Source of the DNA: Ginglymostoma cirratum
Taxonomy: Eukaryota
Length of the DNA stretch: 51,867 bases
Reading direction: 5' to 3'
NCBI GenBank assembly: GCA_024137785.1
Contig: JAHRHZ010000027.1
Span: forward strand, 226,368 to 278,234
Of this stretch, positions 1 to 51,867 are shown one piece after another (position 1 is the stretch's first letter; each line of letters starts with the position of its first letter). Below the pieces are notes generated by a model. It did no database searches. It was not told where the DNA came from and saw only the letters and a program-made list of their open reading frames with translations. The position numbers and the translations under genes are program-made.

Positions 1-550
1 TGAGGAATCATGGTAGCCCACAAACTGATAGCTACACTTGAACAGCTACTGACGAGAATAACGAATCTAACAACCACAGCTAACAGAACCAACGTTATTT
101 ACAAGATCCCATGCAAAAACTGTCAAAAACATTACATAGGGCAGACCAGAAGGAAACGAGAGATTAGGATTCACAAAAAACCAACTAGCTCCCAAGAGAC
201 ATGGCCAACTATCACTCATTTCAATACACATGGACAAAGAGGAACGCCAAATCAAATAGGTCCTCGTAACTATCCTGGGACAAGCCATCCAAAGACATGC
301 ACGAGAATTCCTGGAGGCCTGGCACTCAAACCAGAACTCCATTAATAAACATGTAGAGCTGGACCCCATACACCAACCACAAAGAAACAAACCCGGAAAT
401 GATGCCACCCACCCCAGCGAATGGAGACACATAAATAACAAGCGGGACAGAACACAAACGCTTTACTGGAGGCACACTGACAATGTCACCTGGTACGGTG
501 ACAAAACATCTGCCAACAAACTTACCAGCTCAGTAAGCAAGTCGACATCT
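1..550 (+). mobile_element. Penelope-like retroelement 3' fragment (GIY-YIG endonuclease region plus terminal repeat)
   Basis: ORF 10-345 has VIYKIPCKNCQKHYIGQT (GIY-YIG with CxxC), then frameshifts. Terminus carries a degenerate hammerhead core at 477-510. Confidence 0.85.
477..510 (+). ncRNA. Degenerate minimal type I hammerhead ribozyme motif (PLE family 2)
   Basis: CTGACAA-T-GTCACC-tggtac-GGTGAC-AAAACATC: perfect stem II, core mutated relative to CTGANGA...GAAACGTC. Confidence 0.6.
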
Positions 551-1024
551 GCAGGGTGATAACACTAATACACAAAGACCTCACTATCACTTTGTCATTT
601 CTGAGTGTCACTGCATTTAGAAAGGTGTCCTGAGTTTTGTGAAACTTACCAAGGAAAACAGGCTGTGACGACAATGAAATTTGAGGGACTGAACATCTGA
701 TAGGTTAGAAATTCTTAAAATGCTGAAATCTTACAACTATTTCCTTGCCCAAGTAAACATTTTTATTCAAAGTCCCATTCTGGGAATGTGTTTTTATTGT
801 GTTAGTAGGAGGGGGTCATGAAGTCAGCATGGACAGAGTGTGAAGAATGTGAGAGTTAGAGAGGCTGGAAGGGTTGGGTTGTAGGATTTTTAAATATATT
901 TTGTAGTTTATTTTTTAAACTTAAGCACAGTGCCAACAGTGTCAGGACAAGCTGCAGATCAAGATGTCCTACCTCGGGACAAATGCAATGATCATTCACA
1001 CGTGTCAATGCGGAAATCAGATCC

Positions 1025-1106
1025 TACATGGATTTCCTCTGGGTGCTCTGTTTTCCTCCTACAGTCCAATGATCTGCAGGCTAGGTGGATTGGCCATGAT
1101 GAATTG
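1025..1106 (+). mobile_element. V-SINE (shark HE1-like) core fragment
   Basis: tttcctctgggtgctctgttttcctcctacagtccaatgatctgcaggctaggtggattggccatg resembles the V-SINE central domain. Confidence 0.65.
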
Positions 1107-1119
1107 CTGAAATGCCCAT

Positions 1120-2468
1120 CTGTACAAACAGACAGCAAGAGTTTCTATAGCTATTTTCAAAGGAAAAGAATAAGCAAAGTGAGTGTTGGTCTTCTCGATG
1201 GTGAGACTGCAGAGTTAGAAGTACATTGTTGCTCAGAGCTCACCTTATGAAATTATCAGAAATGTCAAATCTGAGAGTGAAATCGGATTTGATAACTTCT
1301 TTTTCACTTTAGTTCATGCAGTGTTTAGTCTTTGAAAGATAGTCACGAAAGGTTACTGGACTTTCAAAAGAACAGAACAAATATTTATTACACAAAAGAT
1401 GAAATTTAAAAAAAAGGCAGCCTATCCAGGTAAACAGTTTAGCAGAATTTTAAAACACTCAACAAAGCAAAGTTTCCCACTGTTTCCCAACACTACCAAT
1501 TTACAGAGATTCAAGTTCAGAGAAATTATCCCTTTATATAAAACATTGATGTTCTTTCATCTTTCTTGACTGACGATTCCTTGTTTCTTTCCTGTGAACA
1601 GTGTGAATGTTTTACATGAATATTCACAAAACTGACAGCTTAATTTTTTTCTATTTTCTAACCAGTCTTTCCCGATTTGGAATGTTTACAATCTACTATT
1701 TTGCTGAGGTGAATTGTTCAGCGACTGCTCTGAAAAATAATGTTCCAGGAGAGAAAATATACTTGCGTCTAAACCCAGCAATGACGTCACAGAACTGAGC
1801 AAAGACTTATCGACAGTGTTTATAAACCTGTAATAAAACAGCACAGTGTAAACACTTTTCTAATGACATACAACGAAGGGGTTAGAGGCACTTGCTATCT
1901 GACTAAGGCTAGTATAGGGTCAGTGTTTCACAGGGATACTGACTTTCATTTTATTTTAAAGAGAAACCTTCGCAGAAGTATCCAGAAAGAATGGATAACT
2001 ATTTTGAAATCAGCACTCCAAAACTGATGTTAATTTCATGGACTGTTTTGATTTCCGAGCTCTAAAACTGACGTTCAGATCACATAGCATCCTGGCATGG
2101 AATGATATCATTGTTCCTTCACTGTCGCCAAGTCAAAATCCTAGAATAGCTGAAGATGATTTAAGTTTATACCAATGCAGAAAACCAAGGTGCAGAGGGA
2201 TCAAGGTATTCTAGTGCATGAGTCACATGAAGTTAGAATGCATGTACCAACATGTGATGAAGAAAGCTATTACAATGCTATCCTTTATTACAAGAGGAAT
2301 TGAATATAACAGTGCGGACATTGTGCTTCAGTGTTGCAGGACATTGGGGAGGTTACATCTCAAAAACTATGTTTACATTTATTAGTAAGTCCCTCAGGGG
2401 ACCCTGTTTTACAACTAGGGGTCACCTTTTAATGACAGAGATGGGAAGAAATGTTTTTCTTCAGAGAG
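1120..2468 (+). repeat. Left arm of long inverted repeat; also homologous to intron 1 of the Ig receptor gene
   Basis: Reverse-complement match to ~6000-7400 (e.g. ccaggagagaaaatatacttgcgtct vs agacgcaagtatattttctctcctgg). Direct, gapped match to 13470-14050. Confidence 0.9.
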
Positions 2469-2479
2469 AAAGTACCAAC

Positions 2480-2575
2480 TGCCAATGCTGGAGTCAGAGA
2501 TAACAGTGTGGAGCTGGATGAACACAGCAGGCCAGGCAGCATCAGAGGAGCAGGAAAAATTATTTCAGGGTATGA
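2480..2575 (-). mobile_element. Short Penelope terminal-repeat-derived element (family 1)
   Basis: gagataacagtgtggagctggatgaacacagcaggccaggcagcatcagaggagcaggaaa, shared with the ends of the 35708-38352 element. Confidence 0.75.
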
Positions 2576-2579
2576 CAGG

Positions 2580-3410
2580 ACCTTGATCAGATGGGACAAA
2601 GGGCTGAGGAGTGGCAGATGGAGTTAAATTTATATAAATTTAGTCACACTTTGGGAAGGCAAAGAAGGGCAGGACTTATGCACTTAATGGTAGAGCCCTG
2701 GGGAGTGTTGCTGAACAAGGGGTTTGGGGTGCAGATGCATAGTTCCTTCGAAGTAGAGTTGCAGGTAGATAGGGGTGGTGAAGAAGACATTTGGCACACT
2801 TGGTCATAATATTGAGCATAGGGGTTGGGAAGTCATGTTATGTCTGTACAGGATGTTGGTCAGGCCACTTTTGGAATATTATGTAGCCCTTCTATAGGAA
2901 GGATGGTGTTAAACTTGAGAAGGTGCAGAAAAGATTTACAAGGATGTCACTGGGATTGGAAGGTTTGAACTATAAGGAGAAGATGAATAGGCTGGGGCAT
3001 TTTTCCCTGGAATGTTGGACACTGAGAGGTGACCTTACAGAGGTTTATAAAATCATGTGGGGCATGAGTAGACTGAATAGCCAAGGTCTTTTTCCTAAGG
3101 TGGGGAAGTCCAAAATCAGAGATCATAGGTTTAAGTTCAGAGGGCAAAAATTTAAAAAAGGATCCTGAGGGGTAAGTTTTTCATGCAGAGTGTGGTGTGC
3201 GTATGGAACAAGCTGCCAGATGAAGTGGTGAAGGCAGGTCCAGTTACAGCATTTAAAAGGCATCTGGTTGGATACATGAATATGAATGATTTAGAGGGAT
3301 ATGGGCCAAATGCTGGCAAAGGGGACTGGGTCAGATTGGGGCATCTGGTCAGTGGGGATGAGTTGGGCTGATGGGTTTGTTACCATGCTGTGTGACTATG
3401 ACTCTATAAT
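2580..3410 (+). mobile_element. CR1-type LINE 3' fragment
   Basis: Decayed ORF2 C-terminus (EWQMELN, QKRFTRM..GLEGLNY, LRGDLTEVYKIM, WNKLPDEVV) and short tandem tail. Confidence 0.9.
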
Positions 3411-3789
3411 CTCCAGTTGTTCCATGAAATTGAAATTCAATTTGAATGTCCAAGAATTTATAAGCCATTATCTCTTTCTAACAGATGCACTTGTGAAATG
3501 GAAACTTTTTACGGTTTAGGAATGATTTCGATTATGAAGTGTGCAAGAGGCAAATTGAAATGATACCGAACGAAGGTGTTTAAAGTTTGTTTCCATATTT
3601 CCAATGCTCTCTGAGATTATGGTTGATAAGCTAAAGAGATGATTTATATTATTCTTAAACTGTTATTTCTTTACTTTTTAGCAACATATGATTTGAACCT
3701 TGATCTGATTGTATTTTTTTGGGTGAATTTGTATCTTGGGAAAAAAAACTCAACACTATTTATTTTTGCCAGAATTTTCTCCAAGAAAC

Positions 3790-4095
3790 TGTCTCAGGAA
3801 ATCATGTAACATATTGATTTCTTCTCCTGGTTTAAGACAGAGATCCTATACAATCTATTAACACCTTCCCAATAAATGCATTTGAGAGCTTGTATCTGAT
3901 TTAAAGAACCAATATTAATTGGTGGTTGAGGTTTACCCACGACCTGGCATGTACGGCATGTCTGGCAACATTCCACCATATCTTTATATAATTCTGGCCA
4001 ATAAAAATGGTGTAGTTTGCATTTTAGCCTGTGTTTTCCAAATACCGAAGTGATCTGCAATTCGAACAGTGAGAGCTGCTTATAAAATGTCATTG
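3790..4095 (-). mobile_element. Gypsy-type LTR retrotransposon integrase zinc-binding fragment
   Basis: HHFYWPELYKDMVECCQTCRTCQVVGKP matches the FYWPxxxxDVxxxxxxCxxCQ integrase N-terminal motif. Confidence 0.75.
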
Positions 4096-4859
4096 CAATA
4101 TTCAGATGGAATTATTTGTGTCTAATACTGCTAACACGATGCTAAAAACGTAGGAGTTAAACATGACATAATAATAACTCAACAAGGCAAATCAAACTTG
4201 GAGAATCTCTGAACAGGTTGTTTAGAAAATATGTTAAAACGCATTTTTGGCGTGACCTCTGAATCAAGAGGTCTGGTTTCAGTCCTTTCTAGAATAATGA
4301 TCTAATCTACACATTTCGGAGAGCAGAGAGCAGATGGCAAACCTGCAGCAGTGTTAACGGACGATGGCTGATGTTGTGGAGCTTATGACAAGGGGAATAA
4401 CTATTGAAAGACACTTGTTTCCTTTAGTTTAGAATAAACATTGATTTACTCTAGCTTAGAAAAATACAGAAATCTAAAGCTTTTGAGGCAGGTTGGAGTC
4501 AGAAGTAAATATATTTTCTTTCCTAAAATGGAGATTAGGACAGTTCAGCAAAAGTACAGTTACCCTAATGTTAAGGCTTAATTTGAGAAATTTGCAGGTC
4601 AGCAGTGTGCTGATTGATCAAATATTCCAGTTGATCAAGAGGTCCATATATTCAATGCAAAAACACACACTAAATAATAGAAACGTAATGCAAGGTGCAT
4701 ACACAATGCTGTTATTATTTTTACAGCATTAATCACTGAAACACCAATGCAACTTTGCCTTTAAAAAACTTACCAGCAGAGAGCCTTCTCGTCACACCTT
4801 TATTTGACTACTCAGAGACTGTGATAATACAATAAACGTACGGTATTTGAAGTGTATCA

Positions 4860-4975
4860 GAGATAATAGGAACTGCAGATGCTGGAGAATCCGAGATAAC
4901 GAGGTGTGGGGCTGGATGAACACAGCAGGCCGAGCAGCATCATAGGAGCAGGAAAGCTTGATGTTTCGGGCCTAT
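4860..4975 (-). mobile_element. Short Penelope terminal-repeat-derived element (family 1)
   Basis: agataataggaactgcagatgctggagaatccgagataac...gcaggaaagcttgatgtttcgggcct. Confidence 0.8.
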
Positions 4976-5899
4976 AAGTTTTTGCCAGTTTATCAAGAGT
5001 GTAGGTTCATCAGGTGTCATATAAAATAGTACTTTATCCTGGATAAGCTCTTGAAAGCTTCACTTATAGTTTGTGATGAAAGTATACATTAATAGTACAT
5101 TGCCCTCATTCACAATGTGTCCATAAATTTCAGAGTCAAGCATTTAATTTTGGAGCGCGGTTATACTTCTTGCTGGATTAAGAATGCCTCACTGTTAGCA
5201 TGATTGCCCTACAGGCAAATCTGAAGAGCAATTAGCAATGTCAGGGTCAAATAGTCAATATTTAACTCTCAACCAATGATTACAAAAACACACATTATGC
5301 AGAGAACACCTGCTTGTGTGATCTTGCAGTATACTAATGAGTGGATAAACTTTCAATATTACAACAATGACAAACTCCAAAAAAACTTCCCTGCAAAGTG
5401 CTTTGAGACACCCTGTGGTACTAATTGCTATTATATGAATACCAGTCATTCTTTTCAGCAGCAATATCAAATAAATTTGAAATTCTTCTCCAATTCATTC
5501 ATCATCATGCAGACTGTCAAAATAATTTGAACCCCCTTCACCTTGTTGGCTACAGTCTGTACTGCAGCATGATTCAGAAAGGGAGGGGAAGATTGCTCAA
5601 AGAACCAAAGATATAGAAGAGAATTGAAGTTCAGCCAGAGATGTTTCAGAAATGTGGAAATTAATCAATGAGTTGGATCTCAAGGTTGGTAAATGCAGGA
5701 CTATTCACAATGTTGTACAGGGAGGCAGGTAATAATGAACCATAAAAGAAATAATTCTCTGAATGGAGAGACAGTTCAGAAGAAAATGATTTAGATTGCT
5801 CACAATGCAGCTATTTCTGGATAAGGAGCAGACTTTAGAGGATGGTAGGATCCAGACAGCACTAAGCTTCAACCAGAGGTACAAAATACATAAAGTATT

Positions 5900-7900
5900 T
5901 CACTTGTGTTCCAAATCCCACTTCCCATTTCCCCCGATGACCTTTGATTCTTGACTCACAAATATCTATCCCACTCCACCGCCATCCATGGCAGACAGTT
6001 CTCTGAAGAAAAACATTACTTCCCATCTCTGTCTTTAAAAAGGTGACCCCTAGGTGTAAAACAGTGTCCCCTGAGGGACTTACCAAGAAGCATGAACATC
6101 GTTTTTGAGACGTAACCTCCCCCATGTCCTGCAACACTGAAGCACAATGTCCGCACTGTTATATTCAATTCCTCTTGTAATAAAGGATAGCATTGTAATA
6201 GCTTTCTTCATCACATGTTGGTACCTGCATTCTAACTTCATGTGACTCATGCACTAGAATACCTTGATCCCTCTGCACCACAGATTTCTGCATTTGTGTA
6301 AACTTAAATAATACTCAGCTGCTCCAGGATTTTGACTTGGTGACAGTAAAGGAACAATGATGTAGTTCCATGCCAGCACGGTATGTGGCATGAGCATCAG
6401 TTTTGGAGCTCAGAAATCAAAGTAGTCCCATGAAATTAACATCAGTTTTGCAGTTTTGATTTCAAAATCGTTATACATTCTTTGTGGATCTTCTGCGAAG
6501 GTTTTTCTTTAAAATAAAATGAAACTTAATGTTGTATGACATTAGAAAAGTGTTTATACAGTGCTGCTTCATGACAGGTTTATAAACACTGACGAAAATT
6601 CTCCTGCTTTCAGTTCAGATTAACGTTAACTTTAGTTTGCAAAACTCAGGCTGAAAAGTCTTTGCTCAGTTCTGTGATGTCATTGCTGGGTTCAGACGCA
6701 AGTATATTTTCTCTCCTGGAGCATTATTTTTCATAGCAGTCGCTGAACAATTTACCTCAGCAAAATGATAGATTGTAAACATTCCAAATCAGGAGAGACT
6801 GGTTAGAAAATTAGAAAAAATTTAAGCTGTCAGTTTTGTGAATATTCATGTAAAACTTTCATGCTGTTCTCAGGAAAGAAACAAGGTATATTAGTCAAGA
6901 ACGATGAAAGAACATCAATATTTTGCATAAAGGGATAATTTCTCTGAACTTGAATCACTGTAAATTGATATTGTTGGGAAATAGTTGGAATCTTTGCTTT
7001 GTTGTGTGTTTTAAAATTCTTCTAAACTGTTTCCCTGGACAGATTGCCTTGCTTTTTAATTTCATCTTTGATGTAACAAATGTTTGTTGTGTTCTTTTGA
7101 AAGTTCAGTAGCCTTCCGTGACTATCTTTCAAAGACTAAACACTGCATGAACTGAAATAAAAAAGAAGTTATCAAATCTGACTTTATTCTTGACTTTTCT
7201 GATAGTTTCAAAAGGCGAGCTCAGAGCAACAATGTACTATTAACTCTGCAGTCTCACTCTCTAGGGGACCAATACTCACTTTGCTTATTCTTTTCCTATC
7301 AAAATAGCTATAAAACCTGCTCCTATGATGCTGCTTGACCTGCTGTGTTCATCCAGCCCCATGCTTGTTATCATAAAACTCTTGCTATCTGTTTGTACAT
7401 TTCTAACCAGCTTGGTCTCATGTTTATTTATTTGTCTTGGTTAATCTTTTTGTCATTCTTGATGTTCTTGTATTCTGACAGGTCATCTCACTTGCCATTC
7501 AACTTAATGCAATTATGTTCTTTTTCCTTTAGGTTGTTGCTTTAATTAGTTTCTTCAGTTAACCTTGGAAAGTAAGACCTCCTCTTGGATTTTTTTTACA
7601 GCAGGTATCTCCTTAATCCGAGTATTCTGAAATACACTTTACAGTGTCTGCTATAGCTTCATTACTGATTTACTTGCTAACCTTACATCCCAGCTCATTT
7701 CAATTAGCTCAGCTATCATGTATAATCCCGTATAAGTGCCCATATTTAAGTTTAAAATAACAATCTTAGAACAACACTTCTTTTCAAACTGGATATAAAA
7801 TTCAATCAGAATGTGGTCACTGCTATTCAGAGTTGCTGTAATTCTGAGGTCATTAATTAATCCTGTCACATTATACAATACCAAATACCTGCTCTCTGGT
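5900..7900 (-). repeat. Right arm of inverted repeat / inverted relic of receptor intron 1 (decayed CR1 with nested sequence)
   Basis: ~6000-7400 is the reverse complement of 1120-2468. 5900-6000 and 7790-7900 match 14045-14148 and 13045-13120 in reverse. Confidence 0.85.
7317..7372 (+). mobile_element. 56-bp Penelope terminal fragment with 7-bp target-site duplication
   Basis: Flanked by ATAAAAC at 7310-7316 and 7373-7379; absent from the homologous site in the left arm (~1140-1155). Confidence 0.8.
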
Positions 7901-9647
7901 TATCACTGTAAGAAACTAACTCAAAAATACTGGAGCTGAAGTTCCTACAGCTCGGAACATTTATATATTCTCTGGGAACTGTGTGACAAATAGCTCAGGA
8001 GTCAAGGAATATGCCACCAAGGGTTACAGCAGGGACATAACACTACTCTTCCAAAGGCCTTCAACCAGCTAAATAATATTTGTCAGTTCAAAATTTTCCC
8101 TTTAGCCCAAATGAGCTACATGTAACTGCAGCCAAGTTGGCACAGCCGTTGACAGAAATGTTCAGTGGAGAGACATTCTGGAAAGACAGGGAGGGGACAG
8201 TTTTCTTAGAGCCCACCTCACTGTTAATAAACAGGATATTGTGGGTGGGGAACTCTGTGTCATTCAAGGCTGTACTGAGAGTTTTCAGAACGAGCCCCCT
8301 GATTACTGTCTCTGGGAACGTAACCTCCTGGGACAGGCTCATGTACATGTTGTGGTGGGTCACTGCACCATTTCAGAGCAAATGGGACATCCATCCTAAT
8401 GAGGGACGGGTTTTGTGGCAGGTCCATGTCCTGCAATTGTTTGTCTCAGAAGAATGGTGTTTAAAAAAAAAACTGCTGAGTGCCTGTCTACCAGGATATG
8501 GCTTTGACACTGAAAAAGTCACTTTACAGGATCCCTGACAACTTGATTAGATATTCTTCACTTTGTTAATCAGTCCTCCATTCATAGTTTCATGCCTTCA
8601 GCATTGTGGGTGGGGGTTAGCAGGGTTGATGAAGTATATCAGCCCCTTTGATCTTCTCAAAGATGAAACCCAGCATGATTCACCAGACTCACTCATCATC
8701 AACCATGTCCTGGGAAATACAAAGCCCCATGTCAGGCAGTTCACCAGAGGGACCCTCACCTTGGAGTTGAAGCTCACTCCCAGTTACTCAATCACAGTTC
8801 ACTTCTCCCAGCATTGTCTCTCTGTCAGTTGAGTCCTTTTTTCTGCCTGAAATCAGACTCATTATTTGTTTCCTTGGGTCTTATGGTAATGGAACAGACA
8901 GTGTCCTTCTCCTGCACATCCAGGAGTTCCGATCCTGACACAATAATTATTCAGAACAACAGGAGTCATTTTGCAAAAAACAAAATTAATGAACATCTTA
9001 CATTGAATTGCAGGAGTAATTTTCACAAATGAAATCAATTTTTGTCAAAAACTGTTCGTTGACATTGTCTATCTTTGGAAAATGGGCCAATTGTCGTTCA
9101 CCTGAGAATAGCAAGATGGTGGCAGCGAAGTTGGCAGGTACCAGATGCAGCTCAGGGTTTGCCCTTTCTGTCCACTGCTCATTTGTTTTCCATTTCATGA
9201 TTTTCTCTTTTTAAATTGTTTAAGTTGTATTTAACATGGCTCACATAGAGAATGGTGGTGATGACATCAGAGCATTGAAACAGATGCGGGCGCGGAGCGG
9301 AGCTGGACGCCCAGTGGTCGGTCGGCCACTGCAGAGTGGACCTAGAGTAGAGCGGAGTGGTCTGTGGGCTGGGAGCTGGAACAGAGGGTCAATATCGGTC
9401 AGACTGGGGCCTGTTACAGCCAGCCTGTCACAGGTGGTGGTCAACAGATTGTGAGCCCATTGACGGCCCAACTTTGTGGAGGGGAAGGCAGACCGCATGT
9501 GGGAAGCTCCCAGCGTGAAGTGACTACCAGCTACAGAAGGACTGTTATCTTTATCTTTTAACTTTTTTTTCTTTATTTCCCTCACGTATTCTATTGTATT
9601 GGAGAAGTTTTTGCCTTTTTTCTTTATTTCTCTATTTTTATAACTGA

Positions 9648-10200
9648 TAGTAAACCACATTGGTTCTGCATGTTGTGGGAATGGGGTCTTTAATCCTTGT
9701 GAGTGTTTGTCATAGATTGGCTGTGGGCTTGTGGCCCACCATGATTCATATGGTCTTCGGAGTCTTGATGTCAGTTCTGATATGTTCCTGATGTAGGGCA
9801 GTGTGGCCAGTGTGTTGTGGCGTACTGTGTGCTCCTGTTGTTGTCTGTTTAGTAGGCATCTGCGGGTGAAGTTGTGGGGATATCCGTTTATAGCGAAGAT
9901 TTTGTATAGGTGCTCTTCCCCTTTCCTGCACAGTGCCGGAGGGTTGCAGTGTGCTCTGGCCCATTTAAATAGTGTCCTAAAGCAGCTTTGTTTGTGGATG
10001 TTGGCGTGGTTGCTGTGAAAGTTGAGGATTGGATCAGTGTGGGTTGCTTCTCTGTACACTGAAGTTTGTAACTCCCGTTTGGTCTAACACTCATCTCTAA
10101 CATCCAGAAATGGACGTTGATTGTTGTTTTCTTCTTCTGTTGTTGATGAGTTGGTGGGTCCCTTCCAATTTGTTGTACGCATTTACTTTCCCATATTTCA
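9648..10200 (-). mobile_element. Penelope-like element fragment (RT C-terminus/linker), truncated at 9648
   Basis: YREATHTDPILNFHSNH..HK, NGYP, TLPYI motifs. Its duplicate at 43720-44700 continues through the GIY-YIG region and terminus. Confidence 0.85.
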
Positions 10201-10500
10201 ATGTATTAAAGGTCGCAGGTTTGGGAGGTACTGTCACATGCACTGCTACTTGGTGATTTCCTGCAATGCATCTTGTAGATGGTAGACATTGGTGCCACCA
10301 TGCATTGAGGAGTGAATGTTGAAGATGGTGGAAATGGTGCCAATTAACTGGGAAACTTTGTCATGGAGGGCACCAAGCTGCTTCAGTGTTGTGGGAGCTG
10401 CACCCATCCAGGGAAGTGGGGAATATTCCATCATACACCTGACATGGGTCTTCCATATTGTGGGCAGGCTCTGGGATGTCAGGAGGAGCGTTATCTCCTG
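10200..10500 (-). mobile_element. Decayed non-LTR retrotransposon 3' fragment
   Basis: MEYSPLPWMGAAPTTLKQL motif; same family as 34180-34730 and the duplicate at 44700-45000. Confidence 0.7.
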
Positions 10501-11320
10501 TGACCAATCTGTGTGGAGGAAGTATCTATCACTGCAACTGCTGGATGCCTAGGTTTTGGAGCTGGAGTGATGCCTGAGGACACCGTGGACCATCCATGAG
10601 ACTATCAGTATTGCGGATAGCCGCGTAAGAGAGATGGTCCCTCTGCAGCCTGAGACTGTAGAGACAGGGAGGGAATAGGTGGCCAGCAGTATGAAAAAGC
10701 AAATTGCGCTGGGGTATCGGGGGAAGAGACTGGGCCTGAGGGTATGGGGGCTAAATCAGCCCAGTGGTGCGCAGACTTGTCCATTCTCTCTGCTCCTACC
10801 CCCTACCCCACCCACACTAGCATCGTCCGATTCCCATTTCGAAGTCACGTCTGTTCTCCGCACATGTACAGTGTGGACTTTGCACATGATGGAACAAGTG
10901 GAGGATCTGGAACTGTGTGCATGCACGTTCTTGAATGAGTGCACACTCACATTTGTCCTGCATTTCTACTGTCAGCACAGGCTGCCTTAGTTTGTTTATT
11001 GCTGACAGACATATTTTTCAGCAGAATTAGGAACTTATGCTTTTAGCAACGGACAGGAAATAAGACCTCTCAGGGTGACTAACACCCGGCATGATGCCAA
11101 TAACCACATCTGCAGACCAAGTAACACGCTACTGGCAGCAATTCTCCACGAGAAAACAAACAGGCAGGTGTCGAGCTGTGCTTTCTGTTGTAAGAATATC
11201 TGCAGCTAACAAGGAGCACTGGCATAACCAGTGAAGAAATGGTCAGATCTGACCCCTCTTCAGCAGGGATTTGAAAAGAGGAATTTTCAAAGGACTGGCT
11301 TGCTGCCATCTTCTCCCTCA

Positions 11321-11331
11321 CGGAAATTCCT
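11321..11331. promoter_or_regulatory. Possible NF-kB-like site about 100 bp upstream of the ATG
   Basis: CGGAAATTCCT (reverse AGGAATTTCC, one mismatch to GGGRNWYYCC). Also present in copy B, but that is expected from recent duplication. Confidence 0.25.
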
Positions 11332-11425
11332 CATTTGACTTTTATTGGAATCTTCTTTCCTTGAGATCACTCAGAGCTGGGTGAGTGATAACAAGCGCCG
11401 ACCTAAACATTGCAAGGAAAAGAAA

Positions 11426-11462
11426 ATGTGGAGCCTGATTCTACTCATTTATTTGGTGCCCG
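11426..11462 (+). CDS. Copy A exon 1: signal peptide MWSLILLIYLVP
   Basis: AAAATG start, hydrophobic stretch, phase-1 donor G|GTGAGT. Confidence 0.85.
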
Positions 11463-14368
11463 GTGAGTGACAGCACAAGCTGGATATTTTGGACAGTCTG
11501 TATTGGCTTACGCCTCGTGTACCTGCTATTCAACCGTGATGTTTAAATAGTCAGGGACACGCATAGGCACAGAATACTCAGGAAAAATGATTGGGTGAAG
11601 TCTTGCATCTATTTTATCTAAACTACTTCATCTCAGAAATATTTACCAATATGCAGTAACGTATATTGTTCATGGTTAATTTTAAATAGAGGTTCTCATT
11701 TAGTTTGTCTCAAGAGCCACCAACAAATTGGAAGAAATGTAACAGTAACACAATAGATTTGTGAAAAGTGAGCCTTTGCATGCATTTGCTATCCAATGGA
11801 AACTGAATGTTGCAGCGGTAATAACATCTCTAAGAGGGCATTCCCTGAGTTTTCAATTGTTTTTGCTCTTTCAAGAGCAGCTGTTGAAATATTGAGGCTC
11901 TTTCAATATCAATGCTCCTCGATGACACACATTTTACGCACAGTGCTCCATCAAGAAGGAATCTTTTCCTACCATTCTTTAGCTCCAAAGAAGTAAATTT
12001 GTCATTTTTGCATCCACTCCAAAGTAATCTTCTGAATTTAGCTTCAGTGAAATTTTTGATGCATAACATTCATGGAGGAACCTCAGAAATAGCAGAAGAA
12101 TTCAGCTCTTTGACCCCTTCAACAATGTGCCATCACTCAAAAACATTAAAGTTCCCTCAACACTACTTGCCTGAACAAGACCCATATCTCTGAACAAAAA
12201 ACATTCACTCACAGTTACACTGAATATACTTAAAGCTTGATTGTCACTCAATGGTTGGGAACCTTTCAAATTCTCTAACCAAGAGAGGCAAAGTTTCTCC
12301 TCAACTTCTTCCAAATGCCTGACTCCCATTTTTGAGACTGTGATACTGTGCTCCAGAATCTCCAGCCCTGTGAAATATATGTCCGACATGGGTCTAATCA
12401 AGCCCCCTGGGCTCTTTATATGTTTCAATGAGATCAACACTCATTCCTTTAATTCCTAGGGAAAATAGAACTGATCAGAGAATAATAGAATCATAGACGT
12501 CTAGAGCAAAGAAAAAGACCCTTTATACCATCGATCCTGCACCACTATATAAATAATTTTCCTTCAATTCCTTCCAAACTTCCTGATCTTACTTCAAGTC
12601 TACATCGTCTTCTACATCTGTTCCTCCATAATTTTATACATTTCAATCATGTCCCCTCTCAATCGCCATTGTACCAAGCAAACACACCTAATTTATCCAA
12701 TCTCTCGTCTTCAATAAATCTCACGTCTAAATTCAAACCTAAGGTGATGTATAGTCTACCGTCTAACTATTGGTGCAAAAAGTAGCAATAACTTTGGTTT
12801 GGGAGATGACGATGTAGGATCGGTTTGGATGGAGATGAGGAATAATTTGGATGAAGTGATCCCTTGTGGGAGTGATTTACAAATCCCCGAACACTTGCCA
12901 TGATGTAAGGGGCATTTAAGAAGAAATGAATGGCTGCTTGTGATAAAGGGATAGCAATAACTGTGAGTAATTTTTAACCTGTTTGATGAGGGGTTAGTTG
13001 AATATTTTTGAGACAGTCTCTTACAGCGACACATTCTCGAACCGACCAGATAGCTGGTATTTGGTATTGTCTGAATAGCAGTGACCACAATCTGATTGAA
13101 TTTTATATCACGTTTGAAAGGTAAAGGTATTGTTCAATTATATGGACATGATAGCTCAGCTTTCTGAAGTGAACTGGAATATAAGGTTCGCAAATAGATC
13201 AGTAATGAAGCTGTGACAGACACTGTCAATAATATTTCACAATACTGAGAATAAGGAGATGAGCACAAAAAATTCCAAATGGAGGACTTACCTTACCATG
13301 GTTCACTAAAGAAGTTGAGGAATGCATCAAACTACAGGAAAAAGAATATCAATGCACTAAGATGAATGGCACGTCAGATGACCTGTAACAATAGTGAGAA
13401 TGCCAGAAAATGACAAAAAGTTTAAACAGGACAAATCAATAAAAACATAAAAACAAGCAAGTCAAAAACTCTACAAATGGATAGCAAGAGTTTGAGCATC
13501 TATCTGGAAAGGAAAAGAATAAGTAAAGTGAGTGTTGGTGTCAAGAGATTGAGAATGCAGAGTTAATAGTAGATTGATGCTCTGAGCTCACCTTACGCAA
13601 CGATGAGAAAAGTCAAATCCCAGACTGAAATCTGATTTGGTAGATTTTCTTAACTTTTGGCTAATGCAGTGTTTAATCACTCAAGCAGAATCAGAGAAGA
13701 TTACTGAACTTTTAAAAGAATAGAACAAAAGTTTATGACAAAGAAAATGAAATTGAAAATGAAGGCAATCTATCCGGATTTACAGTTTCAAACAATCCTA
13801 AGACACACTGCAAAACAAAGTTTTCAACTGTTTTCCAACATTGTCAATTTACAGTGACTCAAGTCCAGAGAAATCTGCCATCCTGCTGACGTAAAGTAGC
13901 AGGCTAATACAATGTCATCCTGGACTGAATATAAAAGTGAGATCATTGTGCTTCAATGATGCAGCACATTGTCCCTGAGGGGTCACCATTTTAAAATTAG
14001 GGATCACCCTTTTTTAATACAGAGGTGGAGGAATTTTTTTCTCCAGAGAACTGGCTACCATAGAAGGAGATTGAGGTGGATAGATACTTGTGAGACAAGA
14101 ATCAAAGGTTATCGGGATAAATGGGAATGTGGGATTGGAACACAAATATAACGGCTGTAATCTTCTGGGTGGCTGAGCGGGTTTCAAGAACTGAATGCTC
14201 TGCTTCTGCTTTGTATTTCTAGACTATATCCTCAATTTATATGGTCATATGTTTGTTACAGGTATAGTGCAGCGTCTCCTGTGGGTGGAGGGGTAAAACT
14301 TATTAAGATGTATTTATTTGTATTAAGAGCTCAGATCTTTCTCAATTTCTGAAAAGTTGTCTCCCCAG

Positions 14369-14689
14369 CATCATCACATGTGTGAACAAAGGAGAAAGTA
14401 ACAGGAATTGTGGGAAGATCAATCACCATACCTTGTGAATATGACACATCGTTCAAGGACAACATGAAATACTGGTGTCATGGTTGGAGTACCTACTGCT
14501 CATATTTGGTGAGAACGACTGATCCAGATGGACAGCGAGAGAGAATGTCAATCCAAGATAACAAGACACAAGGAGTATTTGTTGTTACCATGGAGCATCT
14601 TCGCACGGAAGATGCAGGATGGTACAGCTGTGGTATTGATCGAGCAGGTAGAGATGAATTATCTGCTGTGGATCTCAAAGTATCACACG
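14369..14689 (+). CDS. Copy A exon 2: V-set Ig domain 1 (CD300/pIgR-like), contains TGA
   Basis: ctccccag acceptor; G.SITIPCEY..KYWCHGWSTYC...EDAGWYSCGI; extra C-C' Cys pair; donor G|GTACAT; 321 nt, phase 1-1. Confidence 0.93.
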
Positions 14690-15508
14690 GTACATTTTAC
14701 ATTTTTTTAATTAATATCAACTGAACTATCTGTTCAATGTTTTATCTGGGACGAACCATAAAACCTTTAACACCCCAATGTGCTGCAGCAGAGCTGACAC
14801 TTGTTGGTAGGAAGATATGTACAGTGGAGGCCATTCAGCCTATTGAGCCTGTCCCACTAATTAATGCAATTATGGCTGATTGAACACTTCAGTGCCAGTA
14901 AGACACAGTATGCTCTTAACTCTTCATACAAATAATAATAAAAAAATTATCGAGTCCTACTTTAAATATACACCATAAAATCTGTTGAACCTATGATGCA
15001 CTCCTTTCAAGGCAATAATATCTTTCCTGAAGTAAGCTGATCGAAACTGCACAAAATACTTCAGGTTTGGTTTAACCAAGATCCTAAACGATAACTGAAG
15101 CATGAATTCTCAATACTCAAATCCTCATGTAATAAAGGCTAACATGCCTGCATCTTTCCAAATAACTTGCTGCACCTGCATGTTCGCCTTCAATATCTTA
15201 TTGACCAGGGTACCCAAGTCTCTTTATACATCTGTACTTTCCAACATCTCACCATTTAAAAAAATACTCTGCACGTGGGTTCCTCTGACCAAAGTGGATA
15301 ACCTTACATTTATCCACAATATATTCCATCAGCCAAATCCTTGCCCAATCATTAAGCCTGTCCAAATCCTGATGAAGATGTTTTGCATCTTCCTCACAAC
15401 ATATAATCCTCATTTTCTTGTATCATCTGCAAATTTGGAAATGATAAATTTAGTCCCCATCTCTAAATCGTTGTTATTTTCGGAAACAAACTTGGGATCA
15501 GGTACTGA

Positions 15509-15627
15509 GATAACAAGGTGTAGAGCTGGATTAACACAGCAGGCCAAGCAGCATCAGAGGAGCAGGAAGGCTGACGTTTCAGGCCTAGACCTTTCTTCAG
15601 AAAAAAAAGAATTAATACAGAGATGGA
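15509..15627 (-). mobile_element. Short Penelope terminal-repeat element with 14-bp TSD
   Basis: Flanked by GGATCAG(G/A)TACTGA at 15495-15508 and 15628-15641. Confidence 0.75.
15573..15600 (-). ncRNA. Minimal type I hammerhead ribozyme core (intact, PLE family 1)
   Basis: Reverse strand CTGAAGA-A-AGGTC-TA-GGCCT-GAAAC-GTC. Confidence 0.65.
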
Positions 15628-17524
15628 GGATCAGATACTGATCCTTGCCTAACCCTATTAGACACAGTCTGCCAACATGGGAATGCTTCATTTATTCCTC
15701 TTGTCTGTTTTCTGTGTGTTCACCAATCATCAACCCATGCCATTATTTTATGTCCTACACCATGTGCTTTAACTTTGCAAATCAAACTCCTGTGGGGTCC
15801 TTCTCAAAACCCTTCTCGAAATCCAAATGTACTCCATCCTTTAACTTCCATTTCTCAATTTTGTGAGTAACATCCTGAAAAGCTCCAACAAGTTGGTAAA
15901 ACACAATTATCCATTCACTACTTCGTGGCGACTGTACACCATCAAATCATTTTTATCCAAGTGTCCATTTGTCACTTCCTTTATGATAGAGTCTGGCACT
16001 TTCCTTACTACTGATGTGAGCTGATGGATCAGTGGTTCACAAATTTTCCCCTTTCTGTTTCCATAAACAGTGGGGTGACATTTGCAAGCTTCCAGTCTGC
16101 AGAAATCATTCTAGAGCATCTGGGATTTGGGAACATAATTACCAATGCATCATTTACCTCTACTGACACATTTGCCGACAATTTAGAATGTAGACTATCA
16201 GCTGTTGGGGATTTATCAATTCTATGTATTTCTCCAGCACAACCTGCTTACCAATGCTAATTTCCTTCAACTCCTTGTTCTCCCTTCTCACTGGGATCTC
16301 TATTTCAGGTACTTTTCTTGTATTTTCCTCAGCAAAACAGTCACAAATTACACATTTAGCTTCTCTGCCATTTATCCAGTTCCTCATCTAAATTCGCCAA
16401 ACTCTGCTTTTAATGGGTCCTCATTTGCCTCTGCCAATTTTTTTGTTTAAATACCTGCAGAAGCTTTTCAATTTCATGTTTTCTTTGTTAGATTGCATTT
16501 GTGTTCCATTCTTTCCCTTTCAGTCTTAAGTTCCTCCTTTGTGGAATGCTTAAAAAATTCCAAGCCTCAAATTCTAATGATATTGGCCACTTTAAAACCT
16601 TATTGTTTTTATCCCAAAAGTCTTTAACTTCATTTTGTCAGCTAAAGTTGATCTGTCTTTTTTCGAGTGGAATATTTTCTTGCTGTTAGGCATGAAACAG
16701 GTCTTTATGACTGTCCGTTGCCTGTATACTATCCTGCCTTTTAATGTACTTCCCCAAACCGGCTCTGCCACTTTGTGCCTCTCTCTTTCATAACTTTCCT
16801 GATTCAACCTTCCTTCAGATTGAGATACCTCACTTCCAGCCATAAGGTATAATTCTATCAAATTTCTGATCCTTCATCCCAGAACCTTAAGTTCTTAGTT
16901 TCTTTAGTTTCTTCAAAAGAACCTTTAAAAGGTTCTTTTAAAGAAACATCATTAATTAGCTCTTTTTCATGACATTACGTTATACCCAAAATAACCCGTC
17001 GTCTGGTCAGCTCTTCAACATGCTGCTCGACAAAACCAATCATGGTCATGGTAGCTTGCAGTATCATAAGTTTTGGGAACAACACGGCAGTTCTCAGGAT
17101 TTGTGGAAGCCAGCCAATCCTGCTGACATCCATTTTAGAGACATAGAGTCTGACAGCACGCAAAGGGGCCCTTTGTCCCATCACGCCTGTGCTGGTCAGC
17201 AAGTATCTATCTGTCATGCTCCCATGTTCCTGCACTTCACCTGGAAGTCTTGTGGGGTCTGGCATTTCAAGTGATCATTTGAAAAGATTCTAAAAGTTTT
17301 CTGCAGGATCACTGTCTGTGGGTGAGATAATTCCATGGGAGGGGGATTTATCAATCACAGACTGTTAACTCTCAATCTATGCAATGTTAAGCTGATATTT
17401 GGATAGCAACTGTGGAGATTCTAAAATGAAAAGATTTGAATACAAGATAGAAATGATGAAATTTGCAGAGTATTCCTTGTTTAGATCCTCAGTCAGTATC
17501 TCACCATTTGCTTCTTTCTCACAG

Positions 17525-17848
17525 AACCTGTGTCTGTTCCGATCATTCAATTTTTATCACCATCAAATATCTTGTGCTTTGAGAACTCAGTTTCTGTCTC
17601 CTGTGAGTCTGCCCAGGGATCTCTTCCCATTCAGTACACATGGTATGAAAAGACCCCGTCTAAAGACTCAAAGATCTCTCACACCAGTAAACTGGACCTA
17701 CATTGTCAATCCTTCAAACAGCAACAGCATCGATATTACTGCACAGCGTCAAATACTCAGGGAGAAAAGCTCAGTGAAATGGTTACAGTGTCAATCATCC
17801 ACAGATCAGAGAGCAACTGCAGTTTTGTGGCACAAATTGGGAGCCGTG
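17525..17848 (+). CDS. Copy A exon 3: C2-type Ig domain 1 (FCRL-like)
   Basis: tttctcacag acceptor; EPVSVP...SCESAQGSLPIQYTWY...YYCTASNTQGEKLSE; donor G|GTAAAT; 324 nt, phase 1-1. Confidence 0.93.
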
Positions 17849-18349
17849 GTAAATATTCGTTTAAGCTTCTTGAACTGTAGTTGTGTTTTTTCAATGAATG
17901 TCTGCATTAATCAGATACAAGATATCTTCTCCCTTGTGAATATGTTATTATCAAACCGAATGGCTTAATGTTCAAAAAGGAGTCAATTTAACGGCATATT
18001 CTTGAGTTAATAAAGGGTGAGACTGATTGTCACTAAACCTTTAAAATTCAGTGGCCTTCATCAGTGCCTCTCACTTTTGAACTGCTCTTCAGTGACCCTG
18101 AAATTGTGCTGTGTGACTACTTGCAAATCCTACATTAAGCTCCATTTTGGGCTTATTTTGTACAAATCCTATTGCTGGACAGATTTGACTGTTGCTGCCA
18201 AGCAACTCTTCAACTGAGTGCACACTGAAAGTTACATTTCTCAGAGAATGCTGTTTTCTCTGGTACAATTGGATGCACAGGAAATTGATTCCATCACACA
18301 CTGTATGAACAGATGTAGTGGAGAGATTCCTCTGTACTCAGTGGCAACT

Positions 18350-19085
18350 CAGAGAGTCATAACAGCACAGAAACAGACCCTTCGATACAACCAGTCTGTG
18401 ACGAGCATAATCCCAAACTAAACTAGTCCCACCTGCCTGCTCTTGGCCCATATCCTTCCAAACCTTTCCTATTCATACACTTCTCCAAATGTCTTTTAAA
18501 CGTTGTAATTGTACCCACATTCATCACTTCCTCATTCCACATGCGAACCACCCTCTGCGTAAAATATTTGTCTCTCCTGTCTTTTCTAAATCTCTCTCCT
18601 CTCACCATAACAATGTATTCCCTCATCTTAAGTCTCTCATCCTCGGGAAAAGATAATTACCATTAACTCTAGCTGTACCTCTCATTATTTTATGAACTTC
18701 CACAATCGTCTCAACCTCCTACAGTCCAGAGAAACAAGTCCCAGCCTTTCCAGCCTTTCTTTATAACGCAAACCTTCCATACCCAGCAACAAACTGGTAA
18801 ATTTCTTCTGAACCCTCTCCAGCTTGATAATATCCTTCTTTTAATTCAGTGACGAGAACTGGATACAACATCCAGAAGAGTCCTCACCAATGTCCCGTAC
18901 AGCGTCAACATGACCTCCCCTCCCAACTCCTGTACTCAAAGGACTGAGTAATGAAGGCAAGCGTGCCAAAAGCCTTTCTAACCACCCTGTCTATATGTGA
19001 CCCAAACTTCAAAGAATTATGTACCTGCCCCCCTCGGTCCCATTTGATCAAATCCCTTTGTAATCTCAGAAAAGCTTCTTCACCG
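18350..19085 (-). mobile_element. CR1-type LINE 3' fragment
   Basis: ORF 18423-18626 (FTQRVVRMWN, TFKRHLE) and CR1-like 3' UTR; host sequence resumes near 19820. Confidence 0.85.
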
Positions 19086-19094
19086 TCTTCTTTT

Positions 19095-19410
19095 TATTCA
19101 TTCATGGGATGTGGGTGTCAGGGGCTGGGCCACCATTTATGACCCATCCCTAATTTCCCACAGGGCAGTTAAGAGTCAATGACATTGCTTTGAATCTGGA
19201 GTCACACGTAGGCCAGCCCAGGTAAGGACAGCAGTTTCCTTCCCTAAAGGGCATTAGCGAACCAGATGGTTTTTTCCGAAAATTGGCAATGGGTTCTTGG
19301 GCATCATTGGACTCTTAATTCTAGATATTTACTGAATTCAAATTCTACCATCTACCACGGCAGGATTTGATCCCAAATCCCCAGAATGTTACCTGGGTGT
19401 CCGGATTACA
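19095..19410 (-). mobile_element. tRNA-derived SINE, reverse copy (family not assigned)
   Basis: Reverse complement of 19430-19775 (tctggagtcacacgtaggcc vs ggcctacatgtgactccaga). Confidence 0.75.
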
Positions 19411-19429
19411 AATGGCACAGGATGGGAGG

Positions 19430-19775
19430 CAATGACCTTGTGGTATTATCACTAGACTGTTAATCAAGAGACCTTGACAACACTCTGGGGATCTGGGTTC
19501 AAATCCTGCTAGGGCAGATGGCAGATGGTGGAATTTGAATTCAATGAAATATCTGGAATTAAGAATCTAATAATGACCATATATCAATTGTTCGGAAAAA
19601 CCCACCCGGTTCACTGATGTCCTTCAGGGAAGGAAAACTCCATCCTTACATGGACTGGCCTACATGTGACTCCAGACGCAGAGCACTGTGGTTGTCTCTG
19701 AACTTCCCTCTGGGTAATTAGGAATGGACAATAAATGCTGTCTAGCCAGCGACATCTTATCTTGCACTTGAATTA
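19430..19775 (+). mobile_element. tRNA-derived SINE, forward copy
   Basis: B-box GGTTCAAATCC at ~19496-19506 and aataaatgc 3' region. Confidence 0.75.
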
Positions 19776-20742
19776 TCAAAAAGTCCAGCAATAATATCAT
19801 GAGGCCATTCCCTCCCATCTGTGCCATCAATTTTGGTGCTGTCTGCAAACTTACTAATCATGCCCTCTGTATTCTCATCCAAATCATTTACATAAATGAC
19901 AAACAAATGAGGACCCAGAACTGATCCCTATGGAACACTGCTGGTCACAGGCCTCCAGTCCAGAAAGCAACCCTCCACCATTACTCTCTGTCTGCTGATA
20001 TTAAGGCCCATTATATATCCAATTGGCAAGCTCAACCTGAATCCTATGTGAACTAACTTTTCTAATTTGTCTACCATGTGGCACCTCATCAAAAGCTTTA
20101 ACAAAATGCAAATAAACATCTACTGCTCTGCAGTCTTTTTGGTAATTTCCTCAAAAAAATCAAGCAAGTTTGTGAGACACAATTATCCTTGCAGAAAACC
20201 ATACTGACGATCACCAATCAATTTTTGCTTCTTCAAATGTCCATACATTCTCTTTTTTTATAATCACCGCCAAAAATTTTCCTATAAATGAAGTTCAATT
20301 CACAGGTCTACAGTTCCACAGTTTCTCCTTACAACCTTTCTTAAACAAAGGTACAACATTAGCCACCCTCCAGTGATCAGGCACCTCACCTGTCGTTATC
20401 GATGATCAAATATTTCTGCAAGGAGTTTTGCAATTTCCTCCCTTACTTCCCACAACATTTTGGGATATATTACATCAGGTCCAGAGATTTAGCTACCTTC
20501 ATATTCTCTAAGACCTCCTGAACTTCCTCTTTTGTAATGTGAACTGTTTTTAAAACATCAAAAACATAAAACATTTCCTTCAACACATTTGACAAATTCC
20601 TCACTATCCGATCCTTAAACACTGTGGTAGTCCCAGTCAATGTTTGGAAATTTAAAATACCCCCATTTTTACAACCTTATTCTGTTTACATGTATCTGAG
20701 ATATCCCTACATATTTGTTTCTCAATTTCTCTCTTACTCAAA

Positions 20743-20995
20743 GTTTTTGAGTTCCTGCAGGCCTGGCACTCCAACCGGAACTGCATTAACAAACATGTAG
20801 AGCTGGACTCCATATACGAACCACTAAGAAACAAACTCGGAAATGATGCCATCGACCCCAGCAAACCGAGACACATAACTAACAGTGGGACAGAACACTG
20901 ACGCTTCACTGGAGGCGCACTGATGGTGTTACCTAGTATGGTGACGAAATGTTTGCAAACAAACTTACCAGCTCGGCGAGCAAGTCAACAATGGC
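20743..20995 (+). mobile_element. Penelope-like 3' terminal fragment (family 2), homologous to 305-550
   Basis: ttcctgcaggcctggcactc...aaacttaccagctc shared with the window start; hammerhead-like core at 20920-20953. Confidence 0.85.
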
Positions 20996-21259
20996 ATTCC
21001 CTCTTACTATTGGTGGGAGGGCCGATAGTGCAATCGCATCAAAGTGATCGTTCCTTTCTTATTTGTAATTTCTACCCATATATTTTCACTGAATGATTTT
21101 TCAGAAATATCTTCCCGAGTTACCGCAGTAATGTATTCCTTAAACAAAAACATTACCCCCACTTCGCCCCCCGTACCAATAAAACCCCCTTTCTTGCCTC
21201 CTTTCCTGTCCTTCCTATACAATCTCAAACCTGGAACATTGAGCTGCCAGTCTTGTTCA

Positions 21260-21650
21260 TCTCGAGCAGAGCGAGCGCGGACTGAGTCCTGGAAGCGAGT
21301 CACAGCCGGAGCACAGAGCGGGTGCAGATTGAGCCCAGGTCAGCCGGTGGGGGACGAGTCCGGGAGGGAGGACAGCAGATGGAGGCAGCGAAGCCTTGTG
21401 TTCTGAAGCCTGGTGGGGAAGGACTCAGTGAAAAGGAGGATAATTAGAGTACTTTATAGAAACCTTTTATTCTCATTCTGGACTTTTTAAACTTTGTATT
21501 CCCATGCCAGTCTTTTTTTCACTGTTTCAATTCTGTAACAATACTTGAACTATCTGCACCTCGGTATTCTGTACCGAAGATTGTGCCATGGTGCAACATT
21601 ACACACTTTTCACTGCAATCATTCGAGTGCACATGACAATAAACATTACT
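21260..21650 (+). mobile_element. Short non-autonomous retro-element nested in CR1 (family not assigned)
   Basis: GC-rich 5' part and LINE-like 3' end (...gcacatgacaataaa); interrupts continuous CR1 sequence. Confidence 0.5.
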
Positions 21651-22163
21651 GTACTTTATTCTCTCAGTCAAGTTTCTGTAATAGCTATGATGTCCCAATC
21701 CCATGTTTGTAAACATGCAGTTCATCAGCCTTACCTGTAAGACTCTTTGTAGTGTTGTTCTTCAGAGTTACTACATACTCTGGCTCTCCCTTGACTTTCT
21801 TTTCTCATTGACATGCTGCCCTCACATTCAGAGCCTGCTCCATCAATCCTTCCAGTGAGACTGCTCCTCAGAATTCCTCCACTCCCACTGTCTGTTAGTA
21901 TAAAGTCTCCCTTCATGGAGCGAGCAAATCTCCCTGCTAAGATATTTGTCCCCTTCCAGTTCAGCTTGGACCCATCCTTTTAAATCAGGTGTTTTCTATC
22001 TCAAAAGACATTCCAATTGTCCAGAAACCTGAATCCCTGAACAATACACCAGCTATTCAGCCGTTGGTTTATCTCCTCTATCCTTTTGTTCCTTCCCTTG
22101 TATGAAATGTACCTGATTGTATTGAGAGTTATTTTCTGTTTGAAGGACTCATTGTCTTTTCAG

Positions 22164-22472
22164 GTTCAACTGTAACGCCAGCAAAAAATAAAGTGACAGG
22201 AGTTTTGGGAAGAGCGATCACAATAGAATGTCACTATGACAAATGGTCACAATTATATGTGAAATTTTGGAGTCGCCAGTGCTCTGTTTTAGTAAAATCA
22301 AATGACCATCATGGACAGCAAGGAAGAATATCGATCATCGATAACAAGACACAAAATATATTTTCTGTTACAATGGAGGATCTTCGCTCAGATGATGCAG
22401 GATGGTACAGCTGTGGTATTGACCGATCTGGCCACATTTCAGTGTCTGCTGTCGAGCTACAAATATCTCACG
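22164..22472 (+). CDS. Copy A exon 4: V-set Ig domain 2 with 4-codon deletion
   Basis: tcttttcag acceptor; GRAITIECHY..KFW----SRQC...DDAGWYSCGI; donor G|GTATAT; 309 nt, phase 1-1. Confidence 0.93.
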
Positions 22473-22544
22473 GTATATTTCTCAGTGATATCGTTAATTA
22501 TTCTCTATTGAGATGTTTTATCGATGCTTTATCTGTGAGAGAAC

Positions 22545-23215
22545 ATAATCTCAAACTAGTCCCACCTGTTCCTGGTCCATATACCTCCAGATCGTTCCTG
22601 TTAATGTATCTAGCCAAATGCTTTTTAAACATTGTAATTGTACCCACATCCACCACTTCCTCAGGAAGTTCACTCCAGATGCGAACCACGCTCTGTCTAA
22701 AAATTTGCCTCTCCTGTCTTTTCTAACTCCCCCCCGCTCACCTTAAAAATGTGTCCCCTAGTCTTGAAATCCCTCACCCTCGGGAAAAGACAATTACCAT
22801 GAACTTGTCTGATCCTCATCATTTTACAAACTTCAATCAGGTCACCTCTCAACCTGCTACACTTCAGGGAAAAAAGTCCCAGTCTATCCAGCCTTTCTTC
22901 ACAACTCAAACCTTCCATGCCTGGCAACATCCTGGTAAATCTCTTCTGAACCCTCTCCAGCTTGGCAATATCCTTCCTATCACTGCGCAATCAGAACTGG
23001 ACACAATATTCCAGAAGAGGCCTCACCAATGTCCTGTACAACCTCAATATGACTTCCCAACTCCTGTACTCAAAGGACTGAGCAATGAAGACAAGTGTGC
23101 CAAACGCCTTTTTCACAACCCTGTCTCTATGTGATGCAAACTTTGAAGAATTATGTACCTGCACCCCAGGTCCCTCTGTTCTACAACACTACCCAAGGCC
23201 CTACAATTAATTGTA
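22545..23215 (-). mobile_element. CR1-type LINE 3' fragment
   Basis: KDIAKLERVQKRFTRMLPGMEGLS..LRGDLIEV, WSELPEEVV. Confidence 0.9.
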
Positions 23216-23893
23216 ACCTCTCAGATCTGAGCAAGTCCCCTGAAGAGGAAGAGCCAGGCTCCAGTCTGGGACAGGTTTTCAGTCCTGAGACAGACAGATC
23301 GGGCTCTCGGATGTGTTATAATCAGTTATTCTGAGACTTTTTCAGCAGATTTCCTGCCAACAACCTGTTTGCTGGTTTTAATCTAGCTCAGTGATATCAC
23401 TTTTGGGGAATGGCCATGCACTGTCTTTAGTAGAATATCACTCTGACCTCGATCGAACAGCAGATTGGATTATTACACATTACTTCATAGCACATTGCTT
23501 TATAACTAAGGCACACGATTGCCTCTTGCAAAACAATCTGGATCAAATTAGATTACGTACATTATAAATTCCGCTGATGTGAAGGACAATCACTGAAACA
23601 CTGCACATTCTGTGGTGATCACATGTGAACTTGTAGGACACAAGGAGAACCTGGTTAGCTCCTCCCATGAGTTGTCCTCAGAATGTATCTGGTCACCGAT
23701 GTGTTCTGATTACTCTCTTTACAGATAAAAGGGAAAATGTAACTCCACACCAATTCACTCCAATGGAACAGTCATCTAACTTCATAAACTCAGTTACTGA
23801 TTGCACTGAAGTGCTCATCTCAGTCAAATAAGCACATTTGAACATCTCACAGGCATCAAACTTCTTTAAGTCTAAAATAGGTTGCTGTAAAGT

Positions 23894-23980
23894 AAACCCT
23901 AACCCTAATGACAGCTCTAATCCTATCCCCAACCCTAATCCCAACCCCAAGCCCAACACTAACTCTCACCCTGACCCTAA
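23894..23980. repeat. Degenerate (CCCTAA)n telomere-like hexamer tract
   Basis: aaccctaaccctaa...aaccctaatcccaaccccaagcccaacactaactctcaccctgaccctaa, 6-bp period. Confidence 0.75.
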
Positions 23981-24620
23981 TATTGGGCAGCATTCAATTC
24001 AGTGAAAACATGAAACTCAAAATATTATGGCTTCAACATATTGAACCTGGGCACATTGAAGTAGCCAGTAAACCCGACACAAGATCCATTTATGCAGCAT
24101 TGCGAGGTTTCAGAACCCCAGAAACGCTAATTCTCATCTCCCTCTGAATTTTTGAGTTAAAATATTCTTTTCAGTTGCAGTCAAGTGGGACAAAGCACAT
24201 TTATACTCCCTGTATAAGGCCTGAAAAGTTGTAACAGATATCTGACAATTTATTCTCTTTTACTGCTCCATTTTAGTGTAAGGCTCTCTCCAACAGCTTT
24301 CCATTTGGGAATGAAACGATTAGCCAGCTAAAGGCTTGGAATCCGGCTATCAGCTACTGATAGAAAATATAGGCTCTGATTTCCACATTGACACATGCCC
24401 AGTGTCATTGCATTTGTCCTGATTTAGAGCCTTCCCGTGTTCTGTTATAATAGTAGACATGGGAATTCACATTACTGGGAGGCTGGAGAGACATGGACAG
24501 GTCGACACGTTTGGGATATTTGAACATACACACCCTGGATGAGATGTGGAAATGTTGGAAATAGGAACAGTGTTTAAATGCTGCTCAGGCAGTGTCTGAA
24601 TGTCTGCTTCTTTTCCACAG

Positions 24621-24947
24621 AACCTGTCTCTGTTCCTGTACTTAAATTTTTATCATCTCCACCAAATGCCTCATGTTCTGGAAGCTCATTGACAATCTCC
24701 TGTGAATCGGTCCACGGATCCCTCCCCATTCAGTACACATGGTATGAAAAGACCCTGTCTGAAGATTCAAAGATCTCTCACACCAGTAAACTGGATCTGC
24801 ATTGTCAATCCTTCACACAGCAACATCATCGATATTACTGCACAGCGTCAAATACTCAGGGAGAAGAATCCAGTGAAATTGTTAATGTTTCAGTCATCCA
24901 CAGATCAGAGGAGAACTGCAGTTATGTAGCACATATCAGCACCAGTG
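24621..24947 (+). CDS. Copy A exon 5: C2-type Ig domain 2 (FCRL-like)
   Basis: ttttccacag acceptor; EPVSVPVL...SCESVHGSLPIQYTWY...YYCTASN; donor G|GTAAGC; 327 nt, phase 1-1. Confidence 0.93.
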
Positions 24948-24980
24948 GTAAGCTATACTGTAAACAAACAATATAATTGC

Positions 24981-25080
24981 TGAGATAACAAGGTGTAGAG
25001 CTGGATGAGCACAGCAGGCCAAGCAGCATCAGAAGAGCAGGAAAGCTGATGTTTCAGTTCTGGACTCTTCTTCAGAAAAT
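24981..25080 (-). mobile_element. Short Penelope terminal-repeat element (family 1), degenerate hammerhead at 25048-25075
   Basis: gagataacaaggtgtagagctggatg...tgatgtttcagttctggactcttcttcagaaa. Confidence 0.8.
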
Positions 25081-25689
25081 TCAATATATCCATCAGTGGC
25101 ATGACGTTATGTTCCATGGTCATAGCACACAGTTACGTTATCCTCTACCCACAGAGGTAACAAATGACACGTGGAGGGTATTAGTCCTGGTCCTGCTGGT
25201 TCACAACTGGCCAACTTGTACAGATTCCGTCTTCTCCAGAATGGGATACACTGCCTCCAGAGTCTAAATCCTTCTCTCCCCACAATCAGGCAGCTGAGCC
25301 GCTCCTGGTGCCATGGATTTGGCTGTCACTACATTCTTCAGAGAACACATCTCCCCAGCAGTGTCCAAAAGGGAATGTCTATGGCAACAGGATACATTGC
25401 TGATTTGTCAAAGCAAAATCTTCCAGAAAGCTAGATGCGGGTTATATTCCTGCAGTCAGTCTGAAAAATTGCATCTGGGCAAATTTACAGTATCTGGTCT
25501 TTCAGTAGATCTGAGCAAGATCACTTAGTTGAATATTAAAAAGATTATAAAATATCCCAAAAATATGGATAACATTTGCAGACATTACAGTAACCCCTGA
25601 ACAGTAAAACGTGATTGCATTGACTGAGTCTAAAGCATTAACAGCCCTTTGTTGCTAAAGTTTCTTCACTCCTGCAATGCAGAAAATCA

Positions 25690-25950
25690 ATCTGTACAGC
25701 GCCAATTCCCACAGGCAGCAATGTGAAAATAACACGATAATTTACTTTTAATTGGGGGATAAATATTATTCAGGGCACTTGGAATACCTATACTCCTCTT
25801 CTTCAAGACAATGCCATGGGTCAAGCAGAGTTGGCAGATGTAGTCTCAGTTTAACATCTCATCGACGAAGGTAGCACTGCCAACACTGCAGCACTCCTTC
25901 ACCAACGCATTGAACCAATTGCATTCAGGTTTATGCTCAAGCCTTGGCCC
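25690..25950 (-). mobile_element. Old SINE relic (Deu-domain/SacSINE1-like)
   Basis: tctcagtttaacatctcatcgacgaaggtagcactgccaacactgcagcactcc resembles the reverse of the Deu-SINE core as recalled; needs a library search. Confidence 0.45.
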
Positions 25951-26242
25951 TGATGTAAGTAATTATAGGGGATGTCAGGATTGGAGTCCATTGATAGGCT
26001 CAAATAGGTAATGCTGTATTACCATCTGTAAGAAATGGGAAACAATTAGAAACTGCCATGAAAGATTAGTCACTGGCAGTTCAGAGTGGGATTGTTCTGG
26101 TAGTGGGGCTGTGGGGATGACACAGAGATTACACCTTCCAAATCCATTATATCAGCTAAAGCTTCCATTTGACAATGTTGCTGTTTTGGTTAACTAGAGT
26201 AAAAACGAGGTTAATCTGAAAGTTATTCATTTGTTTCAACAG

Positions 26243-26321
26243 GAGCTGATTACCGTTCTGAAACTTCATCAGTATCGGTGACAACTACAAATTCAAAAGT
26301 CATGCCTCAACTTGATATAAG
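26243..26321 (+). CDS. Copy A exon 6: Ser/Thr-rich stalk (GADYRSETSSVSVTTTNSKVMPQLDI)
   Basis: tttcaacag acceptor, AG|GTACAA donor; phase 1 in and phase 2 out, exactly bridging exon 5 to the TM exon. Confidence 0.75.
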
Positions 26322-26929
26322 GTACAATTATCACATCGTTAGGGTTTGACACCTTCCACATGAGTGATTAAATCCTCTTGAACAATGTCTTGTTAATCAT
26401 GAAGGAAATTATTTCTTATTTCTCAATGTAGATCCCAGAATGGAAATGGGGCCGGACTGACATCAGGCTGTAGCATTAGCTTCTTAACAAAGTGTGCTAT
26501 GTGCACTTATCAGTTTGGTGTGGAACTAATGGAAAAGTTGTTCTTATGTGGGTGAAAATGAGAAATTACATCAATAAATCTGCTCTGCCTTGGTGGTATC
26601 ACTTATGAGGAACATCTTGCAACTTTGGTCAAGTTTGCAGTGAGGAGGCCTTCTTCTTGATGGTATTCCCATTGAGGTGTGAAGAAATATCAGACACAGA
26701 ACACTGTAGGGGCACAGATAGAATCATAGAATCATACAACATGGAAACAGATTCTTAGATCCAACTCATCCACAGTGACCAGACAGCCCAATCTGACCCA
26801 GTCCCAATTGCCAGCAATTGGCCCATATCCCTACTAAACCCCACCTATTCATATACTCATCCAGATGCTTTTTAAATGCTGTTATGTATCACCTCACCCA
26901 AGTAAATCAAAATATAACATGAGTCCATA

Positions 26930-27620
26930 TTTGCCATGTTGGGATTGTTTAAAGACCTGCTGATGAGAGTTCAAGACTGGCATGTTTCAGTAAGGAGGAA
27001 GGATAAGATTGACAAAGTAAGGGACCCTTGCATCATGAGGGAGGTTGTGAATTTATTCAAAGGGAAAAAGAAGCTTATGTAAGGTCTAGCATTCTAAAAT
27101 TTGACAGGGTCCATGTGGAATATAAAGAAAGGAGGAAAGAACTCTAGGAGGGTATTAGGAGTGTAAGAATGGTCCATAGAATGACCTTGGACAGTAGGGT
27201 TAAAGAGAATCCCAAGTCATTCTGTAGATTAGTTAAAAACAAGAGGATAAGTGGGGAGAAGTTAGGAATACTCAACGATAAAGGAGGGAGCTTCCGCTTC
27301 GAGGCAAAGAATGTGTGTTACATCCTAAATGAGCATTTTGCATCAGTATTCACTCAGGAAAAGGATATGGAGGATAGAGAGATTTGTGTTGAGCATGCTC
27401 ATAATCTAGGGCATTTTGAGATCAAGAAAGAAATGGTGTTGAATCTCTTGATGATTCCACTAAAGTGGGTAAGTCCCCAGGGCCTAACGGTATGTACTCC
27501 AGGTTATTGAGAGAAGCAAGAGAGGAAATTTCAAGGGCCTCGACCAAGATCTTTATATCCTCACTAGCCACTGAAGAGGGCCTGGAGAATAGCTAATGAT
27601 GTTCCTCTGTTCAAGACGTT
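26930..27620 (+). mobile_element. CR1-type LINE internal fragment
   Basis: RVKENPKSF...ILNEHFASVFTQE motif. Confidence 0.85.
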
Positions 27621-28209
27621 TTCAGAAGATGTCCTGTCACCAACCTATTTGCTGGTTGTCTGGCCTGCTGACACCATTTGACAAGATTGTGCACGTAATA
27701 TCTGGAGCTAGGATATCAGTTTGATCTTGTGTAAACAGCAGATAGGTAACCAATATGCCTCTAGCAGGTGAAATTATGAATTGCAATCTCAGACTAAAGG
27801 GAACGATGTCAGACGTTGAGAACTGAAGTGTTGAAGTTACAAGGACAGGCAAAGTGCAGATTTTAACAGATACACACATAGAACCTTCAAAGAACATCAT
27901 CTTAAATGGACAGCTGCTGGTCTCCATGCACACCTTTGACAAAGGGAATTTACCTGTGAAGCACTTTGAGTTTTCCTGAGTTTGTGGAATGTTTTGTATC
28001 AATGCGCATTATCATTCCAATTCAAAACAAACTCGAGATTAAAATATATCGAAGGCAATGATCTGAGCGCTCACTAGAGAAGGCCGCCCGATTCCTGCCT
28101 GCAACAAGAATCGTTAAAATAAAATATTCAGTAAATCCACTGCTGCTGAGTGACGATTCCTGAGTGAGATGATTTACTTCTGGAAGCAAAGTTGTCTTGT
28201 TGCAATTTT

Positions 28210-28545
28210 ATGGGTCCTCGGTGAGACCATAGCTGGAGTATTACGCACAGTATTGGTCACTTTCCCTGAGGAAAAATGCACTTGCCTTAGAGAGAGTGCA
28301 ACAAAGGTTCACCAAATGAATTCCTGGGATGGAAGGATTATCCTCTGAAGAAAGATTAAATAAACCAGGATTATATTCTCTTTAGTTTCAAAAAATCTCA
28401 TACAGACACACAAAGTATTTCTAGGGTTCAACAGGGTAGATGTGGGAAGATGTTACTAATGGCTGTTGGGTTTAGAACAAAAGAAAACAATCTTAGAATA
28501 AGGGGCAGGCCATTTCAGACAGAGATAAGGAGGAATATTTTCACT
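28210..28545 (+). mobile_element. CR1-type LINE 3' fragment (old)
   Basis: ggtgagaccatagctggagtatt...ttagagagagtgcaacaaaggttcacc (RP.LEY..LERVQ.RFT). Confidence 0.7.
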
Positions 28546-29391
28546 TCAACTTTGATATTGACTAACCATTATAAATTGATGCTGCTGTTTCTGTTAGCGT
28601 TGCATTGCAATAACAATAAATGAAGAGATAAATCAGAAAGGTTTATCAGCATGATGACGTTAGAAATTTCTTATTTCAGATGATAATTTATCAGGACAGT
28701 TGGGTTTACACAATGTTGTTAGTTTCCTAACAAAGCTGCGATTTTTGTTGATAGGAATTGAAAATAAGAATTCAGTGCTTTGTGTTTGCCACCTCTCAGA
28801 GGTTTTCATTATCCATGTTGCTCCTTCACAATTCACCAAATCCCATGGAGTTGTACTCGTCACACTTCAACAATCATTGATCCTGTGCTTTCTGCAGTAT
28901 CACTACCAGGGACATTACATTCTCTGTCATCTTCTCCTCCTCCGTTCTCTCACGTTATCCATTATTCCCAATCTGAGAGGGTGAAAGGCAGTCTGGTTCC
29001 AGCTGGTTAAGACTTACCTGTTAGAAGGTGCAAGGAGCAGTGTGCGATGATGTCATTCTCAGTTCCTCGCTCACTGAAGACACATCTCATCATTGTAATA
29101 TTGCACAGGCCGCAGTGCCTCCCGCAAATATCGAACGACGTCTATTAATCCTTGTGTATATCATTGTGCTGAGCATTACAGGGTGTGCTTCTCAAACTTG
29201 TTTCATTAATCTTCATTGAAAGATCAAAATAAACTAAACTGAAATTTGTTTTTCATGCTTAAGTCTCTTATTGTGCTATTTTCCTTTACTTTAACATATT
29301 GAGATGACAGTGCAAACAGGGAATAATTGTTTAAAACGTGAAGTAGTCTTGTTTCCATCAAATAATTTTGTGTGTCTTCCCTTTTACACAG

Positions 29392-29482
29392 TTACGTTGC
29401 CTGGAATATGATACGATGGGTGCTCTTCACTCTCCTTGTGATTTCAGCTGTTTCAGTTACATTACACACTCGAAAACATAAG
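29392..29482 (+). CDS. Copy A exon 7: transmembrane segment with charged Arg (SYVAWNMIRWVLFTLLVISAVSVTLHTRKHK)
   Basis: cttttacacag acceptor (phase 2), hydrophobic run followed by basic RKHK, AAG|GTGAGG donor. Confidence 0.85.
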
Positions 29483-30390
29483 GTGAGGATTACAGACTCT
29501 ATAAGAACCATTTTGAGCACTTTGCAAATACTCCATCAATTATATCCCACTCCATAGGTGTTTGGAAACAGGGAACACAGTTTCATTATAAGGGATAGTC
29601 CTTTTAAGGACCAGAAGAGGAGGAATTTCCTCACTCAGAGGGGGTCAGACTTTGAATTCTCTTCCCCTGAGGACGATAGAAGCTGAATCATTGAGAAAGT
29701 TTCAGACAGAAATTGCTAGAATTCCAGGTACTAGAATTTCTAGTGAAGTGAAAAGATACGGGGAAATTTCAGTGATATAATGTTTAAGTAACCGATCAAC
29801 CATGATGTAGTTAAATTGTGGATTCTGCTTGAGGGCAGAATGCCAGTCTCCTGGGTACATTTTCTGTGTTTCTTTGACCAGATTTCAAACACATTATTCA
29901 GAGATATTTTAAACAATATGAACCTTTCATTGCTGTCTGGATGAAACAATGTTATTTGCAGAGAGTATGAATTTTTTTTCAAAATGTGTGTAATTTCGAT
30001 AAAATAAAGTAGATTACTTGTGGGCAGTGTCTGGCTTCTTGATCCTTATTGAAGCAGCATCCATCCAGAAATGATTGGATCCCTTAATCCAGAATACCTC
30101 TCAATCAATCAATTTTCACTTTATCACTGAAAGGACCTATCACATAATGTCTGCAGTCCCTGTCATGACATCAAGATATTTAAAGCGCTTGAAGTTCATT
30201 GGAGTTATTTGCAGTTCTTTAGATGCTCCATTCAGACATCATAAGACTCAATGCAGAATAATTTTGACAAATGACTGAAAGTCTCCCAAAATCAATGAAC
30301 GTTCTTCTAACAGAATGTATCCAATCTATTTTTATGACTTCAATATGTTCCATCTACTTTAAATTTCCTGGATTTATTTGCATTATGCAG

Positions 30391-30441
30391 GCGTCATGGC
30401 GGAGAATTTGTAAGCAGCTGAATAGCCAGACAATCTGTTGA
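30391..30441 (+). CDS. Copy A putative last exon: short cytoplasmic tail ASWRRICKQLNSQTIC*
   Basis: tttgcattatgcag acceptor, phase 0, AATAAA ~250 nt downstream. Alternative acceptors exist (~30461, ~31505). Confidence 0.5.
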   Translation, partial: ASWRRICKQLNSQTIC

Positions 30442-30687
30442 GAACATTTTTGTTTTTCAGACAGTATCCTGGCATTTTTCATCTTCCCCAGAACAAACAG
30501 CTAGAACTTTCCGTTAATCCATCACCTGACAGAAGATTAGGACTGTACGATGTTGGATTGTCAGTCAGAATGAACGAACCAAACTGTGGAAGATTGAGTT
30601 CATTCTGGGCAAGCGTGAATTCATCCACTTTGAATCTGAGAAAGACAAACCAGATCACTTCTCATTCATGAGATGGCATGAAGGAAT

Positions 30688-30693
30688 AATAAA
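30688..30693 (+). terminator. Candidate polyadenylation signal of copy A
   Basis: First AATAAA I found after the putative stop codon. Confidence 0.35.
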
Positions 30694-32834
30694 CCTCCGT
30701 GTGTCCACAAATCATAAAAATTAGTTGTGCAGACACAGAAACTAATGGAGAAAGTTAATGGAATGTTGGACTTTATTTCAAATAGAGAGGAAGTGATGTC
30801 TCAGTTATGTAGAGCCTACTGGAAATTCTGTTTTGGCAGCAAAACCCAGAAAAGAAATGCTCACCTGGGGAAGGATACAAGTATTTCTAAAATTCTGTTT
30901 CAAGGGGACATTGTTGACATTTGAAAAGGTGAATGAAATGTTGACCTTTATTCCAAGAAGATTGAAATTCAAAGCTGTAGATTTTGTATGGAGACATGGT
31001 GAGCCCCTGTTGAGATTTACAGAGATGAGATCATCGAGTATTGGGAAAGATTATAAAGTGGCATGGGCCCGTGACTGGAAAATGAGGGTGAGCGGAAGAT
31101 CAGTCCAATCTCATCCAATTGGTTGGTGCAACAGGCTCGAGGAGTCGAATGAGCTACTCCTGTGCTCGCTTTCTATCAAAGTTATCCAATGCAGAACCCT
31201 CTCGTCTTCTAGTCTAGTTATCAATCAGTCAAAATATGGAAAAGAAAGAATTGGGAAAGGGTAAAAGGGCATAGGTCCAGCGTACATTTGTATAAAATGA
31301 ATTTGATAGAGTAGCTATTTCAATCTATCTCTGCTGCCATTGTTCACCTTCTCAGCTGCAGGGAAACATTAACTACTTGTGACAAAGTGGCATTCAAATA
31401 CCAAATATTTTCATCCATATTTCAACGGCGATGCAGAGGGCTGTGTGATCTAGACACAGGTACAGTTTATCACAAGCTTCACCTCAAATTTTTTCCTTTT
31501 CCAGAATTTTGAACAGAGATAACATGTAAAATAAGGTACCATTCTCCATCTCAAGAAACCCAGCGTTTTTTTTTATTTCCCCAGTTACTGAATGGACACA
31601 TTTGAACAGAGTGGGAAATGAAAATTCTCTGCGACTTCAACATGGTCTGGAATTTCCCAATCTGATGGAATATGAATTTTTTTACCTCACTTTGAACATT
31701 TATTTTTCTAATTCTACAAAATGAAATTTTGTTATTTAATTATTTTGGCGATTACATTCGAGGACAAGAACCAAAATCTGAACCTCTGAGGTCTATATCT
31801 ACATCTGGTTAATGCTGATGCGTGTGCCAATGTGTTGTGCACAGTTAAACTCCTTGCTCAATGTTCTTTGATATAATTTGTGCCCAATAGAAGGTGAATC
31901 TTCAAGAAATGAGCAATTTGAATGATTTGTTCACTGGAAATCAGTGACACCAATGAATTGTTTTATTTTCACGTGGGATAGATCAATGTTCATTTTTAAC
32001 AGGAGAATGGGAGACCCTCCTGTATAAATAGGAAAGTGGGTGGAATTTTTTTCTCCCTGGAACAATGTGGGAAACAGCGAGAATTTGGGAAAATATGGCA
32101 AAAATGAGAAATCAGAGTCTCCTGTCAAGAAACAATTTTCTGATTATTCCTTTCAGTATTAAACTAAATGATCAGAATTTTGATATTGAGTGGCATTTGT
32201 GTCTCATTAAGAGGCAAACTTTCCAATTTATTGGATGATCTCATATACATGATCTCATCTCTGAAATCCCTTCCATTTCTCCTCCTCACCCTTCCCCACC
32301 TCCCCCCTGCCCTGCCAACCCGATCCCTGAAACTAGACAGTGCGAATTCACAACATGCAAATTACAGCAACGAACTGGCAGCTGCAACTTGTGGATCGAT
32401 TGTCTCAAACTTCACTGAAGGTTTGGTTAGTAATGTTTCCAGGATATATCAGGGAAGTCTGAGGGAAGCTATCAAGTCAAGACTTTTTGTTCGACAGCAT
32501 CGCTGAGGCAATGATTACAGTGAAAACAGGCGTTTTGAGATAAAAGGGACTGAGAGGGGACAAATAAGCAGTATAAGGTTTCTGCTAATCACAAGTACAT
32601 ACCTGAAGTCAGAATATGTACTTACAGTTAGAAAATGAGATCATGTTGTGATATGATTGGATAATATAATCACATGTACAAATTTGAATATGAGTAGATA
32701 ATAAACTTAATGTAGTATTGTGTACTAACTGGGAAAGCAAGTAAGGTTAGAAAGAGTTGTGGGTTGGTAAATGTGTAACTGCTCAATTGGAAATTATAAT
32801 TTGGAGAAAGTGTTGTTTGGAAGCTTGTTGTGTG

Positions 32835-32960
32835 TAAGAAGGGTCCAGACCCAAAACGTCAGCCTTCCTGCTCCTCTGATGCTGCTTGGCCTGCTGTGCT
32901 CATCCAGCTCTACACCTTGTTATCTCAGATTCTCCAGTATCTGCAGTTCCGACTATCTCT
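32835..32960 (+). mobile_element. Short Penelope terminal-repeat element (family 1)
   Basis: agaagggtccagacccaaaacgtcagccttcctgctcc...ctgcagttccgactatct. Confidence 0.8.
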
Positions 32961-33659
32961 ATTATATGTAAGAGTTGTTTTTGTTCTGAAGAATTGAGCT
33001 GTTCACCATTTTTGATGTGTATAGCCCTCATACATACATTAATAAATGTTTAAACAATGAAACCTGTCTGGTCTAAAGAGGGAAGAAAGTGTTAAAATCA
33101 GTTTTTCAGTGGGCTGTCCGTGAACATAGGACGCACCAGAGAGTCACATCTGCTGTGCTTTTCGCAAGGTCACTATCATTTTTGTCTCTACATGGGGAGG
33201 ATTTAGGACCAACAAGAGCTTTGCAAGTCTCAAAGACATGGGGTCTGACAGTAAATGAGGGCCATAATGGTTGTGTAAAGAGAATGAACAGAACAGGGGC
33301 ATGATAAAAGGTCATTGGGGTCACAGGGACTGCAACACAAAAGGAAGAGGGAACATTCTGCATCACTGGCAGAGCCTGCAAGTTACTCACACGTGTACAA
33401 GGTTGAAACCTCACAAGCTTTTGCCCAAAGTTAACCACACAGTAACTGTGCAACAATGTCTGACACCACTTGCAGAGTGGGGCAGAGTCAGCTCTTGTTT
33501 CTTTTCAGGAGTGGAGCTTCTTGTAGGGCAGCGTTGATTATGTAATGGGCAGCACTTTGTACAGCTTTTCTCAGCAGACCAAGAGGCACTTGGGGAGAAT
33601 GGACATGTGAACTGACCATTGTACACCTCCCAGGCTTTAATTGCACTGCACTCATTGAA

Positions 33660-33876
33660 TAGAATAGAATCTTGGAACCCCTGCAGTGCGGAAAGTGGTC
33701 ATTCACCCATCAAATCTACACTATCCGTCCGAAGAGCATCCCACCCAAACCTACACCACACTCTATCCTGTAACCACCAATTTCCTATGGTTAATCCCCC
33801 TCGTCTGCACATCCCTGGACACTACGAGGCAATTTGTGTGGCCAATCCACCGAAACTTCACATCTTTGGACTGCGT
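33660..33876 (-). mobile_element. V-SINE/HE1-like 3' fragment
   Basis: gtggccaatccaccgaaacttcacatctttggactg (reverse V-domain) with a CR1-like tail. Confidence 0.6.
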
Positions 33877-34179
33877 TGAGAAACTGCTAAATAGAATGAG
33901 CCTTTCCCTCCAGAGACATGGGAAACAGCGAGTCCATACACCAGCTCCCAAGGCGGCTGTAAGTGTACAATGGTGTGTACTACACCCCAGCACAATCACT
34001 GCACGTTATGTTCAGCCTCAGTATTGCCCACATTAAAGTGTAACTGCTCGGCTGCAGCCATCTGCCTCACATTTCAAGATCCTGTAACGCCTGGTGCTAT
34101 CCACAGTCAAAGTGTCAGTTGCTTGTGAGAAACGGGCAATTTGTGTCCATGACAATTCGTTTTACGCTTGGGTAGTCCC

Positions 34180-35180
34180 TCACTACCAACAATGTGGACT
34201 TACCATTGACCAGAAAATGAACTGGACTCACCATATGATTACAGTGGCGACAAGAGCAGCTCAGAATTTCGGAATACTGCAGCAAGTAACTGACCTCCTG
34301 ACTCCGCACAGACTGTCCCCCAGGACACAAGAGAGGAGTGTGATGGAATACTCCGCACTTGACTGTATGAGTGCAGCTTCAACAACATTCCAGAAGTTAG
34401 ACATCATCCAGAGCAAAGCAGCCTGCTTGACTGACACTACATGCACAAATATCCATTCCCTCCATGAATACCACCCCGCAGCAGCAGTATGTACCATCCG
34501 CCAGATGCACTGCATATATATACCAAGGTAGCGCCTTCCAAACTCGTGACCACTTCCATCCGGGAGGACAATGCGTTATATACATGGAAAAACAACACCT
34601 ATAAAACCCCCTCCAAATCTCTAACTTTCCTGATTTGGAAATACATCACTGTTCATTCACTGCTCCTGAGTGCAAATTCCCTCCCATGTGGCACTGTGTG
34701 CCCACGTACGACACATGAACTGCAGTGGTTAAACATTGAAACAGAGAACCTGGAGTAGACCGTTTGACCTTCTAAGCCTGCTCTGCCATTCAATATTACC
34801 AAAGCTGATCATCAAATTCAACAGCCTGTTCCCACTTTTCCACCATAATGGTTGATCCCTTTATCCTGACATGCTATATCCAACTCCTCTTTGAATTGAA
34901 ACATTGTTTTGGCCTCAACCGTTTTCTGTGCTCGCGAATTCCACAAACTCACCAGTTTCTGGATGAAGAAATGTTTCATCATATTATTCATAAATGGTTA
35001 CACTGTACCCTTAGACTGCTGTCCCTGGTTCTGGGCTCCCCCATCATCAGGAAAATCCCTCCTACATCTACGCTGTTGAAACTTTCCAGGTTACTGTGAG
35101 ATCACCCTCATTCTTCTGAACTCCAGTGAATATAATCCTAACGGATTCAATCTCTCTTCATACATTTGTCACGCCATCCC
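34180..35180. mobile_element. Adjacent decayed LINE 3' fragments (+ 34180-34730, - 34745-35180)
   Basis: GLTIDQKMNWTHH...RSVMEYS on +; CR1-like 3' end on -. Confidence 0.7.
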
Positions 35181-35805
35181 AAGGGTCAGACTGGCAGAAA
35201 GAAAAATCAAGCAGCATGCCTCAATTTGCCCACGGAAGCAACATGTCTCTCCCTGGCCTTACACTTATCCCCAGAACAACAAAGGTATCTACATCAAGCT
35301 CTGACTTATTGATTTCAGCTCCACCTTCAACACTATAATTCCAACAAATCCATCTCCAAACTCCAGGACATAGGTCCCCCTTCCCCCCAGCTGTAACTGG
35401 ATACTTGACTTCCTGCCCATCAGACCACAGTCAGTAACGATAGGCAACATCACATCCCCCACAGTATTCCTCAACACCGGAGCACAGCAAGGCTGAGTAC
35501 ACAGCCCCCTATTGCAATCCTTACGCACACACAACTGCGTGACCAAATTGCAGACCAACTCCAATTACAGGTTTGCTGACAATACGACCATTCTACATGA
35601 GATCTCAAAGGGAACAAGGCAGAGAACAGGAAGGAGGCAACGTTCTTAATGTCTTGGTGTAAAGACAAAATAATGTCTTCAACAAAGACAACAAATGGAT
35701 GGAACTGAGATAGTCGGCACTGCCGATGCAGGAGAATCTGAGATAAAACGTTGTGGAGCTGGATGAAAACAACAGGCCAAGCAGCATCGGAGGAGCAGGA
35801 AAGTT

Positions 35806-35833
35806 GATGTTTCGGGTCGAGACCCTTCTTCAG
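35806..35833 (-). ncRNA. Minimal hammerhead core in the inverted PLE terminus (helix III variant)
   Basis: Reverse CTGAAGA-A-GGGTC-TC-GACCC-GAAAC-ATC. Confidence 0.6.
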
Positions 35834-38258
35834 AAATGGGGGAGGGGAAGGGGATTCTGAAATAAATAGGGAGAGAGGGGGAGGCGGATAGAAGATGGAT
35901 AAAGGAGAAGATAGGTTGAGAGGAGACAGTCAGGTCAAAGAGGTGGGGTTAGAACCAGTGAAGGTGAATGCAGTTGGGGATTTAGGTGGGGGATAGGTCA
36001 GTCCAGGGAGGATGGACAGGTCAAGGAGGCGGGATGAGGTTAGTGTGTAGGAGATGGGGGGGTGGGGGGTGCTTGAGGTGGGAGGAATGGTTAGGGAGTG
36101 GGGACTGGCTGGGCTGGTTTTGGGATGTCGTCGGGGGAGGGGAGATTTTGAAGCTTGTGAAGTCCACATTGATACCCTTAGGTTGCAGGGTTCCCAAGCG
36201 AAATATGAGATGCTGTTCCTGCAGCTTTCGGGTGGCATCATTGGGGCAACGCAGGAGGCCCAGGATGGACATGTCGTCCGAGGAGTGGAGGGGGAGGGGG
36301 GGGGGGCGGCGAGTTGAAATGGTTCGCGACTGGGTGGTATAGTTGTTTGTTGCGAACTGAGCTTAGGTGTTCCGCAAAGCGGTCCGCAAACCTCCTTCCC
36401 AAAATCCACAAACCTGACTGCCCTGGCCGACCCATTGTCTCCGCCTGCTCCTGCCCCACTGAACTTATTTCCACCTATCTGGACTCCATTTTCTCCCCCT
36501 TGAGCCAGGACCTCCCTACCTACATCCGTGACACCACCCACACTCTTCACCTCCTCCAGAACTTCCAATTCCCCAGGCCCCAACATCTCATTTTTACCAT
36601 AGATGTGCAGTCCCTATACACCTGCATTCCCCATGCTGATGGCCTAAAGGCCCTCTGCTTCTTCTTGTCCCGCAGGCCCGACCAGTCCCCCTCCCCGACA
36701 CCCTCATCCGCTTAGCTGAACTCGTCCTCACACTCAACAACTTCTCTTTCAATTCCTCCCACTTCCTACAGACAAAGGGGGTGGCCATGGGTGCCTGCAT
36801 GGGCCCAAGCTATGCCTGCCTCTTTGTAGGATACATGGAACAATCCCTCTTCCAAAACTACACTGGTCCTATCCCCCATGTCTTCCTCCGTTACATTGAT
36901 GACTGTTTTGGCGCTGCTTTGTGCTCCCATGAGAAGCTGGAACAGTTCATCCACTTCACCAACACCTTCCACCCCAACCTTAAGTTTACCTGGACCATCT
37001 CTAATACCTCTCTCTCCTTCCTGGACATCTCTGTCTCCATCTCTGGCCTCCACCTGGAAACCGATATCCATTTTAAGCCTACCGGCTCCCACAACTACCT
37101 AGAATACACCTCCTCCCACCCACCTTCCTGTAAAAAGGCCATCCCCTATTCCCAATTCCTTCGCCTCTGCCGCATCTGCTCCTGAGATGAGGCATTCCAC
37201 TCCCGAACATCCCGGATGTCCTCGTTTTTCAAGGACCGCAACTTCCCCTCCACAGTGATCGAAAATGCCCTTGACCGTGTCTCCCGCATTTCCCGCAACT
37301 CATCCTCCACACCCCCTACCCGCTATAATAACCAAAACAGAATCCCTTTCGTCCTCACGTACCACCCCACCAACCTCCAGATCCAACGCATCATCCTCCG
37401 ACATTTCCGCCATCTGCAATCTGACCCCATTACTGAAGACATTTTTCCATTCCCACCCTTATCTGCTTTCCGGAGGGACCACTCCCTCTGCGACTCCCTT
37501 GTCTGCTCCACACACCCCTCTAGCCCTACCCCCCCTGACACTTTTCCCTGCAACCGAAGCAAATGCTACACCTGCCCCTACACCTCCCCCCTTACCCCCA
37601 TCCCAGGCCTCAAGAAGACCTTCCACATCAAACAGATGTTCACCTGCACATCTGCTAATGTGGTATCCTGCATCCGCTGTTCCCGTTGTGGCCTCCTCTA
37701 CATCGGGGAAACCAAGCGGAGGCTTGGGGATCGCATTGCAGAACACCTACACTCAGTTCGCAACAAACAACTACACCTCCCAGTCGTGAACCATTTCAAC
37801 TCGCGCCCCCCACTCCTCGGACGACATGTCCATCCTGGGCCTCCTGCGTTGCCACAATGATGCCACCCGAAAGCTGCAGGAACAGCATCTCATATTTCGC
37901 TTGGGAACCCTGCAACCCAAGGGTATCAATGTGGACTTCACAAGCTTCAAAATCTCCCCTCCCCCGACGACATCCCAAAACCAGCCCAGCTTATCCCCAC
38001 CTCCCTAACCATTCCTCCCACCTCAAGCCCCACCCCCATCTCCTACACACGAACCTCATCCCGCCTCCTTGACCTGTCCGTCCTCCCTGGACTGACCTAT
38101 CCCCCATATAAATCACCACCTACATTCACCTTCACTGGTTCTAACCCCGCCTCTTTGACCTGTCTGTCTCCTCTCAACCTACCTTCTCCTTTATCCATCT
38201 TCTATCCGCCTCCCCCCTCTCCCTATTTATTTCAGAATCCCCATCCCCTCCCCCATTT

Positions 38259-38286
38259 CTGAAGAAGGGTCTCGACCCGAAACGTC
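38259..38286 (+). ncRNA. Minimal type I hammerhead ribozyme core (intact)
   Basis: CTGAAGA-A-GGGTC-TC-GACCC-GAAAC-GTC: conserved core, perfect stem II, palindromic ACGT helix III, GUC cleavage triplet. Confidence 0.7.
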
Positions 38287-38760
38287 AACTTTCCTGCTCC
38301 TCCGATGCTGCTTGGCCTGCTGTGTTCATCCAGCTCCACAACGTTTTAGCTTAAATGGATGGAATTGTTCATTGACTTCAGGAAGCGGATTGAAGGGTAC
38401 GCCCCTGTCCGCATCAATGGTGCTGAGGTGGAGATGGTCGCGAGAGTCAAACTCCTTGGGGTGATGATTACCAAACTTCTGTCCTGGTCCATCCGTGTTG
38501 GCACTACATGCAATAAAGCACTGCAACATCTCTAATTCCTCAGGAGGCTAAAAAAACCCCAGCATATCCATAAAGATTTTCACAAATTTTTACAGATGCA
38601 CCAAATAAATTATATAATGTGGATGCATCACAACATGGTGTGGCAACTGCTCTTCCGAAGGCTGAAAGAAACTACAGAGAGTTGTGAACACAGCCCAGTC
38701 CATGGAGCAAACCAGCTTCCTGTCCATTGACTTCATCCATACTTCTCGCTGCCTCAGGAA

Positions 38761-39320
38761 AGAACAAAGAGAACAAAGAATAAAGAAAATTACAGCACAG
38801 GAACAGGCCCTTCGGCCCTCCAAGCCTGCGCCAATCGAGATCCTCTGTCTAAACCTGTCATCTATTTTCTAAGGGTCTGTATCCCTTTGCTCCCTGTCCA
38901 TCCATGTACCTGTCCAGATACATCTTAAAAGACACTAACGTGTCTGCGTCTACCACCTCCGTTGGCAACGTGTTCCAGGCACCCACCATCCTCTGCGTAA
39001 AGAACTTTCTACGCATATCTCCCGTAAACTTTCCTCCTCTCACTTTGAACTCATGACCCCTAGTAACTGAGTCCCCCACTCTGGGAAAAAGCTTCTTGCT
39101 ATCCACTTTGTCTATACCCCTCATGATTTTGTAGACCTCAATCAGGGCCCCCCTCAATCTCCGTCTTTCTAATGTAAATAATCCTAGTCGGCTCAACCTC
39201 TCTTCATAGCTAGCGCCCTCCATACCAGGCAACATCCTGGTGAACCTCCTTTGCACCCTCTCCAACGTATCCACATCCTTTTGGTAATGTGGCGACCAGA
39301 ACTGTACACAGTACTCTAAC
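38761..39320 (-). mobile_element. Young CR1-type LINE 3' fragment
   Basis: Open frame LEYCVQFWSPHYQKD...RRLRGALIEVYKIMRG...WNTLP; short tandem tail at the left end. Confidence 0.92.
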
Positions 39321-40644
39321 AACAACATCTGTAACAATATAATCATAGACCCCTCCCCCTGAGTTCCAACCTCTCCCCGTCAGGCAGAAGATATAAAAGT
39401 TGTACATGTTCATGGACAGTTTCAAGAACAGCTTCTTCCCCTCTGTTACTAGACTTTTGAATGGCCCTCTTTAATGTTATTGTTGGCCTCTCTCTGCACC
39501 TTCTCAGCAGCTCTAATGTTGTATCCTGTTCTCTGTCCTGTTGCCTTGATGCACCTGCCTCGTACCATCTGCATAACTGCTTTTAATTAAGTGCCGCCCA
39601 TGCCACCTCTGTGCCCTCAGTAATTTTTTCCTAACTCTCGCTCCCACTGTGCCTGAGTACAGTCCCACCTGCGACAGCTGGGGCGGAGGGAGCCTGCTCT
39701 GTATGGGCCCTGTTATCCCTGAAAACCTGGGTCGGGGTCTCTCAGTATTTCAACTGGAATGGCTCAGGCCAGCTTTAAACGTCCGGGCTCACTCTCACCG
39801 ACTGGATCTTCTGCAATGGCTTGGCATCACAGGCAGGTAGGAGATGGAGAGGCCAGACATCACTGCCTGAGAGGAAACATTGAGGGATCTTCTGTGAGGC
39901 TTCTCCTCTCTATGGGTGCCTCCTGACAGCATCCTGTCTCCCTGAGAGGAAGGGGAACCTGGAGTGAAGTCAATAGCCATGTCTCACTCTCACCTCCTCA
40001 GTGATGTTGAGCACCAATGGCTACAGCGATGGAGTGTCGGTCCGTGCTCATATCCAGCAGACTCTGAGTGGGCTGGGCCTGAGTCTGAGTGACAGCTCCT
40101 ACCTCTCCAAGGGGACGGCCAGACACACCGCCTGGGACTGATATTGGGACTAAATTTAAAATTATTTGAAATTAAAATTTAAATTGTGTAAAATATTTTT
40201 CATTCTAAAATTATTTCTATGAAAAATGTTACTAAGTTTAGCACTCTACATGTTTCTAGTTTATTCTAAATGAACACATATTCAGTTTTGGTCCATTCCA
40301 TTAAATCCTCACATAAGTTCACATTTGATGAGAAATGCAATTGTGAAGTTGAGATCTGAAAAAAATGTTTCCACCCTTGTTGCATGCTTTGACGTTCATT
40401 GTGGTTTGACACTGTAAGAAAAATGTATGAATGTTCTCAAGGGGAATGTGTGACAGAAATGTACAAGGAGCCTAAGTGTTTAGTTACTTTTCTTTGCACA
40501 TTGGAGAGGAGCATCCCTGGGGCAGGGCTTGCTGGATGCTAAATCCGTCAGTCCTGGTCCATTTAAAGGACATTATTTGATGCAGGTGGAACAAACAGCG
40601 GACAAATGTACAGGAGTCCTGCCTGAGCTTTATGTGGTCTATCA

Positions 40645-40972
40645 AGCCACACCCCCATCTCCTATCTGCTAACATTATCCCGCCCCCTTGACCTGTCCAT
40701 CCTTCCCGGACTGACCTATCTCCTCCCTACCCCCCTACCTACACTCACCTTTACTGGCTCCATCCCCACCTCTTCGACTTGTCTGCCTCCTCTCCACCTA
40801 TCCTCTCCTCTATCCATCCTCTATCCGCCTCCCCCTCTCTCCCTATTTATTTCAGAACCCTCTTCCCCTCCCCCATTTCTGATGAAGGGTTTAGGCCCGA
40901 AACGAAAAGTTTTCCTGCTCCTATGATGCTGCTTGACCTGCTGTGTTCATCCTGCCCCATGCTTGTTATCTG
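40645..40972 (+). mobile_element. Penelope terminal repeat fragment (family 1) with damaged hammerhead at 40879-40906
   Basis: Homologous to 38020-38345; CTGATGA-A-GGGT-TTAG-GCCC-GAAACG followed by a lost cleavage triplet. Confidence 0.85.
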
Positions 40973-40974
40973 AG

Positions 40975-43085
40975 ATGAGGGAGGAGTTGCCTAAAGTAGA
41001 CTCAAAGCAAAGGGTCTATGGTGGGACAGTTGAGGAACAGTGGAGGACTTTCAAAGCTATTTTTCAAAGTGCTCAGCGAAAGTATATCGCAGCGAAAAGG
41101 AAGGACTGTCGGAAAAGGGGTAATCAGCCATAGATGTGTAAGGAAGTAAGGGAGGCTATTAAATTGAAAGACAAGGCCTACAAAGTGGCAAAGACCTGTG
41201 GGAAAATTGGGAAAATTTTAAATATCAACAGCAAGCCACAAAAAAAGGCTGTAAAGAAAAGTAAGTTAGTTTATGAGATTAAATGAGCTCAGAATATAAA
41301 GACAGAAAGGTTTCTATAATTATTTAAAACAAAAAAGAGTGGCTAAGGTAAACATTGGTCCTTGAGAGGATGAGAAGGGAGATTTAAAAATGGGAAATGA
41401 GGAAATAGCTGAGATATTGAACAGGTATTTTGTGTCGGTCATCACAATGGAGGACACAAATAACTTGCCAGTAATTGACGAAGGAGACGAATGTAGGTGA
41501 GGACCTAGACGTGATCATTTTTACGAAAGAAGTAGTATTGGACAAGCTAATGGAGCTTAAGTTCGATAAGTCTTCTGGAATGCATCCCAGGCTAAGAAAA
41601 GTGTTGGCTGTGTACTAAGAAATGCACTTGTGGTAATTTTCCAAAATTCATTGGATTCTGGAGCAGTTCCAGCAGATTGGAAAACAGTCAATGTGATGCC
41701 ACTGTTCAAACAAGGAAGTAAACAAAAAATGGGGAATTATAGGCTGGTTAGCTTGACTTCTGTAGTTGGGAAAATGCTTGAATCTATCATCAAAGAAGAA
41801 ATAGCAAGATGTCTAGACAGGAATTGTCCGCTTGGGCAGACATAGCATGGGTCCAAGAAAGACAGGTCATGCTTGATTAATTTGTTGAAATTCTATGAAG
41901 ACATTAGGATCACGGTGAACAACGGGGACCCAATAGATGTGGTGTATCTGGATTTCCAAAAGGCATTTAATAAGTTACCGCACAAAATGCTGCTGCACCT
42001 CATAAAAGTGCACAGCATTACAGGCAATGTATCAGCGTGGATCGAGGATTGCTTAACTAACAGGAAGCAAAGGGTGGGGAGAAATGAATTCTATTCTGGT
42101 TGGAGATCAGTGACTAATGGTGTGCCTCAGGGATCAGTGCTGGGACCGCAATTGTTTATCATTTACTTAGGTCATTTGGATTTGGGGACCACATGTAGTG
42201 TGTGTCAAAGTCTGCAGATGACACTAAGATAAGTGGTAGGACAAAGTGTGCAGAGGACTCTGAAAGTTTGCAGAGGAATGTAGACAGTTGAAGTGAGTGG
42301 GCAAAGGTCCGGTAGATGGAATTCAATGTTGGTAAATGTGAAGTCATCCTTTTTGGTAGGAATAACAGTAAAAGGGATGACTATTTGAACAATAAAAAAT
42401 TGAAGCATGCTGCTGTGCAAAGGGACATGGGTGTTCTTGTGCATGAATCGCAGAAGGTTGGTTTGCAGGAGCAACAGGTAATTAAGAAGGCAAATGGAGT
42501 TTTGTCCTTCATTGCTAAAGGGATTGAGTTTAAAAGCAGGGAGGCTACTGTACAGTATATGGTGCTGGTGAGGCCACACCTGGAGCACAGTGTACAGTTT
42601 TGGTCTCCTTACTTGAGAAAGGATGCACTGGCACTGGAGGGGGTGCGGAGGAGATTCAATAGGTTGATTCCAGAGGTAAGAGGGTTGGCTTATGAGGAGA
42701 GGCTGAAGAGACTGGGATTATTTTCATTGGAATTGAGAAGAATGAAGGGTGCCGAACAACATATAAAATTATGAAGGGAATAGATAAGGTGGAAGCAGGG
42801 AGGTTGTTTCCGCTGGTGGGTGCAACTAGAACAAGAGGGTATAGTCTCAAAATTAGGTAAATAAGAATTTGAGGAGGAATTTCTTCACCCAAAGAGTTGT
42901 GCATCTGTGGAATTCCAAGCCCAGTGAAGTAGTTGAGGCTTTTGCATTGAATGCTTTTAAAGCTAAGGTCGACAATTTTTTGAATAGTAAAGAGATTAAG
43001 GGTGATGGTGAGAGTGTGGATAAGTGGAACTGAGACGATGAAAACATTAGCCATGATCTGATTGAATGGCAGGGCGGGCTCGAAA
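40975..43085 (+). mobile_element. CR1-type LINE, ~2.1 kb 3' portion, decayed
   Basis: VPADWKT..NYRLVSLTS, YLDFQKAF, GVPQGSVLGP, MEFNVGKC, VRPHLEH motifs. Confidence 0.93.
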
Positions 43086-43719
43086 GGGTGGGAGAGATGT
43101 TTAAGTATTTGGATACATGTAAAAGCATAAAGGATGATCTTGTGACACAGTGGGTAATATCTTTATTGTTGCGACAAATGCTCAGAGTTTGATTCATTCG
43201 CCAGTACATTTTGCAAAAGGATTGTGCATTCTAAAACAGACAAACAGGTTCATTATCAACCTGCGAATGCTTCCAAAGTGCCCATGACAGGGAGCAATAG
43301 TGGATGAGATTCCAAGTCAACTTTGTTCCAATGCAGAGTGACACCCCTCAAATTACAGCAAATGGCTTCAGGCCAGTGACCTGTTCCTGCTGAAAACAGA
43401 TGCACCATGTGCATTGTCTGCCCCATGTGTCTCTCAATATGGGTCAAATGAACAAATGTAAAAATACATGAGCAATATTAAGAAATATTGTATCTTCTTC
43501 GAAACATCTTATAATACCATGGGACATAGTTACCAAATAACTGAGAGCTGCATTATTAATTCGGAATTAAATGGAAAGGACAACATAAGGCCTTTCAAAT
43601 AACTCACACAATGTAATCAAAATGGAAGTGGCCTGAACTGAAACGTCAACTTTCCTGCTCCTCTGACGCTGCCTGGCATGCTGTGTTCCTGCTGCTCCAT
43701 ACTATGTTGTCTCATAATC

Positions 43720-44700
43720 TCAAAATCACTGAGCTGGCTTGTTTTCGTTCAGACATTTCGGCACCATGCTCGGTGATATCATCAGTGTAACCTCCAATGA
43801 AGTGATACTATTCTACTCCACTTGGAATTTACACTGTTTGGTCCGTTGTGGTGAGTATTGTCATTTCTGATTTGGATCTGTATGGGTTTGTGTATGGGGT
43901 TCAATTCTGTGTTTTTGTTGATTGAAGTATGGGTTGAGAACCATGCCTCTAGGAATTCCTGTACATGTCAATGTGTGGCTTGGGCTACTTTGGTTCCTCT
44001 GTCCCAGTTAAACTAATGGCCTTCATTGTCTGAGTGCACTGATATTAAGGAGAGTTCCTCGTGCCGTTTTGCTGTTAGCTGATGTTTGTATATTCTGATG
44101 GCTAGTTTCCTTCTCAATGTAATGTTTGTGGCAGTCGTTGCATGGTATTTAGTAAACCATATTGGTTCTGCATGTTGTGGGAATGGGGTCTTTAATCCTT
44201 GTGAGTGTTTGTCATTGATTGACTGTGGGCTTGTGGCCCACCATGATTCATATGGTCTTCGGAGTCTTGTTGTCAGTTCTGATATGTTCCTGATGTAGGG
44301 CAGTGTGGCCAGTGTGTTGTGGCGTACTGTGTGCTCCTGTTGTTGTCTGTTTAGTAGGCATCTGCGGGTGAAGTTGTGGGGATATCCGTTTGTAGCGAAG
44401 ATTTTGTATAGGTGCTCTTCCCCTTTCCTGCACAGTGCCGGAGGGTTGCAGTGTGTCATGGCCCATTTAAATAGTGTCCTAAAGCAGCTTTGTTTGTGGA
44501 TGTTGGCGTGTTGCTGTGAAAGTTGAGGATTGGATCAGTGTGGGTTGCTTCTCCGCACACTGAAGTTTGGAACTCCCGTTTGGTCTAACACTCATCTCTA
44601 ACATCCAGAAATGGACGTTGATTGTTGTTTTCTTCTTCTGTTGTTGATGAGTTGGTGGGTCCCTTCCAATTTGTTGTACGCATTTACTTTCCCATATTTC
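43720..44700 (-). mobile_element. Penelope-like element 3' part (family 2) with terminal hammerhead-like motif at 43752-43785
   Basis: NGYP/TLPYI linker, decayed GIY-YIG region; reverse CTGATGA-T-ATCACC-gagcat-GGTGCC-GAAATGTC. Confidence 0.85.
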
Positions 44701-45926
44701 AATGTATTAAAGGTCGCAGGTTTGGGAGGTGCTGTCACATGCACTGCTACTTGGTGATTTCCTGCAATGCATCTAGTAGATGGTAGACATTGGTGCCACC
44801 ATGCATTGAGGAGTGAATGTTGAAGATGGTGGAAATGGTGCCAATTAACTGGGAAACTTTGTCAAGGATGGCACCAAGCTGCTTCAGTGTTGTGGGAGCT
44901 GCACCCATCCAGGGAAGTGGGGAATATTCCATCATACACCTGACATGGGTCTTCCATATAGTGGGCAGTCTCTGGGACGTCAGGAGGAGAGTTATCTCCT
45001 GTGACCAATCCGTGTGGAGGAAGTATCTATCACTGCAATTGCTGGATGCCTAGGTTTTGGAGCTGGGGTGATGCCTGAGGAAACTGTGGACCATCCATGA
45101 GACTATCAGTATTGCGGAAAGCCATATAGAGAGATGGTCCCTCTGCAGCCTGAGACCCTAGAGACGGGGAGGGAATAGATGACCAGCAGAATGAAAAAGC
45201 AGATTGCGCTGGGGTGTGGGGGGGTAGAGACTGGGCCTGAGGGTATGGGGGCTAAATCAGCCCCGTGGTGCGCAGACTTGTCCGTTCTCTCTGCTCCTAC
45301 CCCCTACCCCACCCACACTAGCACCGTCCAATTCCCATTTCGAAGTCACGTCTGTTTTCCGCACATGTACAGTGTGGACTTTGCACATGATGGAACAAGT
45401 GGAGGATCTGGAACTGTGTGCATGCACGTTCTTGAATGAGTGCACACTCACATTTGTCCTGCATTTCCACTGTCAGCACAGGCTGCCTTAGTTTGTTTAT
45501 GGCTGACAGACATATTTTTCAGCAGAATTAGGAACTTATGCTTTTAGCAACGGACAGGAAATAAGACCTCTCAGTGTGACTAACACCTGGCATGGTGTCG
45601 GTAACCACATCTGCAGACCAAGTAACATCCTCCTGGCAGCAATTCTCTGCAAGAAAACAAACAGGCAGGTGTCGAGCTGTGCTTTCTGTTGTAAGAATAT
45701 CTGCAGCTAACAAGGAGCACTGGCATAACCAGTGAAGAAATGGTCAGATCTGACCCCTCTTCAGGAGGGATTTGAAGAGAGGAATTTTCAAAGGACTGGC
45801 TTGCTACCATCTTCTCCCTCACGGAAATTCCTCATTTGACTTTTATTGGAGGCTTCTTTCCTGGAGATCACTCAGAGCTGGGTGAGTGATAACAAGCGCC
45901 AATCTGAACGTTGCAAGGAAAAGAAA

Positions 45927-45963
45927 ATGTGGAGCCTGATTCTACTCATTTATTCGGTGCCCG
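45927..45963 (+). CDS. Copy B exon 1: signal peptide MWSLILLIYSVP
   Basis: Duplicate of 11426-11462 with one change (TTG vs TCG); G|GTGAGT donor. Confidence 0.85.
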
Positions 45964-47645
45964 GTGAGTGACAGCCCGAGCTGGATATTTTGGACAGTCT
46001 GTATTGGCTTACACCTCGTGTACCTGCTATTCAGCCGTGATGTTTAAATAGTCAGGGACACGCATAGGCACGGAATACTCAGGAAAAATGTTTGGGTGAA
46101 GTCTTGTCCCTATTTTATCGAAACTACTTCATCTCAGAAATATTTACCAATATGCAGTAACGTATATTGTTCATGGTTAATTTTAAATAGAGGTTCTCAT
46201 TTAGTTTGTCTCAAGAGCCACCAACAACTTGAAAGAAATGTAGCAGTAACACAATAGATTTGTGAAAAGTGAACTTTTGCATGCATTTGCTATCCAATGG
46301 CTAACTGAATGTTGCGGCGGTAATAATGTCTCTAAGAGAGTTTGCAATTCTTTTTGCTCTTTCAAGAGCGGCTGTTGAAATATTGAAGCTCTGTCAAGGT
46401 CACTGCTCCTCAATGACACACATTTTACGCACAGTGCTACATCAATAAGGAATCTTTTCCTACCATTCTTCAGCTCCAAAGAAGTAAATTTGTCATTTTT
46501 GCATCCACTCCAAAGTAATCTTCTGAATTTAGCTTCAGTGAAATTTTTGATGCATAACATTCATGGAGGAACCTCAGAAATAGCAGAAGGATTCAGCTCT
46601 TTGACCCCTTCAACGATGCTCCATCACTCAACAACATTAAAGCTCCCTCAACACTACTTGCCTGAATAAGACCCATATCTCTGAACAAAAAACATTCACT
46701 CACAGTTACACTGAATATACTTAAAGCTGATTGTCATTCAAAGGTTGGGAACCTTTCAAATCCTCTAACCAAGAGAGCTGAAGGCAAAGTTTCTCCTCTT
46801 CTTCTTCCAAACGCCTGACTCCCATTTTTGAGACTGTGATACTGTGCTCCAGAATCTCCAGCCCTGTGAAATATATGTCCTACATGGGTCTAATCAGGCC
46901 CCCTGGGCTCTTTATATGTTTCGATTCGTCAACACTCATTCCTTTAATTCCTAGGGAAAATAGAACTGATCAGAGAATAATAGAATCATAGATGACTACA
47001 GCAAAGAAAGAGACCCTTTATTCCATTGATCCTGCACCATTTTATAAATAATTTTCCTTCAATTCCTTCCAAACTTCCTGTTCTTACTTCAAGTCTATTT
47101 CGTCTTCCACATCTGTTCCTCCATAATTTTATACATTTCAATCATGTCCCCTCTCAATCGCCATTGTACCAAGTAAACACAACTAATTTATCCAATCTCT
47201 CGTCTTCAATAAATCTCACGTCTAAATTCAAACCTAAGGTGATGTATAGTCTACCGTCTAACTATTGGTGCAAAAAGTAGCAATAACTTTGGTTTGGGAG
47301 ATGACGATGTAGGATCGGTTTGGATGGAGATGAGGAATAATTTGGATGAAGTGATCACTTGTGGGAGTGACTTACAAATCCCTGAACACTTGCCATGATG
47401 TAAGGGGCATTTAAGAAGAAATATATGGCTGCTTGTCATAAAGGGATAGCAATAACTGTGAGTAATTTTTAACCTGTTTGATGAGGGGTTTGTTGAATAT
47501 TTTTGAGACAGTCTCTTACAGCGACACATTCTCGAACCGACCAGATAGCTGGTATTTGGTATTGTCTGAATAGCAGTGACCACAATCTGATTGAAATTTG
47601 TATCACGTTGGAAAGGTAAAGGTATTATTCAATGAGATGGACATG

Positions 47646-49881
47646 ATAGAACATAGAACATAGAACAATACAGTGCAGAACAGGCCCTTCGGCCCTCGAT
47701 GTTGCGCCCACCTGTGAACTAATCTAAGCCCACCTCCTACACTATCCCACCATCATCCATTTGCTTATCCAAGGACTGTTTAAATGCCCCTAATGTGGCT
47801 GAGTTAACTACATTGGCAGGCAGGGCATTCCACGCCCTTTCCACTCTCTGAGTAAAGAACCTGCCTCTGACATCTGTCTTAAATCTATCACCCCTCAATT
47901 TGCAGCTATGCCCCCTCGTACTAGCCGACATCATCATCCTAGGAAAAAGACTCTCACTGTCCACCCAATCTAATCCTCTGATCATTTTGTGCGTCTCTAT
48001 TAAATCCCCTCTTAACCTTCTCCTCTCCAATGAGAACAGACCAAAGTCCCTCAGCCTTTCTTCATAAGACCTTCGCTCCAGACCAGGCAACATCCTGGTA
48101 AATCTCCTCTACACCTTTTCCAATGCTTCCACATCCTTCCTGTAATGGTGTGACCAGGACTGTACGCAATATTCCAAGTGAGGCCGCACTAGCGTGTTGT
48201 ACAGTTGCAGCATGACATCACAGCTCCGGAACTCAATCCCTCTACCAATGAAACCTAACACACCGTATGCCTTCTTAACAGCACTATCAACCTGGGTGGC
48301 AACTTTCAGGGATCTATGTACCTGGACACCAAGATCCCTCTGCACATCCACACTACCAAGAATCTTTCCATTGACCCAGTGTTCTGCCTTCCTATTATTC
48401 TTCCCAAAGTGCAACACCTCACATTTATCTGCATTGAACTCCATTTGCCACCTTTCAGCCCAATTCTGCAGTTTATCCAAGTCTCCCTGCAACCTGCAAC
48501 ATTCTTCCACACTGTCCACCACTCCACCGACTTTCGTGTCATCTGCAGACTTACTAACCCATCCACCTATGTCTGCGTCCAAGTCATTTATAAAAATGAC
48601 TAACAGCAGCGGTCCCAAAACAGATCCCTGTGGCACACCACTCGTAACCGGACTCCAGGCTGAATATTTTCCATCAACCACCACTCTTTGGCTTCTTTCA
48701 GAAAGCCAGTCTCTAATCCAAACTGCTAAATCTCCCTCAATCCCATGCCTCCGCATTTTCTCCAATAGCCTACCACGTGGAACCTTATCAAAGGCTTTAC
48801 TGAAGTCCAGGTACACCATGTCAACTGCCCTACCCTCATCCACATGCTTGGTCACCTTCTCAAAAAACTTAATGAGGCTTGTGAGACACGACCTGCCCTT
48901 GACAAATACATGTTGACTATCTCCAATCAAATTGTTGCATGCTAGATGATTACAAATCCTATCTCTTATAATCCTTTCCAAAACTTTTCCTACAACAGAT
49001 GTAAGGCTCACTGGTCTATAATTACCTGGGTCATCTCTACTGCCCTTCTTGAACAAGGGCACAACATTTGCAATCCTCCAGTCCTCTGGTACTAAACCTA
49101 TAGACAATGATGACTCAAAGATCAAGGCCAAAGGATCCGCCATCTCCTCCCTAGCTTCCTAGAGAATCCTCGCAAAAATCCCATCCGGCCCAGGGGATTT
49201 ATCTACCATCACACCTTCAAGGATTGATAACATCTCCTCCTGACTAACCTCAATACTTTCAAGTCTAATAGCCCGTATCTCAGTCTTCTCCTCTACAATA
49301 TTCTCCGTTTCCTGAGTGAAAACAGATGAGAAATATTTGTTTAGCACCTCTCCGATCTCCACAGGATCCACACACAACTTCCCACTTCTGTCTTTGACTG
49401 GCCCTATTCTTACCCCAGCCATCCTTTTATTCCCCACATACCTATAGAAAGCTTTAGGGTGCTCCTTAATTCTACCTGCTAATGACTGCTCATGTCCCCT
49501 CCTTGCTCTTCTTAACTCTCTCTTTAAATCCTTCCTCACTAATCTGTAACTCTCCATCGCCTCATCTGAACCATCTCATCTCAATGTCACATAAACCTCC
49601 CTCTTCCGCTTTATAAGAGATCCAATTTCTTTTGTAAACCACGGTTCCCTTACCTTATCACTTCCTCCCTGCCTGACAGGGGCATACCTATCAAGGAGAC
49701 GCAATATCTGTTCCTTAAACCAGCTCCACATTTCGATTGTCCCCATCCCCTGCAGTTTGCAACCCCATTCTATCCCTCCTAAGTCTTGCCTAATCGCATT
49801 ATAATTGCCCTTCCCCCATCTATAACCCTTGCCCAGCGGCATGTTTCTATCCCTTTCCATCGCTAAACTAAACGTAACCGA
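47646..49881 (-). mobile_element. Young 5'-truncated CR1-type LINE specific to copy B intron 1
   Basis: 344-aa RT ORF 48109-49143 plus adjacent ORFs; (ATAGAAC)n tail; empty site GGACATG-ATAG-CTCAGC at 13144-13160. Confidence 0.95.
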
Positions 49882-51098
49882 ATAGCTCAGCTTTCTGAAG
49901 TGAACTGGAATATAAGGTTAGCAAATAGATCAGTAATGAAGCTGTGACAGACACTGTCAATAATATTTCACAATACTGAGAATAAGGAGATGAGCACAAA
50001 AAATTCCAAATGGAGGACTTACCTTACCATGGTTAACTAAAGAAGTTGAGGAATGCATCCAACTACAGGAAAAAGAATATCAATGCACTAAGATGAATGG
50101 CACATCAGATGACCTGAAACAATAGTGAGAATGGCAGAAAATGACAAAAAGTTTAAACAGGACAAATCAATAAAAACATAAAAACAAGCAAGTCAAAAAC
50201 TCTACAAATGGATAGCAAGAGTTTGAACATCTATCTGGAAAGGAAAAGAATAAGTAAAGTGAGTGTTGGTGTCAAGAGATTGAGAATGCAGAGTTAATAG
50301 TAGATTGATGCTCTGAGCTCACCTTATGCAACGATGAGAAAAGTCAAATCCCAGACTGAAATCTGATTCGGTAGATTTTCTTAACTTTTGGCTAATGCAG
50401 TGTTTAATCACTCAAGCATAATCAGAGAAGATTACTGAACTTTTAAAAGAATAGAACAAAAGTTTATGACAAAGAAAATGAAATTGAAAATGAAGGCAAT
50501 CTATCCGGATATACAGTTTCAAACAATCCTAAGACACACTGCAAAACAAAGTTTTCAACTGTTTTCCAACATTGTCAACTTACAGTGACTCAAGTCCAGA
50601 GAAATCTGCCATCCTGCTGAGGTAAAGTAGCAGGCTAATACAATGCCATCCTGGACTGAATATAAAAGTGAGATCATTGTGCTTCAATGATGCAGCACAT
50701 TGTCCCTGAGGGGTCACCATTTTAAAATTAGGGATCACCCTTTTTTAATACAGAGGTGGAGGAATTTTTTCTCCAGAGAACTGGCTACCATAGAAGGAGA
50801 TTGAGGTGGATAGATATTTGTGAGACAAGAATCAAAGGTTATCGGGATAAATGGGAATGTGGGATTGGAACACAAATATAACGGCTGTAATCTTCTGGGT
50901 GGCTGAGCGGGTTTCAAGAACTGAATGCTCTGCTTCTGCTTTGTATTTCTAGACTATATCCTCAATTTATATGGTCATATGTTTGTTACAGATATAGTGC
51001 AGCGTTTCCTGTGGGTGGAGGGGTAAAAGTTATTAAGATGTATTTATTTGTATTAAGAGCTAAGTTCTTTCTCAATTTCTGAAAAGTTGTCTCCCCAG

Positions 51099-51419
51099 CA
51101 TCATCACATGTGTGGACAAAGGAGAAAGTAACAGGAATTGTGGGAAGATCAATCACCATACCTTGTGAATATGACACATCGTTCAAGGACAATATGAAAT
51201 ACTGGTGTCATGGTTGGAGTACCTACTGCTCATATTTGGTGAGAACGACTGATCCAGATGGACAGCGAGAGAGAATGTCAATCCAAGATAACAAGACACA
51301 AGGAGTATTTGTTGTTACCATGGAGGGTCTTCGCACGGAAGATGCCGGATGGTACAGCTGTGGTATTGATCGAGCAGGTAGAGATGAATTATCTGCTGTG
51401 GATCTCAAAGTATCACACG
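51099..51419 (+). CDS. Copy B exon 2: intact V-set Ig domain 1 (CD300/pIgR-like); gene continues beyond window
   Basis: Open 321-nt phase 1-1 exon, ASSHVWTKEK...KYWCHGWSTYC...EDAGWYSCGI; 5 nt differences from copy A. Confidence 0.93.
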
Positions 51420-51867
51420 GTACATTTTACATTTTTTTAATTAATATCAACTGAACTATCTGTTCAATGTTTTATCTGGGACGAACCATAAAACCTTTAA
51501 TACCCCAATGTGCTGCAGCAGAGCTGATACTCGTTGATAGGAAGATGTGTACATTGGAGGCCATTCAGAATATTGAGCCTGTCCCACTAATTAATGCAAT
51601 TATGGCTGATTGAACACGTCAGTGCCAGTAAGACACACTATGCTCTTAACTCTTCATACAAATAATAATAAAAAAATTATCGAGTCCTACTTTAAATATA
51701 CACCATAAAACCTGTTGAACCGATGATGCACTCCTTCCAAGGCAATAATATCTTTCCTGAAGTAAGCTGATCGAAACTGCACAAAATACTTCAGGTTTGG
51801 TTTAACCAAGATCCTAAACAATAACTGAAGCATGAATTCTCAATACTCAAATCCTCATGTAATAAAG

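Follow-up and report, generated by a model that had tools for sequence, protein, structure and literature searches.

A V-C2-V-C2 receptor gene of the shark Ginglymostoma cirratum is a new member of the known modular domain immune-type receptor family

Introduction

On contig JAHRHZ010000027.1 of the shark Ginglymostoma cirratum, a stretch of 51,867 nucleotides (hereafter the window, from whose first letter all positions are counted) holds at 11426-30441 a series of exons for immunoglobulin (Ig) domains in which V and C2 types alternate. This raises the question whether the gene represents a receptor family of its own, belongs to one that is already described, or is a product of gene prediction. 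Our analysis shows that it is a new member of the known but little-studied family of modular domain immune-type receptors (MDIR), and its layout is not new. It is very likely that the locus as a whole should be read as a shark MDIR of the V-C2-V-C2 form that would signal by pairing of a transmembrane (TM) arginine and is present here as a probable null copy.

Gene model and transcription

The gene model comprises the following exons:

11426..11462, + strand: exon 1, leader (MWSLILLIYLVP), phase 0>1, donor GTGAGT; placed by frame and splice sites
14369..14689, + strand: exon 2, V1, CD300/pIgR-type V-set with the canonical and the extra C-C' cysteines, phase 1>1
17525..17848, + strand: exon 3, C2-1, FCRL-type C2, phase 1>1; Pfam Ig_3 and Ig_2
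22164..22472, + strand: exon 4, V2, V-set shortened by 4 codons and missing the initial Cys of the extra disulfide, phase 1>1
24621..24947, + strand: exon 5, C2-2, FCRL-type C2, phase 1>1
26243..26321, + strand: exon 6, Ser/Thr-rich stalk, phase 1>2; placed by frame, homology and spliced contigs/reads
29392..29482, + strand: exon 7, TM segment (YVAWNMIRWVLFTLLVISAVSVTL HTRKHK), Arg close to the outer end, phase 2>0; placed by frame and homology
30391..30441, + strand: putative exon 8, tail of 16 codons without tyrosine, then TGA; placed by splice consensus, frame and an AATAAA at 30688

Every intron of this model is of the GT..AG type, the phases run 0>1, four times 1>1, 1>2, 2>0 and 0>stop, and the exons, which sum to 1539 nt or 513 codons, encode in order a leader, V, C2, V, C2, a stalk, a TM segment and a tail. 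The leader is 71% identical over 14 amino acids to the N-terminus of whale-shark P0177. In tblastn searches the stalk exon shows 53-54% identity to Hemiscyllium P0156 and P0167, and the TM exon 70.6% to P0155 (E 2.4e-9), 62.9% to P0167 and 41% to skate MDIR5 (E 4.5e-5). At most 22 residues follow the TM segment, and the Hemiscyllium and Chiloscyllium models stop just past it. The tail exon (30391-30441) proposed by the earlier note is backed neither by homologue matches nor by reads.

Reads and contigs show three of the seven exon junctions. The join of C2-2 to the stalk (24947|26243) was found in three runs (X8, X1 and X2), that of V2 to C2-2 in loose ends of X2 contigs, where the end at 22472 reads into the start of C2-2, and that of C2-1 to V2 in an X1 contig, where the 3' end of C2-1 adjoins the start of V2. 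One X2 contig spans 22163-22373 with 0 differences at a depth of 187, and the X2 depth is about 70-670 on exons versus about 0-4 in unique intron sequence. X8 is a poly-A run with a very low exon depth (about 0.5x) and only 2 junction reads; that X2 and X1 represent RNA is a guess. In these reads and contigs, presumed to be RNA, C2-1, V2, C2-2 and the stalk are joined, and the V and C2 exons do not reside in separate transcripts. The gene is real and transcribed, and its V and C2 exons are spliced together.

A premature stop and a tandem copy

The V1 exon contains a stop codon that the summary in the earlier note had overlooked, and a second copy of the 5' part of the gene lies downstream:

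14383..14385, + strand: in-frame TGA within the V1 exon (precursor codon 18)
45927..45963, + strand: leader exon of copy B, nearly identical to 11426..11462
51099..51419, + strand: V1 exon of copy B, with an intact TGG at 51113-51115

Where the gene at 11426-30441 has TGA, copy B (TGG) and most orthologues encode Trp. The eight exons are therefore not an open frame in this copy, so that of the eight in-frame exons originally described the location, the GT..AG sites, the phases and the domain order stand and the open frame does not. The sole in-phase alternative acceptor for V1 is the AG at 14397-14398; on inspection of the sequence it looks weak, with a purine-rich tract upstream. Copy B is a tandem duplicate 34.5 kb downstream that belongs to a segmental duplication (9648-15137 corresponds to 44150-51867, 95-98% identical), which brings the count of paralogs in the window to 2 tandem copies. 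With the TGA at codon 18, the copy at 11426-30441 probably represents a null allele or a young pseudogene that is transcribed, although an assembly error or polymorphism could also account for the TGA.

Affinities of the V and C2 domains

Both V exons score above the Pfam V-set cut-off of 26 bits (45.6 bits for V1 and 47.1 bits for V2) and find their best matches among solved structures (PDB) in CD300LF and pIgR, in agreement with their original assignment to the CD300/pIgR type. The best single-domain match of V1 is CD300LF (66.8 bits, E 1.5e-17); V1 also aligns with each of the five pIgR domains (18-38 bits; D5 38, D4 36 and D1 24-30 bits). It is 77-79% identical to domain 1 of the Rhincodon protein. 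The extra disulfide of the CD300 type, which had been claimed for the V domains in general, is present in V1 (KYWC...C) but not in V2, where the first Cys is missing and the alignments read KFWS-RQC with a 4-codon deletion. The CDR1 of V1 is indeed short and CD300-like: pIgR D1 has two more residues in this loop, two one-residue gaps being needed to align them, and its basic NRHTR stretch has no counterpart in V1.

The two C2 exons are 73% identical to each other in amino acids and 82% in nucleotides, and match Pfam Ig_3, Ig_2 and ig with scores near the cut-offs. Their best matches in the solved-structure search are the repeated domains of human FCRL5; the match of C2-2 to FCRL5 extends over six repeated domains with an E of 4e-43, the strongest of them scoring 36.5 bits by itself, and is followed by those to FCRL4, SYG-2 and CD22, the latter two at 28 bits. 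Outside the cartilaginous fish the nearest proteins, with 24-35% identity, are mammalian FCRL5 and teleost proteins labelled 'CD22-like', 'sialoadhesin-like' or 'hemicentin-like'. In the domain tree the C2 domains of all MDIR group into a single clade, to which the mammalian FCRL5 domains do not belong.

Membership of the MDIR family

A HMMER search with C2-2 yielded 230 proteins at E<=1e-10; these C2-2 relatives, one of them named 'modular domain immune-type receptor 2', come from sharks, skates, rays and Callorhinchus. Layouts of V plus C2, such as VC, VCVC and VCVCVC, were found in 28 of the best 150 of the 230; the longest has 11 domains and reads VCCVCVCVCVC. In about 20 elasmobranch species 117 homologues pass E<=1e-10, and those of any one species share a single chromosome-sized contig. 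Members of the family, including MDIR2, occur in Callorhinchus, and a V-C2 relative is present in a caecilian.

MDIR were reportedly described in the clearnose skate by Cannon et al. 2006 (Immunogenetics 58:362). The closest orthologue of the shark gene, P0003, matches skate MDIR3, MDIR5 and MDIR2 with E values of 4.5e-146, 1.8e-122 and 4.5e-59, respectively. When the domain layouts were mapped, MDIR2 was found to be VC, MDIR5 VCVC and MDIR3 VVCVC. C2-2 is 63% (E 2e-40, domain 4) and 52% identical to MDIR5, and V1 46% (E 4e-26) and 43%. In the domain trees, the domains from the window group with same-position Rhincodon and/or Hemiscyllium domains (SH-aLRT 97-99), C2-2 pairing with Hemiscyllium only (SH-aLRT 85). 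The gene thus shares with the MDIR the homology of its ectodomain to the named skate proteins, the mix of CD300/pIgR-like and FcR-homologue-like Ig domains in variable number, and its place in a large, clustered multigene family of cartilaginous fish. Among the TM and tail variants of the MDIR (charged TM, ITIM tail or neither), its TM segment is homologous to that of MDIR5 and has an Arg; the tails of Carcharodon P0172 and of MDIR2 and MDIR3 from skate are long and rich in Tyr. The proposal of a poorly described multigene family of cartilaginous fish that combines modules is right in substance, as CD300/pIgR-type V and FCRL-type C2 domains are combined in many species. Its novelty with respect to characterised families does not hold: the gene has its full-length match in such a family, skate MDIR3, MDIR5 and MDIR2 being strong homologues of its closest orthologue, and MDIR5 has the same V-C2-V-C2 order.

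Proposed function

By the reading preferred here, the MDIR would be type I membrane receptors, encoded by a clustered multigene family, with an ectodomain of repeated V-C2 modules and with ligand recognition falling to the V domains; by analogy, lipid or Ig are the obvious candidate ligands. The TM exon encodes NMIR followed by 16 hydrophobic residues; the Arg lies about seven residues into the helix, and the very short putative tail is devoid of tyrosine. Receptors coupled to FcR-gamma (of the FcalphaRI, LILRA and OSCAR type) carry NxxR within the outermost third of the TM segment and a short tail, and pair with an ITAM adaptor that has an acidic residue in its TM segment. The Asn of this 'NxxR' is not conserved in orthologues, which read DVIR, SILR and KVGR. 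As the receptor has no signalling motif of its own, signalling would go through the TM arginine, paired with the acidic residue of an ITAM adaptor. MDIR5 is said, in the abstract of the original paper, to be without activating or inhibitory motifs; if so, the original authors did not count a TM arginine of the MDIR5 type as a charge. Judged by its sequence, the copy at 11426-30441 would be a receptor of the Arg-in-TM type, probably as a null allele or young pseudogene.

Alternative readings

The unusual layout and the read support for three of seven junctions might suggest that V-only genes (CD300-like) and distinct C2-only genes (FCRL-like) have their exons interleaved here, or that the exons are never joined at all. 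Since three junctions link C2-1, V2, C2-2 and the stalk in reads or contigs, since all Ig exons are of phase 1-1, on a single strand and in a consistent order, and since the same order recurs in the skate MDIR entries and many RefSeq models, an artefact of prediction is extremely improbable. Hardly more credible is the stronger claim of the earlier note, a mosaic receptor family distinct from all characterised ones. It draws on the automatic labels of the relatives ('pIgR-like', 'FCRL5' or 'uncharacterized') and on reviews that report PIGR and FCRL to be absent from cartilaginous fish (PMC4016189, PMC13337447), and it is these conflicting names and this reported absence that make the MDIR family easy to overlook. 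However, the family had already been named in 2006 (reference 35 in PMC3031540), and the homologous skate MDIR2, MDIR3 and MDIR5 and the Callorhinchus MDIR2, with the same module order, led us to reject an undescribed family.

Compatible with MDIR membership, though unlikely, is a role of the gene in cartilaginous fish as an Fc or polymeric Ig receptor that would bind IgM, IgW or IgNAR. Its V and C2 types belong to the two Ig-receptor lineages of bony vertebrates, V1 retains 'DTS...KYWC' around CDR1 as in pIgR D1, and the reported lack of classical FcR, FCRL and PIGR genes in sharks (PMC4016189, PMC13337447) leaves a role without an assigned gene. However, V1 is far closer to lipid-binding CD300LF than to pIgR D1 (66.8 versus 24-30 bits), its shorter CDR1 is without 'NRHTR', and signals for sorting or transcytosis are missing from the short tail. 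We give similarly little credence to the wider notion that the (V-C2)n MDIR would be the missing Ig receptors of cartilaginous fish and perhaps keep an ancestral state with V and C2 in a single gene. If true, pIgR/CD300-type V and FCRL-type C2 domains shared one gene before the lineages split in bony vertebrates, and the caecilian V-C2 relative would be a relic of that state.

Comparison with known receptors

The shark MDIR gene most resembles, by name, MDIR5 of the skate Rostroraja (Raja) eglanteria (P0200, 501 aa), which has the identical V-C2-V-C2 order at 43-63% domain identity. The two share the motifs VGRxITIxC.Y...KYWC...DxGWYxCGI in V and PVSVPxL...SCESxxGSLPIxYTWYEKT...HHxYYCTASN in C2, and homologous TM segments containing the same Arg-Trp; both tails are short, but their sequences are unrelated. 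In domain 3 of MDIR5 the extra disulfide retains its first Cys and the four residues are present, all of which shark V2 has lost; MDIR5 also differs in belonging to the skate lineage, and the premature stop is a trait of the shark copy at 11426-30441. Closer still are the four-domain genes of carpet sharks, i.e., the 'pIgR-like' gene of Rhincodon typus (P0177), the 'FCRL5'/'pIgR-like' genes of Hemiscyllium ocellatum (P0003, P0156) and those of Chiloscyllium (P0151, P0155), which are position-specific orthologues with 72-85% domain identity and the same stalk and TM segment. They are automatic annotations with conflicting names, and Ginglymostoma cirratum is not among the annotated species; the models of Hemiscyllium P0167 and Chiloscyllium P0155 stop directly behind the TM segment, and no such segment is seen in Hemiscyllium P0003 and P0156.

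With CD300 (CD300LF/CLM-1; PDB 1zox, 6e47), V1 has the extra C-C' disulfide and the short CDR1 in common, but CD300 proteins have a single V and no C2, whereas the shark gene has two V alternating with two C2. Activating CD300 members carry Lys or Glu in the TM segment. The V domains of pIgR (PDB 7jg2, 5d4k) are of the same subtype as V1; its ectodomain, however, consists of V domains only (2-5) and is followed by a long sorting tail, whereas in the shark gene C2 domains are interposed and the tail has at most 22 residues. Over its full length C2-2 can be aligned with the six membrane-proximal repeats of FCRL5 (PDB 9loc), sharing PVSxPVL, CExxxGSxPIxY and YYCTAxN, but with an identity of only about 30% and with the MDIR C2 domains as a clade of their own in the tree. 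FCRL proteins have an ectodomain without V domains and tails with ITIM or ITAM-like tyrosines, in contrast to the shark gene with its V-set domains at positions 1 and 3. Finally, carp SITR pairs a V domain resembling those of CD300 and MDIR with one of V/C2 type (PMC3031540), and differs from the shark gene in being a soluble teleost protein with two domains in the opposite order (PMC3031540).

Gene Structure and Transcription

Eight exons on the + strand at 11426-30441 (copy A), with GT..AG boundaries and compatible phases, sum to 1539 nt or 513 codons; they are listed here together with the two exons of a downstream tandem duplicate (copy B).

Exons of copy A and copy B
Leader exon, copy A: 11426-11462, + strand, 37 nt, phase 0>1
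V1 exon, copy A: 14369-14689, + strand, 321 nt, phase 1>1
C2-1 exon, copy A: 17525-17848, + strand, 324 nt, phase 1>1
V2 exon, copy A: 22164-22472, + strand, 309 nt, phase 1>1
C2-2 exon, copy A: 24621-24947, + strand, 327 nt, phase 1>1
Stalk exon, copy A: 26243-26321, + strand, 79 nt, phase 1>2
TM exon, copy A: 29392-29482, + strand, 91 nt, phase 2>0
Tail exon (putative), copy A: 30391-30441, + strand, 51 nt, TGA at end
Leader, copy B: 45927-45963, + strand, nearly identical to copy A
V1 exon, copy B: 51099-51419, + strand, nearly identical to copy A, TGG instead of TGA

The layout is that of a type I membrane protein, in which two V-C2 modules are followed by a Ser/Thr-rich stalk and then by a TM exon. 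At the sequence level, the stalk and TM exons are backed by homology: in tblastn comparisons the stalk exon is 53-54% identical to Hemiscyllium models, and the TM segment shows 63-71% identity to Chiloscyllium and Hemiscyllium models and 41% to MDIR5, one of the clearnose skate's named MDIRs (modular domain immune-type receptors). For the putative 16-codon tail exon, placed by its splice consensus and by the AATAAA signal at 30688 only, tblastn with family members found no homologue, and the closest models terminate directly past the TM segment. With ten family members as tblastn queries, no extra Ig exons or ITIM tail were found elsewhere in the window.

The earlier note had read the eight exons as splicing in frame, but in copy A a TGA at 14383-14385 interrupts the V1 frame (SSHV, stop, TKEKVTG) just after the sole good acceptor of this exon (CCCCAG/CA, 14368/14369). 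A bypass via the sole in-phase alternative acceptor, the AG at 14397-14398, is unlikely; the tract before it is purine-rich, the site looks weak, and its use would remove the conserved end of the signal peptide. The interrupted codon reads TGG in copy B, and Trp occupies this position in most orthologues (LWTNEKVTG in Hemiscyllium and Chiloscyllium, LWAKKEV in skate); the whale shark has Gly. A protein search with the V1 exon, covering proteins of 0.55-1.75 times the query length, gave no transcript fragments for a comparison at this codon. Since the TGA is in frame and modern assemblies seldom contain single-base errors, copy A is probably a transcribed null allele or a young pseudogene. If copy A is null, copy B would be the functional copy.

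Reads of four same-species sequencing runs were mapped on 22100-26400; two of the runs (X1 and X2) were presumed, as a guess, to be RNA, and one (X8) is poly-A RNA-seq. The depth in X2 is ~70-670 over exons vs ~0-4 in unique intron sequence, a pattern expected of RNA, and expression of the gene in X8 is very low. The join of C2-1 to V2 is seen in an X1 contig, where the final letters of C2-1 (AATTGGGAGCCGT and a G) are followed by position 22163/4. The join of V2 to C2-2 is present in X2 from both sides, in contigs whose match stops at 22472, where the opening 17 letters of the C2-2 exon follow, and in contigs that begin at 24620 with the last 12 letters of V2 before it. The GT..AG join 24947/26243 (C2-2 to stalk) occurs in two X8 reads as well as in an X1 contig and an X2 contig, the latter with zero differences at a depth of 130. 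These three joins place V and C2 exons in the same spliced transcripts; separate transcripts for the two, a possibility raised in the earlier note, are not borne out.

Domain Types

Pfam V-set scores of the two V exons are 45.6 and 47.1 bits (cut-off 26 bits), and the C2 exons match Ig_3, Ig_2 and ig at or near the cut-offs. In a PDB search, the best solved structure for V1 is CD300LF/CLM-1 (66.8 bits, E 1.5e-17), followed by CD300A and CD300 "molecule 6," by the single pIgR domains D5, D4, and D1 (38, 36, and 30 bits, respectively) and, lower, by NKp44, TLT-1, and TREM2. C2-2 aligns over its full length to six out of six repeated membrane-proximal domains of human FCRL5 (summed E 4e-43; top single domain 36.5 bits), with which it has the motifs PVSxPVL, CExxxGSxPIxY, and YYCTAxN in common; the runners-up are FCRL4 (25-31 bits), and SYG-2 and CD22 d6-d7 (28 bits). 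The Pfam and PDB matches thus bear out the proposed combination of CD300/pIgR-type V and FCRL-type C2 domains. Because our quick maximum-likelihood domain trees (SH-aLRT support) hold no CD22, LITR or PECAM references, the label "FCRL-type" is drawn from the PDB ranking and should be read as the best available description.

The extra disulfide of the CD300 type (KYWC...C), previously ascribed to both V domains, is present in V1 but not in V2, which reads KFWS-RQC and has a four-codon deletion. Hemiscyllium, Rhincodon, and Carcharodon have this V2 state in common at the same position, whereas skate MDIR5 lacks it at the corresponding position. C2-1 (17525-17848) and C2-2 (24621-24947) each carry, besides the canonical pair, three more cysteines (NxSC, LHCQ, NCS), which are kept in shark and skate MDIR C2 domains, except that the first (NxSC) is absent in MDIR5 domain 2 and MDIR3 domain 3. 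They suggest an extra disulfide and perhaps also one unpaired cysteine.

Membership in the MDIR Family

All searches took single exons or database proteins as queries. A HMMER search with the C2-2 exon against 1.8 billion representative proteins gave 230 matches at E<=1e-10. Mapping of the four window domains on the best 150 of these 230 identified mixed V and C2 layouts in 28 (VC, VCC, VCV, VVC, VCVC, VCVCVC, and one with eleven domains). The relatives come from sharks (Hemiscyllium, Chiloscyllium, Rhincodon, Mustelus, Scyliorhinus, Carcharodon, Cetorhinus, Heptranchias, Heterodontus), skates and rays (Leucoraja, Amblyraja, Rhinoraja, Hemitrygon, Hypanus, Mobula, Pristis, Narcine) and a chimaera (Callorhinchus), under automatic names such as "polymeric immunoglobulin receptor-like," "Fc receptor-like protein 5," "CMRF35-like," and "uncharacterized." The closest full-length relative is a Hemiscyllium protein (P0003) of 526 aa with a V-C-V-C layout and 72-81% identity per domain. 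Used as a query, it retrieves the clearnose-skate proteins MDIR3 (E 4.5e-146; V-V-C-V-C), MDIR5 (E 1.8e-122; V-C-V-C), and MDIR2 (E 4.5e-59; V-C). Against the two C2 domains of MDIR5, C2-2 shows identities of 63% (E 2e-40) and 52%; the identities of V1 to the two MDIR5 V domains are 46% and 43%. A Callorhinchus cDNA-derived entry bears the name "modular domain immune-type receptor 2." The window gene is a member of the MDIR family, and works like it.

Both domain types occur in this family, which has many members in each of the shark and ray genomes sampled. Its members reportedly have one to six ectodomains, from four subfamilies, with a likeness to CMRF-35-like molecules, pIgR, TREMs, NKp44, and FcR homologues, and are said to include activating, inhibitory, and motif-less forms. 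With skate MDIR2, MDIR3, and MDIR5 as matches, the gene falls into an already characterised family, an outcome that the earlier note had named as refuting its reading. Its publication, as listed in reference 35 of PMC3031540, is Cannon et al. (Immunogenetics 2006, 58:362), and almost no follow-up since 2006 was found in the literature searched, where a single paper names the family. A Rhinoraja longicauda protein of 760 aa (P0012), in which a TRIM-type RING/B-box N-terminus is fused to C-V-C MDIR domains, probably results from an annotation that ran neighbouring genes together.

Age of the Four-Domain Layout

In the domain trees, V1, C2-1, and V2 cluster with domains 1, 2, and 3, respectively, of Rhincodon and Hemiscyllium (SH-aLRT 98, 97, and 99), and C2-2 with Hemiscyllium domain 4 (85). 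Because the domains group by position, the four-domain gene predates the divergence of the carpet sharks. Among annotated species the whale shark is nearest to the shark from which the window comes, by identity (77-85%) and tree position. Lamniform sharks also have the V1/V2 split. Within single genes of catshark, Heptranchias, and batoids the domains cluster with each other, which points to independent duplication or to homogenisation. The MDIR C2 domains all fall into one clade (100), separate from the squirrel FCRL5 domains (100).

V-C2 layouts also occur in a chimaera "MDIR2" (P0268, Callorhinchus milii AFK11143.1) and in a 300-aa "pIgR-like" protein of the caecilian Rhinatrema bivittatum (P0140, XP_029428703.1), with C2 domains 49% and 42% identical, respectively, to the window C2 exons. 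The V-C2 module may be older than the elasmobranchs, and the caecilian protein hints that the layout predates cartilaginous fish.

Tandem Duplication and Repeats

The window contains a tandem segmental duplication, in which 9648-15137 corresponds to 44150-51867 at 95-98% identity with a repeat unit of ~34.5 kb. Within it lie the promoter region, the leader, and the V1 exon of copy B, which extends past the window end after V1. Intron 1 of copy B holds a LINE (47650-49881) whose reverse transcriptase ORF (48109-49143, minus strand; RVT_1, E 1.9e-31) is the only one recognised by Pfam among eight other window ORFs. Because this LINE is missing at the matching copy A site (~13151), the difference is an insertion or deletion that postdates the duplication.

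Directly 3' of the C2-2 donor, 24980-25047 contains a core of ~65 nt with ~1000x depth in the X8 poly-A RNA; 99% of its reads run on into unlike sequence, with some joints on opposite strands. It looks like the core of a very high-copy, SINE-like repeat; it has no Rfam match, nor has any other part of the window. One interspersed repeat, with copies 65-78% identical and a high, variable read depth, occurs in two introns and upstream (22532-23251, 18395-19041, and, on the minus strand, 2681-3308). The region 36000-40000 is GC-rich (49-55% vs ~40% elsewhere) and holds inverted as well as direct internal repeats (35741-36395 against 38351-37718 at 92%; 35736-36065 against 40976-40647). Its ORFs look like pieces of retroelements, including a GIY-YIG-like "LLYIGETKRRLGDRIAEH" stretch, and have no Pfam match.

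Signaling, Ligands, and Comparison with Known Receptors

The TM exon reads YVAWNMIRWVLFTLLVISAVSVTL, then HTRKHK, and none of the candidate tails contains a tyrosine. Because only 16 hydrophobic residues follow the TM arginine, the helix would have to take in this residue in its outer part. The same arginine geometry occurs in FcR-gamma-coupled receptors (FcalphaRI, LILRA, OSCAR), and on this analogy we tentatively regard pairing with an acidic-TM ITAM adaptor as the most likely signaling route. The Arg-Trp pair is kept in orthologues and MDIR5, while the Asn is not (DVIR, SILR, KVGR); searching the literature for ITAM adaptors of cartilaginous fish yielded nothing of use. A non-signaling or co-receptor role is considered less likely.

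With regard to ligands, CD300LF, the closest solved relative of V1, binds lipids. The earlier remark on a short CDR1 holds: that of V1 is two residues shorter than the CDR1 of pIgR D1 and lacks its basic residues. Reviews report that PIGR and FCRL as well as classical Fc receptors are absent from cartilaginous fish, and ask by what means sharks achieve opsonisation or the transport of antibody (PMC4016189, PMC13337447). In view of this absence the MDIR family suggests itself as a candidate for the missing Ig receptors, a role that we nevertheless hold to be quite improbable.

Copy A alone adds little, since it has a stop codon and is an orthologue of genes predicted in other carpet sharks. The MDIR assignment provides the correct name for dozens of genes mislabelled "pIgR-like" or "FCRL5" and concrete candidates for tests of Ig or lipid binding. 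Since its architecture differs from that of CD300, pIgR, and FCRL alike, the window gene belongs to none of these, and adds a new member, from a shark, to a known, neglected family.

What the first reader, a model, noticed from the sequence alone, without database searches (positions are those of the whole stretch)
29392..30441. Transmembrane NxxR arginine and tyrosine-motif-free tail: FcR-gamma-type activating receptor
Seen: the TM starts YVAWNMIRWVLF with Arg at the outer face, followed by a ~22-aa tail with no ITIM/ITAM (the alternative endings I read also lack them). Known: an outer-face NxxR (e.g. YTVENLIR) mediates FcR-gamma pairing in LILRA, FCAR, GP6 and NKp46, whereas activating CD300/TREM typically use a mid-membrane Lys with DAP12. 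Inference: a CD300-like ectodomain wired to an LRC-style signalling module, predicting an inhibitory ITIM-bearing sibling in the cluster.
Basis: partly seen in the sequence, partly recalled or inferred. Interest (0 to 1): 0.7.

Follow-up and report, generated by a model that had tools for sequence, protein, structure and literature searches.

The report
Shark activating MDIR paired immune receptor
This is the membrane anchor of a shark immune-receptor gene from a family already known in skates; its conserved arginine and short tail mean it likely signals through an activating partner protein, it has a 92%-identical 'brake' twin nearby, and this genome's copy carries an early stop codon, so it is a real but ordinary member of a known kind.

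Summary
The TM exon (29392-29482, YVAWNMIRW...) and the tyrosine-free short tail are real, but the tail exon seen spliced starts at 30461, not 30391. The gene is an 8-exon leader-V-C-V-C-stalk-TM-tail member of the cartilaginous-fish MDIR family; skate MDIR5 has the same architecture, Arg-TM and short tail. Arg is present in 40 of 40 homologous TM segments, Asn at -3 in only 5 of 40, so the family motif is W-x-V-[GI]-R-W and 'NxxR' is partly coincidence. The predicted ITIM sibling exists: an intact 614-aa gene about 110 kb away, 92% identical in the ectodomain. Likeness to inhibitory siblings stops at ~26,916, so the gene is a mosaic (exchange or conversion). Coupling to FcR-gamma is inferred, not tested: FcR-gamma exists in catshark, ray and chimaera but was not found in this assembly; CD247 was. 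This scan noted the same family before on other shark genomes.

The parts
11426..11462 (+). leader exon (ATG, 37 nt, phase 1)
   Evidence: joint 11462->14357 in X1, X2 and 1 read of X9
14357..14689 (+). V1 exon, CD300/pIgR-like V-set domain
   Evidence: Pfam V-set 8e-13; best PDB sequence hits pIgR, CD300f, CD300a; joints
14383..14385 (+). in-frame TGA, codon 22 (TGG in the three paralogs read); apparent segregating null allele
   Evidence: two 60-nt contigs differing at 14385 in X4 and X5
17525..17848 (+). C1 exon, C2/I-type Ig domain
   Evidence: joints 14689->17525 and 17848->22164
22164..22472 (+). V2 exon (lacks one Cys of the extra V-domain pair)
   Evidence: loose end at 22472 reading into the C2 exon
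24621..24947 (+). C2 exon, membrane-proximal Ig domain
26243..26321 (+). Ser/Thr-rich stalk exon, shifts phase 1 to 2
   Evidence: joint 24947->26243 in X1, X2 and 2 reads of X9; stalk-to-TM joint inferred from phase and from homolog P0034, not among the joints shown
26916..28887 (.). interval where likeness switches from the inhibitory siblings to the activating siblings
29392..29482 (+). TM exon with W-N-M-I-R-W (Arg codon CGA at 29414-29416) and basic stop-transfer
30461..30517 (+). last coding exon, 18 residues, no Tyr; no copy in the 448 kb of cluster held
   Evidence: joint 29482->30461 in X1

Best explanation
This is the TM and tail of an MDIR-family (CD300/pIgR-like V plus C2 domain) receptor gene that is likely the activating half of a receptor pair and is predicted to signal through a zeta/gamma-class adaptor, most likely FcR-gamma. 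Shown: gene structure, family, conserved Arg, Tyr-free tail, an intact ITIM sibling with a 92% identical ectodomain, a sharp switch of ancestry between stalk and TM, and a stop at codon 22 in this assembly. Inferred: the Arg in the outer third of the helix pairs with the Asp pair of an FcR-gamma dimer (about 0.6) or a CD247 dimer or heterodimer (about 0.2), so ligand binding would trigger ITAM/Syk signalling, while the sibling that likely binds the same ligand would recruit SHP phosphatases. The ectodomains are likely kept alike by gene conversion or unequal exchange. The assembled haplotype would make no full-length receptor; other individuals likely carry an intact allele.
For: 107 homologs, all named from cartilaginous fish, include skate MDIR3 and MDIR5; MDIR5 is V-C-V-C with WKVGRW and a 21-aa Tyr-free tail. 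Arg 40 of 40 and following Trp 40 of 40 with Arg and Asn columns masked. In this genome the Arg is lost (TGC, TGC, CAC) in the three TM exons that lie beside stop-bearing C exons and kept in the other four of seven read. Sibling C27:127022-145.2k: 9 exons, 614 aa, two ITIMs, 431 of 468 ectodomain residues identical; Ig exons 96-98% identical in DNA, 15 of 271 synonymous sites differ, while several intron kilobases are 75-86% or unalignable. Tree of the membrane-proximal C domain: activating/inhibitory label needs 16 changes, shuffled mean 16.1. Arg in the top half of the TM is the zeta/gamma assembly signature (PMC13107469 passage); Xenopus XFL2 with such a TM needs FcR-gamma for surface expression (PMC2413239 passages). 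FcR-gamma is on record in two catsharks, an electric ray and elephant shark. Spliced contigs join leader-V1-C1-V2, C2-stalk and TM-tail.
Against: No adaptor binding was tested. Five searches of this assembly (Pfam PF11628; gecko, gar, chimaera, catshark FcR-gamma) found only CD247; its usual neighbour NDUFS2 was also found only as one isolated piece, so a gap is likely but not shown. At -3 rays mostly have Lys and bamboo/epaulette sharks Asp, which may change adaptor choice. The stalk-to-TM joint was not among the joints shown, and X1 has an unspliced contig running across the TM acceptor (28868-29482). Upstream joints could come from the near-identical siblings. The assembled copy is a null. 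The runs with joints to the tail are contigs whose RNA status is not on record; raw RNA run X9 gave only 1-2 reads per upstream joint and none for TM-tail.
Confidence: 0.7

Rival explanations
1. Same receptor, but the adaptor is CD247 (zeta-zeta), the only zeta/gamma gene found in this assembly.
For: CD247 with the TM Asp is present at C32:158.7k; NKp46 and NKp30 use zeta-zeta or zeta-gamma through a top-half Arg; FcR-gamma not found here in five searches.
Against: FcR-gamma is on record in four other cartilaginous fish and the searches also missed NDUFS2, an essential gene. CD300-like receptors are mostly myeloid, where FcR-gamma is the usual chain (own knowledge).
Confidence: 0.2
2. The gene is a fixed or dying pseudogene; the TM motif is a remnant without function in this species.
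For: TGA at codon 22 in the assembly and in contigs of X4 and X5; many neighbours are broken; the non-stop form in X4/X5 could come from paralogs that are identical over those 60 nt except at 14385.
Against: It is the only stop in 518 codons and all splice sites are canonical. X1 and X2 show only V1 contigs with two differences from the window (one at 14463, one unlisted; X1's gene-specific intron contig fits to 14384 and not at 14385), closer to this gene than to any paralog, and spliced to C1. Contigs show presence, not absence.
Confidence: 0.15
3. The TM exon descends from the same ancestral NxxR module as LRC, Xenopus FCRL and SLAM receptors and was shuffled onto a CD300/pIgR ectodomain.
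Against: Asn in 5 of 40 across the family; no DYT start, no acidic C-end; Trp at -4 (38 of 40) and +1 (40 of 40) are family-specific. A 30-residue hydrophobic segment cannot show homology; no PDB or Pfam match. I could not align LRC TM sequences, as none were held.
Confidence: 0.2
4. The Arg pairs with DAP12/DAP10, or works without an adaptor (snorkelling, homodimer or trafficking signal).
For: NKG2D uses Arg with DAP10; adaptor choice in CD300 receptors does not follow the residue strictly; XFL1.7 reached the surface without FcR-gamma.
Against: DAP12 partners use a central Lys; macaque activating KIR with a TM Arg bind FcR-gamma and not DAP12 (PMC8102735 abstract). Strict confinement of the Arg to short-tailed forms argues for a partner.
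Confidence: 0.1

Closest known systems
Modular domain immune-type receptors (MDIR) of clearnose skate; MDIR5 = P0055, MDIR3 = P0061 (Cannon et al. 2006, PMID 16738934, not readable here)
   Same: V-C-V-C ectodomain, 63% identity in the C domain, Arg-Trp TM, about 21-aa Tyr-free tail (MDIR5); ITIM-bearing siblings (MDIR3); described as a multigene activating/inhibitory family in PMC3031540.
   Different: Asn rather than Lys at -3; a last exon with no copy in the cluster; a stop at codon 22 in this assembly.
LRC-type NxxR-TM receptors (LILRA2, PIR-A, NKp46, GPVI, OSCAR, FCAR) and Xenopus XFL TM1 receptors
   Same: Arg near the outer end of the TM, short tail, ITIM siblings; in this gene also Asn at -3.
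   Different: Ectodomain is V+C2 of the CD300/pIgR type; Asn not conserved in the family; no DYT start or acidic C-end; FcR-gamma binding shown for those, not for MDIR.
Mammalian CD300/CLM/LMIR paired receptors
   Same: V domain sequence (PDB hits to CD300f, CD300a); clustered activating and inhibitory forms; some activating members use FcR-gamma.
   Different: Four Ig domains instead of one; Arg near the outer face instead of a mid-membrane Lys; orthology and synteny not tested.
Macaque activating KIR3DS (recombinant of a KIR3D ectodomain with the KIR2DL4 TM/tail; PMC8102735 abstract)
   Same: Activating form made by joining an ectodomain shared with inhibitory genes to an Arg-bearing TM module.
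   Different: Unrelated ectodomain; there the adaptor was shown by co-precipitation; here the direction of exchange is not known.

Membership tests
MDIR (cartilaginous fish) | CD300/TREM/pIgR-like V domains | tested here: met
   Pfam V-set; 27 PDB sequence hits led by pIgR and CD300f
MDIR (cartilaginous fish) | modular V and C2 domain repeats, close sequence likeness to named MDIRs | tested here: met
   V-C-V-C; MDIR5 63% and MDIR3 62% identity to the C2 exon; MDIR5 architecture
MDIR (cartilaginous fish) | multigene family with activating and inhibitory forms | tested here: met
   both TM classes and ITIM exons in the cluster
MDIR (cartilaginous fish) | the exact definition in the original paper | not testable with these tools
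   paper not held; definition taken from passages of PMC3031540
LRC-type NxxR-TM class | Arg at the N-terminal end of the TM | tested here: met
   40 of 40
LRC-type NxxR-TM class | invariant Asn of NxxR | tested here: inconclusive
   present in this gene and 6 of 7 own exons but 5 of 40 in the family
LRC-type NxxR-TM class | DYT consensus at the start of the TM segment | tested here: not met
   S-Y-V here; Ser at -8 in 32 of 39, Thr at -6 in 0 of 39; feature from PMC6557307
LRC-type NxxR-TM class | acidic residue(s) at the C-end of the TM | tested here: not met
   ends VSVTLHTRKHK; feature from PMC6557307
LRC-type NxxR-TM class | association with FcR-gamma | not testable with these tools
CD300 (mammalian) | single V-type Ig ectodomain (recalled) | tested here: not met
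   four Ig exons spliced in series
CD300 (mammalian) | conserved synteny with the CD300 locus | not tested
   flanking genes of the cluster were not identified

The most novel reading that the evidence does not exclude
The outer-leaflet Arg/FcR-gamma signalling module dates from the first jawed vertebrates and was the activating module of the CD300/pIgR-like cluster before mammals moved to mid-membrane Lys; in sharks it is repeatedly swapped onto inhibitory ectodomains, giving KIR-like pairs with segregating null alleles, and signals through a two-ITAM FcR-gamma.
Probability: 0.3. Interest if true: 0.5.

Novelty: new member of a known kind. Interest (0 to 1): 0.27.

Why it matters
Modestly. 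It adds a clean example of paired-receptor evolution in a shark: an activating and an inhibitory gene with 92% identical ectodomains, a mappable switch point and an apparent null allele. It gives a ready test pair for which adaptor cartilaginous-fish innate receptors use; my nine library searches found no such test for MDIRs, but the founding MDIR paper could not be read. The family, the Arg-TM and the paired layout are already known.

Tried and rejected
Direct C2-to-TM splicing: gives a stop after six codons; rejected once the 79-nt stalk exon was found. Conserved block 28887-29052 as an exon: it maps to the stalk-TM intron of activating paralogs; treated as intron. Last exon at 30391: not among the 15 joints shown; 30461 was. 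Stop at codon 22 as an assembly error: rejected, the stop form stands in contigs of X4 and X5 (that study may be the assembly's source). 'Sharks lack FcR-gamma, so the partner must be CD247': suggested by PMC4016189 (passages), (all 14 named cartilaginous-fish hits among 93 were CD247) and by own-genome searches; rejected (3 of 10 representatives looked up were cartilaginous-fish FcR-gamma-like chains; 10 of the 150 listed were looked up). FcR-gamma profile over 200 kb around the NDUFS2-like piece on C62: nothing. DAP10 family search: no clean hit; DAP12 was not searched. TM exon against PDB and Pfam: no match. Complex prediction of the TM with a zeta dimer: not available, no verdict. No listed holder of the stretch is on record as RNA; run X10 laid 2 reads; neither is evidence. 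ESM Atlas look-up gave taxa only to phylum. The crude ITIM-type count held false positives and is not used. Look-ups of earlier findings by place and by sequence returned nothing.

Full report
Observation. The exon at 29392-29482 is bounded by AG and GT and encodes YVAWNMIRWVLFTLLVISAVSVTLHTRKHK. It enters in phase 2, so the upstream Ig exon (phase 1) cannot join it directly; a 79-nt stalk exon at 26243-26321 supplies the shift. With leader 11426-11462, V1 14357-14689, C1 17525-17848, V2 22164-22472, C2 24621-24947 and a last exon from 30461, all eight exons have canonical ends and give 518 codons. The Arg lies at position 7 of the best 21- or 23-residue hydrophobic window and the tail is 23 residues without Tyr.

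Transcripts. Four runs were laid on 11200-30800. X1 and X2 are not on record as RNA but hold spliced forms. Upstream joints could come from siblings; the last exon has no copy in the 448 kb held.

Codon 22 is TGA (14383-14385); the three paralogs read have TGG. In X4 and X5 two 60-nt contigs cover 14356-14415, one identical to the window and one with a single other letter, and neighbouring contigs end at 14384 and restart at 14386, so the stop is real; the other letter is not printed and that form could come from a paralog. In X1 and X2 the only V1 contigs differ from the window at two places, one listed (14463) and one not; X1's gene-specific intron contig fits up to 14384 and not at its last letter. 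These contigs are closer to this gene than to either paralog and splice to C1. The simplest reading is a segregating null allele; contigs cannot prove absence of the stop form.

Family. The C2 exon finds 107 longer proteins, all named from sharks and rays, among them skate MDIR5 and MDIR3. MDIR5 is V-C-V-C with SYISWKVGRW and a 21-residue tail. PMC3031540 (passages) describes MDIRs as a multigene activating/inhibitory family like CD300, TREM and pIgR; the founding paper (PMID 16738934) was not held, so I saw nothing of it but its citation. V1 matches pIgR and CD300 structures by sequence. Cluster tails are 92% like a zebra-shark and 87% like a whale-shark protein, so the genome is probably a carpet shark's.

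The motif. I scanned all 107 proteins with the TM segment while masking the Arg and Asn columns; 40 segments from 38 proteins scored 46 or more and the next scored 29. Arg stood in 40 of 40, Trp at +1 in 40 of 40, Trp at -4 in 38 of 40, Asn at -3 in 5 of 40 (Lys 17, Asp 12, Ser 4, Met 2). These are mostly predicted gene models and are related, so not independent. In this genome 6 of 7 exons read have Asn, and the Arg is lost in the three beside broken C exons. PMC6557307 (passages) lists a DYT start and acidic C-end as further marks of the LRC NxxR-TM; both are absent. So the segment works like that class by anatomy but is not filed in it.

The pair. About 350 kb of C27 and 100 kb of C28 were read. 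Four ITIM-type last exons were found. The gene at C27:127022-145.2k has the same six ectodomain exons, an uncharged-type TM, 614 open codons and two ITIMs; 431 of 468 ectodomain residues match. Its Ig exons are 96-98% identical in DNA, with 15 of 271 synonymous and 27 of 974 non-synonymous sites differing, while several intron kilobases are 75-86% alike or do not align. The stalk and its flanks are 95-97% like a second inhibitory gene (C27:85-112k) up to 26,916, where likeness stops; from 28,887 the DNA is about 70% like activating paralogs, and the TM exon 75-83%. A tree of 49 membrane-proximal C domains (10 own, 39 of the 107 homologs chosen for one clear terminal TM; 1 row unlabelled) needs 16 changes of the activating/inhibitory label, as many as shuffled labels (16.1), and joins this gene with its two inhibitory siblings at 97/87. 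This fits repeated exchange of modules or conversion of ectodomains; the direction is not determined.

Adaptor. Established: a top-half Arg marks zeta/gamma partners and a central Lys DAP12 partners (PMC13107469 passages); Xenopus XFL2 needs FcR-gamma (PMC2413239 passages); macaque Arg-KIRs bind FcR-gamma, not DAP12 (PMC8102735 abstract). The contrast is not strict, since Lys-bearing LMIR8 is FcR-gamma-coupled (PMC5974347 introduction and passages). In this assembly five searches found only CD247, and PMC4016189 (passages) reported no gamma chain in sharks. A profile search of 1.84 billion representatives then gave divergent chains, and 3 of the 10 looked up were from elephant shark, electric ray and catshark. 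NDUFS2, the conserved neighbour of FCER1G (PMC4536121 passages), was also not properly found here, so a gap is likely. No binding was modelled or tested; FcR-gamma remains an inference.

Verdict. Real, well supported, and a new member of a known kind. Three earlier notes of this scan on other genomes reach the same family; my reading was written before seeing them, and they are not counted as support. Supplements were not read for any paper. Interest 0.27.

Noticed in passing
P0215, P0343, P0220, P0234: Cartilaginous fish do have FcR-gamma-like chains, against the statement in PMC4016189. The two catshark and the electric ray proteins carry two ITAM patterns (as do caecilian and frog), the chimaera one; gar, coelacanth and mammal examples have one.
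   Followed up: partly
window 44150-51867 (C27:270.5-278.2k): A 95-98% duplicate of the leader and V1 region with an intact Trp codon and a 2.2-kb insertion in intron 1; no C, TM or ITIM exon was found in the next 70 kb, so it looks truncated.
   Followed up: partly
G000:C27:15943, 30593, 171542, 79724: TM exons beside stop-bearing C exons, and one orphan TM piece, have lost the Arg (Cys or His codons), as expected from CpG decay after loss of function.
   Followed up: partly
G000:C27:140994-141082: The intact inhibitory sibling has an Asp in its TM where the second inhibitory sibling has Ala; effect unknown.
   Followed up: no
G000:C27:221395-225072 and C28:27.725-27.730M: Single-V CD300-like genes carry the same W-x-I-L-R-W TM (one with Asn at -3), so the Arg module is not limited to V-C MDIRs; the C27 one has a stop in its V exon.
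   Followed up: partly
G000:C27:112089-85226: The second V-C-V-C inhibitory sibling has its own stop (TAA) near the start of V1, two codons past the position of this gene's TGA.
   Followed up: no
G000:C62:42842954-42843046: The only NDUFS2-like piece found in the assembly is isolated and preceded by a stop; the true locus, the usual neighbour of FCER1G, may be missing.
   Followed up: partly
window 35741-38351: Two 92% identical copies of a GC-richer repeat with reverse-transcriptase- and endonuclease-like open frames (Penelope-like by recalled motifs).
   Followed up: no
G000:C278:24645 and 102515: Two V exons that look like TIM/HAVCR domains by recalled motifs, not MDIR.
   Followed up: no
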